Shown: one piece after another, positions 1 through 64,000 of the stretch
Numbering within the stretch: the first letter of the stretch is position 1
Layout: each line of letters opens with the position of its first letter
DNA from: a virus
Length of the DNA stretch: 64,000 nucleotides
IMG/VR virus record: IMGVR_UViG_3300042691_040495
Location: 1-64,000 of that record
Strand: one strand, 5' to 3'
Position numbers and translations under genes: made by a program
The notes under the pieces: model-generated
What the model was told of the DNA's origin: nothing
The model's database searches: none
The model's input: only the letters and a program-made list of their open reading frames with translations

Positions 1-2
1 CT

Positions 3-80
3 CCTCCAAACAATACGCCAAATACTACGCCGTCACGTACTCCTCCAAACAATACGCCAAATACTACGCCATCACGTACT
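3..80 (+). repeat. 39-bp tandem repeat x2 encoding PPNNTPNTTPSRT, runs off the window edge
   Basis: cctccaaacaatacgccaaatactacgccRtcacgtact occurs twice. Confidence 0.9.
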
Positions 81-2630
81 CGTCCTAGTACTACGCCACA
101 ATCTACTCCACCAAGTTCTACAATGCCTCCCGGCGGAGGAGGTGGCGGTACTGATCCCGGCGGCGGTGGCGGTACTGATCCCGGCGGCGGTGGCGGTACT
201 GATCCCGGCGGCGGTGGCGGTACTGATCCCGGCGGCGGTGGCGGTACTGATCCCGGCGGCGGTGGCGGTACTGATCGCGGCGGCGGTGGCGGTACTGATC
301 CCGGCGGCGGTGGCGGTACTGATCCCGGCGGCGGTGGCGGTACTGATCCCGGCGGCGGTGGCGGTACTGATCCCGGCGGCGGTGGCGGTACTGATCCCGG
401 CGGCGGTGGCGGTACTGATCCCGGCGGCGGTGGCGGTACTGATCCAACGAAAATTCCTTTTTATCCTCGTTGCAGAGCAACATGGCAATTAGAGGGTGTT
501 GTTGATCCGAGTGTTGCTTGTACTTTTGAAGGTTCAGCATCTGGTATACAAGTTTTTGCCGACTCGGTTCAAGGTTATACTCTATTAATGGCTGAATATA
601 ATGGCAGTCTACCAGAATTCTATGGATCAGGAGAATTTACAGGCATTGGATCATATGGAATATGCAATAATCAACCAGAGACTACAGATATTGTTGCTGC
701 TTTTCAAAATATATATCAAACTGTTAATAGTTGTATAATAGAACACAATAGCGATCCTGATGTCTATGATCCAGTAACAAATCCCACAGGACCAAAATAT
801 AGACAACCTCAACTTAAATATTTTGGTACATATTGGGATGGAACACAATGGATTAATAATATTAATATAAGTCAAATAGGTGGAGCAATATCACAATCAA
901 TTACTAATAATATAGAAGACTTAAAAATTATGAATACATCTGAAAATCAATATATTAATAGTAGTAATTTTAAAATCAATATTAGTAATAATTGTCATAT
1001 AACTAAAACTCCAACAAAAAGTCCGGCCCCAACAAGAACTGTAACACGAACACCGAAAGTAACAAGGACAGTAACAAAATCGTTAACACCCACGCACTCT
1101 GTAACAAAATCACATCCAATAACAAGATCATTAACGCCAACTGTTACATCAACGCCAACTGTTACATTAACACCAACAAGATCAACTACTCCAACACCAA
1201 CCTATATTACAGATATTACAACCACTCCAACCATAACACAAACAATTACTCCGACACCAACAAAAAGCCAACCTATAACTATAGTTGATAATATATTATT
1301 AAATAACAGTTGTTTTTCTTCTAATTGGGCCACATTAATTTACGGAACAGATCAAAATACTACGGTCGGATCATTAAACACTTTTGCGGCTTGGCGTAAT
1401 ATTTATTCTATAGTTGATAATAATTATTCTATAATGGCAGGGGCAGCAACTAATCAATTTGTTAACGGTCCTGATGAATATTTTTATTCTAATGATAATG
1501 TATTTATAGACACAAGAGAAGCACCATCATCAAAGGATATAACCGGTCATTACAAAGTTAGAAATAGAATACTAGCAAATCAAAGTATTGATGGAAGAGA
1601 AAAATTAGTATTAGAATGTTTATCTCCTAATACAATAATAGGTAATTTTGTACAAAAACAACCGAGAATATTTAATACTATGCATATATACAAATCAACT
1701 ATTGGTATAACTGGTAGCTCAACAAAAGCACGATATAGTAATTTATTCGTAGCAGGAAGGAACGCTGGAGCAGATATCTATCTTAGAATAAATACATTAT
1801 TAAATCAGTCAGAACTCTCCCTAGCTGCGCCATATTCCGGAATGCTTCTAAAAAAGATGATTTCAGTAAATGCAACAAATAATGCTGATAATTCTTTAAA
1901 TAGTTATATTTTCTTTTTATATCAAAATCTTCTTTATGTAACCAATTCCAATTTTGATCCTGTAGGATCTTTACAAATACCTAATTCTAGTGCATATGAT
2001 ATGGTATTTTATAATAATAAATTGTATATTAGTGATTTTAATAAGTTACATGAGATAGACTATGGAGGAACAACAGATCCTATTAATAAATATTTTATAT
2101 TTAATATATTAAAATCTATAAATTTTAATCAACCCATTTATAATTTAACATTAAATCATTTAAATGGTAATATATATGCATCAAATACATACTCAGATGG
2201 CGAGTGGGATAGGAGCCATACTATAGTAAATTTATTAGATTATTCACAAACTGCGATAAATATTTCTTCTAGAGGTAAAGGAATATTTAATGTTGGAAAT
2301 AATAAATTATATATAGGTCATGGTAGTGATAATTATATTTCTGTAGTAGATCCAATAACAAATAATGAAATTAATAAAATAGATACTATTGAAACACCAA
2401 CTATTTTAACTATAGATAATAAACAAACATTATATTGTGGTAGTAATAAAATACAAGTTATAGATATATTAGAAGAAAATATTACTAGAACTCAACCTAT
2501 ACCAAGTTTTCAAAGTATTAGTAGTACGAATTTAATAGATATTCATATAGACACAGCATATGGATTTAATGCTCCTCTCGGAAGAGCATTTATCGTAAAA
2601 AATAACAATATAGAAACTGCAATTTTTTAA
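3..2630 (+). CDS. Large low-complexity surface/virion protein, 5' truncated: P/T repeats, (GGGGGTDP)13, Thr/Pro mucin-like tract, C-terminal beta-propeller-like region
   Basis: The frame is open from base 3 (PPNNTPNTTPSRT x2), upstream of the ATG at 123. The C-terminus has YVTN-like blades (LYIGHGSDNYISVVDP). Confidence 0.75.
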   Translation, partial: PPNNTPNTTPSRTPPNNTPNTTPSRTRPSTTPQSTPPSSTMPPGGGGGGTDPGGGGGTDPGGGGGTDPGGGGGTDPGGGGGTDPGGGGGTDRGGGGGTDPGGGGGTDPGGGGGTDPGGGGGTDPGGGGGTDPGGGGGTDPGGGGGTDPTKIPFYPRCRATWQLEGVVDPSVACTFEGSASGIQVFADSVQGYTLLMAEYNGSLPEFYGSGEFTGIGSYGICNNQPETTDIVAAFQNIYQTVNSCIIEHNSDPDVYDPVTNPTGPKYRQPQLKYFGTYWDGTQWINNINISQIGGAISQSITNNIEDLKIMNTSENQYINSSNFKINISNNCHITKTPTKSPAPTRTVTRTPKVTRTVTKSLTPTHSVTKSHPITRSLTPTVTSTPTVTLTPTRSTTPTPTYITDITTTPTITQTITPTPTKSQPITIVDNILLNNSCFSSNWATLIYGTDQNTTVGSLNTFAAWRNIYSIVDNNYSIMAGAATNQFVNGPDEYFYSNDNVFIDTREAPSSKDITGHYKVRNRILANQSIDGREKLVLECLSPNTIIGNFVQKQPRIFNTMHIYKSTIGITGSSTKARYSNLFVAGRNAGADIYLRINTLLNQSELSLAAPYSGMLLKKMISVNATNNADNSLNSYIFFLYQNLLYVTNSNFDPVGSLQIPNSSAYDMVFYNNKLYISDFNKLHEIDYGGTTDPINKYFIFNILKSINFNQPIYNLTLNHLNGNIYASNTYSDGEWDRSHTIVNLLDYSQTAINISSRGKGIFNVGNNKLYIGHGSDNYISVVDPITNNEINKIDTIETPTILTIDNKQTLYCGSNKIQVIDILEENITRTQPIPSFQSISSTNLIDIHIDTAYGFNAPLGRAFIVKNNNIETAIF
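132..446 (+). repeat. 24-bp coding tandem repeat x13 (GGGGGTDP)
   Basis: The unit ggcggcggtggcggtactgatccc is 75% GC. Copies are near-identical; one has ccc>cgc. Confidence 0.98.
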
Positions 2631-2645
2631 ATTAGAAATAATATT

Positions 2646-3596
2646 ATGAATGATAATACTAATATAAATATAGATGCTAATTGCGATATTACAAGAACAC
2701 CAGAAAAAAGTCCTACACCTACGCGAACAGTAACTCGAACCCCAAAAATAACACGAACAGTAACAAAGTCATTAACGCCTACTCATACAATAACAAGATC
2801 ATCAACGCCAACAATTACTCCTACTAGAACAGTTACTCCCACAAGAACAGTTACAAGAACCGTAACTATTACACCAACCAGAACAATTACGCCGACACCA
2901 ACCATAACCCCTACAACAACCGTAACTCCTAGTATCACATTAACTCAAACTACTACAACTACACCAACAAATACTATTAGTCCTACTATAACGGTAACAC
3001 CAACACGCACAATAGCACCAACTCCAACTGCTTCTACTGTAAATAATTTCATTTTTGACTCTGATTACATCGCAATAACCTATCAATTTTTTGATGGTAA
3101 AGATTTAGATACTGCTACTAATTTAGCATATCCTAGATCACAAAATACATGTAATTATGTTGGATATTCATATAGTAATTTTATTGGAAATTCATCTAAT
3201 AAAATATTAACATGGTCTGGAGATAATACTGGCGCTAGCGGTTTTGAATCTGTTCTATTTGATGTTAATGCTTTTAAATATTTTTATTCTAATATTAATG
3301 AATTTGTTATAGATTGTAGATCGCATTGGTTTGGTACAACAGGATCTAATGCCGTTAGATTAGGAGTAGTATTATACAAAGGAGGGACAGTATCGCCAAC
3401 TCTTAATAACTATCAATTTGTAATTAATAATTATACTAATACATATTCATTTAGTACAAAATCTACTTTAATAACAGCTAGGTATAATAGTACTGATAAA
3501 AATCCTCAAAGAGTTGCAACATTCAAATATAATTTAATAACCAAAGAAGGACTAATAGATAATAACGATGTAATAACTGCTGTTGGATGCTATTAA
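2646..3596 (+). CDS. Thr/Pro-rich mucin-like protein with C-terminal globular domain
   Basis: About 120 aa of TPTRT repeats, then a DLDT...WSGDNTGASGFESV domain. Confidence 0.75.
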   Translation: MNDNTNINIDANCDITRTPEKSPTPTRTVTRTPKITRTVTKSLTPTHTITRSSTPTITPTRTVTPTRTVTRTVTITPTRTITPTPTITPTTTVTPSITLTQTTTTTPTNTISPTITVTPTRTIAPTPTASTVNNFIFDSDYIAITYQFFDGKDLDTATNLAYPRSQNTCNYVGYSYSNFIGNSSNKILTWSGDNTGASGFESVLFDVNAFKYFYSNINEFVIDCRSHWFGTTGSNAVRLGVVLYKGGTVSPTLNNYQFVINNYTNTYSFSTKSTLITARYNSTDKNPQRVATFKYNLITKEGLIDNNDVITAVGCY

Positions 3597-3599
3597 AAT

Positions 3600-3980
3600 A
3601 TGTTTAATTTTTATTCTACTAGATCATCAGAATGGAATAATGTTAGAAAACAACATCTTAAAAAAAATAATAGTTGCTGTGGATGCGGTAAAAAAGAAAA
3701 ACTAGAAGTTCATCATATTGAACCATATCATGTGAATCCTGATAGAGAATTAGATCCATCAAATTTAATAACATTATGTAAAAGTTGTCATTTTACTATT
3801 GGTCACTTAATGGATTGGAGCAGTTGGAATATTGACGTTATTAATGATTCTGGGGTGTATTTAAATAAGGTGAAAAATAGACCTTATCAAATAAAGGTTC
3901 AAAGCAATGAAAACTCTCATTTATTTGCTCGTTGCTTGCATAGGATATTCAATATGTTTAGCAGGAACGCGAGACCCTAA
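3600..3980 (+). CDS. HNH endonuclease
   Basis: CCGC...EVHHI...NLITLCKSCH. Confidence 0.9.
   Translation: MFNFYSTRSSEWNNVRKQHLKKNNSCCGCGKKEKLEVHHIEPYHVNPDRELDPSNLITLCKSCHFTIGHLMDWSSWNIDVINDSGVYLNKVKNRPYQIKVQSNENSHLFARCLHRIFNMFSRNARP
3854..3867 (+). promoter_or_regulatory. GGTGTAT motif (candidate phage promoter)
   Basis: ggtgtatttaaata, 47 nt before ATG 3907. Confidence 0.5.
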
Positions 3981-4653
3981 TATCAGTGATAAAAGTTATA
4001 TAGACTACGGATCCAAGTTTAAATGTGTTGTTCCACTGTGCGGAAAAGAGGACGATGGAGGCCCGTATTGTGCATCTGGCGTCGTTATTAAACCTAATTG
4101 GATTTTGACTGCTGCTCATGTGATTAAAAGAGCAAAAACGTGCAAAATCACCATTAATGATAAAGAAATACAAACTTCTGTATTTATTCCTCATAAAGAT
4201 TTTGAATCTAATAATTTTGGGTATTATGATATTGGTTTAATTTATTCTGATGAAAATATAGAATTAGATTTTTATCCTGAATTATATAAAGAAAATAATG
4301 AAGTGGGAAAAATTTGTGCATTATCTGGATATGGTATAACAGGAACTTTTGGAACAGGAGCCAAGATAGGAGATCATATTAAAAGAGCAGGATCTAATAG
4401 AATATCAGGAACAGATAGACATTTACTCATATGTGATCTAAAAGATCCTAATACTGTATTAGAATTTTTAATAGCAAGTGGAGATAGTGGTGGTGGTTTA
4501 TTTATAGATAAAAAATTAGCTGGTATAAATTCTTGTGTATTAGCTGTAGATGATCATCCAGATTCAACATACGGAGATGAAAGTGGCCATACTAGAATTA
4601 GTCAACATTTATCATGGATAGAAAGTACAATAAATGAGAATGAAAAAAAATAA
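3907..4653 (+). CDS. Trypsin-like (S1) serine protease with signal peptide
   Basis: Triad motifs LTAAHV, YDIG, GDSGGG; hydrophobic N-terminus. Confidence 0.92.
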   Translation: MKTLIYLLVACIGYSICLAGTRDPNISDKSYIDYGSKFKCVVPLCGKEDDGGPYCASGVVIKPNWILTAAHVIKRAKTCKITINDKEIQTSVFIPHKDFESNNFGYYDIGLIYSDENIELDFYPELYKENNEVGKICALSGYGITGTFGTGAKIGDHIKRAGSNRISGTDRHLLICDLKDPNTVLEFLIASGDSGGGLFIDKKLAGINSCVLAVDDHPDSTYGDESGHTRISQHLSWIESTINENEKK

Positions 4654-5560
4654 AGTTAGTCTTTTACCATATATTTCAGAAGAATTACACGGACTATCTG
4701 CTGATGGGCCGCAAGAATATGGTTGGGAATTAATTAAATTTAATATTCAGTCAATATGGAGTCAAGCAGAAGGGGACGGAGTAGTCGTGGCGGTTATTGA
4801 TACAGGTTGTGATCTTGACCACCCTGATTTGAAAGAAAATTTATTAGATGGTAAAAACTTCATAAATACTAGCAAAGCACCAGAGGATGATAATGGCCAT
4901 GGAAGCCATGTATCTTCTACAATAGCGGCACTAAACAATGGAACAGGTATGGTGGGAATAGCACCAAAAACAAAAATATTACCCGTCAAAGCATTAAATG
5001 CTGAAGGTAGCGGATCAATAGATGTAATTTCAAAAGCGGTTGTTTGGGCGGCTGATCAGGGTGTGGATTTTATTACAATGAGTTTAGGTTCACCAAATGG
5101 AGTAAGTTGCTTAGACGATGCTATAGGATACGCGAATAGTAAAGGATGTGTGGTATTTTGTGCCGCTGGAAATAGTGGAGAAAATGTCGATATCATGTAT
5201 CCTGCTAAATACGAACAAACAATAAGTATTGGAGCTATTGATGAAAATTTAGACAGAACCAGCTTTACTTGCAGTGGTGAATCGCTAGACTTTTTGGCTC
5301 CCGGACATAATATTTTAGGATGTATTCCTGGTGGAAGATATGCTCTAATGAGCGGAACAAGTATGAGCAATCCATTTGCGGTTGGTTGTGCTTCTTTGTT
5401 ATTAAGCTATAATAAAAAATACAAAAAATATCAATTAGAAAATTATAACGGATATATTGATACTTTTAAAACGTCATGTTTAGATTTAAATAATCCTAGA
5501 TACAAAGGTATTAAAAAATATCAAGGATATGGAATATTAAATCCATCTAAATTATTTTAG
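4634..5560 (+). CDS. Subtilisin-like (S8) serine protease
   Basis: VIDTG, NGHGSHV, AAGN, SGTSMS motifs. Confidence 0.96.
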   Translation: MRMKKNKVSLLPYISEELHGLSADGPQEYGWELIKFNIQSIWSQAEGDGVVVAVIDTGCDLDHPDLKENLLDGKNFINTSKAPEDDNGHGSHVSSTIAALNNGTGMVGIAPKTKILPVKALNAEGSGSIDVISKAVVWAADQGVDFITMSLGSPNGVSCLDDAIGYANSKGCVVFCAAGNSGENVDIMYPAKYEQTISIGAIDENLDRTSFTCSGESLDFLAPGHNILGCIPGGRYALMSGTSMSNPFAVGCASLLLSYNKKYKKYQLENYNGYIDTFKTSCLDLNNPRYKGIKKYQGYGILNPSKLF

Positions 5561-5913
5561 TATTTTATATTTTGTCTATGTAAATAATGTAATTTATAAT
5601 TTGGATTATAATAATAGGGTTTATTAGAATTATATAATCTTCTACGGTTTTGTTGCTCCATTCTTAGTCTTTCTTGATGAGCCTGCAACTCAGAATCTAT
5701 CTGATCATGGTAGTCGTCCGAAATCCTGGCCCTTCTTTCTGTATCTGCTAAAGAACCAGGATCGGAAAATGCCTGTGGTCCTTTAGTCGAATAGTAAAAA
5801 AAACTTGATAAACTATCATTCAACATTTCATTTTCTGGATTGTTCCAGTGTTGAGCATTACAATTTATTGACATTATCATATAAACAAATATAAAAACTA
5901 TTCTATTTAACAT
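5557..5913 (-). CDS. Small secreted hypothetical protein
   Basis: Likely start MLNRIVFIF at 5913, after GGAGA; signal-peptide-like N-terminus. Confidence 0.6.
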   Translation of the reverse strand: MLNRIVFIFVYMIMSINCNAQHWNNPENEMLNDSLSSFFYYSTKGPQAFSDPGSLADTERRARISDDYHDQIDSELQAHQERLRMEQQNRRRLYNSNKPYYYNPNYKLHYLHRQNIKY

Positions 5914-5955
5914 AATTCTATCTCCTTGTGTTTCCATTGCTTTATCATAACATGC

Positions 5956-5969
5956 GGTGTATAAATAAT
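5956..5969 (+). promoter_or_regulatory. GGTGTAT motif (candidate phage promoter)
   Basis: ggtgtataaataat, 47 nt before ATG 6009. Confidence 0.6.
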
Positions 5970-6008
5970 CAATATGGTACTATAATCACAAATTTTAAAA
6001 TATTTTTT

Positions 6009-6692
6009 ATGAATCAACTATTAGTACTGAGTGCAAGCGTAAATTATTTAGACTATTTATCTTTTACATATTCTTTAAATAAAGATTTATTTAAGAAATA
6101 TAATTTAAATTATGTTATAGTTACAGACTATAAAGATAATGAAACATATAATTTTTGTATTAGTAATAGTATAAATTGTTATAGGACGGATGCTTTTTAT
6201 CATTTTAACGGGAAAGATGCAACATTTAATAGAGCAGGAGCGCTAAACGAGTTTTTAAAAATAAATACAGCATATTCTTCTAGTTGGATTCTTTTATTAG
6301 ATTCCGATATTATATTAAATGAAGAAATTATAGATAGTTTTTTAAAGACTAATCAAGCCAATATATTCTATGGTTGTGGAAGAGAATTTTATTTAAGTTA
6401 TGAAAATTATCAAAAAAATAAACATTCTGGTATAGAGCAATGTAAGCATTTGGGTTTTTTTCAATTATTTAATATAGAATATTTAAAGAAAAAATACGAA
6501 GAACTTAAATTAATTAATTATGATTATAATAATAATATAATTATATCAAATTATAATGTTTCGGCACAAGATGGCTTATTCGCCAATTTATTTCCAAATA
6601 AACAAAGTCTTGGATATGTTAAGCATATAGGCCCACCATACAAAAATTGGGATGGAAGAATAACAGAACAATGGAATATTAATCAATATTAA
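6009..6692 (+). CDS. GT-A fold glycosyltransferase (GT2-like)
   Basis: FNRAGALN and WILLLDSDI (DxD); likely ATG at 6009. Confidence 0.75.
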   Translation: MNQLLVLSASVNYLDYLSFTYSLNKDLFKKYNLNYVIVTDYKDNETYNFCISNSINCYRTDAFYHFNGKDATFNRAGALNEFLKINTAYSSSWILLLDSDIILNEEIIDSFLKTNQANIFYGCGREFYLSYENYQKNKHSGIEQCKHLGFFQLFNIEYLKKKYEELKLINYDYNNNIIISNYNVSAQDGLFANLFPNKQSLGYVKHIGPPYKNWDGRITEQWNINQY

Positions 6693-6695
6693 GTA

Positions 6696-7274
6696 TTATT
6701 TTTTTTCAAAAATCATTAATGTATCTTTAAACCAAGATAGGCTAACATTATTTCTTAATATTTGTGATTCTGTCTTATTAAAAACATAATTTCTTAAAGC
6801 TATTTCTGATATAATATAGTCATTTGTTTGACAGTTTACATGTCCTTGACCTCCTTGCCCCGGTATTGCCCAACTAAGCACTATTATAGTAGAAGCGTGT
6901 CTAGTAATATTATCAAGAAATATTTTTTCATATATTACAGGTATGTGTTCGCCAACTTCCAGACTCATTACTACATCAAAAGTTTTTTGCAAATCCATGG
7001 GTGTAGATAAATCATAAACATTACATAATCCGTCTGTAATGATATTTGTTTCTGGATTTCCATCATAACATTCACAGAACATTGAATTATTCACTATGGT
7101 CTTACAATAATCTCCTGCCCCACATCCTAGATCTAAAACTGTTGAAACACCACGACTGCGAAAAAAACTAATTAACCCTATTGCTAGTAGAGGATCGTGC
7201 CAATGTTCATTAATAACATTCCCTTCCCAGAAACCTGTTTTATTTATAGAAAAGTTCATTTTTATAATTCCCAA
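6696..7274 (-). CDS. Class I SAM-dependent methyltransferase
   Basis: VLDLGCGAG, SLEVGEHI, GQGGQGHVN. Confidence 0.9.
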   Translation of the reverse strand: MGIIKMNFSINKTGFWEGNVINEHWHDPLLAIGLISFFRSRGVSTVLDLGCGAGDYCKTIVNNSMFCECYDGNPETNIITDGLCNVYDLSTPMDLQKTFDVVMSLEVGEHIPVIYEKIFLDNITRHASTIIVLSWAIPGQGGQGHVNCQTNDYIISEIALRNYVFNKTESQILRNNVSLSWFKDTLMIFEKK

Positions 7275-8239
7275 TTATTTAATTGTAATAGATCACAAGT
7301 ATGTTGTATTCCATTATTTCCATCAATATATTTAATATAGTATTCCCTAGCATTATTACTAATAAATTGTAAAAAATCTTTATCATCTTTAATTTGTACA
7401 AATTTTTCTTCTATCATTTTTGCATGATCTTTATTTGCATAATGTTCTTGTTTATTTTCTAATGGTGGACCAGCAGAAATATAATGAAAATTTGGTATGA
7501 GATTAGGACTCATTTCATTGGTATATTCAAATCGTAACATAGGAACACCCATAGCCATATACTCTATATCTCTATAGCATATCTGGGCAGATCCGGCACA
7601 AGAAAATCCAACTTTATAATTAATTAGTTCATTAGCATAGTTATCAAAATTTCCAATAGAATTGCCTCCATAGAATAAATCAGTATTGAAAAATTTTATC
7701 ATTGGTCTATGTTCCAGACCTGTACCTCTAAAATAGAATTTATCAATAAATAATGATATTTTTTTACGTTGATTATATAGAGCATTTAAATCATATAAAT
7801 TAGATGGAAAATATATCCAAGGACTATAAATATTATCTATATTTTTATCATAGCAGTGATGTAGTATATCCTTACGATTAAATTGAGATACTAGTATTTT
7901 ACTTATATATGGTTTTGCTATTTCATTATTGAATAAACCAAGATTAATATCACTAAAATAATCACTAGTGGATAGTATTTTTATTTCTTTAGAGTCATAG
8001 TTTTCTAAGATCATCTCGCACTCAAGCATTATAGTAGAGTACATCACATTTTCGTTATCATTATCATATAAAAGTTTAACAGGATATCTTTCTTTATGAG
8101 CATTTATAAAATATCTATTTTCAATAATATCAAATTTATTTTTAAGATTTAATACAAAGTTATCAAAAAAGATATTATAATACCTATATTTTTTTGTTAC
8201 AAAATTAGTTGGATTATGTACTATTATTCTTGGTTTCAT
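7262..8239 (-). CDS. Putative GT-B glycosyltransferase
   Basis: The C-terminal FYFRG...YRDIEYMAMGVP...PNFHYI...ISNNAREYY pattern resembles GT-B donor-binding domains. Confidence 0.6.
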   Translation of the reverse strand: MKPRIIVHNPTNFVTKKYRYYNIFFDNFVLNLKNKFDIIENRYFINAHKERYPVKLLYDNDNENVMYSTIMLECEMILENYDSKEIKILSTSDYFSDINLGLFNNEIAKPYISKILVSQFNRKDILHHCYDKNIDNIYSPWIYFPSNLYDLNALYNQRKKISLFIDKFYFRGTGLEHRPMIKFFNTDLFYGGNSIGNFDNYANELINYKVGFSCAGSAQICYRDIEYMAMGVPMLRFEYTNEMSPNLIPNFHYISAGPPLENKQEHYANKDHAKMIEEKFVQIKDDKDFLQFISNNAREYYIKYIDGNNGIQHTCDLLQLNNWEL

Positions 8240-9813
8240 AGTTTATGAATAATAAATTTATCAGTAAAAATATTATCTAATCCAGAATTATCTAACATAT
8301 AAATTGCGTCTTTATATGTATTTATGAGTGGTTTTCCATTAACATTAAATGACGTATTAAGTAAAACTGCTATACCAGATTGTTTTTCAAATTCTGTTAA
8401 TAGATCATATATGAAAGCATTCTGATCTCTGGTAACAGTTTGTAATCTGGCTGTTCCATCAATGTGAGTAATTGATACTAGTTGATCTTTATATTCTGGT
8501 CTGACTTTAGCATAGTAGCTCATAAATCTACTTTCTCCTTCAAACTCAAAATACTTATTAGCATCTTCTAGTTTAACTATTGGGGCAAATGGTCTGAACC
8601 ACTCCCTCTTTTTTACCTTATCATTTAAAATATCTTTCATATTAGGAATAGAGGGATTACATAAAATGCTTCTATTACCCAATGCTCTAGGTCCATGCTC
8701 AGAATTACCCTGTATCAAACCAACTATATTACCATTAGTTAATAGTTTCGCAGCTTTTTCGTGGCTGTATTTTGAAGAATGTCTGATTTCTATTATTTCA
8801 TAAAGATTATAAGGATCTAAAACTGGCAATCCACCATATGTTACATCAACTTGATCTCTCGGTTTCTCATGATCTAGCAACATTCCAAGAGCTAATCCAC
8901 AATCATTAGAATTTGGTGCAACAAATGTTGGCCTATTAAATAGTTCTTTAACTTTGGTATTACATACGACATTAAGAGCGCATCCACCAGTTAAACATAT
9001 TGGCATATCTGGATATTCATTAACAACTGGAGTTATTAATTCAAAAAATACTTCTTCAAATGCTGCCTGAGACGTAGCAGCTATATCTAGAGCTATTTGA
9101 CCATCTAATCTATTATCTGTTGTAAAAATAACTCCAATATTAGATCCTACTATAGTATTAATTTTAGATAGGTAATCTCCACCATCAGGTTTGCTATAGT
9201 AATATTCTTTAAAATATGGTAGCCATTCACTATTAGTTTTACCATATCCACATAATCCCATAAGTTTTCCAGAGTATACCAGATTGCCCATTCCTAATTC
9301 TGATTCAAATTTTATAGGAGATAAAAAATGACCAAAAGACATATATGCAAATCCAAAATCAATTTCAACACGTTTAATATTTTTTACACTATTTTCTCTA
9401 GTAGCATGAAATATATTAAAGAATCCGTCGCTACCACCACCATCATAACTAATAACCAAAGACTCTGGAAAAGGAGACTGATAAAATGTACCAGCAGCAT
9501 GAGCATGGTGATGCAAACAAGGTACTCTTTCTTTTGCATTTATAAATTTCTCATAATGTAAATACTCATCCCCATATACTACATCGGTATTGGAGTATAT
9601 TACAGTATCAAAATTTAAATCTATGTTAAAATGAGTACTAATATAATTTAACATTTCTTGCAGAATAAATTTATTATGATGACATAATAGATATTGAGTT
9701 AATCCATAATTTTTTCTATTAATAAATCTTTCTATTTCAATTACTCTATAGTTAGAACCATCTCTAAAAGCTATTCCACCATTATGGGATCCGTATATAG
9801 CAATATTATTCAT
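8236..9813 (-). CDS. O-carbamoyltransferase (NodU/CmcH/TobZ family)
   Basis: HHHAHAA, DGGG, GKLMGL, GGCALN, GPRALGNRS, RPFAP, HIDGTARLQTV, NTSFN. Confidence 0.95.
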   Translation of the reverse strand: MNNIAIYGSHNGGIAFRDGSNYRVIEIERFINRKNYGLTQYLLCHHNKFILQEMLNYISTHFNIDLNFDTVIYSNTDVVYGDEYLHYEKFINAKERVPCLHHHAHAAGTFYQSPFPESLVISYDGGGSDGFFNIFHATRENSVKNIKRVEIDFGFAYMSFGHFLSPIKFESELGMGNLVYSGKLMGLCGYGKTNSEWLPYFKEYYYSKPDGGDYLSKINTIVGSNIGVIFTTDNRLDGQIALDIAATSQAAFEEVFFELITPVVNEYPDMPICLTGGCALNVVCNTKVKELFNRPTFVAPNSNDCGLALGMLLDHEKPRDQVDVTYGGLPVLDPYNLYEIIEIRHSSKYSHEKAAKLLTNGNIVGLIQGNSEHGPRALGNRSILCNPSIPNMKDILNDKVKKREWFRPFAPIVKLEDANKYFEFEGESRFMSYYAKVRPEYKDQLVSITHIDGTARLQTVTRDQNAFIYDLLTEFEKQSGIAVLLNTSFNVNGKPLINTYKDAIYMLDNSGLDNIFTDKFIIHKL

Positions 9814-10513
9814 TTGTATTGGGTACTAATAGCCCATCTCCACGCATTTCTAAAATATTAATATGTTTATAATTGTATTTATTAGAATAGTCATCAATAA
9901 TAGTTTGAATAAACTCTGCAGTATGACCACCAGCAGAATAATTAATTTCAAATTCAATAATAGGTTTATATAATAGATTATCCATTATAGATAGTATATC
10001 TTTTAAAATTAATGTATCACTATTTTCAGTATCAATTTTAATAAAACTTTTTTTATTTAAAAGTCCATTATTGTTAAAAAAATCTGATATCTTTGCGGTT
10101 TCTCTCTGATTCGTATTTTTATAATGGTTCGTTTTTGATAATCCAAAATTAATATATTCATTATTGTTTAATATTTGTTCGTCAATATATTCATCATCAA
10201 AATTAATATTGATAATTTTATCTAAAATAATATCATTATATACTGATACAGTATGGTCATTTTCATATTTATTCTTCATATAAGAATATAGTTTTGTATT
10301 ACCTTCAAACAAATAAGCTTTTTCAATATTAAGAATTGATTTTTCTTTAATTAAATCATAGACCTTACCAACATTGGCACCGATATCTATATAAATAGTA
10401 GGATCGTGTTTATAATACGATTGTAAAATATTAGATATGCCACATAAAAATGGCTCAACGTGCTGTGAGCAATGATGATCATCCCATCGTTTTATATAAT
10501 AATTATAATCCAT
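9806..10513 (-). CDS. FkbM-family methyltransferase
   Basis: IDIGANVG, LFEG, IKIDTE. Confidence 0.85.
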   Translation of the reverse strand: MDYNYYIKRWDDHHCSQHVEPFLCGISNILQSYYKHDPTIYIDIGANVGKVYDLIKEKSILNIEKAYLFEGNTKLYSYMKNKYENDHTVSVYNDIILDKIININFDDEYIDEQILNNNEYINFGLSKTNHYKNTNQRETAKISDFFNNNGLLNKKSFIKIDTENSDTLILKDILSIMDNLLYKPIIEFEINYSAGGHTAEFIQTIIDDYSNKYNYKHINILEMRGDGLLVPNTNE

Positions 10514-10516
10514 GAT

Positions 10517-11809
10517 TTATAAATTACCAGTAATTGGTTCGGCCCAACCGTTCTTTATGCTATGGGGCCAAACTATCCAGCTAGTAGGTAGTTTTTCAGT
10601 TTGGAACTCTCTCCATACTTTACAATACCCGTCTGGATCATTCTTCATAGAGAGTATCTCATTAGCATCTGCATCTTGTCTATACATATCCTCTCCTTTT
10701 TCATCCTTAAAAGCAACAGCCCAAAAATCATAATCGTTTTCTGGAACTTGATCATATTGAATATCTATACAGTGTTTAAATATTCTTAATAATTTACTAT
10801 CAAATTCTTCATCTGATAAGTTTGTTGTTTCTGGATCTGGTGGAGGTTTTCGGTCAATAACTCTTTTTTGAATTGCTCTTTTACCAAAACATAGTCCTGA
10901 ATATTTTTCATAATCTCTTAATGTTCTTATTGATCCAAATCCGTATCTTCCAAAATCTATATCTCTTTTCTCTCCATCCATTTCAAATAATTTACGATTT
11001 TTTAAATGACAATAATTATTTCTCTTAGCCCAATCTTTGTCATCATCCCATTGTTTTGTTCGCCCTTTTCTGGTATATTCATGCCAACATATAACTTTAT
11101 TAGGATGAAATAAATCATATCCCCATGTATATGCTCTAACAGCTATGCTTATTTCCTCTCCATGAAAATAATATTCTGGATCATGAGGGACTTCTATGCT
11201 AAATTCTCCTAGAGTAAAAGCAAAATGAGCACTATAAAATCTTGCAGGCAGAGGTTTTGTGATATCATCATGAGGTTCATATGATGCAGGAAGGAAGAAC
11301 ACGGCGCCTTCTGGTATGAATCTATCAAAATTCATTTTCCATGGTTCGTTTATTCTTGCTCCGGGATCATTGTCAGGGTCGAAACTGGGAATATATCCTG
11401 TCAGTAATGGTTTTTTATATCCATCTTTTTGTAAGTCTTTTAACATATTAATTAATTCAGTATCCCAATGCGGGACAAATCTATGATGACTATCTAATTG
11501 TAAAGTATATTTTTCACCATCATATAATGATTGAACACTATTTCTGGCCCAACAAACTCCTTTACTATCCAAATAGTTAACATCTAGTATTCTGAATCTT
11601 GGGTCATTTTTAAATTCTTCTAAATTGTCCCACTCATCTTTGTCACAATGCTGCCAGCATATTCCGAATCTTAGTAGTTCTGGATGGTCAGCTTTATCTA
11701 TCATGTCTTTAAGAGTTGGCAATAATTGAGGATCTCTGTAAGAAGCTATTTGAACAAAAATTGTATTCTTACGATCCTTCTTAATTTTCTCTTCTTTCTT
11801 GCGCTTCAT
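10517..11809 (-). CDS. GlcNAc-transferase, Gnt1/GT60-like (protein O-glycosylation family)
   Basis: IFVQIASYRD, GVCWAR, LQLDSHHRF, FHGEE. Confidence 0.85.
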   Translation of the reverse strand: MKRKKEEKIKKDRKNTIFVQIASYRDPQLLPTLKDMIDKADHPELLRFGICWQHCDKDEWDNLEEFKNDPRFRILDVNYLDSKGVCWARNSVQSLYDGEKYTLQLDSHHRFVPHWDTELINMLKDLQKDGYKKPLLTGYIPSFDPDNDPGARINEPWKMNFDRFIPEGAVFFLPASYEPHDDITKPLPARFYSAHFAFTLGEFSIEVPHDPEYYFHGEEISIAVRAYTWGYDLFHPNKVICWHEYTRKGRTKQWDDDKDWAKRNNYCHLKNRKLFEMDGEKRDIDFGRYGFGSIRTLRDYEKYSGLCFGKRAIQKRVIDRKPPPDPETTNLSDEEFDSKLLRIFKHCIDIQYDQVPENDYDFWAVAFKDEKGEDMYRQDADANEILSMKNDPDGYCKVWREFQTEKLPTSWIVWPHSIKNGWAEPITGNL

Positions 11810-13433
11810 AAAAATGTACTCTGTTATGGGTTATAGGACTAGATAATAGTATTGCTGAACGAACTTTTTCTTCAACTGTTAAAGTATATATATGACTCAT
11901 CCATGTTTGTTCAAATGGATTCTCCCATTTTGTATCTAAAAACAGCTTTTGATTACCTTCTTGATCTATAATATGAGGCCAATTACAATAGTAAACTTCC
12001 CCTTCAGCATAAGGATTACCATTATAAGATTTTATATGATGAAATTTTGTTGATGGTTTTTTATTGCCTCTTCCAAAAAATTTCATTCTTTTTTCTGATG
12101 GAACATTATGCCAACTCCATTGATCAGAATTATTGCCATAAAATTCACTAAAACTTAATTTCAAAAAATCATAATATTCATTATCCATTATTCTTATGGC
12201 AACATTAAAAAGACCATCTACTTTTTTATTAAAACCAAACGAGCATCTATTATCAAAATCTAGAAGCATATCATCTTCAAAAAAGAACATGTATTTTGAA
12301 CCAGTATCTGCAAAATGTTCAGCTGCTATTTGTCTTGAACGACAAATTCCCTTGTTGCCGTGTCTAATTTCTTCAAAGTTATATTTTTTGGTTATAACAT
12401 CGTATTTTTCAAACAGTTCTGGTTTCGTTGTATTATTAAGCAAAATTTTTCTTGTTTTATTTAAGAAATTATTGTCATATTTTTCAAAACTATCCAAAAC
12501 CATTTGTAGTTGTTCTGGAGAATTAAATGCATTAATATACAAAAGTATATCATTATTGGTATGTTTTTTCCTTTTGGGTTTACCAACATCCTGAACTATG
12601 GTTATGTTATTTTTTACTTTTTCGAAGAATGTAGACAGCAATCCATTATCTTCTATCATTTCAAATTTAAATACATCAGTATCTAAATATGTCATTATTG
12701 TAAAAATGCTTTCTTCTGTTCCCATTAAGCCAGAATTAAGAGTATCATTTAGTAATGAATAATATAATTCATTTGCTTTTGATATATAATCTATATGACC
12801 ACCAAAAAATCCACCTCTAGCAACCCTGTTAACACTGTCGCTATGACAGTACTCTTTCATTTTATCTATTTTGAATCCGTGTATCTCTGAGTTGGTTTCA
12901 TATGGAAAACATATAAATAAAAATTTATCAACAATACTTTCTATTTTTTCTATTACATTATCATGACTAAAATATCCAGGATGCACAGTATTTGCTATCC
13001 CTCCATCCAACCAAAATAAATATTCTGTATTAAATGGGTTAAAACATTTTGCATTATGCAGAAAGAACATCTTGCTCATAACCATAGGGTTGTAAAGTTC
13101 CATTCTGCACTGTGTGCTATCTTTTAACCATCCTACTTGATTTTGCCATTCATCATTAAGTCTTATTTTCTGTACATTATCAAAAAATGGGAAGAAAGAC
13201 CCTTTAAATTGGTCTTTAGAATGATGGTAAACCACAGTATTGGATTTTTCTCTGTGTTCCCAAACTATATGTTCGTGTTCTTTGTCTATAAATACTATTA
13301 AGGGTATATCTTTTAGGGATTTGAGCAGTACAATAAAGTTATCAACATAATGCTGAAACGATCTTCCCCATCCTTCTGATAGATTATCCCTACCAAGATC
13401 CCATATACCGGTCACAATAGTAGAGTTTATCAT
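11781..13433 (-). CDS. HtrL/YibB-like glycosyltransferase fused to a second GT-A domain
   Basis: TIVTGIWDLGR, SKMFFL, FWLDGG, GGFFGG, GTEES; second domain FFEDD. Likely start MINST at 13433. Confidence 0.75.
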   Translation of the reverse strand: MINSTIVTGIWDLGRDNLSEGWGRSFQHYVDNFIVLLKSLKDIPLIVFIDKEHEHIVWEHREKSNTVVYHHSKDQFKGSFFPFFDNVQKIRLNDEWQNQVGWLKDSTQCRMELYNPMVMSKMFFLHNAKCFNPFNTEYLFWLDGGIANTVHPGYFSHDNVIEKIESIVDKFLFICFPYETNSEIHGFKIDKMKEYCHSDSVNRVARGGFFGGHIDYISKANELYYSLLNDTLNSGLMGTEESIFTIMTYLDTDVFKFEMIEDNGLLSTFFEKVKNNITIVQDVGKPKRKKHTNNDILLYINAFNSPEQLQMVLDSFEKYDNNFLNKTRKILLNNTTKPELFEKYDVITKKYNFEEIRHGNKGICRSRQIAAEHFADTGSKYMFFFEDDMLLDFDNRCSFGFNKKVDGLFNVAIRIMDNEYYDFLKLSFSEFYGNNSDQWSWHNVPSEKRMKFFGRGNKKPSTKFHHIKSYNGNPYAEGEVYYCNWPHIIDQEGNQKLFLDTKWENPFEQTWMSHIYTLTVEEKVRSAILLSSPITHNRVHFYEAQERREN

Positions 13434-13528
13434 AGTTAAGTATGTATTATAGTAATATCCGCCCGCTCTGCATAATATATAATCAGAAATTAGCCTATCG
13501 TCAAGACAAAAAAATCTTATCAAAGTGG

Positions 13529-13556
13529 TTGACAGTCCTTTGATCTTTCCTATAAT
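13529..13556 (+). promoter_or_regulatory. Sigma70-type promoter
   Basis: TTGACA-N16-TATAAT in the divergent intergenic region. Confidence 0.85.
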
Positions 13557-13589
13557 AACGTTGTATGGGCCGATAACCAGAGATTTGAA

Positions 13590-13781
13590 ATGAGAAATTT
13601 AGACGATAATAACGATAAAAAACCAGAAAGAAGGCAGAAAGTCAAAAAACAGCACATTAAAAAGAATATGCTTGATGATGAGCTGATAAATAAGAACAAT
13701 GCCAAGAAAGAAATAAAAAAACTCAAAGAGAGTTTTGATGACGAAGAGTGGGAAAACTGGGATAGATTTTACAATCATTAA
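13590..13781 (+). CDS. Small charged hypothetical protein
   Basis: First ORF after the promoter. Confidence 0.65.
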   Translation: MRNLDDNNDKKPERRQKVKKQHIKKNMLDDELINKNNAKKEIKKLKESFDDEEWENWDRFYNH

Positions 13782-13785
13782 TTAT

Positions 13786-14037
13786 ATGAAATATTTAGAA
13801 GAAATATCTATTGGTGATTGTTTTGTTCTATCTGGTAATTATTTTATATTAACAACCGACTTTAAAAAAAATGGTGATAAATTAGCAGTATGTTTATCTG
13901 ATGGTTCATCCAAATGGATTAAATCTAATGATATGATTGATCCTATTGATATATTTACATTAGATAAAGATAATAACATTATAGCAATAAGAGAGAGAGA
14001 AAAAAATGCTGCTAATACGAATACAAACATTTCTTAA
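13786..14037 (+). CDS. Hypothetical protein
   Basis: Operon packing; likely start MKYLEE at 13786. Confidence 0.65.
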   Translation: MKYLEEISIGDCFVLSGNYFILTTDFKKNGDKLAVCLSDGSSKWIKSNDMIDPIDIFTLDKDNNIIAIREREKNAANTNTNIS

Positions 14038-14257
14038 GTCATTATTCTTTCATGTGTGGAACGGATTTCCCAAAACTACACAGTCTGAAATTTTAGATAG
14101 ATATTCTATATGTATAGAATGCTCTGATTTTAACAGAGAAAAATCTGAATGCAATATATGTGGTTGTGCCATTAGCAAAAAAAGTAAATTCCTTAACAAA
14201 TTGGCATGGGCGGATCAAGAATGTCCTGCTGGAAAATGGTCAAAAATTATTAGGTGA
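14006..14257 (+). CDS. Small Cys-rich metal-binding protein (DUF6171-like)
   Basis: RYSICIEC...CNICGC...CPAGKW. Confidence 0.7.
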   Translation: MLLIRIQTFLKSLFFHVWNGFPKTTQSEILDRYSICIECSDFNREKSECNICGCAISKKSKFLNKLAWADQECPAGKWSKIIR

Positions 14258-14260
14258 ATT

Positions 14261-14833
14261 ATGACAAGTAAAATAATCAACAAAAAAAATAATCATAATA
14301 ATATAGTATATTCTAATAATGATTTATTTGAAATGATTAGAAATAGAGTAAGTTCAGGAAACGAAGGCGCAACTGTGTTTGTTCCACATGTTTGTAATAA
14401 TATAGACTTATTCGGTGCCGGATTTGCATCACAAGTAGCCATAAAATATCCAATAGTAAAAGAAAATTATCATCTATTAGGTAAAAGTTTTCTGAAAACA
14501 AATCTTGGTTATTCTCAAATTGTTAAAGTTTATGAAAATGATAAATATAGACATAAATTATGTTTTGTAAATATGATAGGACAAAATGGAGTAAAAAGTA
14601 TCACAAATACCAGACCACTAAATTATTTAGCTCTGGTTAAAGCTATGAACTCTTTATCTCAACATATACATACAAATACCGGGTTTTTGAATAAAAGTGA
14701 AAAAATAGAGATTCATTGTCCAAAATTCGGGAGCGGACTCGCTGGAGGAAACTGGGATTTTATAACAGATATTATAGAGGATGTTTGGGGCAAATTTTTT
14801 GTAACAGTATATAATTATCCGCCCAAAAAATAA
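14261..14833 (+). CDS. Macro domain protein (ADP-ribose processing, Poa1p/DarG-like)
   Basis: HVCNNIDLFGAGFA and PKFGSGLAGGNW loops. Confidence 0.88.
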   Translation: MTSKIINKKNNHNNIVYSNNDLFEMIRNRVSSGNEGATVFVPHVCNNIDLFGAGFASQVAIKYPIVKENYHLLGKSFLKTNLGYSQIVKVYENDKYRHKLCFVNMIGQNGVKSITNTRPLNYLALVKAMNSLSQHIHTNTGFLNKSEKIEIHCPKFGSGLAGGNWDFITDIIEDVWGKFFVTVYNYPPKK

Positions 14834-14837
14834 TACT

Positions 14838-15485
14838 ATGAGAAAAGTTATTAGTTTTAGTTTGTGGGGAGATAACCCTAAATATACTTTTGGAGCTATT
14901 AGAAATGCAGAATTGTTACATCAAATATACCCAGGATGGGAAGCATATTTCTTTCTAGGATCAACTGTTCCAGAAGCTATTTGGAAAAATCTATTACTAA
15001 TTCCAAATATAACTGTCTTTTATAAAGACTCGCCCGGAGATTGGAGTTCCATGTTTTGGAGATTTGAAACGTGCTATGATCCTGGTGTTGATATTTCAAT
15101 TTTTAGAGATACAGATTCTAGAATCTCAATGAGAGAAAAATACGCAGTCGATGAATGGCTAGAATCTGATAAAACTTTTCATATCATGAGAGATCATCCT
15201 CATCATGGATTTCCTATTCTCGGTGGAATGTGGGGATATAAATCTAATAATAAATATCCAATGAAAAAACTATTAGAAACTTTTCAAAGAAAAGATAAGT
15301 ATGGTACAGACTATGAATTTTTCTATAACTCATTGTATCCATTAATAAAAAATGATAAAATAGTTCATGATCCATTTTTCGATAATATTCCTTTTCCAAC
15401 TGAGAGGATAGACAAAGAATTTGTTGGGGATGTATTCGATGAACAGGATAATAGACATCCTGATTATTGGAAATATATACCATGA
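14838..15485 (+). CDS. Putative GT-A glycosyltransferase
   Basis: ISFSLWG, FWRF, FRDTDSR (DxD), IMRDHPHH, ILGGMWG. Confidence 0.65.
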   Translation: MRKVISFSLWGDNPKYTFGAIRNAELLHQIYPGWEAYFFLGSTVPEAIWKNLLLIPNITVFYKDSPGDWSSMFWRFETCYDPGVDISIFRDTDSRISMREKYAVDEWLESDKTFHIMRDHPHHGFPILGGMWGYKSNNKYPMKKLLETFQRKDKYGTDYEFFYNSLYPLIKNDKIVHDPFFDNIPFPTERIDKEFVGDVFDEQDNRHPDYWKYIP

Positions 15486-16261
15486 TAAAAAATTATGGAT
15501 TTAATACTTTTGTAACCAAAAATTGGCTACCTTTAGCAGAAATATTGGTTGATTCGATTGTATCTTTTAGCAAGTACAAGATCACCGTTAACTGTATTAA
15601 TTTTGAGCATAACTTTAATCATGATCGGGTTGTTAGCAAAACCACAAATATAGATAATTTAAACTTTTATTCTATATGTATGATAAAATGGATGTCTCTT
15701 TTAGATAATCCTTACGATATATGTGCAATATTAGATTCTGATATGGTTGCTACTAAAGAGATAGATAATCTATTTTATGATAATGAAGATAAGATTAAAA
15801 ATTGCAAATTTCCACTATTGGCAAAACACCCGCACAACCCTTTTTCCAATCCTATTCATGCTGAGAATCTAAAAAATTTGTGTTCTTTATTTTCCCCAAA
15901 TATACCAAAAATGAATTGGGTATACGCATGTGGATTAATATCTCAACATCATAAAAATTTCATATCAGAATTAGTAAATAATATATCTTATTTTCATAAA
16001 CGAGGTATACAAACATACATAGAAGATGAAGGTATTTTAAATGCGCTACTAAATAAATATGAAGTTTCTGAAGACTTGGGATATAACCATATTCCCAATT
16101 CTACACTAATAAATGCATATATTAATAACGATATGGAAGATACCGAATTATATGATAGTTATTTAAAAAACTCCTGTCCTGTAAAATTTTATTTATTACA
16201 TGGATGTAAAAATCCCTTGATAGCAAAATCTCTACTACAACAAATAAAAAATAAAACATGA
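15482..16261 (+). CDS. Putative GT-A glycosyltransferase (GT8-like)
   Basis: ILDSDMV, DEGILN, LHGCK. Confidence 0.65.
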   Translation: MIKNYGFNTFVTKNWLPLAEILVDSIVSFSKYKITVNCINFEHNFNHDRVVSKTTNIDNLNFYSICMIKWMSLLDNPYDICAILDSDMVATKEIDNLFYDNEDKIKNCKFPLLAKHPHNPFSNPIHAENLKNLCSLFSPNIPKMNWVYACGLISQHHKNFISELVNNISYFHKRGIQTYIEDEGILNALLNKYEVSEDLGYNHIPNSTLINAYINNDMEDTELYDSYLKNSCPVKFYLLHGCKNPLIAKSLLQQIKNKT

Positions 16262-16920
16262 TTATTCATCATCATCTAGGTTTGGGCGATCATTTTGTAT
16301 GTAATGGTTTGGTGAACTTTGTTGCCAAATATAGTCAAGAGTCTATAGATTTAGTATGTAAAAAGCATAATGAGCCTACTGTTAGTTCTTTATATTCTGA
16401 TAATCCCAATATTAATGTTATTCCTTTAAATATAAATTCACACAATGAAATAACTGAAATCAATAACTATGCATTTAAAACAAATCAAAAAATTCTTAGG
16501 GTAGGATTTGAGCATACTGATCCAAAAAATTGGGATAAGTCGTTCTATAAACAACTTGGTATTGATTTCTTAGAAAGGTATAGATTTTTTAAATTACCAA
16601 GAATCAAATCACAAAATATGCTACCAATTCCTGACAACAAATTTATTTTTGTTCATAATCAAAGTAGTGATCATATATTTAATCTTAATATAGAAACAAA
16701 ATTAAGTACAGTATTTGTTAAAAAAGAAGATACAAATGATTTATTATGCTATATTGATTTAATACAAAATGCTAATGAAATTCATTGTATTAATAGTTCA
16801 TTATTCCATCTGATAGATAGCATACCTAATATAACAAATAATTTATATTATCATAATGTTAGAAAACATCCATGTAATTTTCAAGTATCACCTAAATGGA
16901 GTATAATAGAGTATGTCTGA
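16258..16920 (+). CDS. Putative GT-B glycosyltransferase
   Basis: LGLGDH at the N-terminus; IHCINSSLFHL as in GT9-like proteins. Confidence 0.55.
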   Translation: MIIHHHLGLGDHFVCNGLVNFVAKYSQESIDLVCKKHNEPTVSSLYSDNPNINVIPLNINSHNEITEINNYAFKTNQKILRVGFEHTDPKNWDKSFYKQLGIDFLERYRFFKLPRIKSQNMLPIPDNKFIFVHNQSSDHIFNLNIETKLSTVFVKKEDTNDLLCYIDLIQNANEIHCINSSLFHLIDSIPNITNNLYYHNVRKHPCNFQVSPKWSIIEYV

Positions 16921-17296
16921 AAAAATACCAATTTCTAATGGAGAATTATTAGATAAATTTTCTATATTAGAATTAAAATACAATAAAATTATAGATCCAG
17001 ATAAAATAAACAATATAAAAAATGAAATATCTTATTTAAGAGATATTTGTTATAATATCATTAATAGCTATAATATAACTAATCTTTATTACGAATTAAA
17101 ACAAGTCAATGAAGTATTATGGAACATAGAAGATAATATTAGAATAAAAGAAAATAAACAAGAATTTGATAATGAATTTATAGAGTTAGCTAGAAATGTA
17201 TACAAAACTAATGATAAACGAGCAAATATTAAAAAAACAATAAATGAAATATCAGGTTCAGAGATCATAGAAGAAAAATCCTATGAAAAATATTGA
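16913..17296 (+). CDS. DUF6165-like helical protein
   Basis: ISNGELLDKFSILE, LWNIED, ARNVYKTNDKR. Confidence 0.75.
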   Translation: MSEKIPISNGELLDKFSILELKYNKIIDPDKINNIKNEISYLRDICYNIINSYNITNLYYELKQVNEVLWNIEDNIRIKENKQEFDNEFIELARNVYKTNDKRANIKKTINEISGSEIIEEKSYEKY

Positions 17297-18071
17297 TTAT
17301 ATAGAATTGAATAAATTATCACATCTTCATGATGAAGAAAATATCTTTTTTTGTAAAACAGATTATATCTTAGAAGATTTCAAAAAAATACAAAAAATAA
17401 ACCATTCAGTAATATTAATTACAGGTAATTCTGATTATGCAATTACTGATGAGATAATATCTTTAGCTCCTGATAATATTGTTGCATGGTATGCACAAAA
17501 CGCAGTATCTAATTCCAAAATTCTGCATCCCTTGCCGATAGGACTAGAAAATAAACTACCGTCAGTCAGACAAGGCCACGGTATAGGATATTTTGACAGA
17601 GCATCTGAAAAAGAAAATTTGCTTAATAAAAATGATATATCTAATTTGGGTACTAAATTTATTTATGCTAATTTTAATCTTAATACTAACTATAATTATA
17701 GATCAATAGTTAAACAATATTGCATTCAATCATCTTTTATTGATTGGCAAGAACCTCATTTAACCTTAGCAGATTTTTTTAACACAATACAAGATTATCA
17801 GATGGTAGTTTGCCCAATAGGAAACGGAATAGATACACATCGATTATGGGAAGTCTTATATAGTAATAGAGTTCCTATTACCATAATTCCTGGAGACTTC
17901 AAAATATATCAACTATATAAAAAATTACCAATAATTCTATTACAAGATATTAATCAATTACTTGATAAAAATTTTATAATACAAGAATATGATAGATGTT
18001 TATCTATGGTTTGGGACAAATCATTATTAGATATAAATTCATGGATTAAAATTATTCAAAATAAAGATTAA
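17283..18071 (+). CDS. Exostosin-like (GT47) glycosyltransferase
   Basis: CPIGNGIDTHRLWEVLYSNRVP. Confidence 0.7.
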   Translation: MKNIDYIELNKLSHLHDEENIFFCKTDYILEDFKKIQKINHSVILITGNSDYAITDEIISLAPDNIVAWYAQNAVSNSKILHPLPIGLENKLPSVRQGHGIGYFDRASEKENLLNKNDISNLGTKFIYANFNLNTNYNYRSIVKQYCIQSSFIDWQEPHLTLADFFNTIQDYQMVVCPIGNGIDTHRLWEVLYSNRVPITIIPGDFKIYQLYKKLPIILLQDINQLLDKNFIIQEYDRCLSMVWDKSLLDINSWIKIIQNKD

Positions 18072-18074
18072 TAT

Positions 18075-18920
18075 ATGAGTAAAAAAATACTAATATTAGG
18101 CAATGGTTTTATTGGTAAAAATCTATATACGTATTTTATTTCTAAATATAATACAACTATTACTAGTAAAAAAGATATAGACATCACCAATATTGAGTCT
18201 GTAAAATATTATCTAAATAATAAAAATTTTGACTATGTTATTTATGCCATAGGAATAAAAGATATTACAGAATGTGAAAAATATCCTGATAAAGCATATT
18301 CTATTAACTCTAATGGCGTTGCTAATGTTATCAAACATTTAAATAGAACTACCAAATTTATTTATATATCTACAGATTATGTATTCGATGGTAATATTGG
18401 TGGATATTCAGAAAATTCCATATCTTTACCATCAACAGCTTATGGACAATCAAAACTTGTAGGCGAACAATACGCACTTCAGCACAATAATTCTATTGTA
18501 GTCAGAACATCCGGCGTATATGGAGAAAATTGTCTTTGGCTTAAAAATTTATTAATTTCTCTATCAGAAAAGAAAGAAACTGTGTGTTTTTCTGATGTAT
18601 ACAACACTCCAACATATGCTATCAATTTGGCAGAAATGATTGACGATATTATTAATACTACTTTTCTAGGAGTTATCCATTTAAGTGGAAACACAAGAAA
18701 TAATAGATATGAACTATATTCGTCTGTGGCTACTATATTTGAGAGAGATCGTTCTCTTTTATCTAGCGGAATATCAAATGGTAAATTCCCTAAAGATATT
18801 TCATTAAATAATAGTTTATATAAACAAATAACTAAAAAAATACCAGATACTGTAATTAATGGACTTACAAGACTAAAAAATGAACATCAACATATTGATC
18901 CCATCAACATCGTCAATTAA
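18075..18920 (+). CDS. rmlD: dTDP-4-dehydrorhamnose reductase
   Basis: GNGFIG, ISTDYVFDG, YGQSK, VRTSGVYG. Confidence 0.88.
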   Translation: MSKKILILGNGFIGKNLYTYFISKYNTTITSKKDIDITNIESVKYYLNNKNFDYVIYAIGIKDITECEKYPDKAYSINSNGVANVIKHLNRTTKFIYISTDYVFDGNIGGYSENSISLPSTAYGQSKLVGEQYALQHNNSIVVRTSGVYGENCLWLKNLLISLSEKKETVCFSDVYNTPTYAINLAEMIDDIINTTFLGVIHLSGNTRNNRYELYSSVATIFERDRSLLSSGISNGKFPKDISLNNSLYKQITKKIPDTVINGLTRLKNEHQHIDPINIVN

Positions 18921-19773
18921 TACCGTAAATAATGGAGCAAACGTTCAAGGTGACGAACTAGTTGCTCGATCATGGGCAAAATATTTGCAACAAGACACAA
19001 GAGTTTCTAGCGTTGATATCAATGGATTTGGCATATATGATGTTTCTATATCCTTTAGTCCATTAGTAAATCACCAAATGGTAGGATACAAAATATTATA
19101 TCTACAAAATGTTTTTCCGAAGCCCGCTTGGCCGGGTACTATTGAAGTGTATCATAAAATAAAACATAAATATGACAACTTTATATTTCCATCTGAAGGA
19201 TTGATGAATAACTGTGGTGAAGGACTTGTGTGTCAATTCGCTGTTGATCCTGATTTATTTTTTCCTAAACCTATAGATAATAATTTATCTCATAATTTAT
19301 GTTTTGTAGGTAATAATATTAGAGATCAACAAACATCAGAAAAATATTTATTATGCGCTAAAGATAAAGGATTGACCATATATGGTAATCCAGCAGGATG
19401 GAACTCTCCATTATGCAAAGGCAAAATAAGCATAGATGATGAAGCCACCCTGTATTCTTCTTCAAAAATATGTTTAAACGCTCACCTTACCGAACACCTA
19501 GATTATGGTTCGTATAATTTTCGTATCTTCAATATTTTAGCATGTAAAGGATTTATTATTTCTGATAGATCTCAATTTCTGGAAACAGAATTTAAAAATT
19601 GTATGGAATTTACAGATGGAAATGATGATCTTCTTTCAAAGATTGATTATTATCTAAATCATCCAGAAGAGACGAATAAATACAGAGAATATGGATATAA
19701 TCATGTTTTATCTAAACATACTTTCAAACACAGAATGTCAGATCTGTTAAACTGGCTAGGAACAAAATTATGA
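18880..19773 (+). CDS. CgeB-like GT-B glycosyltransferase
   Basis: YSSSKICLN, NFRIFNILACKG, HTFKHRM. Confidence 0.85.
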   Translation: MNINILIPSTSSINTVNNGANVQGDELVARSWAKYLQQDTRVSSVDINGFGIYDVSISFSPLVNHQMVGYKILYLQNVFPKPAWPGTIEVYHKIKHKYDNFIFPSEGLMNNCGEGLVCQFAVDPDLFFPKPIDNNLSHNLCFVGNNIRDQQTSEKYLLCAKDKGLTIYGNPAGWNSPLCKGKISIDDEATLYSSSKICLNAHLTEHLDYGSYNFRIFNILACKGFIISDRSQFLETEFKNCMEFTDGNDDLLSKIDYYLNHPEETNKYREYGYNHVLSKHTFKHRMSDLLNWLGTKL

Positions 19774-21149
19774 AAATACTATTTGCAAATATACCAAATG
19801 TAAAATATGTTAATGGACAGATCCACACTGGACCAAATGCCGGATCACGATGGCCTTGGACCAATCCCGGAGGACATTTTCATGGATATGCTCCTTTCCC
19901 CTTTTGGTTAGGATATGCTGCAAAATATGTGCAACATCATGGTTTTGAAACGTATTTTTATGATGGTGTTGCATTAAAACATTCTGATTTAGAAGTTACC
20001 AAAAAAGTTATTTATGACTTAAAACCAGATATAATTTTTTATGATATATCTACGCCAACTTTTAAACTAAACAATGATATAGCATTATGGTTTAAACAAA
20101 ATATCGGATGTCGAAATGTATATTGTGGACCCCATATGAAAACCTATGCCAATGAATGTATAGAGTTAGATCATGTTGATCATTGCATTGTTGGAGAATA
20201 CGACATACCAGCATTGGATATTTGTCAAAAATTAGACAATGCCAAAGATATCTATAGATTTGAACATCTATCAAATATAGATACTTTACCTAATGGAGAT
20301 AATTTTTTACCATATAGACCATTAGATTATATACAAAACTATTATGAACCAACAATGAACACTCCTATGATACAATTAACAGTGAGTGCTTCTCGTGGAT
20401 GTCCATTTAAATGTACATATTGTCAATGGCCAAATGTTATTAATAATGGTAAATATAGAGCACGATCAGCAGAAATGGTTATTGATGAAATACAACAAAT
20501 GAAAAACATTTTGGGAGATGATCTTCGTAGTATACTCTTTGATGATGATACATGGAATCTTGGACATAATAGAATATCTAAAATTTGTGATGGACTTAAA
20601 AATTTTAATATGCCATGGACAATGATGGGCAGAATAGATACAAGTAAGCCTGAACTATATGATAAAATGGTAGACTCTGGTTGTGTTGGAATGAGATTTG
20701 GAATCGAAACATTTAATCAGGAACTATCTGATAATGTTAAAAAACATATGAATACTAAAACCGCTTACGATAACTTAAAATACTTAGTTACTAGATTTTC
20801 AAATATGGAATTTCATTTTACTACTATGAAAAATTTTCCAGGAGAAAAAGCAGGATCATGGGAGAAAGATCAAGAAATTTTAAAAGATCTTCAAGCAATT
20901 GGTAGACAGAATAACAATACTGTTCATTGGCAAATTAGTGATTGCATACCTTTTCCTGGAACAGAATTGTGGGAAGAATTAGTAGAACTTGGACATGGAG
21001 ATACTTTGAAGAATTTTAGTTTATATGATGGTAGTCCAGAACATAATGGAGCATTGGAAAAAACTGTTGGTTGGTTAGGAGAAAATTATAAACCAAAATA
21101 TTCAGAATATTCCAAAGATGGAACTCCAACAAACTTTCCTAAGGAATAA
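19770..21149 (+). CDS. B12-binding radical SAM enzyme (class B methyltransferase-like)
   Basis: SRGCPFKCTYC (CxxxCxxC), FDDD, GIET, PFPGT; N-terminal cobalamin-binding-like domain. Confidence 0.9.
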   Translation: MKILFANIPNVKYVNGQIHTGPNAGSRWPWTNPGGHFHGYAPFPFWLGYAAKYVQHHGFETYFYDGVALKHSDLEVTKKVIYDLKPDIIFYDISTPTFKLNNDIALWFKQNIGCRNVYCGPHMKTYANECIELDHVDHCIVGEYDIPALDICQKLDNAKDIYRFEHLSNIDTLPNGDNFLPYRPLDYIQNYYEPTMNTPMIQLTVSASRGCPFKCTYCQWPNVINNGKYRARSAEMVIDEIQQMKNILGDDLRSILFDDDTWNLGHNRISKICDGLKNFNMPWTMMGRIDTSKPELYDKMVDSGCVGMRFGIETFNQELSDNVKKHMNTKTAYDNLKYLVTRFSNMEFHFTTMKNFPGEKAGSWEKDQEILKDLQAIGRQNNNTVHWQISDCIPFPGTELWEELVELGHGDTLKNFSLYDGSPEHNGALEKTVGWLGENYKPKYSEYSKDGTPTNFPKE

Positions 21150-21224
21150 TTATAATGCTAGCATTAACAATGCAACAAAGTGCTGAGTGGATAGAATCTA
21201 TCATATTACAAAGGAATAAAAAAT

Positions 21225-21836
21225 ATGTTAACTACAGAAGATATAAATAATGTATGCATAGGATGGTCAAATAACTCTCATGTTCAATTTTTTACAAAAA
21301 TCTTATCTGATCCAAGAATTAATAATATTTGTATTTGTGGAGTTTATTATGGTAGAGATATTGCTTATATAAAAAATATTAATAATTATCTCTATAATAG
21401 AAATATAAAAATAACAGGCATAGATTTATTTTCTGATGATCCAGGAGCAGACTGGGAAGAACATAAAAAAAATATGACATGGGAAGAATTTTGTGGTATG
21501 CCCAGCCCAACAAAAGAAAAAGCTGAAAATAATTTAAAAAAATTAAACCTATTTGATAACAATATTACATTAATTAAAAATAAAGATTCAGATTTCTTAG
21601 AACAGACTAATGAGCAATTTGATTTTATCTATTTAGATACTGCTCACGACTACAATACTGTTAAAGTATCTATAGATAAAGGTATAAATAAATTGAATAA
21701 TTTTGGCATCATTGGTGGCGATGATTTTGCAGATTCTTCTACATGGGGTGTTAAAAGCGCAGTTGAAAAATCTTTTTATAAATATGAATTAATTGGTTCT
21801 TGTTGGTATACAAATTTTAGAGATTATATTAAATGA
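21225..21836 (+). CDS. Class I SAM methyltransferase (Methyltransf_24-like)
   Basis: GVYYGR, GIDLF, FIYLDTAHDY, GGDD. Confidence 0.85.
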   Translation: MLTTEDINNVCIGWSNNSHVQFFTKILSDPRINNICICGVYYGRDIAYIKNINNYLYNRNIKITGIDLFSDDPGADWEEHKKNMTWEEFCGMPSPTKEKAENNLKKLNLFDNNITLIKNKDSDFLEQTNEQFDFIYLDTAHDYNTVKVSIDKGINKLNNFGIIGGDDFADSSTWGVKSAVEKSFYKYELIGSCWYTNFRDYIK

Positions 21837-22357
21837 ATCATATATTTATTCATGATAAATTAATTTCTGAAATAATATTAATCAAAACTCAAATTTATGA
21901 GGATCATAGAGGAACACTTTATGAGACTTATAATAAAGAACTATTTATTAAAAATGGCATACCAGAAATAGTACAAGAAAAATGTTCACATTCTGAATAT
22001 AAAGTATTAAGAGGATTACACTATCAAAAAGATCCTTACGGACAAGGCAAAATAATTAGATGTAATAGAGGTAAAATTCTTGATGTCGCTGTTGATATTA
22101 GAGAAAACTCAACAACATACAAACAATGGGTTTCTTATGAATTATCAGAATCTAATAAAGATATGATATATATACCACCAGGATTTGCTCATGGAATTCT
22201 AGTATTAAGTGAAGAAGGTGCTGACTTTACTTATTTTACAACCCAAAAACACTATCCAGAATATGAAGTTATATTACAATACAACGACCCCTCAATAAAT
22301 ATTGACTGGCCAATTAAAGATGTAATTCTATCGAATAAGGACAAGGGAAATAAATGA
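21833..22357 (+). CDS. rmlC: dTDP-4-dehydrorhamnose 3,5-epimerase
   Basis: DHRG, VLRGLHYQ, DVAVDIR, IPPGFAHG. Confidence 0.95.
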   Translation: MNHIFIHDKLISEIILIKTQIYEDHRGTLYETYNKELFIKNGIPEIVQEKCSHSEYKVLRGLHYQKDPYGQGKIIRCNRGKILDVAVDIRENSTTYKQWVSYELSESNKDMIYIPPGFAHGILVLSEEGADFTYFTTQKHYPEYEVILQYNDPSINIDWPIKDVILSNKDKGNK

Positions 22358-23097
22358 AAAATTATAGATGTTCTTCTTTTTGTTCGCTATATAAAGGAGA
22401 AAAATTTGTTAAAGGATACATAGAAGACATGTTGAAACAGTCTATCTTTAATGATATTGAATTTATTTTTTTGGACTGCGCTTCTCCAGAAAATGAGAAA
22501 AACTTTATTATCCCATTAACAGAGCAATATTCAAACATTAAATATCATAGACTAGATAATGATCCTGGTTTATATGCGGCATGGAACATAGCAATTCGCA
22601 TGTGCTCGTCAGATATTATTGGAAATTGGAATATTGATGATAGAAAAAATGTAAATAGTTTTGAAATACTGGTAAAATCTTTTGAAAGAGATCCAGAACT
22701 GGATCTAGTATATGGACTTACTTATGTATCTACCATAGCTAATGAAAGATACGAAGATAATAACTATTCTAATATTTATCCTTGCTTACCACACTCTTTA
22801 AAAAATCTATTACTTAATAACAGTCCTCACTGTATGCCTTTGTGGAAAAAGAATTTACATGATAGATTTGGATACTTTGATGAATCGTATAAGACAGCTT
22901 CTGATGGAGATATGTGGTTGCGTTCATGCGTCGGAGGTGCTAAGATATCTTTGGTCAACCATCCGGTGGGTTTGTACTACCATAACCCACAAGGTAGATC
23001 AACAGATCAAAAAACACTACTAGAAATGGTAGCTGAAGTTCAAGAGATGAGAAAAAAGTATATGTCTTATTTAAATTTGGAGAACTCTAATGGATAG
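22354..23097 (+). CDS. GT2-family glycosyltransferase
   Basis: GLYAAWN, NIDD, FDE...SDGDMWLR. Confidence 0.88.
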   Translation: MKNYRCSSFCSLYKGEKFVKGYIEDMLKQSIFNDIEFIFLDCASPENEKNFIIPLTEQYSNIKYHRLDNDPGLYAAWNIAIRMCSSDIIGNWNIDDRKNVNSFEILVKSFERDPELDLVYGLTYVSTIANERYEDNNYSNIYPCLPHSLKNLLLNNSPHCMPLWKKNLHDRFGYFDESYKTASDGDMWLRSCVGGAKISLVNHPVGLYYHNPQGRSTDQKTLLEMVAEVQEMRKKYMSYLNLENSNG

Positions 23098-23233
23098 TTT
23101 TATTGTGATATGTTTGGTAATATCAATACTTGGAGGATCTATTTCTGGAATGACAGAAATATACAGAGAACGAGGAATCAAAACCCAATCCTCAAAAAAT
23201 ATTTTTACCTTCTTATTCTGTGACAAATATTAA
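23090..23233 (+). CDS. 47-aa single-TM protein (not in ORF track)
   Basis: MDSFIVICLVISILGG..., preceded by GGAG; it fills the gap and has a TAATG overlap with the next gene. Confidence 0.6.
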   Translation: MDSFIVICLVISILGGSISGMTEIYRERGIKTQSSKNIFTFLFCDKY

Positions 23234-23763
23234 TGGAAAGACTGAAGAATCAGAGAGTCTATTTAGCAGGAGCCATGGACAGAGTTCCTGATCGGGGATC
23301 AACATGGAGAGACAATATAACCCCATTTCTTAATGATCTCGGTATTGTTGTATTTAATCCTATAAGTAAACCCACAGATATAGGATTAGAAGATAAAGAT
23401 ACTCATGCTATCAAAACTAAACTGAAAGAAAAAGGAAGATACGATGAACTAACATCAATGATGAAAACCATAAGATCTGTTGATCTAAGATTGGTTGATA
23501 TCAGTGATTTTTTAATAGTTAATCTGGATCTAAATACTCATCCGTGTGGAACTTTGGAAGAAATATTTTGGGCAAATCGTCAAAAAAAACCAATAATTAT
23601 ACATATGGTTCAAGGAAAAGGCCATACTCCAGATTGGTTATTTGGAACAATACCTCATCAAATGATATTCTCCACATGGGAGGAAATAAAAGCATACTTG
23701 AATCATATTAACTCATCAGAAAATATAGATTCTTATAAAAGATGGTATTTTTTTTCGGTGTAA
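23233..23763 (+). CDS. Nucleoside 2-deoxyribosyltransferase / nucleotide N-glycosidase-like protein
   Basis: VYLAGAMD, VFNP, DLRLVDISD, GTLEE. Confidence 0.82.
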   Translation: MERLKNQRVYLAGAMDRVPDRGSTWRDNITPFLNDLGIVVFNPISKPTDIGLEDKDTHAIKTKLKEKGRYDELTSMMKTIRSVDLRLVDISDFLIVNLDLNTHPCGTLEEIFWANRQKKPIIIHMVQGKGHTPDWLFGTIPHQMIFSTWEEIKAYLNHINSSENIDSYKRWYFFSV

Positions 23764-23764
23764 G

Positions 23765-23968
23765 ATGCCTAAATATTATATCAAATCTGGTCAAATTAAA
23801 TTTATAGTAGATTGTACAGACCATATTTGCGCCATTCTTGCTGCGCTCACTCACTATAAAGGAAAAGGGGTTTTAACCGGACCCAAAATCTGTGTTAGCG
23901 AACAAGGTTTTGAAGATTTCAGAAAATGGAAATGTTATGATACTGATAAGTATTTGAAAGAAATATGA
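23765..23968 (+). CDS. Hypothetical protein
   Basis: Tightly packed ORF. Confidence 0.65.
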   Translation: MPKYYIKSGQIKFIVDCTDHICAILAALTHYKGKGVLTGPKICVSEQGFEDFRKWKCYDTDKYLKEI

Positions 23969-23969
23969 A

Positions 23970-25094
23970 ATGCAAAAAATTATTAATGAAACTAAGTTAG
24001 ATTTTGATGATGTTCTCATACGACCCAAAAGATCAACATTAAGTAGTAGATCTGATGTATGTATTCAGCGAGAGTTTAGATTTAAATACTCGCCAAGAAA
24101 ATTATTGGCAGTACCAATTATGGTAGCTAATATGGATACTGTTGGCACTTTTGGTATGGCTAAATCACTAGTCAAGCAAAATGCTATCACATGCTTACAC
24201 AAGCACTATTTACCATATGAATATATTGATTTTTATAGCGATCCCAATATTCCTAATAAAGACCTAGTTTTCTATTCCATAGGAACTGGACAGAAAGATC
24301 TAGAAAAACTCTCTTATGTTCACAATCATCTTACAGAAGGTAAACATTGTCCAGGCCCAAATATATGTTTAGATATTGCGAATGGATATACTGAACAATT
24401 TGTAAAAACAGCAGCTCATATCAGAAAACTATTTCCAGAATCTGTTTTAATGGCTGGAAATGTTGTTACTCCAGAAATGACCGAAGAACTAATTATTCAT
24501 GGTCAGGTTGATATAGTTAAGGTTGGTATAGGTTCTGGTAGTGTGTGTACTACTCGTTTAAAAACTGGCGTAGGATACCCTCAATTAAGCGCCGTAATGG
24601 AATGCTCTGACGCTGCTCATGGTCTTGGTGGACATATCTGTTCTGATGGAGGCTGTAAAGTAGTTGGAGACGTTTGCAAAGCATTTGGTGGTAATAGTGA
24701 TTTTGTAATGTTAGGTAGTATGTTCGCTGGAGCAGATGAGTGCGAAGGAGAATGGAAGTATGAATATCTTACTAATATGGGATTTTGGCAACCATTAGAT
24801 CCAGGATATAAATTTGATCCTCCAAAAACAAGAAAAACCACCCTCCAGTATTACGGGATGAGTAGCAAAAACGCTATGAATAAACATCACAACGGTGTTG
24901 CTAAATATAGAACCGCAGAGGGTAAATGCGTTACTGTACCATACAAAGGAACAGCAGAAGAGATACTGCAAGATATTTATGGAGGTATACGAAGCGCCTG
25001 TACTTATATAGGAGCTAACAAGATAAAAGATTTTGGCAAAAAAACAACATTTATACAAGTAAACAATACTCATAATAAGGTATATGAAAAATGA
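23970..25094 (+). CDS. guaC: GMP reductase
   Basis: LDFDDVLIRPKRS, ANMDTVG, KVGIGSGSVCTTR, YYGMSS, GGIRSACTY. Confidence 0.96.
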   Translation: MQKIINETKLDFDDVLIRPKRSTLSSRSDVCIQREFRFKYSPRKLLAVPIMVANMDTVGTFGMAKSLVKQNAITCLHKHYLPYEYIDFYSDPNIPNKDLVFYSIGTGQKDLEKLSYVHNHLTEGKHCPGPNICLDIANGYTEQFVKTAAHIRKLFPESVLMAGNVVTPEMTEELIIHGQVDIVKVGIGSGSVCTTRLKTGVGYPQLSAVMECSDAAHGLGGHICSDGGCKVVGDVCKAFGGNSDFVMLGSMFAGADECEGEWKYEYLTNMGFWQPLDPGYKFDPPKTRKTTLQYYGMSSKNAMNKHHNGVAKYRTAEGKCVTVPYKGTAEEILQDIYGGIRSACTYIGANKIKDFGKKTTFIQVNNTHNKVYEK

Positions 25095-26149
25095 AAATAA
25101 ACTATTCTGGACCAATTAATAATACTGGGTATGGTCTAGCATCATTAAATATTCTAAAAGAATTATCAAAAATAGCTGATGTAACTTATTTTCCTATAGG
25201 TAATCCGGCCGTTAATAATCAAAACGACTACAACGCCGTTCTACCGTTGCTGCAAAAAAGAATGCAATTAGATATTAATGCACCTAATTTTAGAATATGG
25301 CATCAATTTGATTTATTAGATCATATTGGACGAGGCAAATATATTGCTTATCCATTTTTTGAATTAGATTCATTTAATGATTTTGAAAAAATTAATTTAA
25401 AAGTTCCAGATATAGTTTGTGTTAGTAGCAAATGGGGCCAGCAAGTTCTTCATAATAATGGTATAGAATCACCATCTTGCGTTGTTCCGCTAGGAGTAAA
25501 TAGAGAAATATTTAATAACAATATAAAATCCAATAGAAAAGATGATAAATATGTATTTCTGAATATAGGAAAATGGGAGGTACGTAAAGGTCACGATTTA
25601 TTATTTAATATTTTCAATACAGCATTTCCAAATGAAAAAGATGTTGAATTATGGATTTTAGCATCAGAAAAAACTAATAGCTATTCTTCAAGCGATGAGC
25701 TTACACAGTGGAAAACTATGTATGCTTCTGACAGAGTTAAACTTTTCTCTGGTTTTGAAACTCAAGAAGAAATTGCTCAATTAATAGCAAACTCTGATTG
25801 TGGATTATATCCCTCAAGAGCAGAAGGATGGAATTTGGAGTTATTGGAAACTATGAGCATGGGCAAACCAGCAATAGCAACAAATTATTCTGCGCATACA
25901 GAATTTTGTACATCTGATAATTCTTACTTGGTAGATATAGAAGAAACAGAAAAAGCTTTTGATGGAAAAGCATTTCAAGGACAGGGTAATTGGGCTAAAT
26001 TAGGTAAAAATCAAATTGATAATATTATTGATCATATGAGATTTGTTTACAAAAATAGGCTAAATGTAAATCCAAATGGAATAGAAACGGCCAAAAAGTA
26101 TTCTTGGGCAAATGCAGCAGATCAAGTTATGAGGTGTATTTCTAATTAG
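25091..26149 (+). CDS. GT4-family glycosyltransferase
   Basis: RKGHDLL and PSRAEGWNLELLE (E-x7-E). Confidence 0.92.
   Translation: MKINYSGPINNTGYGLASLNILKELSKIADVTYFPIGNPAVNNQNDYNAVLPLLQKRMQLDINAPNFRIWHQFDLLDHIGRGKYIAYPFFELDSFNDFEKINLKVPDIVCVSSKWGQQVLHNNGIESPSCVVPLGVNREIFNNNIKSNRKDDKYVFLNIGKWEVRKGHDLLFNIFNTAFPNEKDVELWILASEKTNSYSSSDELTQWKTMYASDRVKLFSGFETQEEIAQLIANSDCGLYPSRAEGWNLELLETMSMGKPAIATNYSAHTEFCTSDNSYLVDIEETEKAFDGKAFQGQGNWAKLGKNQIDNIIDHMRFVYKNRLNVNPNGIETAKKYSWANAADQVMRCISN
26133..26146 (+). promoter_or_regulatory. GGTGTAT motif (candidate phage promoter)
   Basis: ggtgtatttctaat, before 26160. Confidence 0.6.
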
Positions 26150-26159
26150 GAGAAAATAT

Positions 26160-26675
26160 ATGCCAATTCCATCAAAACACGAAAACGAAGATAAACAGAA
26201 ATTCATTGCTCGTTGTATGGGTGATGAAGTTATGAAAAAAGACTATCCTGACACCAAACAAAGGGTTGCTATCTGTTTGGGTCAAACTAAGAAAAAATCA
26301 GAGTCATCCATATTAGAAGAAGTTACTGATAACTTATTAGCTTCTAATTGCGATTGGGATGATGAATGGGATGAATTTGTATGGGAAATTGAAGCAGATT
26401 TGATATATGACGAAGAAGATAAACTAATTGCTGCCGAAAAAAACGGTAGAAAAGTAACATTAAATAAACCTTTTAGAACTCCGGATGGACCAAAAAAATT
26501 TAGCGTATATGTAAAAAATGACAAAGGTAACGTTGTCAAAGTTAATTTTGGTGATCCAAACATGAAAATAAAAAAGAATATTCCAGAAAGACGCAGGAGC
26601 TTCAGAGCAAGACATAACTGTGACAATCCCGGCCCCAAGTGGAAAGCAAGATACTGGTCTTGTAAAGCTTGGTAA
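26160..26675 (+). CDS. Phage protein with DUF6321-like C-terminal domain
   Basis: KFSVYVKN...VNFGDP...SFRARHNC...ARYWSC. Confidence 0.75.
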   Translation: MPIPSKHENEDKQKFIARCMGDEVMKKDYPDTKQRVAICLGQTKKKSESSILEEVTDNLLASNCDWDDEWDEFVWEIEADLIYDEEDKLIAAEKNGRKVTLNKPFRTPDGPKKFSVYVKNDKGNVVKVNFGDPNMKIKKNIPERRRSFRARHNCDNPGPKWKARYWSCKAW

Positions 26676-26696
26676 TTATCTTAAAAGGAAAATTAT

Positions 26697-27299
26697 ATGC
26701 AATCAATAGAAGAACTAATTAAAGCACAAGAAATAACAACAGCCCAAGCAACTGAAACCACAGACCAAGCCGATCAAGTCAGTATATCAGAGCAAAAAGA
26801 AGCAGAACCAGCAAAGTCACAAGAAGTTACGGGGTACACAACAGAGACGGTTATTGAACTTTTAAAAAAATCACTCAATATACACTGGCAACAAACAACG
26901 TCACTTTCTGCACAAGCAATGCATCTGGAGCGTTGGGGATATGCAAAACTATCTGAGGTTTTAAGAAAAGATGCAGAAGAAGAACATCAACATGCTATTA
27001 TTAATTTAAAAAGATTAGAATTTTTTGATGCGGACTATCAACCATTAACAGTTAGTCCACCATCTTGGAAGCGTCACGATATGGTTGCTATGATCCAATA
27101 TAATCTTGCATCAGTCAAAGAGGCATCTTCTGCTGAAAGGGCAACAATTGTTGCTGCGAGAGCGGTTGGCGATGAAATTACTGCCAATATGATGATTCCA
27201 TTACTACAGGGTAGTGAAGATGGTATAGAGCTATATGAAGGTTATTTGAAACTTATTGAACAAATGGGTCTTGACAATTTCTTAAGCATCCAAGTGTGA
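26697..27299 (+). CDS. bfr: Bacterioferritin-like protein with degenerate ferroxidase centre
   Basis: RWGY..L, EEEHQHA and LIEQMGLDNFL align to Bfr. Confidence 0.85.
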   Translation: MQSIEELIKAQEITTAQATETTDQADQVSISEQKEAEPAKSQEVTGYTTETVIELLKKSLNIHWQQTTSLSAQAMHLERWGYAKLSEVLRKDAEEEHQHAIINLKRLEFFDADYQPLTVSPPSWKRHDMVAMIQYNLASVKEASSAERATIVAARAVGDEITANMMIPLLQGSEDGIELYEGYLKLIEQMGLDNFLSIQV

Positions 27300-27303
27300 A
27301 AAG

Positions 27304-27972
27304 ATGACTAAGAATAGACTATTATTTGAAGTTAATTCTCTAATAGGATCTACTAATATAGATAATATCAAATATACCAATGAATCAGTAACTGATCAGC
27401 CAGTATCATCTATTATTAATTTTGATTATAAATCTATTCTTAATCAACCGCCACAGAATAGTAGTTCTTCTACATTGCAAGAATTAATCTACATATCAAA
27501 AATTACTAATAATAGAAATAATGATGATATAGAACTTGTTCATAAAATAGATAAAAATGCAGCATCCTTAGTTATGGATTTTTGCAAAAATCAGAATATT
27601 ATTTTTCCTAAAAAACATTTTGATCATCTATATAGTATAATTAAACCAGTTATACTTAATACGAAATACTATTTTAATAGAGCAAGACCTTATCAATTAG
27701 CCAAATTCTATGGTATAGATATTAATGTTATTCAGACAGACACACACCAAACTCCGTCCTACCCATCAGGGCATACGGTGTATGCTAGATTAGCAGCAAA
27801 TCTTGTTTTAAGGTCTAATCCACAATTCAAATATGAATTGGATCAAATTGTTAACAAGAGTGGTTATGCTAGAGTTTTACAGGGTGTTCATTATCCTTCG
27901 GACAACAAAGCATCTATATTATTCACAAACTATATCTTTGATAAATTAAATACTAAAATAAAGGGTTTATAA
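27304..27972 (+). CDS. PAP2-family phosphatase
   Basis: KYYFNRARP, PSGH, RVLQGVHYPSD. Confidence 0.92.
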   Translation: MTKNRLLFEVNSLIGSTNIDNIKYTNESVTDQPVSSIINFDYKSILNQPPQNSSSSTLQELIYISKITNNRNNDDIELVHKIDKNAASLVMDFCKNQNIIFPKKHFDHLYSIIKPVILNTKYYFNRARPYQLAKFYGIDINVIQTDTHQTPSYPSGHTVYARLAANLVLRSNPQFKYELDQIVNKSGYARVLQGVHYPSDNKASILFTNYIFDKLNTKIKGL

Positions 27973-27973
27973 A

Positions 27974-28891
27974 ATGGACAGAATTTATGATCTATTAAAT
28001 AATGTAGAAAAATCTCTAAAACAACAGTCAGAAAGTACGATTTTGCCAGTTCCCGTCACTACTGTTGAACCATCTATTGATCCAAATACTAAACCAGGAC
28101 TTAAACCTGAATTAATAGATCAAAAAACTAATGATGATTCATTAAATTCTCAAAAACAAAAAATAGATCTCTTAAAAACAAAAAATCCTAATCAACAAAT
28201 TTCCAGACCAAATGGTGATAGCGCCATTGCTATGTCTAAGTTACGATCAGGAGATAAAGTTAAAAATACTAATACCGCATGTATGCATTATGGTAGCGAA
28301 GGTATAGTTCAAGATGTAGAAGAATTACCAGAACATATTGGTTATATTGTTGGATACAAAACTACTAATGCTGGTCAATCATGGACTGTTGATCAATATC
28401 TAAGAAAAACAGAAGATCAATTAACTTTGGTTGACTCTTTTGATGACTATGGGTTAGCAGATATTACTAGACCACCAACATCCATAATGGATTACGATAT
28501 TGAAGAAGCAGACGAAGAAAATGAAACTCCAGAAACAGAAATGACAGAATACAAAAATGATTTCTTTGAGATGAGTGTGGGTTCACTAAGAGCTATAGCA
28601 GCACATGCACAAAAAATTCTAGAGTCATTAGACAACCCCTCAGTTAAAGAAAACTTGACAGAAAGCTGGCTACAGGGTAAAATCGCCATAACTGAGGACT
28701 ACATGAGAACAATTCACGATTTCATCATGTTTGTCACTGAGGCTGCCGATACTATATCTGCTGCTGATAGACCCGGACTTTGGGAAAATATACGAAAGAA
28801 AAAAGAAAAGGAAGGCAAAAATTATAAGCCAGCCAAACCAGGAGATAAAGATAGACCTGATCCGGAACAATGGAAAAAGCTTACTAAGTAA
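27974..28891 (+). CDS. Modular phage protein (SH3-like domain plus short conserved motifs), possibly virion-associated
   Basis: GDKVKN...HYGSEG, SWLQGKI..EDY, PGLWENIR. Confidence 0.6.
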   Translation: MDRIYDLLNNVEKSLKQQSESTILPVPVTTVEPSIDPNTKPGLKPELIDQKTNDDSLNSQKQKIDLLKTKNPNQQISRPNGDSAIAMSKLRSGDKVKNTNTACMHYGSEGIVQDVEELPEHIGYIVGYKTTNAGQSWTVDQYLRKTEDQLTLVDSFDDYGLADITRPPTSIMDYDIEEADEENETPETEMTEYKNDFFEMSVGSLRAIAAHAQKILESLDNPSVKENLTESWLQGKIAITEDYMRTIHDFIMFVTEAADTISAADRPGLWENIRKKKEKEGKNYKPAKPGDKDRPDPEQWKKLTK

Positions 28892-28932
28892 AGTAAGTCT
28901 TAAAAGAAATTACTAATAAAGGATATTGATTT

Positions 28933-29529
28933 ATGGAAAGACAGTACGATAGTTTAGATACGTATATTAATTTAGCAAAAAAGACCATATCAAAATTTTG
29001 TCCTAAATTTTATAATGGACTTTCAGCAGAAATGTTAAAAAATAATGATGCGATATCGGATGTTGCAACAGCTATTATGTATGCTGATTGGAGATTTGAT
29101 CCGTCAAGAAAAGGAAAGAGCGGTCAAAATAAAACGCTTTACTCGTATCGTAATCAGTGTGCTATATGGGCAATTAAAACTTATGTTACCAATAAGTATA
29201 AGAAAAATTCTGATACTGTTAGTCTAGATTTTAATGTTAAAGAATCAGATCTCTCTATGCATTCAACATTACCGGACCACAGCATATCCGAACCAATTGA
29301 TATTTTGATTGAAAAAGAAGAAACAGCAAATCTAAAAGAAGGCATTAATGATTTACTAACAAATAGTAATCTGTCTGATAAACAACGAGAACAGATCAGA
29401 ATGTACTATCTTGAAAATCATACCCTATCATATATTGGTAAAAAATTTGGTGTCTCTAGAGAAGCAGTAAGACAGAATATTAAAAGAGCAATGGATATTA
29501 TTAGATCATATGATAACTGCCAAGTTTAA
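28933..29529 (+). CDS. Phage-encoded sigma-70 family factor
   Basis: Region 2-like WRFDP...YSY...IWAI; region 4 HTH LSDKQRE...TLSYIGKKFGVSREAVRQ. Confidence 0.85.
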   Translation: MERQYDSLDTYINLAKKTISKFCPKFYNGLSAEMLKNNDAISDVATAIMYADWRFDPSRKGKSGQNKTLYSYRNQCAIWAIKTYVTNKYKKNSDTVSLDFNVKESDLSMHSTLPDHSISEPIDILIEKEETANLKEGINDLLTNSNLSDKQREQIRMYYLENHTLSYIGKKFGVSREAVRQNIKRAMDIIRSYDNCQV

Positions 29530-29857
29530 TTTAATTTCTCCAGTACTAGACGCATCATGTAATAGATATAAGATACTATCGCTTAATACTATAGACTTAG
29601 AACTACCTTCTATTTTTATCGAGGATAATCTAGACATTGACTCGTGTCTTAGTCATATTATTAACAGACATACCGACGGTCACGATATGCATCATAATTT
29701 TAAACTAACTGATGTGGTATTATCTGATATTCTAGAAATTTACTATATTGTTTTTATTACATATGAAACTACTATAAAAGACGCTCATTTAATAGATATA
29801 GAACCAATACTAAATAAGTTACCAAATAATGCTAAAAAAATTCTTTCATTACTTTAA
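29510..29857 (+). CDS. Hypothetical protein
   Basis: Overlapping operonic ORF. Confidence 0.65.
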   Translation: MITAKFNLISPVLDASCNRYKILSLNTIDLELPSIFIEDNLDIDSCLSHIINRHTDGHDMHHNFKLTDVVLSDILEIYYIVFITYETTIKDAHLIDIEPILNKLPNNAKKILSLL

Positions 29858-30212
29858 AAGTTTAATATCTAAAAAAAAGACCGAGGAAAATCTTGGTATA
29901 GTTGTTTCGTTAACAAGTGATTTAAAAATTGATATTGCATTAAAATATCCAAAACTGGATAATTATGATATTAATATAATACCATCTATAGCTGAAAAAT
30001 ATGCTGAATTATTGATCTATATAAATAGCAATGTTTTAAAACATAAACTTCTGGAGACTATTGATGAAAAATCATATCGTTCTAGTGATATGAAAGAAAA
30101 GCTGTTTTTTGATAATGTATTATCTTTTCATGATATCATTAAAAAAGAAATTAAAAAGAATAGCAATACTGGCCCATTAATTAGTCCAATGTCTGTTTTC
30201 AATGCAAGGTGA
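29829..30212 (+). CDS. Hypothetical protein
   Basis: Overlapping operonic ORF. Confidence 0.65.
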   Translation: MLKKFFHYFKSLISKKKTEENLGIVVSLTSDLKIDIALKYPKLDNYDINIIPSIAEKYAELLIYINSNVLKHKLLETIDEKSYRSSDMKEKLFFDNVLSFHDIIKKEIKKNSNTGPLISPMSVFNAR

Positions 30213-30245
30213 TGTTGGAATCCCTGCATTTTCTATTACTATAAA

Positions 30246-30259
30246 GGGGTATTATAGTT
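30246..30259 (+). promoter_or_regulatory. GGGGTAT variant motif
   Basis: ggggtattatagtt, intergenic, 47 nt before 30299. Confidence 0.45.
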
Positions 30260-30298
30260 ATAGATCACAAATTATCCTATTTTATAGAGATACTTATA

Positions 30299-30739
30299 AT
30301 GGATAAAAATAAATTAATTATATGGCAAAAATGGGCCGATCCATTTGGTCAAGAAGATAGTGACGATACATTTGATCCGTATACCGGAGAGTATTATGAT
30401 ACTGAAGATGAAGATGAAGAAGATAATGAACAAAAAAAACAACAAGAGAATTTAATTAAACAACAACAAAAGGCGATCAGAGTAATAGCAACACCAATGG
30501 GTATTATTCCCATGAATGATAATACTGCTAGTGGTAAACTATTTAATTTTTGGATCGGACACACTAACTTTGATATATCTAAAAAAATTGCTGAAATTAT
30601 AGAAAGAACAGATGGAGTAGAAACATTAGATATTTTTACAAGATATAGATTTAGAGTATCAATCGGAAAAGCTTTTGATGATTCAGAAACAATGAGAACA
30701 ATAAATAAAAAAGTATATAGAGAGCTAAACGATGGCTAG
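30299..30739 (+). CDS. Conserved-looking phage hypothetical protein
   Basis: WQKWADP, FNFWIGHTNF, TRYRFRV; acidic tract. Confidence 0.7.
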   Translation: MDKNKLIIWQKWADPFGQEDSDDTFDPYTGEYYDTEDEDEEDNEQKKQQENLIKQQQKAIRVIATPMGIIPMNDNTASGKLFNFWIGHTNFDISKKIAEIIERTDGVETLDIFTRYRFRVSIGKAFDDSETMRTINKKVYRELNDG

Positions 30740-31394
30740 AACTAACACTAGTGATACAGAATTACAATCTCTTCATTCGTATAATATTGATATAAAAAAT
30801 AGAGAAATCTTTTTACACTCACATTTTGGATATGATGAAGACGAGGCTGGTGTTGACTACAGATCGTCCGTAACATTTGAAAAAAACTTGAGATTTTTAA
30901 ATCAACAATCAAGTGAACCAATATTAGTACATATGCACCTTCCCGGAGGAGATTGGGAGGATTGTTTAAGTTTATGTGATACTATAAAATATAGTCGATC
31001 TAAAACAACAATCCTAGCATATGCGAAAGTTCAATCGGCTAGCAGTATTATATTTCAATCTGCTAATCTAAGAATATTAATGCCAAATGTTAATATGTTA
31101 ATACATTATGGCTCAATTAGTATTGATGATGAACACAAGGCCGCTATTAGTAGTTTACAATGGAGCGAACGAGAATCAGCAAAAATGTTAGATATATTTG
31201 TTGATAAATGGATGAGTAGTCCGATGGCAAAAGAAAAAAACTGGAAAAAGCCAATAGCTCGAAAACATATCCAAAGTCAGCTCGCGACAAAAAGTGATTG
31301 GATACTAACAGCAGACGAGGCGGTGTATTATGGTTTTGCAGATGGTATTTTGGGAGATAAGAAATATCCAACTATAGAATCATTAAAAAAGTAA
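30732..31394 (+). CDS. clpP: ClpP-like serine protease
   Basis: PGGD, VQSAS (Ser), LIHY (His), SDWILTADEAVYYGFAD (Asp). Confidence 0.88.
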   Translation: MARTNTSDTELQSLHSYNIDIKNREIFLHSHFGYDEDEAGVDYRSSVTFEKNLRFLNQQSSEPILVHMHLPGGDWEDCLSLCDTIKYSRSKTTILAYAKVQSASSIIFQSANLRILMPNVNMLIHYGSISIDDEHKAAISSLQWSERESAKMLDIFVDKWMSSPMAKEKNWKKPIARKHIQSQLATKSDWILTADEAVYYGFADGILGDKKYPTIESLKK

Positions 31395-31398
31395 CATT

Positions 31399-32058
31399 AT
31401 GCATCTAGAATACTCGTGTTATGATGTAACACTGAAAGACTCAGAAGTAATAGAAACTTTAAATAAAGTTATTAAATTTGAACCTAAAACAATCTCTATT
31501 CTGCCTCAACATGTTAAATTATGTAAAAATCTTTCAGATACTAATATTCCAATATCAACTCCGATAGATTTTCCTTTAGGCACAATAGATCTACAATCAA
31601 GACTTTCAATAGCGGAAATATGTATAAAAAATGGCGCATCTATATTGGATATTATGTGTCCATCATATTTTTTATCTAACAGGAAATATGATAAATTTAG
31701 AGAAGATATAAAGGCGATTCAAACACTGTCTATCGAGTCTAATACTGAAATTAGGTATATTCTAGAATATCGTCAATTTAGCTATGAACTTCTTTATAAA
31801 GTAGCTCAAATTTTATATGACTTTAATGTAAAAACAATATATCCTGCTAGCGGATATTTTATTGATGATATTTCAGATAACATACTAGCTGCTGCTTTAA
31901 TTAATAAAAAAGTGCCCAATATACACATTATTTGCAATGGTAATATATGGAATAATGATCATATTAAATTGGTCAAAAATAGTAAATTATACGGATTACG
32001 AGTTAACTCATTAAATGCTTTGCATTTGTTGTCAAAAGAAAACATAATAAAAAATTAA
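31399..32058 (+). CDS. deoC: Deoxyribose-phosphate aldolase-like protein lacking catalytic lysines
   Basis: IDFPLG, GASILDI and IRYILE are recognisable; the FVKTSTG equivalent is TIYPASG. Confidence 0.75.
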   Translation: MHLEYSCYDVTLKDSEVIETLNKVIKFEPKTISILPQHVKLCKNLSDTNIPISTPIDFPLGTIDLQSRLSIAEICIKNGASILDIMCPSYFLSNRKYDKFREDIKAIQTLSIESNTEIRYILEYRQFSYELLYKVAQILYDFNVKTIYPASGYFIDDISDNILAAALINKKVPNIHIICNGNIWNNDHIKLVKNSKLYGLRVNSLNALHLLSKENIIKN

Positions 32059-32065
32059 CCTTTTA

Positions 32066-32079
32066 GGTGTATCATTACA
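32066..32079 (+). promoter_or_regulatory. GGTGTAT motif (candidate phage promoter)
   Basis: ggtgtatcattaca, intergenic, before 32120. Confidence 0.65.
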
Positions 32080-32119
32080 GTGATAGACCATAAAACAAAT
32101 ATTTTCATGGAGACTACAA

Positions 32120-32665
32120 ATGTCAACAGCTAATACATCAGGTTCAGATTATTCAACGCCTCCAAATTTAAAAGGTAGCGGTTCTGTCAATAATGGCGGA
32201 ACTTCAACAAGAGTTACATCAAATAGCTTACTAAGAAATGTAGCCGTAAGCAAAGACAGAACAGGGGTTTTTGCCTCCACAGTCATTGATGGAACTGATA
32301 CAGACAAGGCCATATCAGCGGGCGTAATCGCTCACAATCACGTCAAACCAATAGCAGCCAGAGTAACAACAGAAATTGCAGGTCAATCTAGTACAGTATT
32401 ATCAACAACTGCTGATGATCCAACACAATTAAGAAGCATTAATAAAAGAGAAAGTTATAAATCAGCAGGAACAGCAACTGCTATGAGAGCTGGTTATTTC
32501 AATCTTTATACAGGAAAGTTCTCACCAGCACCAACTCCAGTATCAGAAGCTCCAGGAACAGATACTGCTGCTACAGTTAGCAGGAGTGCCCCTGGAGATC
32601 TTGTTTTTAGAACGGGCGCAAAACTTCCTGTTCGCACTCAAGATTATAAAGCCAAAACTGGCTGA
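32120..32665 (+). CDS. Probable virion structural protein
   Basis: S/T/A/G-rich; has its own upstream motif, a GGAG RBS and a downstream terminator. Confidence 0.55.
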   Translation: MSTANTSGSDYSTPPNLKGSGSVNNGGTSTRVTSNSLLRNVAVSKDRTGVFASTVIDGTDTDKAISAGVIAHNHVKPIAARVTTEIAGQSSTVLSTTADDPTQLRSINKRESYKSAGTATAMRAGYFNLYTGKFSPAPTPVSEAPGTDTAATVSRSAPGDLVFRTGAKLPVRTQDYKAKTG

Positions 32666-32684
32666 TTATAATCTATCATTCTTG

Positions 32685-32729
32685 AAGCAAAATGAAGCCA
32701 GCAATTATATTGTTGGCTTTTTGCTTTTT
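32685..32729 (+). terminator. Rho-independent terminator
   Basis: aagccagcaat-tat-attgttggctt hairpin followed by T runs. Confidence 0.85.
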
Positions 32730-32743
32730 AGTGTATCTAATTA
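32730..32743 (+). promoter_or_regulatory. AGTGTAT variant motif
   Basis: Directly after the terminator, before 32772. Confidence 0.55.
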
Positions 32744-32771
32744 ATACCTCCACACATAAAGGGCATAAATT

Positions 32772-33092
32772 ATGAGTGAAACCATAATTCACTTTTGGGA
32801 AAATATAGCAACTACTAGTATTGGTATTATTGTTACCATGATAGGATTTTGGATAGCTATTGGTAAAAACATGGCAACAAAATCTGAAGTTGCAGAAATG
32901 ATAGAAACAAAATCTCCATATCTACATGATAGACAATTTATTATGGAAAGATTAGCAGTTAATAAAGAAACACAAGCAGCTTTAACAAATATGCTACAGC
33001 GCAATACTGAAGTTATGAACGAACTCAAAATTCAAATAGCAACACTTGGTAAAACATTAGAAGCACTAGAAGAAAGAATAGAAAGAAATTGA
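32772..33092 (+). CDS. Single-TM coiled-coil protein
   Basis: N-terminal TM IGIIVTMIGFWIAI and a C-terminal heptad coil. Confidence 0.7.
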   Translation: MSETIIHFWENIATTSIGIIVTMIGFWIAIGKNMATKSEVAEMIETKSPYLHDRQFIMERLAVNKETQAALTNMLQRNTEVMNELKIQIATLGKTLEALEERIERN

Positions 33093-33099
33093 GGTAAGC

Positions 33100-33291
33100 A
33101 TGGCTACTGATATTGAATTAGCAAAATCTACTAATCCTATAAAAAATGGTACTAGTATTACTACTTGTTCATTTACTGGTAATTATAATACTATTAATAC
33201 ATATGTAAATAATAAACCAGTTATCGAAGATATAGAATATAAATATGATGAATTATTTGATGATATTACTTACTATGTATTAGGTAATTAA
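33100..33291 (+). CDS. Hypothetical protein
   Basis: GAGGT RBS; operonic. Confidence 0.65.
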   Translation: MATDIELAKSTNPIKNGTSITTCSFTGNYNTINTYVNNKPVIEDIEYKYDELFDDITYYVLGN

Positions 33292-33292
33292 T

Positions 33293-34507
33293 ATGTCTGA
33301 TACAGTTCAAACTCAAGCTGCTTATAGATTTCCAACTGTTGATGCTAGTGGAAGACTAAGTAATATCCAACTACCAGAGACTATAGAAGCTAGACTATGT
33401 GTACTCAGCGATATAGATTCTGTATTATCTCAACAAGTATTATATGCTGGAGAATTAGCAGCACCAACAGATAAACTCTATTTACGCAGAGGGGACGGAA
33501 TTACAGCAGGAGGAACAATACTAGCAAATGGAAATTGTTATATCGAAAATAGCGTGTTTTCTTCTCCAACAATTATTAGTTTTACATCTTTGTCTGGAAG
33601 TGGGATGGCCTCTTTTGCTCCAATTTCTATTATTCCGAGTCAAAATCTTTATTTTCAAGTACATAATAGTGGAGAATTATTTAAATATGATGGTTTATGG
33701 ACATCAACTCTCAATTTTACCGATAGTTCAAGTTCGGTAACTTCAATAACGGTAAATAGTGTTGTTGGAGCAGTTAGTATTAACTTTGGTAGTTATGCTA
33801 ATTTAACATCAACATCCTTTTCTGTTTTAAAAATTTGCGCCGGAGACTTCAGAATCAATGGAGCATCAACCAATCAAACAACCCTGGATTTACCTCAATT
33901 AGTAGTTATTGGAGGCAGCTTTAATCCGATAGGAAATAATATTACAACATTAAATATACCATTATTAAAAAGCATTGGATCATCTTTTAGTCCAACAGCT
34001 ATGACAAATCTTATAAATCTTAATATACCATCGCTAAGATATGTTATTGGTTCATTTAGTCCTGGTGGATCCATATCAAATAATATGAATAGTTTAGTAA
34101 CTATAAATGCACCTGTGTTAGAATATGCAGGATCTATAGTTCTTGGACTAATGTCTTCTTTAACAACAGTTAATCTTCCATCTTTGGTTACAGTGAATGG
34201 AGCTATAACGATTACCTCATCAGCCACAGGATCAAATCTTACTGATTTTACATTAGGATCAAACTTAAAATATATTGGAGGCAACATTACAATAACCGGA
34301 CAAAAATTAACATCATCATCAGTAGAAAATATATTAGTTAAACTAGCAGCGCTAGATGGTACCAATGGAACAACAACATACGGAACTGGTCGAACAATAA
34401 ATCTTAGCGGCGGAACCAGTTCCGGGATATCTGCTTTAACAACAAATGCAAGTAATGCTAGAACAACGTTATTAGCCAGAGGCGTAACAATAACCTTAAA
34501 TGCTTAA
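33293..34507 (+). CDS. Tail fibre/receptor-binding-like protein with LRR (L-domain-like) solenoid
   Basis: N-terminal LYAGEL..TD...GDG tail-anchor motif; repeated LxxLxxPxLxxIGG units. Confidence 0.65.
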   Translation: MSDTVQTQAAYRFPTVDASGRLSNIQLPETIEARLCVLSDIDSVLSQQVLYAGELAAPTDKLYLRRGDGITAGGTILANGNCYIENSVFSSPTIISFTSLSGSGMASFAPISIIPSQNLYFQVHNSGELFKYDGLWTSTLNFTDSSSSVTSITVNSVVGAVSINFGSYANLTSTSFSVLKICAGDFRINGASTNQTTLDLPQLVVIGGSFNPIGNNITTLNIPLLKSIGSSFSPTAMTNLINLNIPSLRYVIGSFSPGGSISNNMNSLVTINAPVLEYAGSIVLGLMSSLTTVNLPSLVTVNGAITITSSATGSNLTDFTLGSNLKYIGGNITITGQKLTSSSVENILVKLAALDGTNGTTTYGTGRTINLSGGTSSGISALTTNASNARTTLLARGVTITLNA

Positions 34508-34515
34508 GAGAACAT

Positions 34516-34701
34516 ATGAATAATAGCGAATCACAAAATAGCTGGAGACTAATTTACACAAATAATACTGTTTTGGATTTATTTGAAAGCGAAGGAGTCA
34601 CTTCTACCATATACAATTTATTTGTAGCAGAAAATAAACAGGAATGTTTGGACCATATATCTTCTTTAAACTTATACTATAATAATGAAAATAATAGCTA
34701 A
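34516..34701 (+). CDS. Small hypothetical protein
   Basis: Operonic, between tail-like genes. Confidence 0.6.
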   Translation: MNNSESQNSWRLIYTNNTVLDLFESEGVTSTIYNLFVAENKQECLDHISSLNLYYNNENNS

Positions 34702-35887
34702 CACCACCAGTCCTAAAATGACTGTAACAAAAGCTTTTAATTTATTATCTTTAGAATATACCGCATATACTAGAGTTATAAACTCAACAGGCTCTGTATC
34801 ATATACAACAATTCAAGATAGAGTTTACACGTCCTATCCAACAGCAACATCTGTTACTGATTATCAAATGAATCTTATTACGATAGGTCAAAAATCAAAT
34901 ATTGATGAAAAAATTATATGGTCTTCTAGTAATACATCAGTAGCAACTGTGAATTCCAATGGTTATGTTACCCATGTATCAGATGGTAATTGCAATATAA
35001 CGGCATATATTGATGGAAAATCTTTATCTAAAACATTAAATTTTTCAACAACAAATATTGCCAGTACCTCATTTACTAGCTATGCAAATTCTTCTTTGGC
35101 ACAATATATTGTTGATACAATAAGTGCGAAGGTCTTAAATAAATCAGCATCGATAAGCAAAAATATTTTTTCATTACAAAATCACTCTCAAAGTATTTAT
35201 GTCAGAAATACCAGCTGTTGGGCATATGGACTAGATTTAACTTGTTTTAGTCCGTGGAATTCACTAGACGGACCACGCAGAGCCGGAACTCTTATAAGTC
35301 CTAGACACGTAATTTGCGCCCAACACTATCCTTTAACTGTTGGCACCACAATCAGATTCGTTCGTTTAGATAATACTATTGTTAATAAAACTATAACAGA
35401 TATATATAATTTATCTAATGCAGATATACAGATAGCACTATTAGATTCTGACGTTGGACCCGGAGTGTCGTTTGCTAAAATTTTACCAGAAAATTGGTTT
35501 AACTATCTTCCTTCAATATATTCAAACAGTACTACTCCTTATTGGAGAAATTATACTTTTGGATTGCCAGCTTTGTGTTTAGACCAAGAAGAAAAAGCTC
35601 TGATCCTTGATTTTGTCTCTTTCACTTTTAATACTCGAAATACTTCTTTCTCTATTCCTAATAATAGTAAAAATGCAGAATTTTATGAAAATATTATTGT
35701 CGGGGATAGTGGTAATCCAGAATTTTTAATAATTAATAATACATTAGTCATATTATCTACTTGGTTAACCATAGGTTCTGGGCCATTTATAACATTCTAT
35801 AAAACACAAATTAATGATGCTATGTCACAATTAGGAGGAAACTATCAATTAACAGAAATTGATTTGAGTTCTTTTAATACTTATTAA
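34685..35887 (+). CDS. Ig-like (Big_2) domain fused to a trypsin-like serine protease, probably virion-displayed
   Basis: WSSSNTSVATVNSNG; GTLISPRHVICAQH, ADIQIALL, GDSGNP. Confidence 0.8.
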   Translation: MKIIANTTSPKMTVTKAFNLLSLEYTAYTRVINSTGSVSYTTIQDRVYTSYPTATSVTDYQMNLITIGQKSNIDEKIIWSSSNTSVATVNSNGYVTHVSDGNCNITAYIDGKSLSKTLNFSTTNIASTSFTSYANSSLAQYIVDTISAKVLNKSASISKNIFSLQNHSQSIYVRNTSCWAYGLDLTCFSPWNSLDGPRRAGTLISPRHVICAQHYPLTVGTTIRFVRLDNTIVNKTITDIYNLSNADIQIALLDSDVGPGVSFAKILPENWFNYLPSIYSNSTTPYWRNYTFGLPALCLDQEEKALILDFVSFTFNTRNTSFSIPNNSKNAEFYENIIVGDSGNPEFLIINNTLVILSTWLTIGSGPFITFYKTQINDAMSQLGGNYQLTEIDLSSFNTY

Positions 35888-35888
35888 T

Positions 35889-35902
35889 GGTGTAAAATAA
35901 TC
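35889..35902 (+). promoter_or_regulatory. GGTGTAA variant motif
   Basis: In the 30-bp gap before the holin-like gene. Confidence 0.6.
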
Positions 35903-35917
35903 TTATGGAGAAAACAT

Positions 35918-36241
35918 ATGATTAAACCTGGTTATAAAACAAGCGAATTTTGGTTTACTTTAGTAAGTTTTATATTTAGTGGAGCTTATTTGATTGGAAT
36001 ATTAGAAAGCTTTAGTCAAAAAGAAGACTTAATACAAGAAACAAGTAGGGGTATAGAAGCAGCAATATTGATTATTGGTCAATTAACAGTATTATTTAAA
36101 TATATTAAAGGAAGAACAGATCTTAAAAAGACTTGGTGGAGCACAGCAACACCAGAAGAAAGAAAAACCGCCAATAGGCGAAGCTCTAAATCCAAAACTA
36201 AAAAGAAAATTACAAAACCAATTCAGCCCAAAGTTGAGTAG
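35918..36241 (+). CDS. Holin-like membrane protein
   Basis: KPGYKTSEFW start, two TM segments and a basic C-terminal tail. Confidence 0.6.
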   Translation: MIKPGYKTSEFWFTLVSFIFSGAYLIGILESFSQKEDLIQETSRGIEAAILIIGQLTVLFKYIKGRTDLKKTWWSTATPEERKTANRRSSKSKTKKKITKPIQPKVE

Positions 36242-36253
36242 ACAAACTCTATC

Positions 36254-36267
36254 GGTGTATTACTATA
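36254..36267 (+). promoter_or_regulatory. GGTGTAT motif (candidate phage promoter)
   Basis: ggtgtattactata, intergenic. Confidence 0.65.
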
Positions 36268-36298
36268 TATAGGGCTTCTTTTAGGAAAGGTATTATAT

Positions 36299-36739
36299 AT
36301 GCCAGATGCAGCGTCAATAGATTCTATCAAAGTACAAATTGATAATTTAATCAATCAAGTAAAATCTTCACTTGGAGATGTAAAATCTGTTGCTATTACC
36401 CAAGCATGGAAGATTTTGCAACTTGCTGTCGCCGAAACTGTTCAAGTTCTAGAACAAACTTCTGGAGATTTACCGGGATCAGATAAAAAAACCATGGCTA
36501 TGGATTATTTATCAAAATTTTATGACAGTGTTTTTATTGTTATAGATATTCCTATGGTTCCTAGTTTTATGCAAATTATAATTCGTAAATACATTAAAAT
36601 ATTCTTGATGGCATTAGTTAGTTCTAGCATTGATGCTATGGTAACAACTTTTAGACAAGTTGGAGTTTTCCCATCAAAAACAACAGTAGTTTCACAATCA
36701 ATTAAACCCAAGGCTAAAAAAACGAGGAAAAAGAAATGA
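36299..36739 (+). CDS. Hypothetical (membrane-associated) protein
   Basis: LPGSDKK motif, hydrophobic helix, basic tail. Confidence 0.65.
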   Translation: MPDAASIDSIKVQIDNLINQVKSSLGDVKSVAITQAWKILQLAVAETVQVLEQTSGDLPGSDKKTMAMDYLSKFYDSVFIVIDIPMVPSFMQIIIRKYIKIFLMALVSSSIDAMVTTFRQVGVFPSKTTVVSQSIKPKAKKTRKKK

Positions 36740-37119
36740 ATTACACAGAAAGTTTCGATCAATTTGCCAGCAGAGTAACACCCACAGATTTGGCTTTATA
36801 TGCTGGAGTAGGAATTGTTTTATGGATCTTGTTCAAAGACAGGCTTAGTCCTGTTCAAAAGTTTTTAGCAGATGTATTTGGTGGCTTAAAGTCAAAAATA
36901 AACCATGGATCATCCGTTGTTCCTGTTGTTGTTCCAGATGTTGCTCCTGTTGCAGTGTCCAAGGAAACTAAAGAAGATAATTTTTTTAAGTTAATTGTTT
37001 CTTGGAAGCAAACCAGAGACCTAGCAGTTAAGAGCGGTTGTGATGAAGCTGTTAAGGTTGCTGATCAAATGTTTCCATTTTTAAGTCCCACAGTTTGCTC
37101 AAAGGAAAAAAGTGTATGA
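36736..37119 (+). CDS. Single-TM protein
   Basis: LALYAGVGIVLWILF. Confidence 0.7.
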   Translation: MNYTESFDQFASRVTPTDLALYAGVGIVLWILFKDRLSPVQKFLADVFGGLKSKINHGSSVVPVVVPDVAPVAVSKETKEDNFFKLIVSWKQTRDLAVKSGCDEAVKVADQMFPFLSPTVCSKEKSV

Positions 37120-37616
37120 ATCCCAAACTTAAAACAGGTCTTTTAATATTTGCTCTTGCTCTATTAGGTATCGGAATACTTAAACCCGATTTGAGTTTCT
37201 TTAATAAGCCAGTATCACCATCAGCTGTTGTTGAATTGGACGTTAAAGAGCCTGAGTCACCAGAATTGAAAGAGAAAGCAGACGCTGTGGTCAAAGCATT
37301 ATCTGCTAACTCTGATCGTAAAACTGACGGATTACGATTAGCCTATCTGTATAATGACATGGCAACTTTAGTTGGCCTTGACGGAAAAGATGAAGTTATT
37401 AAAAATACCGAAGAAATTAGACAAGCCAATAAATTAGTTGGTTTAATGCTAAGATTAGATATCAAAGGTAAGTACGAAGACCTTCCAGAATCTGCTCAAG
37501 CTTTGGTATTAACAGCAATTGGAGACGATAATGTTTTATTAAACGATGATCTTAGAGCAAAAGCTGTTGAAGGTTTCAAAGCTTTATCCTGGGCCTGTTT
37601 ACAAGGAAGCAAATAA
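37116..37616 (+). CDS. Membrane-anchored or secreted helical protein
   Basis: Signal anchor LLIFALALLGIGIL; likely start at 37116. Confidence 0.7.
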   Translation: MNPKLKTGLLIFALALLGIGILKPDLSFFNKPVSPSAVVELDVKEPESPELKEKADAVVKALSANSDRKTDGLRLAYLYNDMATLVGLDGKDEVIKNTEEIRQANKLVGLMLRLDIKGKYEDLPESAQALVLTAIGDDNVLLNDDLRAKAVEGFKALSWACLQGSK

Positions 37617-38542
37617 TGCCAAGATATTCACCACAAGAATTATACGATAATTATCGCAACGGTTTTAGCGGATGCTTGTGGGAACAGCACGTTTTCGACC
37701 ATTTGATGGAAAATAGTAAATATCCTTTGTTTGGTGATGCTAGCAAAAAAATTAAAAGTAGTGGTAAGGGCAAATTATCAACACCATATAAAAGTGTATT
37801 AAAATTTGAAAAAAGCCCTTATAATGAAAGACAAACAACAGGAGATTGTGTATCTCATGGAACACGAAATGCATGTGACGTTAGTAGAGCAGTAGAGATT
37901 GATGTAAATGGAGAGAAAGAAGCTTGGGTTGCTAAAGGAGCAACAGAAGCAATTTATGGTGCTCGCGGTCACGGCGGAGAAGGAATGAGTTGCTCAAGAG
38001 CTGCCGAGTTTGTTAGCAAGAACGGTGGCATATTATTACGCCAAAACTATAAAGGCGTTGTAGATTTTAGCAAATATAATGGTAATCTTGGTGCCGGATG
38101 GGGCGCGAGAGGATTGCCGGATAAAGTTATTGATCTAGCAAATGACCATCAGATCAGAACAACTAGTTTAATAAAAACAGTAGAAGAAGCAAGAGATGCT
38201 TTAGCTAATGGTTATGGTTTAGCAGTATGCTCTAATTATGGATTTAGTAACAAAAGAGATAAAAAGGGCATAGCTAATACTAGCGGTAGCTGGGGCCATT
38301 GTATGGCTTGGATAGCTTGTGATGATACTGGTAGCGAGCCACTATTCTTAGTACAAAATAGTTGGGGCAAATGGAATGATGGAGGTCATCCAGAATGGGG
38401 GCCTATACCTGACGGTAGTTTTTTAATACGAGCCGACGTAGCAGCAGGGATGCTTTCACAGAATGGAAGTTATGCGTTTAGTAATTTTGACGGATTCCCT
38501 GTACAAAAGCTACCATCTTACGGTTTTGAAGACTATCTATAA
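37616..38542 (+). CDS. Papain-like (C1) cysteine protease
   Basis: QTTGDCV (Gln/Cys), WGHCM (His), QNSWG (Asn). Confidence 0.88.
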   Translation: MPRYSPQELYDNYRNGFSGCLWEQHVFDHLMENSKYPLFGDASKKIKSSGKGKLSTPYKSVLKFEKSPYNERQTTGDCVSHGTRNACDVSRAVEIDVNGEKEAWVAKGATEAIYGARGHGGEGMSCSRAAEFVSKNGGILLRQNYKGVVDFSKYNGNLGAGWGARGLPDKVIDLANDHQIRTTSLIKTVEEARDALANGYGLAVCSNYGFSNKRDKKGIANTSGSWGHCMAWIACDDTGSEPLFLVQNSWGKWNDGGHPEWGPIPDGSFLIRADVAAGMLSQNGSYAFSNFDGFPVQKLPSYGFEDYL

Positions 38543-38572
38543 TATAGTGGCCTAAAAGCTAACCTTAAGTTT

Positions 38573-38586
38573 GGTGTATTATATTT
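38573..38586 (+). promoter_or_regulatory. GGTGTAT motif (candidate phage promoter)
   Basis: ggtgtattatattt, intergenic. Confidence 0.65.
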
Positions 38587-38605
38587 ATACCTTTAGGGTT
38601 ATACT

Positions 38606-38800
38606 ATGAAACTTTTAGATAGAATTGCTTTAAACAATCTTTTACGAATAATAAGAGAACTTATTATACGAATGGTTGACTTTTTTGAAAAACAAAAAAA
38701 ACCAGTCAAACCAACACCAAAACCTAAACCCGACAGACCTCGCCCTTTGAAAAATATTATAGACTTGATACCTGTTCCATGGAGAACAAAAGATGAATAA
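38606..38800 (+). CDS. Small basic Pro-rich protein
   Basis: Amphipathic helix plus PKPKP. Confidence 0.6.
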   Translation: MKLLDRIALNNLLRIIRELIIRMVDFFEKQKKPVKPTPKPKPDRPRPLKNIIDLIPVPWRTKDE

Positions 38801-39140
38801 AATACTATTACCAATTTTAGCAGTTGCTATGATATTTGGGTCATATGGATATCATGGGTCAACAACTTCCGCAGTAACTCTTGTGGGGGGAATTGTTAAG
38901 GCTCAACATACTGAAAGTGTGAAAAAATACAAAAGAAAAGACTGTCCAATATGCAAAGGCAAAGGATACTATATTAGTGGTGATGGTATTGAAAAAGTTA
39001 ACTGCGGATATTGTATTCCTGATAAGAGTGACACTCCAAAAAATCAATTACCAAACACATATCCAAAAGTTATTACTCATCCTCCAGTAACTATTCAACA
39101 AAATTGCCCAAATGGCGTTTGTCCAATTCCTAAAAAATAA
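38793..39140 (+). CDS. Secreted Zn-finger-like protein
   Basis: Signal peptide; CPICKGKG...CGYC; C-terminal CPNGVCP. Confidence 0.7.
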   Translation: MNKILLPILAVAMIFGSYGYHGSTTSAVTLVGGIVKAQHTESVKKYKRKDCPICKGKGYYISGDGIEKVNCGYCIPDKSDTPKNQLPNTYPKVITHPPVTIQQNCPNGVCPIPKK

Positions 39141-39151
39141 AGGTATAAAAA

Positions 39152-39550
39152 ATGGACGATAATCTTAGAGAAAAATTAAAAGCTATCGCAGAAAAAGTGT
39201 TAAAACAAGCCAATGTGCCAAATGATGAAAAATTTGGTAGTGTTATTGCTATACTAATGATGATTAGTATAATACTTACAGTAATTAGAGTATTACAAGA
39301 ATGCAATAAAAATAAAACACAAGGCATGACATCAGAAAATAAACAATCTCTCTATGCTGAAAACATTAAATCTTATAGTAAAAAACGAGGTTGGTTTACT
39401 AGACTAAGAATAAAAAGAATTCTTAAAAGAGAACTGACCTCAGAAGAATATAATAAATACGGCATTAAATTAACAGAAGCATTGTTAGATATAGGAGAAA
39501 CCCTCAAGGATGATGAAGTCGCAACTCTAATGGAGGCAGCAAATGTTTAG
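39152..39550 (+). CDS. Single-TM protein
   Basis: VIAILMMISIILTVI. Confidence 0.7.
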   Translation: MDDNLREKLKAIAEKVLKQANVPNDEKFGSVIAILMMISIILTVIRVLQECNKNKTQGMTSENKQSLYAENIKSYSKKRGWFTRLRIKRILKRELTSEEYNKYGIKLTEALLDIGETLKDDEVATLMEAANV

Positions 39551-39794
39551 TATATTAATCTGGTGTGTATATGGTATTTTTGTTGGCAGCATAGCAAAAA
39601 GCATAGTTCCAGGAGAAGAAAATTTTGGTTTTGTTAAAACAGTAGCACTAGGAGTATGTGGCTCCTATATGGGTGGCGCACTATTATATTTACTGGGTAA
39701 GTATGAATCGGTGTCTCCTGCTGGATTGTTCATGGGAGTCGCCGGTGCTGTTTTAGCATTGGTGCTTTATAACAAACTACAATCATCAAAATAA
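39543..39794 (+). CDS. GlsB/YeaQ/YmgE (transglycosylase-associated) membrane protein
   Basis: GIFVGSIAKSIVPG, LGVCGSYMGG, GVAGAVLAL. Confidence 0.88.
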   Translation: MFSILIWCVYGIFVGSIAKSIVPGEENFGFVKTVALGVCGSYMGGALLYLLGKYESVSPAGLFMGVAGAVLALVLYNKLQSSK

Positions 39795-42540
39795 ACTAGC
39801 AATAGTCTTATATTTATATTATACAGATTTATGGCCAGAGTTTAAACACTTATTAAGTCGTTTAGATCTGAACTATACTTTGTATTTAGGATTATGTAAA
39901 GATAATGATAATTCCGAAATCTTAAATGATCTTAACTCTTTAAAATGCCAAACTAAAATTAGTTATCATGAAAATTATGGAGCAGATATAGCTCCTTTTC
40001 TATCTCAACTTCATGATATAAAAGAACCTCTTTTCATTAAAATCCATGGTAAAAAAACAAACATAGGGACTCATAACCATGTGAATTGGAGATCCATTTT
40101 ATTAAATGATTTGATTGGAGGATCTGATATAGTAGAATCAAATATTTTAGCACTTGAAGATAAATCAGTCGGTATGATATCCCCAAGACCTCTTTTATGG
40201 TCCAACTTAGAGGGATCCAATTCTTCCAAGATACAGCATCTATGTTCGGAACTAAATATAGATTACAATTCAGTGAAAGATGGATATTTTGTTGCTGGAT
40301 CTATGTTTATGTCTAGAACAAAAATTTTTAAAAGTATTTTTACAAAAAATAAAATAATAAAAATATTAGAACTACTTAGTGCAGAAACCAATAAAGTACA
40401 AGATATAGTCAATGGAACATATTCGCATTCTCTTGAAAGAATTTTTGGCTATATTATTAAATTCAAAAATTTTACTATTAATTTTTTTAATCATAATTAT
40501 ATTTTAATTAAAAATACCGATACACAAAAAATATTTCATGGAATAAAATTATATACTAATTTTATGTATTTGTTAGAAGATATGAATGTTTATGGAAAAA
40601 TATTAACAGAAACAGATGATACTAAACTAATTCAATGGTATCACTTGAATAGTCCAATAGATCAATTATATCATTTATCAGAAGATAACTATTTTATTTC
40701 TAATGGTAGTAATTCTAGTCTTCTAGATGATTCTAAAATTAATTTTCGATTTGAAACCCCTAGTAGCATATCGATATCTATTCTTTTATTTTATCCAGAA
40801 GAGTTGTCTTTAAAATCTATCAATAATATATGTTCTATGTTATTTAATAAATGTCATGAATTAAATATACTAAAAATAATACTAAATATTAGAAATAATT
40901 CATTAAATTATAATTCAGAAATTATTAAAAATAATATTCTAAATTTACAAGAATACTATGGTAATTTAAATAAATTAGATATACAAATTAATTATTTTGA
41001 AAATTTTAATTATGGATATGGCCGTGGTCACAATGAAAATTTTAACATAGACTCGGATGCTGAATACTTTTTTGTACTAAATGACGATATATTTTTTCCT
41101 AATCTTGATTGGATGAATAGATGCTTTAAAGAGTTTCATGAACAACAGGATTTGGCAATTATCGGATCAGAACAGTCTCCTCAATTTTTAGATAATTTAG
41201 CCAATGGAATACTGAGGCCTATAATCGAAACGAATAATCCAGATTATTCTGAGGGATCGATACTTCTGATAAAATCGGATATTTTTAAACAGATTAATGG
41301 ATTTGATACTTCTTTAGAATATTGTTATTATGAAGACGTAGATTTGTGTCTTAGGGTTAAGCAGCTTGGGTATAAGATTAAAAACATAACTATTAAACAT
41401 CAGCATTTTAGATCAAGTAGTTCATCCAAACTTCCGATTATAGCAAGAGAATCTATAAGTGAATTAAATAGAGCAAAATTTTTATCTAAATGGGGTGGAT
41501 TTATACAAGGGAAAAAAGAAAATTTATATAATAACATATTAATAGATATAGATTTTGATGGATTTGGTGATATTGTTGACTGTTATTATCCTATTAAACA
41601 ATTATTATTGAATAATATAAATAATAATATATATATGTATATTCCATCTAATTTATTACATTTATATTTTTCTTTAATCTTTTTTCATCCAAATATAACA
41701 TTTATAAAAAAAGAAGAAATTAATAATATAAATTATGATAGTATATATTCAACAAAAAATTTAAACCTATCTCCACCATATCATACTATGGATATTATTG
41801 CTTCTCAATTTGGAGTGGTTGACTTTGACACTGATCCAACAGCCGTATGCTCTTATTATAAAAATAAATTAAAAAATTCAACAATAATAAAACCAGATAA
41901 AAAATATATTGTTATCCATTTTGACTCTCAAAGAGAGGGTTTTGAGTCGAGGATGCCCAATCAAGAAATATTGATTTCTATAACTCAAAAACTCAGTGAA
42001 CACTATAAATTTATTATTTTAGGTAAACATTTAAAGATACCAAATATTGAATTTGAAAATCATATATCAATTTTAAAAGATAATAATATAATCTATGATT
42101 ATAGAGATTCAGGATCAATAGAGGATATGTTTATGCTAATTTCGGGATGCTTTATGTTTTTAGGAGTTGACTCGGGGCCGAGTCATATAGCTCAATTATT
42201 AAATATTCCAAGCTATATTATATATGGTCCTATCAATCCTGCAACTAAAATATACAGATATTATAATTCTGGTTGTTATTATAATTTAAATCACGAGTCT
42301 GGTTCTGGAACCTATCACAGATGCTTAAGACCATCGTATCATTATGATATGAGAAGAGATGAAAACTGCATAAAAGAAATAGATAGTTCTTTTTTGACGA
42401 CAGATATTGAAAAATTTATATCAAATAATTTTGTCTTTAATTGGATACCTATTTTTGATTCTCTAAGAAGAAATCAGAGAGAATCGATACTACTACAAAT
42501 GCATAACCCATTATATAAAAATAAAATTTTGTTAAATTAA
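39769..42540 (+). CDS. Tri-modular glycosyltransferase: RgpF-like + GT2 + GT9
   Basis: NYGADIAPF/KIHGKK/AGSMF/HSLER; LNDD/YYEDVD; DGFGD/GVDSGPSHIA. The frame is open from 39757; the start is uncertain (ATA 39769 or TTG 39880). Confidence 0.82.
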   Translation: MTNYNHQNKLAIVLYLYYTDLWPEFKHLLSRLDLNYTLYLGLCKDNDNSEILNDLNSLKCQTKISYHENYGADIAPFLSQLHDIKEPLFIKIHGKKTNIGTHNHVNWRSILLNDLIGGSDIVESNILALEDKSVGMISPRPLLWSNLEGSNSSKIQHLCSELNIDYNSVKDGYFVAGSMFMSRTKIFKSIFTKNKIIKILELLSAETNKVQDIVNGTYSHSLERIFGYIIKFKNFTINFFNHNYILIKNTDTQKIFHGIKLYTNFMYLLEDMNVYGKILTETDDTKLIQWYHLNSPIDQLYHLSEDNYFISNGSNSSLLDDSKINFRFETPSSISISILLFYPEELSLKSINNICSMLFNKCHELNILKIILNIRNNSLNYNSEIIKNNILNLQEYYGNLNKLDIQINYFENFNYGYGRGHNENFNIDSDAEYFFVLNDDIFFPNLDWMNRCFKEFHEQQDLAIIGSEQSPQFLDNLANGILRPIIETNNPDYSEGSILLIKSDIFKQINGFDTSLEYCYYEDVDLCLRVKQLGYKIKNITIKHQHFRSSSSSKLPIIARESISELNRAKFLSKWGGFIQGKKENLYNNILIDIDFDGFGDIVDCYYPIKQLLLNNINNNIYMYIPSNLLHLYFSLIFFHPNITFIKKEEINNINYDSIYSTKNLNLSPPYHTMDIIASQFGVVDFDTDPTAVCSYYKNKLKNSTIIKPDKKYIVIHFDSQREGFESRMPNQEILISITQKLSEHYKFIILGKHLKIPNIEFENHISILKDNNIIYDYRDSGSIEDMFMLISGCFMFLGVDSGPSHIAQLLNIPSYIIYGPINPATKIYRYYNSGCYYNLNHESGSGTYHRCLRPSYHYDMRRDENCIKEIDSSFLTTDIEKFISNNFVFNWIPIFDSLRRNQRESILLQMHNPLYKNKILLN

Positions 42541-42541
42541 T

Positions 42542-43342
42542 ATGATTAAAAATAAAATACATATTATATCATTTATTAAAAATGAAAAAGAATTTATAGA
42601 AACTTTTATACGATATCATATAAACATTGCTGATAAAATAACTATAATAGATAATGGATCTACGGATAATACATTAGATATAATCAATAAATACTTAAAT
42701 AATAATATCTCTTTGATTATAGATAATAGTAATTTTGATTATAAAGGCGAGATATGCACAAAACATATTAAAAAATCTGATGCCGATATAATATTTCCAT
42801 TAGACTCTGATGAATTTTTACTATATGATAACGGGTCAATAATCAAAGATGATACAAAACTTATCAGAGAATATATTCAAAATATACCAATAAATGGATA
42901 TAAATATAAAATTAATAAAATCTATAACAAAATAGAAAATACTAATAATTATTCCATTGATCAAACGTATAATTCTAATAAAATTGTTTTTCCTAGATCA
43001 GGATTTATTGAAACAGATTGTGGTTTCCATTTTGGTAAAGTCTTATTAGATAAAGATAATATAATTAATAAGATAAACATCTCGTACCTTCATTTGCATT
43101 ATTTTTCAAAGAACAGATGGCTTAAAAGCAGTAATCAGAAACTAAAAGCCAGACTACAGGATAAATTCAACGACTTAGATAGTATTGTAGGTTTAGCCAG
43201 CAGCCAAAATAAATCTAATCATATAGCCAAAGAAATGATTTATTACCTTGGTACAAACAACTGGCACAGACTAAAACATGATGTGTCCTTTGAAACTCCC
43301 TTCTTGACTTCTTTGTTCCAAAGTGATATGATACCTTCATGA
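42542..43342 (+). CDS. GT2-like glycosyltransferase
   Basis: IKNE, IIDNGSTD, PLDSDEF. Confidence 0.85.
   Translation: MIKNKIHIISFIKNEKEFIETFIRYHINIADKITIIDNGSTDNTLDIINKYLNNNISLIIDNSNFDYKGEICTKHIKKSDADIIFPLDSDEFLLYDNGSIIKDDTKLIREYIQNIPINGYKYKINKIYNKIENTNNYSIDQTYNSNKIVFPRSGFIETDCGFHFGKVLLDKDNIINKINISYLHLHYFSKNRWLKSSNQKLKARLQDKFNDLDSIVGLASSQNKSNHIAKEMIYYLGTNNWHRLKHDVSFETPFLTSLFQSDMIPS
43304..43332 (+). promoter_or_regulatory. Sigma70-type promoter, probably giving a leaderless transcript
   Basis: TTGACT-N17-TATGAT, with the ATG 7 nt downstream at 43339. Confidence 0.6.
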
Positions 43343-43806
43343 GACCATCATGGACTGATTACTTTTTAGGATTGGCAAAAGTTGTTTCTCAACGAAGCCA
43401 CGACGCTCAAACTCAGCACGGCTGTGTAATTACGGATAACCATAATAGAATATTGGGTGTTGGTTACAACGGCTTTGCTCGCGGTCTTGATGATACTAAA
43501 TTACCAAATATTAGGCCAGAAAAATATCCGTGGATGATTCATGCAGAAAGAAATGCTTTGTCTAATTGTATTGTTAGGCCAGATAATGGAGTAGCATATG
43601 TTACTGGCCAATGCTGCAATGACTGCATAATGGCATTATGGCAAGAAGGCGTAACTAAAGTATTTATGGCCGATGATCACGGAACAAAATTGTTTGACAG
43701 TGAAGCAAAAAATAGATTTGATACTTTTGTAGATATGAGTGGTATAGAAATTTTTTATATTAAGCCAGATCTATCTTGGCTCAAAGGGTTGTGTGGTGTA
43801 TTATGA
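43339..43806 (+). CDS. dCMP deaminase
   Basis: GYNG, HAERNA, CCNDC zinc site. Confidence 0.93.
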   Translation: MRPSWTDYFLGLAKVVSQRSHDAQTQHGCVITDNHNRILGVGYNGFARGLDDTKLPNIRPEKYPWMIHAERNALSNCIVRPDNGVAYVTGQCCNDCIMALWQEGVTKVFMADDHGTKLFDSEAKNRFDTFVDMSGIEIFYIKPDLSWLKGLCGVL

Positions 43807-43940
43807 ATGCATTAGTATATTATATATCATGTGGGATATATTTCTACAACAGGTGGTTTAATGGTAGCTCAGAAACTACAGATCTTTCTTTTCAAGCCAC
43901 TGTCTTAATAGGCATAATTGTAATTTTAAATAGGAGATAA
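43803..43940 (+). CDS. 45-aa hydrophobic protein (not in ORF track)
   Basis: ATGA overlap with the deaminase; it ends immediately before the RNR start. Confidence 0.5.
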   Translation: MNALVYYISCGIYFYNRWFNGSSETTDLSFQATVLIGIIVILNRR

Positions 43941-43941
43941 T

Positions 43942-46131
43942 ATGTCGGCACTTCAAGAACTTCAGAATTATACATTTGTTAGTAAGTATGCTCGTTGGAT
44001 AGAAGATAAAAATCGTAGAGAAACTTGGAAAGAAGCTGTTGATCGCGTAAAAAGTATGATGCATATCCAGTATCCGCATATTAAAGAAGATATTGATTGG
44101 GCATATGATATGATGTATAAGAAGAAAGTTCTAGGTAGCCAAAGAGCGCTTCAATTTGGTGGAGAGCCTATTCTAAAAAGACATGCAAAAATATACAATT
44201 GCACTAGTTCTTATTGTGATCGTTTACGATTTTTTCAAGAGTGTTTTTGGCTATTACTCTGCGGCAGCGGAACAGGATTTAGTGTCCAAAAGCACCATGT
44301 TGCTAAACTACCAACATTAGAACATGATATTCCTGATAATAATGAAGGTATAAAATATGTAATTGAAGATAGTATCGAAGGGTGGGCAGACGCTCTTGGT
44401 GTTCTTCTCAGTTCATACTTTAGTAAACCAATTGAAGAATTCAAGATGTACAAAAATACTTATGTAGTTTTTGATTATTCAAATATTAGACCAAAGGGAT
44501 CCTCATTAGCTAGTGGAGTAGGTAAAGCTCCCGGATTTGAGCCACTACAAAATGGACTAGAAAAAATTAGAATTCTGCTGGATCGTTGTATTTCTAATGG
44601 CCAGAAAAAACTACGACCAATTGATGCATATGATATTGTGATGCACAGTAGTGATGCTGTTTTAAGTGGCGGAGTTAGACGCAGTGCTAGTCTCGCCTTG
44701 TTCAGTCACGATGATGAGGAAATGGCAAAAGCAAAAACCGGTAACTGGTATATGGACAATCCTCAAAGAGCAAGAAGCAATAATTCAGCACTTCTGCTCA
44801 AAAATGAAACGACATTTGAAGAATTCCAAGAATTGATGGAGAGCGTTAAAGAATTTGGAGAACCAGGATTTATTTGGAGTGATTCAACGGAGATGACTTT
44901 TAATCCTTGTGTAGAAGTAGGAATGTGGCCAGTAGATGAAGAAACTGGTAAGAGCGGATGGCAAGGATGCAATCTATCAACTATTAATTGTTCATCTATC
45001 GAAGATGAAGATGATTTTTATGAAAGATGCAAAGCCGCTGCTATTATTGGTACTCTACAAGCAGGATTTACTAAACTAGACTATCTTGGAGAGACTAGCT
45101 GTCGAATCTTTGAAAGAGAAGCTCTATTAGGAGTCTCATTAACCGGAACAATGGAAAAACATGATTTGGTACTGTCAGAAAAAGTACTACGCAATGGTGC
45201 AAAAATTGCTGTAGAAACTAACAAAGAAATTTCTAAAAAAATAGGCATTAATCAGGCTGCCAGAGTAACGTGTTTAAAACCAGAGGGAACAAGTAGTAGT
45301 ATGCTAGGAACCAGCTCTGGTATCCATCCTCATCATGCCAAAAGATATATTCGTCATGTGCAAGCTAATGTACTAGAAGCTCCGTATCAGCATTTCAAGA
45401 AAGTTAATCCTCAAGCATGTGTTAAATCCTCATGGTCGGCTAATAACACGGATGAGGTTATAAAATTTCCAATTGAGGTACCAGATGGTGCAAAATTAAA
45501 AAATCAATTGCCCGCTTTAGAAATGTTATCAGTTGTTAAAGATACTCAGAAAAACTGGGTTCAAAGTGGTAAAAATAGATCTTTATGCACACAAGATTAT
45601 CTTAGTCATAATGTAAGCAATACTGTAACTGTTAAACCAGATGAGTGGGATGCTGTAACAAAGTATATTTATGACAATAGAAAATATTTTGCCGGAATCA
45701 GCTTGATTCCTCAAAGCGGAGATAAGGACTATCCGCAGGCCCCATTCACAACAGTTTACACCAGTAGAGAAATTGTTAAAGAATACGGAGACGCTGCTCT
45801 ATGGTGTTCAGGATTAATTGAATTAGGATTAAATGCTTTCAATAATAATTTATGGGCAGCATGTGATTATGTCAGTTTAAATCAAGCTAAAGATAATGAT
45901 AGTCAAGAAAAGTTATTATTTATTACAAAAATGAAAAATTTTGCTGGAAAATATTTTGATAGTGATATTAGACGTTTAACATATTGCATGAAAGATGTTT
46001 ATAATTGGAAAATCTATTGTGATCTTTACAACAGCTTTAAGAAAGTAGACTACACACAACTTTTAGAGAACGAAGACAATACTGCGGGCATAGAAGAAAT
46101 TAGTTGTGCTGGTGGAGCGTGTTTATTATAG
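43942..46131 (+). CDS. nrdJ: Class II (AdoCbl-dependent) ribonucleotide reductase
   Basis: RETW, YNC, GGVRRSA, NPCVE, CNLSTIN, KPEGT, C-terminal CAGGAC; no beta subunit nearby. Confidence 0.9.
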   Translation: MSALQELQNYTFVSKYARWIEDKNRRETWKEAVDRVKSMMHIQYPHIKEDIDWAYDMMYKKKVLGSQRALQFGGEPILKRHAKIYNCTSSYCDRLRFFQECFWLLLCGSGTGFSVQKHHVAKLPTLEHDIPDNNEGIKYVIEDSIEGWADALGVLLSSYFSKPIEEFKMYKNTYVVFDYSNIRPKGSSLASGVGKAPGFEPLQNGLEKIRILLDRCISNGQKKLRPIDAYDIVMHSSDAVLSGGVRRSASLALFSHDDEEMAKAKTGNWYMDNPQRARSNNSALLLKNETTFEEFQELMESVKEFGEPGFIWSDSTEMTFNPCVEVGMWPVDEETGKSGWQGCNLSTINCSSIEDEDDFYERCKAAAIIGTLQAGFTKLDYLGETSCRIFEREALLGVSLTGTMEKHDLVLSEKVLRNGAKIAVETNKEISKKIGINQAARVTCLKPEGTSSSMLGTSSGIHPHHAKRYIRHVQANVLEAPYQHFKKVNPQACVKSSWSANNTDEVIKFPIEVPDGAKLKNQLPALEMLSVVKDTQKNWVQSGKNRSLCTQDYLSHNVSNTVTVKPDEWDAVTKYIYDNRKYFAGISLIPQSGDKDYPQAPFTTVYTSREIVKEYGDAALWCSGLIELGLNAFNNNLWAACDYVSLNQAKDNDSQEKLLFITKMKNFAGKYFDSDIRRLTYCMKDVYNWKIYCDLYNSFKKVDYTQLLENEDNTAGIEEISCAGGACLL

Positions 46132-46158
46132 AACAATTTTTTAACTTATGCTTATAAA

Positions 46159-46172
46159 GGTGTATTATTAAT
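46159..46172 (+). promoter_or_regulatory. GGTGTAT motif (candidate phage promoter)
   Basis: ggtgtattattaat, intergenic, before phoH. Confidence 0.65.
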
Positions 46173-46212
46173 GTAGTATTTTAATACTCCTTATATAAGA
46201 AAAGGGCACACA

Positions 46213-46944
46213 TTGAGAAAAACTAATAAAAACTCAAAAAAGAAAATTAAAGTTATTGATGCAACAAATAATTTGGAACCAAAAGGAGCCGCTTATAGAA
46301 ATCGATTAAAACCAAGAACCGACAATCAAAAAGAATACATAAGGACGATTGCAGAAAATACTATTACATTTTGTCAAGGTTTAGCTGGTAGTGGTAAAAC
46401 ACACATTGCTATTGGAATGGCTCTTGAATATCTTTTAGATGAAAAAGTTAAAAAGATTATTATCACAAGACCAATATTAGAGGCGGGAGAAAAAATGGGA
46501 TATCTCCCAGGTTCCGCAGAAGAGAAGTTACATCCTTATTTATTACCTATACTAGATGAAATCGGGCATTTTATAAGTTCGGCCCACTATGCTTCTCTTA
46601 GACTGAATAATAAGGTTGAGGTTGTGCCATTAGGACTTATGAGAGGTCGTAATTTTCATAACGCTTTTATTGTTGCGGATGAGTGTCAAAACGCTTCATA
46701 TGAACAATTAAAAATGTTAATAACAAGAACCGGGCAGTCTAGTAAAATGGTCTTAACTGGTGATGTTGCTCAGTCTGACTTAAGCAGACACCTACAAGGT
46801 GGTTTTAGTGATATGATATCGGCCCTTAATGGAGTTGAAAGTATAGGATATTCTAAATTAGAAGCCTCAGATATTGTAAGAAATCCAATTATCTCTAAAA
46901 TCTTATATAGACTTGATGATTATGAGCAGCAAAGCCGAAAATAG
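46213..46944 (+). CDS. phoH: PhoH-family ATPase
   Basis: GLAGSGKT, GYLPG, MRGR, DECQN, GDVAQSD. Confidence 0.96.
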   Translation: MRKTNKNSKKKIKVIDATNNLEPKGAAYRNRLKPRTDNQKEYIRTIAENTITFCQGLAGSGKTHIAIGMALEYLLDEKVKKIIITRPILEAGEKMGYLPGSAEEKLHPYLLPILDEIGHFISSAHYASLRLNNKVEVVPLGLMRGRNFHNAFIVADECQNASYEQLKMLITRTGQSSKMVLTGDVAQSDLSRHLQGGFSDMISALNGVESIGYSKLEASDIVRNPIISKILYRLDDYEQQSRK

Positions 46945-47512
46945 TAAATGTTTATTATTGAATGCAGACTATGCCCCTCTGAGGATAATATCTTGGCAGA
47001 GGGCTATAGTTTGGTCTATTAGATATGAAAACAATAATAATTATGGTATTGAAATATTATCATATTATGAGGATAAACATATACAAGGTTCTGCTGGAAA
47101 ACAATATCCAGTTCCAGCAGTAGCCAAAACCTTAAGATATTTTAATCTCTATAATAGAAAGATTAATTTTTCTAGACATAATTTATTTATACGAGATAAT
47201 CATACATGTCAATATTGCGGCATTCAACTATGTTCATCACAACTAACATATGATCATATAATTCCAAAATGCAGATTCAATGAGAATAAAAAATTATCAA
47301 CCAATTGGAATAATATAGTTACTGCATGTAGACCATGTAATCATAAAAAGGGGAATAGAACCCCTAAAGAAGCAGGAATGAAACTAATAAATTCGCCAAT
47401 AGAACCTAATTACTCTTTAGAGTACTTGCCCTGGTTTCAAGAAATCTCTACTATAAGGGGTGGACCTTCGTATGAATTGTGGAAACCCTTTATAAATATA
47501 CAATATGCATGA
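46922..47512 (+). CDS. HNH endonuclease (McrA-like)
   Basis: LLLNADY, RDNHTCQYC, DHIIP, NIVTACRPCN. Confidence 0.92.
   Translation: MSSKAENSKCLLLNADYAPLRIISWQRAIVWSIRYENNNNYGIEILSYYEDKHIQGSAGKQYPVPAVAKTLRYFNLYNRKINFSRHNLFIRDNHTCQYCGIQLCSSQLTYDHIIPKCRFNENKKLSTNWNNIVTACRPCNHKKGNRTPKEAGMKLINSPIEPNYSLEYLPWFQEISTIRGGPSYELWKPFINIQYA
47426..47454 (+). promoter_or_regulatory. Possible sigma70-type promoter
   Basis: TTGCCC-N17-TACTAT upstream of 47505. Confidence 0.4.
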
Positions 47513-47912
47513 CTTTATTTTTAACGCTAAACCCTCTGATATACTAGAGATGTTTTATTGTTTGAAAGGCAAAGAAGATTTTATTGACTCTGATGGAAAT
47601 CCAAGAGTATCCGACAAGGATTCTGATAGCATAGCGGCTAAATGTATACAAAACAAAAAAGCTAAAAGTTTTCAAGCATCATCAAATAACTATAGTTACT
47701 ATATCAGAACAACACCAAATGCAACATTATTTAATCCAATAGAAAAATTATCTCCAATTAAAGATAAAAGACAATTTGATTTCATAGATTCTACTTGTAA
47801 AGATAAGTGGATGTTTGTTGAAGTTAGTAAAATAACATTTGATAAGTATATAAAATTTTTAGTCACAAAAAATATATCTTGGCTAAAGGAAGCTAATAGA
47901 GATTTAAAATAA
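47505..47912 (+). CDS. Hypothetical protein, paralog of 48600..48977
   Basis: Shared FIFN, YCL.G, LFNP and FL.TKN.SWL motifs. Confidence 0.75.
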   Translation: MHDFIFNAKPSDILEMFYCLKGKEDFIDSDGNPRVSDKDSDSIAAKCIQNKKAKSFQASSNNYSYYIRTTPNATLFNPIEKLSPIKDKRQFDFIDSTCKDKWMFVEVSKITFDKYIKFLVTKNISWLKEANRDLK

Positions 47913-47913
47913 T

Positions 47914-48258
47914 ATGCCGACATATTCTTATGATTGTGAAGCATGCTCTTGTGAATTTGAATTATTCTTCTATATTAAAGATTACCAAGAACATCCAAAA
48001 TGCCCAAACTGCAAGTCTTTGAAAACATATAGATTATGTGCAAAAGATGCACTAACTCAAAATACATCAGTTAAAAAATCTGATAGCGAGCTTAAAACGC
48101 TAGGAGATTTGGCCAATAGAAACAGAGATAAGATGAGTGAAGATGAAAAAATAGCTCTTCATAATAAACACAACTCATATAAAGAAGATCCACCAGTTAA
48201 TGAACTTCCTAAAGGAATGAAAAGACTTAAGAAACAATCAAAAATTAAATGGACATGA
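47914..48258 (+). CDS. FmdB-like zinc-ribbon protein
   Basis: MPTYSYDCEAC...CPNC. Confidence 0.85.
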   Translation: MPTYSYDCEACSCEFELFFYIKDYQEHPKCPNCKSLKTYRLCAKDALTQNTSVKKSDSELKTLGDLANRNRDKMSEDEKIALHNKHNSYKEDPPVNELPKGMKRLKKQSKIKWT

Positions 48259-48259
48259 T

Positions 48260-48607
48260 ATGAAAGAAATAACACAAGAAGAAAAAGATAATATTCTGAA
48301 TGCTCTAGATAACATTAAAAAACAATTGAGCGGCCATGATTTATCTGACTATATCTCAAAAGATAATGTTAAACTTATAGAATGTAAACATGAAATAGTA
48401 ATCAGTGTTATAGCAAGTGTTTTTGAAGAAAATGAAACTGGAGAAACAATAGGAGCTAAAGAGATAGCGAAGAAAAACTATCATATACCAGTTCCATCCA
48501 ATAAAAACTATCAGGAATATTTAAGTGGATTTTTTAATTTTCTAGAAAACTGTATGACATCGTCTGCACAAAATATGGAAACAGAAGGAGAGACTGATAA
48601 TGGATAA
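48260..48607 (+). CDS. Hypothetical protein
   Basis: Operonic ORF. Confidence 0.7.
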   Translation: MKEITQEEKDNILNALDNIKKQLSGHDLSDYISKDNVKLIECKHEIVISVIASVFEENETGETIGAKEIAKKNYHIPVPSNKNYQEYLSGFFNFLENCMTSSAQNMETEGETDNG

Positions 48608-48977
48608 TTTCATTTTTAATCCAACTGATCGAGTTGATTTTACAGATACGGGCTATTATTGTCTTATCGGCTCAGAGAATTACATAGATGGTGAAGGATA
48701 TCCTAGACTTGAAAAAGATAGTAAAAAAGTATTAGCAAAAAAAATAATTAAAACAGATTCTCAGCCGCAATATTTTATTAAGATTTCTAATAATAATAAA
48801 CTATTTAATCCATTAGGATCTGGTCTAGAGGATAAATCATACAGCATAGTAGATAATGTATGTAGGCCATCCGATAAATTTAGGGCTGTAAATGAAAAAG
48901 TATTTAATATGTATTTAAATTTTCTATCAACTAAAAACACATCATGGTTAACAAGAGCAGAAAGAGAGATAATCTAA
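48600..48977 (+). CDS. Hypothetical protein, paralog of 47505..47912
   Basis: Motifs shared with the paralog; GGAG RBS. Confidence 0.75.
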   Translation: MDNFIFNPTDRVDFTDTGYYCLIGSENYIDGEGYPRLEKDSKKVLAKKIIKTDSQPQYFIKISNNNKLFNPLGSGLEDKSYSIVDNVCRPSDKFRAVNEKVFNMYLNFLSTKNTSWLTRAEREII

Positions 48978-49303
48978 TGGCTAAACTAAACAAAACACAG
49001 AAGTATGCTATACAATGGTTAAATTCTACTGGTTATGCAAGTGAGGCTATTGCTAAAGAATTAAATCTAACAGTGGAACAAATAGAGTCAATTATACCAA
49101 AAGTAGATACTCCAGTAGCAGATAATAAAGTCCAATCAATATCATCAGCAAAAGATTTAATGATTACACATACGTCTGGTAAAAAAATCAATTCGGTTGC
49201 TATAATGACAAAGGAAGCATCAGAAATTGTTGATACATCCAATAAAAATGCTCCAGTAATTAATATTGATAATAAAAAAGGAATTTTTAGACCTAAAAAA
49301 TAA
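48977..49303 (+). CDS. HTH-containing protein
   Basis: GYASEAIAKELNLTVEQI; TAATG overlap at the start. Confidence 0.65.
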   Translation: MAKLNKTQKYAIQWLNSTGYASEAIAKELNLTVEQIESIIPKVDTPVADNKVQSISSAKDLMITHTSGKKINSVAIMTKEASEIVDTSNKNAPVINIDNKKGIFRPKK

Positions 49304-49304
49304 T

Positions 49305-49727
49305 ATGTATCCATCAAGATACTCTAATGGCAAAACCGTCTCTGCTGCTCAATATATTACAGAGCTAATATGTGAGCATAAGGCCCGTATAGAAAAATTG
49401 GATCTTCATTATAGATTTTGGACTAATAAGGAGTGGTCTAAATACTATAGAGATCAGATAGCAACAGCCAATAAGCTTTTAAAGAAGTATACAGCCAAAG
49501 CTATCATCAGAGCATTGAATGACAAAAAAGCAGAAAAAATCTATTCTTTGCGAGCGCCGCATCTAGTTGCTATTATAGACCACCATGAGTCTATTTTAGG
49601 ATCTGAGAACACGGACTTAACGGAGAATATAGACAGATCAGAAAAGAAAACTTTCAGACAAAAAACAAATACAAAACAGGGCATACTTTCTAGATTAAAG
49701 GAATTAGATGATGGCAACAACTCTTAA
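49305..49727 (+). CDS. Hypothetical protein
   Basis: Likely start MYPSRY; immediately upstream of recA. Confidence 0.7.
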   Translation: MYPSRYSNGKTVSAAQYITELICEHKARIEKLDLHYRFWTNKEWSKYYRDQIATANKLLKKYTAKAIIRALNDKKAEKIYSLRAPHLVAIIDHHESILGSENTDLTENIDRSEKKTFRQKTNTKQGILSRLKELDDGNNS

Positions 49728-50730
49728 AGAAGATGTGATCAAAAATTTTGGAGATGAAATAATACTATCTGGTAATGCTCTAGTAGATAAAAAAGTATTA
49801 ACTATTCCTGTGAGTCCAGCATTAGACATTGCTTTAAATGGTGGAATTCCAGAGGGAAGTTTCGTTGTTCTTACGGGTCAGCCAAAATGTGGTAAAACCA
49901 CAACATCATTAGCTTTTTCAGCAACGGCACAACAAAAAGAATACGCTCATGGATCATTCAAAGATGGTCGCCAAGTGTACTACCTTAACATTGAGGGTAG
50001 ATTGAAAAAGAGAGATCTAGAAGGAATTCCAGGATTGGATCTCTCTAGATTTCATGTTATAGGAAGTCAACAAGGTAAAATACTTCATGGCGAAGAATAT
50101 TTACAAATTGCTGAAAGAATTATTAATGAAGTCCCAGGATGCGTTCTGATCATAGACTCATATTCTGCATTATGTACAGAAGCTGAGATCACAAGTGATA
50201 TGGATAAAATGCAAAGAGCAGATGGTGCTAAACTATTAGCTAAATTTTGTCGCAAGGTAGCAAACGTTATACCTGTCAATAGAAATATTGTAATCGGTAT
50301 TACTCATCTTATGGGTAATCCAACAGGATATGGTGCAGAGTTTAAAGAAAAAAGCGGCCAAGCAATAGCATACCAGACTGATATCAAGCTCAGGGCGAAA
50401 ACATTTAAACCATGGGTGGTTGGGACCGATAATACTCAGATCGGGCAGGAAATCGAATGGCAAGTGGTCTGTTCGGCACTTGGACCACCAGGGGCAGTTA
50501 CAACCAGTTTCATCAGATACGGACAAGGTATTGACAAATGTACAGAATTGATCAATTTAGCTTCTGATGTTGGTATTATTAATAAAGGTGGCGCTTGGTA
50601 TACCATAACCGTTCTCGAAGATAAGCCAAAATTTCAAGGAACAGAAAAAGTAAGAAATTTTCTATTAGAGAATAAAGAAGCATACGAGTCTGTTGAAAAA
50701 TCCGTTAAAGAGGTTTTGGGAATAAAATGA
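49708..50730 (+). CDS. recA: RecA/UvsX-like recombinase
   Basis: LDIALNGGIP, GQPKCGKTT, IIDS, KGGAWY, KFQG. Confidence 0.93.
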   Translation: MMATTLKEDVIKNFGDEIILSGNALVDKKVLTIPVSPALDIALNGGIPEGSFVVLTGQPKCGKTTTSLAFSATAQQKEYAHGSFKDGRQVYYLNIEGRLKKRDLEGIPGLDLSRFHVIGSQQGKILHGEEYLQIAERIINEVPGCVLIIDSYSALCTEAEITSDMDKMQRADGAKLLAKFCRKVANVIPVNRNIVIGITHLMGNPTGYGAEFKEKSGQAIAYQTDIKLRAKTFKPWVVGTDNTQIGQEIEWQVVCSALGPPGAVTTSFIRYGQGIDKCTELINLASDVGIINKGGAWYTITVLEDKPKFQGTEKVRNFLLENKEAYESVEKSVKEVLGIK

Positions 50731-51146
50731 ATATTGTTGATTTGGATGGAAATAATATTAATTGGAGTTTAACTGGTCATATTTCAAAAGGCAGAATTAA
50801 TGATAAATCTTCTTTTCATTTGGCTGCTAGGAAACTGTTAATAGAAAGTTTTCCAACACTACAAATTTTAGAAGAAGTTCCTATTCCTCTTAGAAGATCA
50901 GAGACTTTATATCTTGACTTTTATTTACCTCTTATAAAGAGAGTAATAGAAGTTCATGGAGAACAACACTATAAATTTATTCCATTCTATCATAGTTCTA
51001 AAATGAATTTCTTAAAAGCGGTAAAAAGAGATAATGAAAAAAAAGAATGGTGCGAAAAGAATGGTATAACACACACTATATTACCTTATAATGAGTCAAT
51101 AGAAACATGGAGAAAAATATTAGCTTATGAGTACACGAACAGCTAA
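50727..51146 (+). CDS. Vsr/DUF559-like endonuclease
   Basis: LDFYLP, IEVHGEQH, RDNEKKEWC. Confidence 0.85.
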   Translation: MNIVDLDGNNINWSLTGHISKGRINDKSSFHLAARKLLIESFPTLQILEEVPIPLRRSETLYLDFYLPLIKRVIEVHGEQHYKFIPFYHSSKMNFLKAVKRDNEKKEWCEKNGITHTILPYNESIETWRKILAYEYTNS

Positions 51147-51624
51147 AGAAGATCTACAACATTGGGATAATATTCTGGATGAATATGAATCATCAATATC
51201 TTTACCTAAATACGCGGCCCAATACGGAGTGTCAGAAAGCGAAATTAACCAATACTTAACAATGACACGTGATGAAATAGAAAAAATTTCACCGGAGGAT
51301 TGTGCTCAAATATCTTACAGATTAGCTCAATTTGCATTTCATGTTCAAAGAACTATTAATAGAGAAATAGCCAGATTAAATTGGTCAGAAGAAACAATTA
51401 AAGAAACTATAGCAGATGAAATAAATAACTATAAGGGATACGGATTTGTAGAAAAATCTTTACAAGCGATAAAACATAATGACAAAGCATCGTCATTAAA
51501 TAATATAAAAAAGTATGCTAAACAAAGAATTGATAGATTATCATATATCGCTAATAGTATAAAAAATCTATCTGATATTATGATGGCTATCCAGAAAACA
51601 AAGGTGCAGCATGGATCCAAATGA
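51127..51624 (+). CDS. Helical protein, possible UvsY-like recombination mediator
   Basis: Coiled-coil character; located near recA. Confidence 0.45.
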   Translation: MSTRTAKEDLQHWDNILDEYESSISLPKYAAQYGVSESEINQYLTMTRDEIEKISPEDCAQISYRLAQFAFHVQRTINREIARLNWSEETIKETIADEINNYKGYGFVEKSLQAIKHNDKASSLNNIKKYAKQRIDRLSYIANSIKNLSDIMMAIQKTKVQHGSK

Positions 51625-52054
51625 CCTATTAAAAGACCCTGAACAACTTAAGAGTTTAATTTCTTTATTGCAAGGACTCGTGGACCAAGTATCCGCAGAT
51701 GATACACCCAAAGAAAAACCTCAAAATAAGAACGTGGCCCCTTCAAAACCATCGTCTACTATAAAGACGAAGGGTCGTCAAAAAGTAGGTGGCAACAATA
51801 ATATAAAGTCAAAAAAGACACAGCCAGAAAATATCAACGAGTTTGAAAAAATGGCTGAGTTTAGAATGCATAAGGATGATTGTGCAATAGATAAAAAACT
51901 ATGCTCAAATCCACCAGTAGCACGAATGAGAGATTTTGAGTTTGTTGATGTTACTTGCAGAGTTTGTGGCAAAAAAGAATCTATAGCCCCATCTCTGCTA
52001 TTTGATACTCCTTCACGATACAAGTGTAATAATTGCTCAACCCAATCTGGTTAA
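51611..52054 (+). CDS. Protein with C-terminal zinc ribbon
   Basis: CRVC...CNNC. Confidence 0.7.
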   Translation: MDPNDLLKDPEQLKSLISLLQGLVDQVSADDTPKEKPQNKNVAPSKPSSTIKTKGRQKVGGNNNIKSKKTQPENINEFEKMAEFRMHKDDCAIDKKLCSNPPVARMRDFEFVDVTCRVCGKKESIAPSLLFDTPSRYKCNNCSTQSG

Positions 52055-52057
52055 AAT

Positions 52058-53527
52058 ATGATTTTGTGTGATCCATCAGCCGAAAGAGCTGTTCTTAGTG
52101 GTATATTAAAATACGGTGAAGATGCATACTTGGATATTGCTGATATCTTACAAGAATCATCATTCACAATAGATAGTAATCAAATAATATTCAAGTGTTT
52201 AAAAAATATTTGTGAAAAAGAACCAAAACCCAATATTGATTTGGCGTCAGTTTATTCGTCAGCACAAGAATTAGACTTATCAAACATACTATCAAAAAAA
52301 GAAGAAGCTCAACATTTAAGAGCCATCTTTGATTTTCCTGTTAATCTGGAAAATATTAGAAAATTTGCTTCAAAAATAAAGAAACTTGAAATAGCCAGAC
52401 TCCTACACAAAGAGATGGATCAGGTTCAGGAAAGGTTACTTGATGTAACTGGAAGCGAATCTATATCTAATATTATAGGAATAGCCGAAGAATCCATATT
52501 TAATTTTTCCTCATCATTATCTAACGATAGCGATGCTGCACCAGCCTTTATAGCTAACGATATTGATAATTATATCGAATTTCTACAATCTAATAAGGTT
52601 GATCAAATAGGAATATCAACTGGCTTTCCTGTTTATGATCAGGCTATCGGTGGAGGATTAAGAAAAGGAACCGTTAATGTTATTGCTGCTCGACCAAAAG
52701 TTGGTAAAACCCTGTTATCAGATAACATGGGATATTATATAGCTAGTAAACTAAAAATACCAGTTTTGAATATGGACACAGAAATGACTAGAGAAGATCA
52801 TGTTCATAGGATTCTTGCCATGTCATCTGAAATTGAGATCAATAAGATTGAAACTGGAAAATTTTCAGAAACCCCAAGCTCTTTTTCTAAAATACAAGCA
52901 GCAATTAAAGAACTAAAAGAAAGTCGTCTTTATCATAAAAGTATTGCTGGTAAACCATTCGAAGAACAACTATCTATAATGAGAAGATGGTTGGTCAAAG
53001 AGGTTGGACTTAACGATGATGGTACGGCAAAAGACTGTGTTATAATATATGACTATCTAAAACTGATGGATAGTACAGGTATCAGTCAGGACATGAAAGA
53101 ATACCAAGTACTAGGCTTTATGATGACAGCATTGCATAATTTTGCAATACAATATAAAGTACCAATTCTATCTTTTATTCAATTAAATAGAGACGGAATA
53201 ACTAAAGAAAGCACAGACACCGCAAGCGGATCAGATCGTATTATATGGTTATGCAGCAACTTCACCATCTTCAAAAGAAAAAGCGACGAAGAGATTGCGG
53301 AAGATGGACAGGATGCTGGTAATAGAAAATTAGTACCACTAATTAGTCGCCATGGAGGAGGACTAGACGATAATGATTATATAAACTGCCACATGAAGGG
53401 ATGGTGTGCAAAAATAACAGAAGGTAAGACAAGATTAGAATTAATGAGCGGATCTAATAAGCAAAAGGACGGATTTATAGTCGATGAAAACAACGATGAA
53501 GAAGCAGAAGAAATACCATTCATATGA
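52058..53527 (+). CDS. dnaB: Replicative DNA helicase
   Basis: AERAVL, ARPKVGKT, TEM, DYLKL, QLNR. Confidence 0.95.
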   Translation: MILCDPSAERAVLSGILKYGEDAYLDIADILQESSFTIDSNQIIFKCLKNICEKEPKPNIDLASVYSSAQELDLSNILSKKEEAQHLRAIFDFPVNLENIRKFASKIKKLEIARLLHKEMDQVQERLLDVTGSESISNIIGIAEESIFNFSSSLSNDSDAAPAFIANDIDNYIEFLQSNKVDQIGISTGFPVYDQAIGGGLRKGTVNVIAARPKVGKTLLSDNMGYYIASKLKIPVLNMDTEMTREDHVHRILAMSSEIEINKIETGKFSETPSSFSKIQAAIKELKESRLYHKSIAGKPFEEQLSIMRRWLVKEVGLNDDGTAKDCVIIYDYLKLMDSTGISQDMKEYQVLGFMMTALHNFAIQYKVPILSFIQLNRDGITKESTDTASGSDRIIWLCSNFTIFKRKSDEEIAEDGQDAGNRKLVPLISRHGGGLDDNDYINCHMKGWCAKITEGKTRLELMSGSNKQKDGFIVDENNDEEAEEIPFI

Positions 53528-54647
53528 TCAATATCAGTTAAAGCATTTATCTGATTTGGTTTGTGACGATATAGAAAATTTACTCATATCATTAGGTATA
53601 GACTCCTATAAGATATTGGATAAAATGGTAACCATGAGTTGTCCAATTCATGGAGGAGACAATGACTCTGCATTTAATCTATATCATCAAGGAGATTCTT
53701 ATAGAGGTAATTGGAAATGCAGAACACACCAATGTGAAAATGTTTTCAAATCATCCATCATAGGTTTTATTAGAGGATGCTTATCTAGTCAGCAAGGCTG
53801 GACAAAATCCGGTGATGACATGATCTCATTTAATGAGGCTCTAAAATTTGCTATAGATTTTGCAAATCATGATCCATCTGATCATAAACAAACAAGAAAA
53901 GCAAAAGAGAAAAATAATTTCATCAATGCTATTAAAAACATTGCACCAGAACAAAATAAACCACAACTTGTATCTAGATCTTTGGTTATTAAATCTTTGA
54001 ATATACCATCAAAATATTTTATGGACAGAGGATTCTCTAAAGACATATTAATCAAGTATGACGTCGGAGACTGTATAGGACAAGGTAAAGAAATGAGTAA
54101 TCGCGCTGTTGTACCAGTTTATGATAATGATATGAATGGAATGGCAGGATGCACAGGGCGAACAATTTTTGGAAAATGTAATAAATGTTCATCTTTCCAT
54201 AATATTAATCAAGAATGTCCCAGTGATAGAGATAAGTGGCTAAACTCTAAATGGAGACACAACAAAAATTTTAAAACACAAGAACATCTATATAATTATT
54301 GGTTTGCTAAAAAATTCATTCTAGAAACAAAAACCGTAATCATAGTTGAGAGTCCGGGAAATGTATGGAGACTAGAGGAGTCTGGTATTCATAATTCAGT
54401 AGCAATTTTCGGTTCTTCAATGAGCCATAAACAAAAAATGATTCTGGATGCTTCTGGAGCAATGAATATAATAACTATCATGGATAGCGATAATGCTGGT
54501 CAAGAAGCGGCAAAACAAATAGAGATCAAATGTGGTAGAACTTACAATATTAAAAACATAAAACTGTCATATAACGATGTTGCAGATATGACTGCAGAGC
54601 AAATTAAACTCGAAATAGTTCCCCAAATACAGGATTATTTATGCTAA
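53484..54647 (+). CDS. dnaG: DNA primase
   Basis: CPIH...WKCRTHQC zinc domain; TOPRIM IVES and MDSDNAG. Confidence 0.9.
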   Translation: MKTTMKKQKKYHSYDQYQLKHLSDLVCDDIENLLISLGIDSYKILDKMVTMSCPIHGGDNDSAFNLYHQGDSYRGNWKCRTHQCENVFKSSIIGFIRGCLSSQQGWTKSGDDMISFNEALKFAIDFANHDPSDHKQTRKAKEKNNFINAIKNIAPEQNKPQLVSRSLVIKSLNIPSKYFMDRGFSKDILIKYDVGDCIGQGKEMSNRAVVPVYDNDMNGMAGCTGRTIFGKCNKCSSFHNINQECPSDRDKWLNSKWRHNKNFKTQEHLYNYWFAKKFILETKTVIIVESPGNVWRLEESGIHNSVAIFGSSMSHKQKMILDASGAMNIITIMDSDNAGQEAAKQIEIKCGRTYNIKNIKLSYNDVADMTAEQIKLEIVPQIQDYLC

Positions 54648-55372
54648 TATTAGGAATATCTGGACGAAAACAATCTGGAAAAAGTACGATAGGTAATTTT
54701 ATTCTATCTTTATATTTAGCTAAATTAAACTATTGTGAAAAAATATACATGGATGAAGATGGTCAATTGTTGATATCTGATATTCTTGGAGATACTAGAT
54801 TTGAAGGAATATTTAATCCTAGAAAAATGATGGAAGAATATAATGATCCAAGACTAGAACAAGCAATCAATAAATTGAATTCAAAAATTAAAGTATACAA
54901 TTTTGCAGATATACTTAAAACCGATATATGCATCAATATTCTTGGCTTAACATATGATCAATGTTATGGTTCTGATACTAATAAAAATGAAATGACAAAT
55001 ATAGTATGGGAAGATAAAAAATTATCAGCCAGAGACGTTATGCAAATTGTTGGTACAGATATTTTTAGAAAATTAGATACGAACGTATGGGTAAGAGCAA
55101 CAATCAATAAGATAATAAGAGAGAAACCAGATCTTGCCGTAATAACAGACTGTAGATTTCCGAATGAAATTGATTGTATAAAAAATAGTGGTGGAAAAGT
55201 TATTAGGTTGACAAGAAATCCATTTGAGTCGGATCATCTAAGCGAAACGGTATTAGATAAAGATAATTATGATTGGACTAATTTTGATTATGTGCTAGAC
55301 AATTCGGACATTTCTTTATTAGATCAATTTACACAAGTTAAAAAACTATTAGAGGAGATACTCCCATTATAA
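54641..55372 (+). CDS. Deoxynucleoside monophosphate kinase
   Basis: GRKQSGKST, FADILK, RDVMQIVGTD, DCRFPNE. Confidence 0.9.
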   Translation: MLILGISGRKQSGKSTIGNFILSLYLAKLNYCEKIYMDEDGQLLISDILGDTRFEGIFNPRKMMEEYNDPRLEQAINKLNSKIKVYNFADILKTDICINILGLTYDQCYGSDTNKNEMTNIVWEDKKLSARDVMQIVGTDIFRKLDTNVWVRATINKIIREKPDLAVITDCRFPNEIDCIKNSGGKVIRLTRNPFESDHLSETVLDKDNYDWTNFDYVLDNSDISLLDQFTQVKKLLEEILPL

Positions 55373-56409
55373 TTACATATTTTAGAAGCTCCTCATATAA
55401 TACGCATAATATGTGTGAACAGCAGTATTTTTCAGAATACGTTCTAGGGTGGCGAGGGTTGAGCGGACAAAAGGCAGACAAAGGAACAATCTGTCACAAA
55501 GTTCTTGAAATTTTGGCAGTTATGAAAAAAGCAGAGCAGGATGGCCAGAGTACTATTAATGATGATTTGATTGGGGAATTAGATATTAATAATTATAATC
55601 TGGATATTATAATAGAAAAAGTATACTCATATTATACCCTTAATGCACAACATCATAAGTGGTCACCAAAAGACCATAAAGACTGTAAAAGCTGGGTTTA
55701 TAAAGCGATAGAATTTAATAATGGGATGTTTGATCCTAGGAATAGGAATATTTTATGTCCAGAACAGCATTTTGATTTTGAGATTAAAAAACCATGGGCC
55801 AAATATAATTACGATATTGGTAATGGTGAAAAATTAGAAGGTAATTTAGCATTAAAAGGCACCATAGATCTTATAACACTTGTTAATGACTCTACAATTG
55901 AAATAATAGATTGGAAAACCGGTCGTAGGCTAGATTGGGCTACAGGAGAAGAAAAAACCCAAGAAAAATTAGAAAAAGATCCACAATTAAAAATATACCA
56001 TTATGCTATTAAACATTTATATCCTCATATTGAAAATATAATTTTTTCTATCTATTTCATCAATGATGGTGGTCCGTTTTCTATTTGTTTCCATGATTCA
56101 GATTTAAAATCGACCGAAGATATGTTAAGACAAAAATTTGAAGCAATTAAAAGTACAAAAAAACCTAGATTAAATAAAAGCTGGATGTGTAGTAAATTGT
56201 GTCACTTTGGCAAAACAACATTTGAGGGAACTCATATTCAACCAATAGAAGAATATAGGGACGGTCAGGTATGTAGAGTTGGTCAAACGATGACAAAGTG
56301 CGAGCAAATAAAACATGATCTTGATCTTTATGGTATCGACACTACAATGGGTTTGTACAAGAACAAGAATCATTCCTTTGGAAGTTACAAAGCTCCTGGA
56401 TCACTATGA
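55366..56409 (+). CDS. PD-(D/E)XK exonuclease (AddB/Cas4-like)
   Basis: GTICH, EQHF, GTIDL, IIDWKTG, QLKIY; Cys residues at both ends. Start may be ATT 55366; first ATG is 55411. Confidence 0.88.
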   Translation: MIITYFRSSSYNTHNMCEQQYFSEYVLGWRGLSGQKADKGTICHKVLEILAVMKKAEQDGQSTINDDLIGELDINNYNLDIIIEKVYSYYTLNAQHHKWSPKDHKDCKSWVYKAIEFNNGMFDPRNRNILCPEQHFDFEIKKPWAKYNYDIGNGEKLEGNLALKGTIDLITLVNDSTIEIIDWKTGRRLDWATGEEKTQEKLEKDPQLKIYHYAIKHLYPHIENIIFSIYFINDGGPFSICFHDSDLKSTEDMLRQKFEAIKSTKKPRLNKSWMCSKLCHFGKTTFEGTHIQPIEEYRDGQVCRVGQTMTKCEQIKHDLDLYGIDTTMGLYKNKNHSFGSYKAPGSL

Positions 56410-58274
56410 CAAAAACATATTCTGTGCTTCATGCTCACTCCCACTATAGTCTTTTGGATGGGATTAGTAAGCCTTATCAAATAGCCGATAGGTGCTATAA
56501 TACCGGTATTAAGACCTGTGCTATCACTGATCACGGGACAATATCAGGATGCGTACAATTTTATCAAGCCTTAAAAGCCAAAAAAATAAAACCCATACTG
56601 GGTTGCGAATTATATATCTCTAATAGAGACTCACATATTAAAGAAAAAGACAACAATAATCTGAGTCACTTTCTGGTTCTTGCTAAAAATTTAGCTGGTT
56701 GGAAAACATTGGTTAAAATTATATCAGAAACAAACAGAGTTGAAAATTTCTATCATAAGCCAAGAATTAGTTTCGACAGACTTGCACCAATGTTAGATGG
56801 TAATATCATCGGATTTTGCGGCCATCTTGGTTCTACACTTTCTGATATAGTAGAAGAAAATAGTTCAGACTATATTAGCAAATCTTTGTCATTCATTTCG
56901 CACATGAAAGAAATCTTTGGCGAAAACAATTTCTTTCTAGAAGCTCAGTTGATGGATCAAGAATTTAATCCCAAACAAAAAGACATGACCGATATTATGA
57001 GATCTTTGGGAATAAAAAGTCAAACAAAAGTTATAGCAACTCCAGATGCTCATTATTGTGAAAAGAAAGATGCGATTGATCAAAGAATTCTATTGTGCAA
57101 CAATTTAAAAACAACGCTTATTGACATAAATAAAAAACTGCTATCCAATGAGGACGTGCCAATGAGTTGTTTTTTCAAATCAGACAATTTTCATATACCA
57201 GATCCAGAAGAGATGATATCTTGGCACACAGCAGAAGAAATAGAAAATACACAATATATTGACTCATTATGTGAAGAATATTCTATATTAAGCAAACCGC
57301 TACTTCCTGCTTTTAAATGTCCTAATGGCGACAATCCAGACGAATATTTAAGACAACTATGCAGAAATGGTTGGAGACAAAAGGTTATAAATCATATTCC
57401 AGAATCAGAGCATGAAAAATATGCTGACAGAATTAAATTTGAGTTGAGCATTTTACAGGGTGCTGGTTTATCCAGTTACTTTTTAATAGTTCAAGATATA
57501 GTAAACTATGTAAAGGAGAGCGGATGGCTTCCTGGTCCCGGCAGAGGAAGTGCTGCTGGATGCTTAGTATCGTACCTTATCGGAATAACAGATATTAATC
57601 CAATAAAATATAATTTGCTATTTGAAAGATTCTATAATGAAGGTAGAAATACAGCAGATCATATATCTATGCCAGATATCGATGTTGACGTTCCTATTAA
57701 CAAAAGAGAAAATATTATCGAATACATAAAAAATAAATATGGTTCTGATAAAGTATCTCAGATGATAACATTTAATACAATGAAAGGTCGAGGAGCATTA
57801 AAAGAAGTACTAAGAGTTTATGACAATATTAGTTTTGAAGAAATGAATAGAATAACTAAATTTATACCAGATGAAGCAAAAATTGCAGACGAACTTCAAG
57901 AGATGAAAGAAGATACAGGTGAGGCATCTATTATTAGATGGGCTTTAGAAAACAATGTTGACAAACTCAAAGAATGGTGCTATATTAGTGAGGATGGCTC
58001 CCTGTCCGGTCCTCTTGCTAAGAGATTTGAGCAGGCAATCAGGCTTGAGGGAACTAAATCTAATCAATCAAAACATGCGGCTGGTGTAGTTATTAGTAGT
58101 GAAAATCTAAGTTCTGTATGTCCTATGGTATATGATTCAAAAAACAAACAATCAATAGCAGGGATGGAAATGCAAGACTTAGAAGGTTTGGGGTTAATCA
58201 AATTTGATATTCTTGGTGTTGCTATGCTTGATAAAATAATGACTATATCAGACATTCTATCTAAAGGAGAATAA
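56406..58274 (+). CDS. dnaE: DNA polymerase III alpha, N-terminal part (PHP + palm + thumb)
   Basis: HAHSHYSLLDG, TDHG, DAHY, GRGSAAG, FERF, PDIDVD, HAAG, KFDILG. Confidence 0.96.
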   Translation: MTKTYSVLHAHSHYSLLDGISKPYQIADRCYNTGIKTCAITDHGTISGCVQFYQALKAKKIKPILGCELYISNRDSHIKEKDNNNLSHFLVLAKNLAGWKTLVKIISETNRVENFYHKPRISFDRLAPMLDGNIIGFCGHLGSTLSDIVEENSSDYISKSLSFISHMKEIFGENNFFLEAQLMDQEFNPKQKDMTDIMRSLGIKSQTKVIATPDAHYCEKKDAIDQRILLCNNLKTTLIDINKKLLSNEDVPMSCFFKSDNFHIPDPEEMISWHTAEEIENTQYIDSLCEEYSILSKPLLPAFKCPNGDNPDEYLRQLCRNGWRQKVINHIPESEHEKYADRIKFELSILQGAGLSSYFLIVQDIVNYVKESGWLPGPGRGSAAGCLVSYLIGITDINPIKYNLLFERFYNEGRNTADHISMPDIDVDVPINKRENIIEYIKNKYGSDKVSQMITFNTMKGRGALKEVLRVYDNISFEEMNRITKFIPDEAKIADELQEMKEDTGEASIIRWALENNVDKLKEWCYISEDGSLSGPLAKRFEQAIRLEGTKSNQSKHAAGVVISSENLSSVCPMVYDSKNKQSIAGMEMQDLEGLGLIKFDILGVAMLDKIMTISDILSKGE

Positions 58275-58275
58275 A

Positions 58276-58455
58276 ATGAAAAAACAGTTTCATGAATTGG
58301 CTGTTGGTCAAAAGTTTACAGTTAATGGCGTAGAATATATTAAAACAGACGAGGTTAGAATTAGTTGTTGCAAAAGTATCAATTGCTATGCTTCAGCCGA
58401 TGCTAATCAAAAAGGACATTTTCCAGGAAATACAGAAGTAACAGTAGATGGCTAA
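58276..58455 (+). CDS. 59-aa Cys-containing protein (not in ORF track)
   Basis: AAGGAG RBS; MKKQFHELAVGQKF...ISCCKSINC...TVDG; fills the gap between dnaE-N and the exonuclease. Confidence 0.7.
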   Translation: MKKQFHELAVGQKFTVNGVEYIKTDEVRISCCKSINCYASADANQKGHFPGNTEVTVDG

Positions 58456-59146
58456 TATACAAAAAATTTGCGTTTTTGATTTAGAAACGGACGGAGCAAA
58501 CCCTGACCTCTGCAGTCCAGTTCAGATTGCAGCGGTCATGGTTGATCCGATGAAGTTAGAAATCATAGAAGATTCAGAGTTTAATATAACGGTTAAACCT
58601 CTTATATTAGAAGAAAAGCCCGACTATTCATACGCCGACTCTGACGTACTAGACTTTCATGCTAAAGTTAGAGGAAGTACAAAAGATAAAATATTAGAGT
58701 CTTGGAAAGAATACCAAAAACAAGAACATGGTTGGAATATGTTTATCTCATACCTAGAGATGTATCATATTCGATCAAATAGTAAAAAATCTTGTTTTAG
58801 TGCTCCAATAGCAGCAGGATATAACATTAATAGATTTGATCTCAGAATAATAGAACGTCTAAGTCAAAAGTATAACAATCTGAACAAAGAAGGACGCTCT
58901 TCATTATTTTATCCAAGAGATGTAATCGATATTATGAATCTTGTATTCTACTGGTTCGAAGGCAATAATGAACTGAAAAATTATACATTAGATAATCTAA
59001 GAGACTATCTTGGTATAGATAAAGAGGGGTCTCACGATGCTCTTAAGGATGTTAAGGATACAGCTAATATATTAATTAGATTTCTTAAACTACATAGAAA
59101 TCTATCAAATAAAATTAAATTTAAATCATCATTTATTGGAACATAA
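58448..59146 (+). CDS. dnaQ: DEDDh 3'-5' exonuclease (DnaQ/epsilon-like)
   Basis: VFDLETDG, GYNINRFD, SHDALKD. Confidence 0.92.
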   Translation: MANIQKICVFDLETDGANPDLCSPVQIAAVMVDPMKLEIIEDSEFNITVKPLILEEKPDYSYADSDVLDFHAKVRGSTKDKILESWKEYQKQEHGWNMFISYLEMYHIRSNSKKSCFSAPIAAGYNINRFDLRIIERLSQKYNNLNKEGRSSLFYPRDVIDIMNLVFYWFEGNNELKNYTLDNLRDYLGIDKEGSHDALKDVKDTANILIRFLKLHRNLSNKIKFKSSFIGT

Positions 59147-59152
59147 TTTATA

Positions 59153-60778
59153 ATGGGTCAGGTTTTTACATTTGAGTGTGGTTGCAAATTCCCTGTCATA
59201 GATAATAATGAAAAATTTCCTAAAATAGATTTTTCACCTAAGCTTTCTAACATTAGTCTAACTTGTCAAAAAACTTGGGATTTAATATCTCTTGGAAATA
59301 CCAAAGGGTGTTTTCAGCTTGAGTCCAGACTTGGACAAACAATGGCCAGGAAATTGAAGCCTCAAAATATAGAACAACTATCTGGTCTTATTAGCATTCT
59401 TAGACCAGGATGCTTAGAGGCTATGAGAGATGGTAAAAGCGTATCTAATCATTATATTGATAAAAAAAATGGATTAGCGTCCATAGATTATTTCCATCCT
59501 GCTCTTGAGCCAATCTTAAAAGATACATATTCTGAGATGATATATCAAGAACAAGCCATGTCAATAGCCAAAGAATTAGCTGGGTTTAATCTGAAAGAGG
59601 CAGATGATCTTAGAAAAGCTATCGGCAAAAAACAAGCTGATAAGATGGCTAAGGTCAAAGAAAAATTTATTAATGGTTCAAAAAACAAAGGACTAATAAA
59701 CGAACAAGAAGCTGAACAAATATTCGAATGGATTGAGAAAAGTCAAAGATATTTGTTTAATGCGAGTCATTCCATCAGCTATGCCATGAATGCATATTTA
59801 TCAGCATATGCTAAAGCTCATTTTCCACGAGTATTTTTTGCATCTTATTTAAGGTTTGCCAAAGACAAAATTGATCCTCAACAGGAAATAAAAGAACTTG
59901 TGAGAAATGCTATTGAAATGGATATAGATATCAGAATACCTGATTTTAGAAATCTTAATGAGCTATTTATACTGAAAGATAAACAAATATTTTTTGGATT
60001 AACAGATATTAAAGGTGTTGGACAATCGGTTTATAATAAGATAATAAATCTGACAAAAGATCAAGACGTACAATCTATGTCATGGCCACAAATACTATCA
60101 ATTGTATTACTTAATATTAATTCGATAGCAAGCAAAGCATTAATTAGTTCTGGTGCATTTGATTATTTTAAGAAAAACAGATCAGAATTATTATTTGAAT
60201 ATGAGATATGTAGTGGATTAACAAAAAAAGAATTGACATCTTTTAACGACTATGTTTCATTAAAGAGCGATGCTGGTGTTCTGGAAATTATGAGACATAT
60301 TTATGATAATACTAAATTAATAAAAGGAAGAAAAGAAATAATAAATAATTGCATACAGTCATTGATGCGTCCGCCGTATTCTTTGGTCGATAAAATTGAA
60401 TGGTTGTCCGATTCAGAAAATAGTCTACTAGGAGTAGGAATTACGTGCTCGAAATTAGATGTTTATGATGTTAGTTCAGCAAACTGTAATTGTAAAACTT
60501 TCAAGACTTCCTTGCTGAAAGAAAACATTATTCTAGTAGGAGAAATATCTAATATAAATGTGACAAAAACAAAAAATGGTAAAAACCCAGGATTAGAAAT
60601 GGCTTTTGTGACTATAGAAGATCAATATGGAACTCTGGATACTGTTGTATTTTTTCCAGAAATATTTTCACAATATAGATCATATTTATTTATAGGCAGC
60701 ATACTGGTATTTGCTGGTAATCGCAGCAAAGCAAAGGATGGTCTAATTGTGGAAAAGTGTTTTAATCCTGTTTCTTGA
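59153..60778 (+). CDS. dnaE: DNA polymerase III alpha, C-terminal part (fingers + HhH + OB)
   Basis: FQLES, RPG, YQEQ, ADDLRKAIGKK, FNASHS, IKGVG, MAFVTIED. Confidence 0.95.
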   Translation: MGQVFTFECGCKFPVIDNNEKFPKIDFSPKLSNISLTCQKTWDLISLGNTKGCFQLESRLGQTMARKLKPQNIEQLSGLISILRPGCLEAMRDGKSVSNHYIDKKNGLASIDYFHPALEPILKDTYSEMIYQEQAMSIAKELAGFNLKEADDLRKAIGKKQADKMAKVKEKFINGSKNKGLINEQEAEQIFEWIEKSQRYLFNASHSISYAMNAYLSAYAKAHFPRVFFASYLRFAKDKIDPQQEIKELVRNAIEMDIDIRIPDFRNLNELFILKDKQIFFGLTDIKGVGQSVYNKIINLTKDQDVQSMSWPQILSIVLLNINSIASKALISSGAFDYFKKNRSELLFEYEICSGLTKKELTSFNDYVSLKSDAGVLEIMRHIYDNTKLIKGRKEIINNCIQSLMRPPYSLVDKIEWLSDSENSLLGVGITCSKLDVYDVSSANCNCKTFKTSLLKENIILVGEISNINVTKTKNGKNPGLEMAFVTIEDQYGTLDTVVFFPEIFSQYRSYLFIGSILVFAGNRSKAKDGLIVEKCFNPVS

Positions 60779-60802
60779 CACGGTGGTGGCCCAGTTTATA
60801 AT
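60775..60802 (+). promoter_or_regulatory. Sigma70-type promoter for ssb
   Basis: TTGACA-N16-TATAAT, followed by a TAGGAG RBS. Confidence 0.85.
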
Positions 60803-60843
60803 ATGGTAGTTGCGAGTTTTCTTTTTTACATAGGAGTTGATTT

Positions 60844-61215
60844 ATGAATATTACATTGCTAAAGGGTAATCTTGCTAGAGATCCAGAATTACGAAATGTT
60901 AATACTGGCGGAAAGCAAACAGCAGTAGTAAATTTTACTGTTGCAGTATCACGCGAGTATACGAAGGCTAGCGGAGATAAGGATAAGATTACTTCCTTTA
61001 TTAATTGCGAAGCTTGGGATAGCGGAGCCGAAATGATCGCTGAGTCATTCAAGAAGGGCGATCTTGTGATGGTAGAAGGATCACTAAGAAATGATAGCTG
61101 GGAAAAGGATGGAGTTAAGCATAGTAGTCTTAAGGTAAGAGTTAATAACTTTTCTAAGATCACAAGACTATCTAAGAATTCCAAGCAGGATGCCCAGGAA
61201 CCAGTAGCGTTCTGA
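60844..61215 (+). CDS. ssb: Single-stranded DNA-binding protein
   Basis: GNLARDPELR, KGDLVMVEGSLR..SW. Confidence 0.96.
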   Translation: MNITLLKGNLARDPELRNVNTGGKQTAVVNFTVAVSREYTKASGDKDKITSFINCEAWDSGAEMIAESFKKGDLVMVEGSLRNDSWEKDGVKHSSLKVRVNNFSKITRLSKNSKQDAQEPVAF

Positions 61216-61240
61216 TAAATATAGGATAACCCTTTTAAAG

Positions 61241-61274
61241 ATATGGGGGTGCTAATAACACCCCTATATTTTTA
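61241..61274 (+). terminator. Rho-independent terminator after ssb
   Basis: atatgggggtg-ctaataa-cacccctatat hairpin plus T run. Confidence 0.8.
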
Positions 61275-61281
61275 TCTTCTT

Positions 61282-62946
61282 ATGATGAAACAAAAACTTA
61301 AAATCTTGATGTGCTCCGAAGCCAGCTTTATCAATTCTGGTTTTGGAATTTATACTAAAGAACTTCTTAATAGATTATACGATACAAATAAATACGATAT
61401 AGCAGAATTTGCTTCGTATGGTTTTGTTAATGATCCTAGAGATGTTTCCATTAGATGGAAGTATTATGCCAATGCCGTTAAAGATACAGATCCAAGACAC
61501 AAAGAATACACATCACGAGGAGATAACCAGTTCGGAAGATGGCGTTTTGAAAAAGTTCTTTTAGACTTTAAACCAGACGTTGTGATAGATATCAGAGATT
61601 ACTGGATGACCGCCTACCAGAGAATATCCCCTCTGCGTAAATTTTTTCATTGGATATTAATGCCAACTGTAGATTCGTCTCCACAACAAGAAGAATGGAT
61701 TGATACATTTTTAGATGCTGATGCTATTTTCACATATTCTGATTGGGGTGCCGAAGTATTACAGAACCAAGCTTCTGGTAAAATCAACTATATAGATACA
61801 ACATCTCCGGGTGTTGATTGCAATATTTTTAGACCCAAAGATAGAACCTCAATTAGGTCGGCTTTTGGAATAGACCAAGATAGTTTTATTGTTGGATCGG
61901 TTATGAGAAACCAAAAAAGGAAATTAATACCCGAACTTTTTGCATCATTCAGAATTTTGTTAGATAGGCTAGAGGCAGATAACAACAAAGAATTAGCAAA
62001 TAAAATATTCTTATATCTACACACCAGTTATCCAGATATGGGTTGGGACATACCCGAAATACTTAGACAAAATAGATTAACCAACAAAGTACTATTCACA
62101 TATTTATGTAAAAACTGTGGAAGAGTTTCCTGTTCAAAATTTCAAGGACCAAGCAAAGTTTGTGAACGATGCTTATCTAAATCTAATAATTTTCCATCTG
62201 TTACTGAGGGTGTCAGTTCAGAAGATTTAAGCAATATATATAATATATTTGACTTATATGTACAATATTCTATTTGCGAAGGATTCGGGATGCCACAAGT
62301 CGAAGCTGGAGCGTGTGGTGTTCCTATTGCCACTGTTAATTATAGTGCTATGTGTGATATCGTAGATAAACTGAATGCTTATCCAATAAAAATTAAATCA
62401 GCATTTAAAGAGTTAGAAACAAAAGCCATCAGAGTATATCCAGATAATGAAGATTTAGCAGAATATATCCTGAATATAGCTTCTCAACCCAAACCGGTTC
62501 TTGATAAAAAGCGATTTGAAACCCATGAATTGACACACAAATATTATGATTGGAATAATACTTTTAAGAAATGGGAAAAATATTTAGATAGTTTGGATTC
62601 ATCTGGATACAGATCAAATTGGAATACTGGAGACTATTTACAGCCATTAACTGGCAATACTGATAATATTACTAGTAATAATTTTGATAATGTGCTGCAT
62701 ATGTTAAATAATAATATGAAAAATGCATCAATGATTGGTAGTCAAAAAATATTAGAATTACTAAATAGCGCTGATTATGGTTTTGTTCAAAATGGACCAA
62801 CTAGTATTATGGGATATAGTTTTAATGATCTTAAAGAATACATCAGAACATCCATAGATAATAATAATCAAGCAAAACAAGCAAAAGATAACAATGTTAA
62901 ATTTGATGAAGATTTTATCTTATATTCAAGACTGAAGAATAAATAA
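61282..62946 (+). CDS. GT4-family glycosyltransferase with Cys4 insert
   Basis: RNQKRK, EGFGMPQVE, CKNC...CERC; likely start MMKQKLK. Confidence 0.9.
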   Translation: MMKQKLKILMCSEASFINSGFGIYTKELLNRLYDTNKYDIAEFASYGFVNDPRDVSIRWKYYANAVKDTDPRHKEYTSRGDNQFGRWRFEKVLLDFKPDVVIDIRDYWMTAYQRISPLRKFFHWILMPTVDSSPQQEEWIDTFLDADAIFTYSDWGAEVLQNQASGKINYIDTTSPGVDCNIFRPKDRTSIRSAFGIDQDSFIVGSVMRNQKRKLIPELFASFRILLDRLEADNNKELANKIFLYLHTSYPDMGWDIPEILRQNRLTNKVLFTYLCKNCGRVSCSKFQGPSKVCERCLSKSNNFPSVTEGVSSEDLSNIYNIFDLYVQYSICEGFGMPQVEAGACGVPIATVNYSAMCDIVDKLNAYPIKIKSAFKELETKAIRVYPDNEDLAEYILNIASQPKPVLDKKRFETHELTHKYYDWNNTFKKWEKYLDSLDSSGYRSNWNTGDYLQPLTGNTDNITSNNFDNVLHMLNNNMKNASMIGSQKILELLNSADYGFVQNGPTSIMGYSFNDLKEYIRTSIDNNNQAKQAKDNNVKFDEDFILYSRLKNK

Positions 62947-62950
62947 ACCA

Positions 62951-63949
62951 ATGAATATCTTATATATAGGGCCGTATAGACAAAAGGGTGTGATCGGAAT
63001 AACTTCTCTTTTCGTATTAGCCAATTTGTTGTCAAAGTCTAATACAAAAATTAGTGCAAGACCGATTTATCTGAATAATTGTGAACCAGTAGATATTGGT
63101 GATAGTTCCATTCTTGCTAGCGAAAAAAATAGATTTGACAATTATGATATGGTGATACAGAATGTCGATCCTAAAGAAGCAATCAAAATTCATTCTGTTC
63201 CGAAAAATGTTATTATACCAATTTTAAATGAGAGAATATTGGATGAAAACACCATCAGTAAACTTTTGGATTTTGATTTGGTTTTAACAGATACAAAAAA
63301 TGCTTATGCTAGAATTGCAAATACCAATCATAAATTATCAAATAAAACCAAAAATTATGATTATGACATCCCCATGTCTTCAATACCAAAGAATAAATTT
63401 AATATAGGTATTTTAGACAATACTAAAAAATTGTATTTTATTGGTAGTTATAAACATAATGTAACCAATATTAATTATCTATGCAAGTCTTTCATCAGAA
63501 ATACATTGAACAATGAATGTTCTTTGATACTGTTTTTATTTGATATAGACGCAAAAATTAAGAATGATATTGAAAGTATGATATCTAAGATATATAATGA
63601 AAACGATATAAAACACACAATCAATAGAGTTATTGTTGCTCCTATAGACTCTACAATAGATAATATACTTGTTGCCCATCAAACGGGTGATATTTTCATA
63701 GACTTACAAGACGATAATACAAATACGTTAAATAACAAGTTGGCTACTATTCTTAACAAATCTATAGTTTCATTTACTGTAGATGATTATGAGTATAATT
63801 ATGATAGAAATCATTGTATATACGAAACTGGCTGCTCTGGAGTGTCATATAAATCGATAGACACAAAAATCAAAAGAGCAATATCAGATAAAACATATAG
63901 TGAAACTATAATACCATTTAAGAAACAACATATTAATAAAATTATATGA
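62951..63949 (+). CDS. Divergent GT-B glycosyltransferase-like protein
   Basis: MNILYIGPYR start, LYFIG, HQTGDIFID; no E-x7-E visible. Confidence 0.6.
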   Translation: MNILYIGPYRQKGVIGITSLFVLANLLSKSNTKISARPIYLNNCEPVDIGDSSILASEKNRFDNYDMVIQNVDPKEAIKIHSVPKNVIIPILNERILDENTISKLLDFDLVLTDTKNAYARIANTNHKLSNKTKNYDYDIPMSSIPKNKFNIGILDNTKKLYFIGSYKHNVTNINYLCKSFIRNTLNNECSLILFLFDIDAKIKNDIESMISKIYNENDIKHTINRVIVAPIDSTIDNILVAHQTGDIFIDLQDDNTNTLNNKLATILNKSIVSFTVDDYEYNYDRNHCIYETGCSGVSYKSIDTKIKRAISDKTYSETIIPFKKQHINKII

Positions 63950-64000
63950 ACAACATTACTAATTCTATTTTAAATATAGCATATGGTACACTAAATAATA
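63946..64000 (+). CDS. Partial ORF running off the window
   Basis: ATGA overlap; MNNITNSILN... Confidence 0.55.
   Translation, partial: MNNITNSILNIAYGTLNN

Follow-up and report, generated by a model that had tools for sequence, protein, structure and literature searches.

A conserved phage gene block around a papain-fold cysteine peptidase is a candidate protease-based lysis module

The window analyzed here is a 64,000-nucleotide stretch from an uncultured freshwater phage, the contig of which is approximately 70% complete. The interval 35918-39794, previously singled out in an earlier note as a lysis-like membrane cassette, is filled by nine consecutive open reading frames of the plus strand (genes A to I, Table 1). 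The nine genes are co-oriented, and their products are membrane or exported proteins grouped around a peptidase of 308 residues. The block was compared with related loci and with 19 near-complete genomes, comprising five relatives that are 95-100% complete (G001-G005) and 14 complete phages of ~60 kb, which belong to a high-GC second lineage with the same C1-type peptidase. The gene order, on the retention of which the earlier note had let its proposal depend, is identical in 68 of the 68 related viral loci with a full set of the eight genes included in the comparison, from which gene F was left out. Genes D and E are translationally coupled, and the coupling is maintained: in nearly all loci, D ends where E begins.

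Table 1 Genes and sequence motifs of the block and of the S1/S8 protease pair
Feature	Coordinates	Strand	Description	Remarks
GGTGTAT motif	3854	+	Ahead of the S1/S8 pair	
S1 protease	3907-4653	+	Trypsin-like, signal and lipobox-like LVAC	Pfam Trypsin, E-value 2e-15
S8 subtilase	4634-5560	+	No signal, overlaps the S1 gene	Peptidase_S8, E-value 3.8e-52
GGTGTA motif	35889..35894	+	24 nt before A	Candidate promoter element
Gene A	35918..36241	+	107 aa, two hydrophobic segments, K/R-rich C-terminal tail	Holin-like by shape only
GGTGTAT motif	36254..36260	+	45 nt before B, with a TA-rich run after it	
Gene B	36299..36739	+	146-aa membrane protein, basic tail	Best holin candidate
Gene C	36736..37119	+	127 aa, N-terminal anchor, conserved C102 and C121	Found in 77/80 related loci
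Gene D	37095..37616	+	N-terminal signal anchor and five-helix bundle	Conserved start probably ATG 37116 (alignment A2)
Gene E	37616..38542	+	Papain-fold (C1-like) cysteine peptidase, 308 aa	Q73, C78, H228, N248; no signal peptide
GGTGTAT motif	38573..38579	+	33 nt before F	
Gene F	38606..38800	+	64 aa, amphipathic N-terminus, Pro/Lys-rich middle	Least conserved member
Gene G	38793..39140	+	Exported DnaJ-type zinc-finger protein ending CPNGVCP	Signal-like N-terminus, CxxCxGxG...CxxC
Gene H	39152..39550	+	132-aa single-pass membrane protein, charged C-terminal domain	Hydrophobic segment residues 30-48
Gene I	39543..39794	+	GlsB/YeaQ (Transgly_assoc), 83 aa, three hydrophobic segments	PF04226

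The sequence of peptidase E scores 16.5 bits against the Pfam C1 family (PF00112; E-value 0.009), which is under the gathering score of 20.7, and matches no PDB chain at an E-value below 0.1. The AlphaFold model of the protein has a pLDDT of 94 and resembles xylellain, cathepsins, and papain with a Foldseek probability of 1.0 and E-values down to 6e-9. The Foldseek search against the PDB gave 249 matches with E-values of 0.001 or lower, topped by xylellain, cathepsins B, K, and L, papain, and actinidin. According to the model, peptidase E has the true two-lobe papain (C1) fold. Residues C78, H228, and W250 are invariant across 47 diverse homologues with 32-53% identity to E, and conservation reaches at least 90% for Q73, N248, and S249, so that the set of catalytic Gln, Cys, His, and Asn residues described earlier as intact is also conserved. 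The N-terminal extension of 75 residues is well folded. In Foldseek, the model aligns with zymogen structures over slightly longer stretches than with mature enzymes. The identity of E across 80 loci is 81-97%, on par with that of the neighboring ribonucleotide reductase (RNR; 86-97%), and inteins interrupt the sites of the catalytic Cys and His in E homologues. Endolysins usually diverge fast, and strong conservation together with inteins is atypical for an endolysin. Peptidase E does not match muralytic families in Pfam, PHROGs, or NCBIfam.

The five-helix domain of D, modeled with a pLDDT of 85, has no match to a known fold. Approximately 14 of 150 representatives of the peptidase family combine an N-terminal membrane anchor, a D-like domain, and the peptidase in one polypeptide. 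The D-like domain is detectable in nine fused representatives (E-values from 4e-4 to 3e-9), and D aligns to the fused homologue P0152 with a BLASTP E-value of 2e-6. Acidic or proline-rich linkers follow the anchor in many of the fusions. The C-terminus of P0152 contains a CxxC...CPNPRCP segment resembling G, albeit as a weak match (E-value 0.06). Homologues P0126 and P0264 start with Tat signals that include the RRxFL motif. As judged from these sequence relationships, D is the detached N-terminal module of the fused homologues. Because of the D-peptidase fusions and the Tat signals, the peptidase most likely acts outside the cytoplasm, and the previously suggested orientation of the module towards the envelope gains support from the same fusions and from the two Tat homologues. 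It is extremely unlikely that E is a virion-morphogenesis protease, involved in prohead or tail maturation, that is merely located among membrane genes. Its high conservation and inteins would suit such a role, but the anchor fusions and Tat variants indicate that the family acts outside the cytoplasm, the gene never adjoins recognizable structural genes, its neighbors in the 60-kb group are nuclease, methylase, and recombinase genes, and the phage encodes a separate ClpP-type protease.

Two proteins of the block, B and I, resemble holins or putative holins in sequence, and gene A does so by shape. Gene A has no family match in Pfam, PHROGs, or NCBIfam. Its two hydrophobic segments and charged tail fit a class II holin in shape and agree with the holin-like character ascribed to it in the earlier note, but in the orthologues of three relatives (L153, L167, and L172) the basic tail is replaced by a helix-hairpin-helix domain of the ComEA type (HHH_3, E-value 6e-17), a DNA-binding type of domain, which sits oddly with a simple holin. 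Protein B matches Holin_LLH (PF09682) with an E-value of 0.005 and 17.6 bits, under the Pfam cut-off of 24.9, and two of its 19 orthologues reach E-values of ~0.004. The match of B to phrog_6918, annotated as 'holin', has an E-value of 1e-4 and is shared by four of the 19 orthologues, the best of them at 7e-8. Protein I belongs to the GlsB/YeaQ family, as had been proposed, with a score of 31.7 bits exceeding the PF04226 cut-off of 25.3 (E-value 1.8e-7); its match to NF007771 (E-value 1.4e-11) is below the cut-off of that model. The GlsB/YeaQ family is listed as a putative holin family in TCDB. The cellular GlsB/YeaQ/YmgE proteins are stress-response membrane proteins, whereas their holin role is a database proposal. 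The holin assignments in the block are weak.

One hydrophobic segment each is present in C and D, where it is N-terminal, and in H. The block does not encode a spanin-like lipoprotein pair: C and D are anchored, but none of the cassette proteins has a lipobox. The sole lipobox-like signal belongs to the S1 protease at 3907. Protein G has the signal-like N-terminus and the CPNGVCP end expected from its earlier description as a secreted zinc-finger protein, and residues C51, C54, C71, and C74 are at least 90% conserved, whereas CPNGVCP is less conserved. Of the 95 members of alignment A4 that were scanned, 18 match the family phrog_12574, of unknown function, with the best E-value of 2.5e-6 for the G protein of the window.

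Sixteen Pfam families of peptidoglycan hydrolases or peptidoglycan-binding domains, including Phage_lysozyme, Amidase_2, Amidase_3, SLT, M23, M15_3, M15_4, GH108, GH19, GH25, NlpC/P60, CHAP, Muramidase, Phage_lysozyme2, and PG_binding_1, have zero matches in the contig and the five 95-100% complete relatives. Twelve of the sixteen families are likewise absent from the 14 complete ~60-kb phages. The CHAP and NlpC/P60 HMMs give no match genome-wide, and the positive control PF04226 was recovered by the six-frame search at 39645-39779. The lack of lysozyme, amidase, and M23 peptidase reported earlier for the window extends to all muralytic families searched and to the whole contig, and the canonical endolysin that could have been encoded elsewhere was detected neither in the contig nor in the relatives of both lineages. 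PHROGs recognizes almost none of the structural genes of this very divergent lineage, and therefore a muralytic enzyme could exist unrecognized. In contrast, enzyme domains are recognized well, and RNR, polymerase, glycosyltransferases, ClpP, and S8 score strongly.

The genome encodes additional proteases, the S1 and S8 enzymes at 3907-5560, which were missed in the earlier note. All 20 genomes examined that encode the C1 peptidase also encode an S8 subtilase, which in the 60-kb group belongs to the C1 operon, 0.64-2.1 kb upstream of the C1 gene in 38 of 43 loci. A variable fiber-like protein contains trypsin-like motifs, at the motif level only. It is possible, if unlikely, that the C1, S8, and S1 enzymes are accessory lysis factors, which strip tethering or covering proteins from the wall, such as Lpp/OmpA-type links or an S-layer, and replace spanins, while an unrecognized muralytic enzyme encoded elsewhere cuts the glycan or peptides. 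Enzymes of these three classes, one of which has the lipobox-like signal, normally cleave proteins, and the missing spanin-like pair and the failure of HMMs to detect structural genes would both fit this arrangement. However, none of the wall-hydrolase or wall-binding families searched was matched in 19 near-complete genomes from two unrelated lineages, the enzyme domains of which are generally well recognized.

The three copies of GGTGTA noticed previously occupy the only three intergenic gaps of the block. The window contains 11 copies of GGTGTAT, compared to 5.7 ± 2.1 expected, and ten of them are on the plus strand. In the relatives, the strand bias of the motif is 406 versus 55, and the motif is positioned upstream of A in 45/73, of B in 26/75, and of F in 30/55 loci, but before C in only 1/76; none of the genes D, E, and I is preceded by it. 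GGTGTAT also precedes the genes for RNR and PhoH, and therefore the block may be expressed earlier than the late phase. Such timing would suit a non-lytic envelope system, in which a periplasmic protease complex remodels the surface of the infected cell, for example by receptor destruction or superinfection block, or processes exported or glycosylated proteins of the phage. The extreme conservation of the peptidase and its inteins, as expected of a highly constrained core function, the large glycan-assembly region and Thr/Pro-rich proteins of the genome, and the helix-hairpin-helix domain in A orthologues are in agreement with such a system. Nevertheless, this explanation is doubtful. It does not account for the absence of a recognizable lysis enzyme from the 19 near-complete genomes, and the position of the signal-less E, three genes downstream of the holin candidate B, would correspond to the classic layout of a holin-dependent lysin.

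The phages with peptidases of the E family have GC contents of 30-66% and belong to at least two unrelated lineages, and the range of GC contents implies many hosts. The genes for ClpP, sigma-70 region 4, and GlsB/YeaQ point only to a bacterial host and to nothing narrower, and the match to GT9 heptosyltransferase (E-value 4e-5) is too weak to point to a diderm. Taxonomic hints are limited to a 2.6-kb contig in an alphaproteobacterial MAG bin and a contig of viral appearance labeled 'bacterium'. A host with a protein-rich envelope was suggested earlier, with Planctomycetota as a guess. If the host had a proteinaceous envelope instead of a conventional peptidoglycan wall, proteases would be both sufficient and necessary for phage release. 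The lack of a detected muralytic enzyme, the presence of three or more proteases that are directed at the envelope or potentially exported, and the trypsin-like motifs of the fiber-like protein would be compatible with such a host, but the spread of the peptidase family over GC contents and lineages and the scarcity of taxonomic hints make it very unlikely. Planctomycetota are now known to possess peptidoglycan. Of the previous interpretation, the conserved module, the intact C1-fold peptidase, and the lack of a detectable canonical endolysin hold, whereas no evidence was found for Planctomycetota. A protein-rich envelope is one of several possibilities, and the peptidase could instead cut peptidoglycan peptides.

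To our knowledge, no enzyme of the C1 family cuts peptidoglycan, and a C1-proper enzyme acting as an endolysin is not documented in the literature searched. SAR endolysins, such as Lyz of phage P1, are muramidases tethered by an N-terminal membrane segment. The fused homologues similarly have an enzyme candidate on an N-terminal anchor with the catalytic domain predicted to be outside; however, the phage studied here encodes anchor (D) and enzyme (E) separately, and D adds the five-helix domain. Peptidase E is similar to the papain family (MEROPS C1; xylellain PDB 3ois) in its fold and in the register of Gln, Cys, His, and Asn, including the Asn-Ser-Trp-Gly motif, but the identity in structural alignments is just 11-17%. 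Unlike members of the papain family, E lacks a secretory signal and a recognizable I29 propeptide, has the conserved 75-residue N-terminal extension, and is encoded by phages in a membrane-protein operon, with its membrane anchor either on a separate protein or in the same chain. The CHAP, NlpC/P60, Amidase_5, and LysA N4/N5 endolysins are Cys-His lytic enzymes of phages from the papain-like superfamily (PMC3314691, PMC10318531). Like E, they are signal-less, and they are encoded beside holins, but they have small NlpC/CHAP-type or C39-like folds, usually with wall-binding domains. Endolysins with only peptidase activity exist (PMC3314691), as exemplified by L5 gp10 and by the N5 domain of mycobacteriophage LysA, which belongs to the papain family. 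The Lysobacter serine proteases L1 and L5, general-type enzymes of the alpha-lytic protease family, cleave the peptide bridges of peptidoglycan and thereby lyse bacteria, and provide a precedent for the action of S1, S8, and C1 enzymes on the wall; however, they are secreted by a predatory bacterium as weapons and belong to families other than C1 and S8 (PMC12250508).

The D-peptidase fusions, the Tat homologues, the inteins, the absence of wall hydrolases across lineages, and the link to S8 add to the earlier observations. Since no cell-wall-cutting enzyme is recognizable in the phage or its 19 near-complete relatives, proteases may do the lysing. We consider the chance to be about even that the block is a protease-based lysis module replacing a muralytic endolysin. 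The core of such a module would be a split, membrane-docked papain-fold cysteine peptidase, the parts of which, D, E, and perhaps G, form a single polypeptide in other phages. Protein D would provide the N-terminal membrane anchor and, on the outside of the cytoplasmic membrane, the helical domain; E would be the signal-less catalytic subunit, and G the exported zinc-finger partner. Peptidase E would build up in the cytoplasm until holin-like proteins, most likely B and perhaps I or A, pass it through the membrane. In the periplasm or wall, E may dock to D and serve as the lytic enzyme of the phage, together with the S8 subtilase and the exported S1 protease, which are encoded behind the same promoter-like motif as the block. 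The candidate substrates are the peptide bridges of peptidoglycan or wall-tethering or wall-covering proteins.

Nine ORFs in one orientation, A to I, fill the cassette at 35918-39794. The anatomy of the cassette matches that of a lysis cassette in which a protease serves as the enzyme. The earlier note described a membrane-protein cassette centred on a papain-type protease, in a window without muralytic genes. This description is correct, since the structure of the peptidase E settles its identity and the catalytic residues are kept. The holin candidate B has a sub-threshold match to Holin_LLH and a match to phrog_6918, annotated as "holin", to which four of 19 orthologues also match (best E 7e-8). 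The evidence for a holin is weak, which counts against a lysis module. In three orthologues of A (L153:4216-4716, L167:4130-4615, and L172:4142-4624), a ComEA-like HHH_3 domain (E 6e-17) replaces the basic tail, and both membrane segments are retained, which suggests a membrane protein that may bind nucleic acid. The presence of this ComEA-type HhH domain also speaks against a function in lysis.

Features of the window
Feature	Position	Strand	Characteristics
Repeat protein	2646-3596		first ~130 residues nearly all Thr/Pro/Arg repeats (mucin-like)
HNH endonuclease	3600-3980		adjoins the repeat protein; the protease pair lies downstream
S1 trypsin-family protease	3907-4653	+	E 2e-15; signal, lipobox-like LVAC
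S8 subtilase	4634-5560	+	Peptidase_S8 E 3.8e-52; signal-less; overlaps the end of S1
Fibre-like protein	34685-35887		variable; Big_2 domain E 6e-9
A		+	two hydrophobic segments, K/R-rich tail
B		+	hydrophobic core, basic tail
C		+	anchor at N-terminus
D		+	anchor at N-terminus
E	37616-38542	+	soluble, without signal peptide
F		+	small, amphipathic, Pro/Lys-rich
G		+	signal-like N-terminus; CxxCxGxG...CxxC
H		+	single-pass
I		+	three hydrophobic segments; PF04226 (GlsB/YeaQ) above cut-off
Split DNA polymerase	56406-60778		two genes, each matching half of phrog_405; 232-aa ORF between them

E matches Peptidase_C1 of Pfam with only 16.5 bits, and no relative was found in the PDB by sequence. The AlphaFold model of E, based on a 47-sequence alignment, has a pLDDT of 94, and Foldseek matched it to xylellain, cathepsins B, K, and L, papain, and actinidin with a probability of 1.0. 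The predicted structure settles E as a papain-fold (C1) enzyme. Residues C78, H228, and W250 are invariant in the 47-sequence alignment, and Q73, N248, and S249 are nearly invariant. The reading of E as a prohead protease was weighed and turned down.

The E family comprises 2066 relatives at E <= 0.001 in a 90%-clustered database, of which the best 120 are 81-95% identical, and 1461 clusters in a 50%-clustered library. The family occurs in lake viromes, where it is spread over at least two lineages of phages, whose genomes measure ~60 kb and 130-240 kb. In 80 IMG/VR loci, the identity of E (81-97%) is comparable to that of the neighbouring RNR (86-97%); the identities of A-D and G-I are 33-100%, mostly 45-80%. 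The conservation of E is unusually high, and argues against its assignment to a lysis module. Several homologues of 650-1200 aa, including P0121, P0122, and P0129, contain Intein_splicing and LAGLIDADG domains, and the inteins are inserted at the catalytic cysteine (~residue 77) or just past the catalytic histidine (~residue 230). In the second lineage with an E-type peptidase, the 60-kb group, Cys-rich HNH-like genes separate the D-like gene from the peptidase gene (L110:5355-6008, L128:5427-5975). Highly conserved, indispensable genes are the usual homing targets of inteins and similar selfish elements.

The earlier note took a lack of conserved synteny in related phages as a sign against its reading, and synteny is in fact conserved. 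In gene neighbourhoods taken from IMG/VR, the gene order is the same in all 68 loci that hold all eight genes compared (F was left out), and in almost every one of these loci D stops where E starts. The flanks of the cassette are variable in 80 IMG/VR loci, with fibre-like genes upstream and a glycosyltransferase downstream. The C-terminal half of the fibre-like protein of the window contains trypsin-like motifs recognised by eye (CAQH, DIQIALLD, and GDSGNP), and no Pfam protease match was obtained for this protein. Insertions of ~2.4 kb between E and F (L074, L036) and ~1 kb between E and G (L152, L154) break the otherwise fixed cassette directly 3' of the peptidase gene.

The cassette has three intergenic gaps, each with one copy of the motif GGTGTA(T), at 35889, 36254, and 38573, and these positions would split the cassette into the units A, B-C-D-E, and F-G-H-I. 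GGTGTAT occurs 11 times in the window, compared with 5.7 +/- 2.1 expected, and is strand-biased. In 80 related loci, GGTGTA has a strand ratio of 406 to 55 and recurs ahead of A, B, and F; it precedes C in one of 76 cases and never D, E, or I. GGTGTAT is a putative promoter. It is also positioned ahead of the S1/S8 protease pair, at 3854, and it occurs 54 nt upstream of the PhoH start and 147 nt upstream of the RNR start, in the latter case inside the preceding gene. The motif cannot be called late-specific, and its sharing with nucleotide-metabolism genes is a further point against a lysis module.

About 14 of the best 150 representatives of the E family are longer and carry a hydrophobic segment at the N-terminus, ahead of the peptidase. 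Nine of these also contain a detectable D-like domain, which is matched by D of the window with E-values of 4e-4 to 3e-9. The BLASTP alignment of D with the fused homologue P0152 (E 2e-6) ends in the common motif WACLQ.S. The linkers that follow the anchor in the fused representatives are acidic or proline-rich, which would fit an N-in, C-out orientation according to the positive-inside rule. Two representatives start with the twin-arginine motifs NRRHFL and SRRDFL. The C-terminus of P0152 contains a CxxC...CPNPRCP segment resembling G, the similarity being at the level of the motif only (BLASTP E 0.06). Because of these fused, Tat-type, and Cys-rich homologues, D, E, and perhaps G look like separately encoded pieces of a single membrane-anchored, outward-facing enzyme. 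D and E may be in physical contact in the phage of the window; a complex prediction that paired E with the soluble portion of D scored 0.14. The model of D consists of an anchor and a five-helix bundle, for which a fold search gave no match at E <= 0.001. A 53% GC phage encodes a 913-aa fused anchor-D-peptidase protein (L093:5992-8733); the protein encoded next (L093:8746-9732) is Cys-rich, 328 aa long, and clearly has a lipoprotein signal, FVGC.

In the 60-kb group, an alignment-based scan located ~49 loci with the peptidase (35-43% identity), in phages of ~56-63 kb with a median GC of 60%, and many of the records are complete genomes with terminal repeats. The operon of this group encodes a 110-aa membrane protein, a Peptidase_S8 subtilase (E 3e-50), a small membrane protein, a D-like anchored protein, the C1 peptidase, and a G-like Cys-rich protein. 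A comparison by hhalign of B orthologues with the 110-aa protein heading the operon revealed no similarity. The S8 gene is 0.64-2.1 kb upstream of the C1 gene in 38 of 43 loci of the group, and Peptidase_S8 is present in all 20 genomes from both lineages. The best NCBIfam similarity of the subtilase of the window is to T7SS mycosins, below the cut-off. Since the S1/S8 pair lies behind GGTGTAT and the C1 peptidase is part of the cassette, three classes of protease, each extracytoplasmic or potentially so, are encoded behind the same motif.

Tailed phages are described as lysing their hosts with a holin and a muralytic endolysin, and in diderm hosts also a spanin. A six-frame HMM search at E <= 0.01 of the contig and five relatives that are 95-100% complete gave no match to Phage_lysozyme, Amidase_2, Amidase_3, SLT, Peptidase_M23, M15_3, M15_4, GH108, GH19, GH25, NlpC/P60, CHAP, Muramidase, Phage_lysozyme2, or PG_binding_1; the positive control PF04226 was recovered. 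The negative results for GH108, GH19, and Muramidase are weak, since these families gave a signal in no control genome. None of the twelve muralytic families tested matched in 14 complete genomes of the 60-kb group. Judged from these searches, proteases are the only recognisable candidate lytic enzymes of phages with the E family. However, the lineage is divergent, so it could encode a muralytic enzyme that escapes recognition, which weighs against a protease-based lysis module.

The window makes up the first 64 kb of a 96,681-bp viral contig with a GC content of 31%, which is linear according to IMG/VR and ~70% complete according to the CheckV estimate; lake-water metagenomes are listed for the sequencing run. 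The nearest near-complete relative is collinear, 131 kb long, and 95% complete, and more distant relatives of 205-244 kb have direct terminal repeats. Records of 205, 244, 238, and 158 kb are among the complete relatives. The recognised genes of the contig include those for the split DNA polymerase, RNR, PhoH, dCMP deaminase, many glycosyltransferases, ClpP, a PAP2 phosphatase, and a protein with sigma-70 region 4. A sigma-like protein of the phage is encoded at 28933-29529. PHROGs recognised hardly any of the giant minus-strand proteins, and hardly any of the genes presumed to be structural in the 131-kb relative. The giant ORFs without a PHROG match are one of 5642 aa in this relative (G004, 105203-122131, minus strand) and two in the contig, of 2622 and 2143 aa (G000, 69990-84265). 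Searches of GenBank phages by blastn and tblastn with the block, A, B, E, G, and the distant homologue P0183 gave no match. The lineage is uncultured and highly divergent. The proposal of a Planctomycetota host is unsupported: phages of the E family range over 30-66% GC, and taxonomic hints are limited to weak associations from binning. A scan of genome contigs identified a viral-looking contig of a "bacterium" MAG, a 2.6-kb contig binned with an alphaproteobacterial MAG, and one weak match to Anaerolineales.

The case for the cassette as a protease-based lysis module is evenly balanced. It rests on an enzyme that lacks a signal and is surrounded by small membrane proteins, on a holin candidate, on anchored and Tat-exported variants, on strict synteny, on no other lytic enzyme being in sight, and on published precedents. 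For mycobacteriophages, endolysins with a peptidase alone and an endolysin domain of the papain family are on record (PMC3314691), many peptidoglycan hydrolases belong to the papain-like superfamily (PMC10318531), and ordinary-looking serine proteases of Lysobacter cut peptidoglycan bridges, causing bacterial lysis (PMC12250508). In the literature searched, no publication described phage lysis by C1 or S8 enzymes, and none dealt with this group of phages. The novelty would lie in a catalytic subunit of a new class within an otherwise known lysis-cassette plan.

A more far-reaching proposal, which is doubtful, is that two unrelated, abundant freshwater phage lineages release their progeny by proteolysis only. 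A holin-released, membrane-docked papain-type peptidase and a subtilase, joined in the lineage of the window by an exported trypsin-like lipoprotein, would replace the muralytic endolysin and spanins. Such a purely proteolytic system would be new, and a lysis pathway of a kind undescribed for tailed phages. Candidate substrates of the C1 enzyme are peptidoglycan peptides and wall-tethering or surface proteins. If it cuts peptidoglycan peptides, it would be the founding member of a new class of endolysin catalytic domains, which would make it interesting for enzybiotics. Should its targets be proteins, it would represent a new route through the bacterial envelope and inform on the cell walls of uncultured hosts that abound in fresh water.

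Follow-up and report, generated by a model that had tools for sequence, protein, structure and literature searches.

A Pol III alpha-type polymerase encoded as two proteins by adjacent dnaE genes in an uncultured aquatic phage

The uncultured aquatic phage IMGVR_UViG_3300042691_040495 encodes a polymerase of the Pol III alpha type as two proteins. In the window analyzed, which is the whole 64,000-nucleotide stretch (positions 1 to 64,000 of the record), positions 56406-60778 hold four intact ORFs, all on the + strand and tightly packed (Table 1). The first gene (dnaE-N) ends with a stop codon at 58272-58274 and the last (dnaE-C) begins with an ATG at 59153, with two genes in between. The first-pass annotation had described dnaE as two intact genes separated by a 59-aa ORF and a DEDDh exonuclease (exo), and we found these ORFs as it described them. 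It had also called the 0.88-kb gap completely filled, which it is, with the refinement that dnaE-N and the microprotein gene are separated by 1 nt, that the end of the latter and the start of exo overlap by 8 nt (ATGGCTAA), and that 6 nt lie between exo and dnaE-C. The microprotein ATG is 6 nt past a Shine-Dalgarno sequence located inside dnaE-N, which suggests that translation of these two genes is coupled. No terminator-like site was found between any of the four genes, and the perfect sigma-70 promoter at the dnaE-C stop is the predicted operon boundary before ssb. The split dnaE is part of a replication module encoding RecA, DnaB, a Toprim primase, a dNMP kinase, and a PD-(D/E)XK nuclease, then SSB.

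Table 1. Features of the split dnaE locus (positions in the window)
Feature	Position	Strand	Description
dnaE-N	56406-58274	+	622 aa; PHP, palm, thumb, three catalytic Asp
Shine-Dalgarno AAGGAG	58264-58269	+	Read from sequence; within last dnaE-N codons (K-G-E)
Microprotein	58276-58455	+	59 aa
DEDDh (DnaQ-like) 3'-5' exonuclease	58448-59146	+	232 aa
dnaE-C	59153-60778	+	541 aa; fingers, HhH, OB fold
dnaE-C split-specific head	59153-59218	+	~22 aa, F-x-[FY]-[DE]-C-G-C-x-F
Sigma-70 consensus TTGACA-16-TATAAT	60775-60802	+	Perfect match, at dnaE-C stop, upstream of ssb
ssb	60844-61215		SSB by Pfam

Pfam analysis of dnaE-N identified a PHP domain (PF02811, residues 8-181) and DNA_pol3_alpha (PF07733, residues 313-604), the latter matched over its whole profile (1-260 of 260). 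In dnaE-C, it identified DNA_pol3_finger (PF17657, residues 30-180) and HHH_6 (PF14579, residues 258-346), both above cut-offs, and an OB domain (PF01336, residues 461-531) as a weak match of 22.6 bits against a cut-off of 27. The AF2 model of dnaE-C matches DnaE chains with Z 14-16, and OB folds with Z 11-12 (rmsd ~2 Å, 87-97 residues). In PHROG 405, which represents full-length DnaE over 1190 positions, dnaE-N spans 41-613 and dnaE-C 622-1051. Pfam and PHROG 405 thus bear out the original assignment of PHP and the three catalytic Asp to the first half, and of fingers, HhH, and OB to the second. Alignment of the halves to E. coli alpha, which had been proposed as a check, and to Taq and Mycobacterium tuberculosis alpha likewise gave complementary cover of DnaE, with dnaE-N aligning to Taq alpha 7-625 and M. 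tuberculosis DnaE1 5-595, and dnaE-C to Taq 648-955 and E. coli 586-899. The catalytic Asp residues of dnaE-N (D424 and D426 in PDIDVD, D601 in KFDILG) are invariant in 48 relatives, as are the dNTP-binding motifs of the dnaE-C fingers (GKK and FN.SH). A QxxLF-like motif, RSELLF, is also present in dnaE-C. The domains of DnaE, therefore, do not lie on a single polypeptide, and the stop and new ATG that separate them are conserved in 80 relatives.

The exonuclease matches Pfam RNase_T (PF00929, 3.3e-11) and PHROG 192 'DNA polymerase exonuclease subunit' (9e-24), whereas solved DEDDh exonucleases are distant sequence matches only. Motifs Exo I (DxE), Exo II (D), and Exo III-epsilon (Hx4D) are all present, with D11, E13, D131, H196, and D201 invariant. 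In Pol III, a C-terminal segment of epsilon binds the PHP domain. On the basis of its family and gene position, the phage exonuclease is the presumed proofreader of the split polymerase.

The microprotein had been described as Cys-rich (SCCKSINC). Its family comprises 112 cluster representatives, nearly all ~60 aa long and nearly all with the CC pair. Residues F14, C31, and C32 are invariant, but the third Cys (in NC) is not kept, being Ala in most family members, so that only the Cys pair of the original description stands. The microprotein belongs to no Pfam or PHROG family, and a search of the ESM Atlas found viral clusters without names only. Its AF2 model (pLDDT 93.4) is all-beta with six strands, with Cys31-Cys32 in a hairpin loop. 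The best fold match, a weak one, is the SH3-like domain of IdeR (Z 5.0, rmsd 2.4 Å, 52 residues). Other weak, generic small-barrel matches were EF-P domain I, FeoA, CarD, and Tudor, all with Z 3.7-5.0, and Foldseek hits had E 0.1 or worse, Foldseek and VIA together giving generic small barrels only. The model itself is a confident one, and the predicted fold is a small beta-barrel that may be SH3/KOW/Tudor-like.

We favor the view that the microprotein would serve the split enzyme as an accessory protein particular to this lineage. Alternatively, it could be a theta-like partner of exo that stabilizes the proofreader and is unrelated to the split as such, which is conceivable but a good deal less probable. 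The E. coli Pol III core, which contains a small epsilon-binding subunit, offers a precedent, and the microprotein gene, which shares 8 nt with the start of exo, is always directly before exo in its clade. However, theta (HolE) is a small helical protein and the modeled microprotein is all-beta; by analogy, it may work like theta despite this fold. Moreover, many split clades carry exo without the microprotein, and the single whole record examined that has a contiguous DnaE sister (L084) has an exo homologue, 2.1 kb downstream of dnaE, but no microprotein was found in it. Cys8 and Cys22 of exo, considered as partners of the microprotein CC, are enriched where the microprotein is present but also occur in the microprotein-less loci L120 and L123 and in contiguous L084, and are thus not linked to its presence.

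The N terminus of dnaE-C is formed by a head of ~22 aa (up to ~25 aa) that is absent from contiguous DnaE, as assessed by a junction alignment with 27 contiguous sequences. Its Cys9 and Cys11 are invariant in dnaE-C of the studied clade, as is Cys38, with which they co-vary, and the AF2 model of the head shows three short strands (pLDDT ~78). The first-pass annotation had proposed that the microprotein Cys and this FECGCKF head form a metal docking interface, i.e. that a metal chelated by both links the two halves to each other, or links all four chains. The invariance of the microprotein Cys31-Cys32 pair and of the co-varying C9, C11, and C38 is in keeping with this proposal, and three Cys would leave space for a fourth ligand from another site. 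The two features are, however, separable. Seven loci (L091, L114, L116, L119, L120, L123, and L145) have the CxC head but no microprotein, and the microprotein occurs with a head-less dnaE-C in L073 and L125, in which all three frames were checked. In addition, the head predates the microprotein on the tree. Since each occurs without the other, the proposal is unsupported and we consider such a metal bridge improbable. Speculatively, the CxC head and Cys38 would most likely make up a small beta element, stapled by a metal or a disulfide, that stabilizes the new N terminus or its docking. C432 was considered as a fourth ligand and rejected. It is enriched with the head (0.88 vs 0.22), but it is Ala in head-bearing L089 and L110, and several contiguous DnaE forms also have Cys at this position.

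The cut itself is clean, with no part of DnaE missing, because the two halves cover PHROG 405 complementarily. dnaE-N ends 16 residues past the Gly of KFDILG, and the cut site is, by alignment, in a surface loop directly preceded by the helix downstream of D601, the third catalytic Asp (approximately E. coli alpha 570-578 or Taq 626-640), in agreement with its earlier placement at the palm/fingers boundary. Residues extraneous to DnaE at this junction amount to a dnaE-N tail of ~13 aa, which follows the last residue alignable to solved DnaE, and a dnaE-C head of ~17-22 aa, the structural alignment of dnaE-C to solved DnaE beginning at model residues 17-24. Could the halves nevertheless be joined by an unrecognized protein ligation or RNA-level mechanism? 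There is precedent only, in split-intein DnaE and in the intein families (PF14890 and PF14528) found elsewhere in the dnaE-C of some relatives (P0121, P0122, and others). No Hint/intein family was found in the locus proteins (Pfam, E 0.01 or better), for which the junction extras are too short in any case, and no intron-like RNA was matched in Rfam, in line with the original claim that the junctions lack intein motifs and leave no room for an intron. A Cys/Ser nucleophile is absent from the C-terminal end of dnaE-N, which terminates in KGE, a terminus common among relatives. Moreover, the 0.88-kb gap is occupied by two conserved protein genes, the microprotein and the DEDDh exonuclease, with no homing endonuclease between the halves. 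We therefore regard joining as very improbable. Fusion by readthrough or frameshifting is excluded, because the reading frame relation of adjacent genes differs between relatives, with no fixed relation.

As nothing to splice the halves was found, non-covalent assembly is most likely, and on sequence grounds we think it highly probable that the split dnaE encodes a C-family replicase of two polypeptides that assemble non-covalently. In this replicase, dnaE-N would supply PHP, palm, thumb, and the catalytic Asp triad, and dnaE-C would supply the fingers, where the dNTP-binding residues lie, the HhH domain for duplex binding, the clamp-binding-like motif, and the OB fold. Because the Asp triad is on dnaE-N and the dNTP-binding fingers are on dnaE-C, the active site would be composite and neither half alone would be expected to polymerize. 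The exonuclease would act as proofreader, and four subunits, the upper figure proposed by the first-pass annotation, are a putative stoichiometry based on gene packing only. The four genes are probably co-transcribed and translationally coupled, which would match protein amounts, because they are co-oriented, -8 to +6 nt apart, and the Shine-Dalgarno for gene 2 is inside gene 1.

Conservation of the N/microprotein/exo/C order and of the breakpoint in related phages, another check proposed at the outset, was found in all 80 relatives examined (of 227; 60-88% identity, many samples). Although the locus comes from a single metagenome-derived record, there is next to no likelihood that the split is a mis-assembly artefact or a decaying pseudogene, as all four ORFs are intact in essentially each of these 80 relatives from dozens of samples, mean column identities of 73-79% for N, exo, and C point to strong purifying selection, and this is the sole polymerase detected in the complete genomes of three relatives. 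Indeed, no PolA, PolB, or beta clamp was found in these 100%-complete relatives (160-244 kb). In the phage record, none of these was detected either, nor was delta', but this record is 70% complete and the designation as only polymerase consequently rests on the complete relatives. With neither a clamp nor a clamp loader of phage origin detected, the host beta clamp may be used. A near-length search with dnaE-C matched >3000 proteins, the best 120 of which are almost all 539-543 aa long.

The same break site is found in a wider clade, in which exo is always directly upstream of dnaE-C. The slot after dnaE-N varies, containing the microprotein, a zinc ribbon, an unrelated 75-82-aa protein, a UDG, or nothing, and in L078 there is an additional 231-aa ORF with no Pfam match. 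Contiguous DnaE sisters also exist (P0123-P0152, 1118-1157 aa, 41-46% identity to dnaE-C, and L084), which are single chains that have the same domain order but lack the head; the split is thus not required for function. When P0128 was used as a sister-locus query, no viral locus was retrieved, and P0129 retrieved split relatives only. On the tree, contiguous DnaE are nested inside split forms, and a monophyletic group of split forms is rejected, pointing to re-fusion as the origin of the contiguous ones. If it holds, this nesting would be a rare documented re-fusion of a fractured essential gene. We tentatively propose a fuller history, to which, taken jointly, we give slightly less than even credence. 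The dnaE gene would have been cut once, long ago, at the root of a very large aquatic phage clade. The palm/fingers loop would thereby have become a slot in which the proofreader gene is always present and in which small accessory genes have gathered, namely those for the CC beta-barrel, the zinc ribbon, the 75-82-aa protein, and UDG. Secondary re-fusion would explain the contiguous dnaE of two nested clades, and the CC microprotein would represent a new polymerase accessory subunit that goes with the split state.

All bacteria rely on C-family replicases, which, to our knowledge, have so far been studied in single-chain catalytic form. A natural palm/fingers cut retained in thousands of phage sequences implies that their active site can come from two proteins, and the palm/fingers loop would be a permissive site for an engineered split or conditional Pol III. 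The polymerase, its presumed proofreader, and small accessory subunits would be encoded as one coupled unit.

Several split enzymes provide comparisons. Among intein-free 'genes-in-pieces' enzymes, Dassa et al. (2009, PMC2677866) cite the split family-B polymerase gp43A/gp43B that Petrov, Karam and co-workers described in T4-related phages, as well as the NrdA split by mobE (Edgell and co-workers). These share with our locus two adjacent cistrons, intervening ORF(s), no intein, and a proposed non-covalent assembly. However, gp43A/gp43B belongs to family B and has an intervening homing endonuclease, whereas the phage enzyme belongs to family C and has its own proofreading-type exonuclease and a variable small gene. 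Furthermore, the split dnaE arrangement appears ancient and very widespread, whereas the gp43A/gp43B and NrdA type is sporadic. Cyanobacterial split DnaE uses a split intein (Wu et al. 1998; Caspi et al. 2003, cited in PMC3919608 and PMC2677866), and the 'fractured' DnaE loci have neighboring halves flanking a further gene (Dassa et al. 2009, PMC2677866). In both cases the same protein comes from two genes as in the phage, and the fractured loci share the adjacency and the intervening gene. Nevertheless, their halves bear split-intein parts and become ligated, the cyanobacterial halves are in separate loci, and the fractured-DnaE integration points described all carry inteins, whereas the phage halves are adjacent and without intein. 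T4-like jumbo phages have a minimal split Pol III alpha module (Iyer, Aravind et al. 2021, PMC7824862), in which C-family catalysis is similarly divided between an N-terminal (nucleotidyltransferase) and a C-terminal (template-binding) protein proposed to reconstitute the enzyme. That module has no PHP, HhH, or OB, its genes are far apart, and it accompanies a family-B replicase, whereas the phage studied here has the full-length DnaE architecture, adjacent halves, and no other polymerase that we found. The literature searched yielded only the split-intein work and this jumbo-phage module, and no description of the arrangement reported here. Among cultured phages, blastn gave no match, and all tblastn matches were to contiguous forms with <30% identity.

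The source record is a 96.7-kb IMG/VR virus with an estimated completeness of 70%, and the window, which has a G+C content of ∼31%, is its first 64 kb. ORF calling identifies four uninterrupted ORFs on the + strand between 56406 and 60778, encoding the N-terminal part of DnaE (N-half), a microprotein, a DEDDh exonuclease, and the C-terminal part of DnaE (C-half). The two halves are complementary, covering positions 41-613 and 622-1051, respectively, of PHROG 405, which corresponds to full-length DnaE. When compared with solved structures, the N-half can be aligned as far as residues 608-609 (625 in Taq alpha, 595 in M. tuberculosis DnaE1), and the C-half from residues 30-34 onward (648 in Taq, 586 in E. 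coli, 613 in M. tuberculosis). Structural alignment of an AF2 model of the C-half begins at residues 17-24, i.e. E. coli 574-578 and Taq 637-640. PHROG coverage and structure alignments thus place the cut in the loop after the helix behind the third catalytic Asp, with no DnaE segment lost, confirming the clean break between two intact genes described in the first-pass annotation. Because the catalytic Asp residues (D424, D426, and D601) are on the N-half and the fingers motifs (including G158-K159-K160 and N203/S205/H206 of FN.SH) are on the C-half, all invariant in an alignment of relatives, the active site is divided over two chains. Judging from its ligand residues, the PHP site of the phage polymerase may be functional, beside a separate DEDDh exonuclease.

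Features of the split dnaE locus, its surroundings, and the slot (the space between dnaE-N and the exonuclease gene) in relatives; positions are those of the window unless a locus (L, fetched locus of a relative) or G000 (same record, outside the window) is named
Feature	Position	Strand	Length	Content
N-half (dnaE-N)	56406-58274	+	622 aa	Pfam PHP, residues 8-181; entire DNA_pol3_alpha profile, 313-604
PHP metal ligands	56430-57053 (N-half residues 9-216)			9/9 positions filled vs Taq alpha: H9, H11, D18, H43, E68, H88, H140 (Cys in Taq), D214, H216
Microprotein	58276-58455	+	59 aa	Matches no Pfam or PHROG family
Exonuclease	58448-59146	+	232 aa	Pfam RNase_T; PHROG 192 'DNA polymerase exonuclease subunit'
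C-half (dnaE-C)	59153-60778	+	541 aa	DNA_pol3_finger 30-180; HHH_6 258-346; OB 461-531 (weak)
TTGACA-16-TATAAT	60775-60802			Upstream of ssb
Hairpin	61236-61274			Strong, terminator-like, 3' of ssb
Sugar genes	8236-13523	-
Sugar genes	39880-42540	+
Sugar genes	61243-62946	+
Ribonucleotide reductase	43942-46131
PhoH	46213-46944
Two giant neighbouring ORFs	G000 69990-84265	-	2622 + 2143 aa
Slot: CC microprotein				Source clade; divergent forms in L089, L095, L110
Slot: zinc ribbon	L114 6541-6657		38 aa	Also L115
Slot: unrelated family			75-82 aa	L117, L118, L122, L139, L140, L150, L154, L156; also L111, L112, L121
Slot: UDG + ORF	L091 9908-10456		ORF 103-110 aa	Family-4-type uracil-DNA glycosylase (PF03167); also L090
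Slot: DUF4379 treble-clef protein	L095 9853-10827		324 aa
Slot: Cpn10-like ORF	L110 10526-10792		88 aa
Slot: additional ORF	L078 7872-8567		231 aa	Between dnaE-N and microprotein
Slot empty				L130, L142, L152, L163, L119, L120

The four genes are tightly packed. An AAGGAG lies within the final N-half codons, 6 nt ahead of the microprotein ATG, the microprotein and exonuclease genes overlap by 8 nt, and 6 nt separate the exonuclease stop from the C-half ATG. There are no terminator-like sites between the four genes. The TTGACA-16-TATAAT element, which matches the sigma-70 consensus at 12/12 positions, overlaps the dnaE-C stop.

Relatives of the N-half are encoded on 227 IMG/VR contigs. The gene order singled out in the first-pass annotation (N-half, microprotein, exonuclease, C-half) is retained in each of the 80 contigs retrieved (60-88% identity), with ORFs intact except where contigs end. 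A near-length search with the C-half returned >3000 proteins, the best 120 of which are almost all 539-543 aa. The split locus is not an artefact. The earlier description of the split as intein-free also holds, because Pfam finds no intein family on either half and few residues at the junction fall outside DnaE (∼13 aa in the N-half tail, ∼17-22 aa in the C-half head). The region 56000-61300 has no match to any Rfam family, including introns. Since the reading-frame relation of neighbouring genes is not constant across relatives, a conserved frameshift or readthrough fusion is excluded. Inteins do invade the phage DnaE of relatives, at sites other than the conserved break: the C-halves of P0121, P0122, P0141, P0153, and others are 950-1100 aa long, with an intein (PF14890) and a LAGLIDADG domain (PF14528).

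In this clade, split forms carry a head of ∼22-25 residues at the new N terminus of the C-half, which is missing in the contiguous sisters (uncultured-phage relatives with single-chain DnaE). Head residues C9 and C11 are invariant and co-vary with C38, a column occupied by Asp in bacteria and head-less forms. AF2 models the microprotein as a small barrel of six beta-strands at high confidence (pLDDT 93.4); its structural neighbours are limited to generic barrels of the SH3-like, KOW, Tudor, FeoA, and EF-P domain I types (Z ≤5.0). Searching 1.84 billion representatives with a profile gave 112 family members, nearly all stand-alone and ∼60 aa long, with F14, a Cys31-Cys32 pair, and N/A at 36-37 in common. 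Among the Cys of the SCCKSINC motif to which a role had been attributed, the pair is kept and the third is Ala in most members. When a family-wide HMM was run on 80 loci (L084 and L089-L167), 24/24 matches were in the slot directly after the N-half; neither the remainder of the 8-kb flanks nor the contiguous-DnaE loci contained any. The first-pass annotation had proposed that the microprotein Cys and the FECGCKF head form an intermolecular metal bridge. This is not supported, because the two are separable: L091, L114, L116, L119, L120, L123, and L145 have a head but no microprotein, and L073 and L125 have a microprotein but no head (three frames checked). A self-contained metal or disulfide staple within the head would still be plausible.

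More distant loci were gathered by using contiguous sister DnaEs as search seeds. The break site is common to clades only 40-49% identical, and in this wider locus set the exonuclease is always directly upstream of the C-half. The content between N-half and exonuclease is variable across clades. The 231-aa ORF of L078 is Cys-rich in its middle and resembles an HNH protein by eye, but gave no Pfam match at E 0.01; it may encode a mobile endonuclease that visits the slot. The 75-82-aa family (motif S[IL]C.I..[YH]...YQV...Y....A..KF.E), which has no Pfam match and is found in microprotein-less clades, may be an accessory analogous to the microprotein.

In a tree of 67 DnaE sequences, with split halves concatenated (IQ-TREE quick, LG+G4), split and contiguous forms are mixed in one 58-row clade (SH-aLRT 100). 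Two contiguous clades, one of 7 rows and the other of 15, branch from within the split forms, and at least three changes of state are required. A tree grouping all split forms together, a group chosen post hoc, is rejected by the AU test (delta lnL 280, p ∼7e-46). The most parsimonious reading is a single ancient split with two later re-fusions; the alternative would involve at least six independent splits in the same loop, each capturing the exonuclease. P0152, P0133, P0126, and P0136, which branch basally in the larger of the two contiguous clades, have Cys at the C38 column, as would be expected of a relic from a head-bearing ancestor. In L084 (122.8 kb, 81% complete), the single whole contiguous-sister record, the exonuclease gene is 2.1 kb downstream of the contiguous dnaE, and the microprotein was not found.

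Full-text literature searches turned up no account of a full-length DnaE that is split without an intein. The split-intein DnaE of cyanobacteria and of the 'fractured genes' of Dassa et al. 2009 (PMC2677866) is the same protein with a different mechanism. The intein-free split gp43 of T4-related phages, as cited in that paper, has its mechanism in common with the phage split DnaE, but belongs to another polymerase family, and its gap is occupied by a homing endonuclease. T4-like jumbo phages have a minimal split Pol III module (PMC7824862), which differs in being a reduced, dispersed second polymerase.

The locus lies in a replication module, with RecA, DnaB, a Toprim primase, a dNMP kinase, and a PD-(D/E)XK nuclease upstream, and SSB downstream. 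The 70% complete source record has no detectable family-A or family-B polymerase, beta clamp, or delta'; in the three 100%-complete relatives examined (160, 244, and 238 kb), PolA, PolB, and beta clamp likewise went undetected. Between its HhH and OB domains, the C-half has a conserved RSELLF-type motif, which offers only a lead to use of the host clamp. Elsewhere in the window, the sugar genes include a Nol-like carbamoyltransferase and several glycosyltransferases, the latter based on PHROGs 1601, 24687, and 2170, with weak Glyco_transf_9 and Glyco_transf_7C matches; from these assignments, the source phage appears unusually rich in sugar-modification genes. Outside the window, the two giant ORFs are followed on the same strand by ORFs of 675, 981, 1270, and 902 aa.
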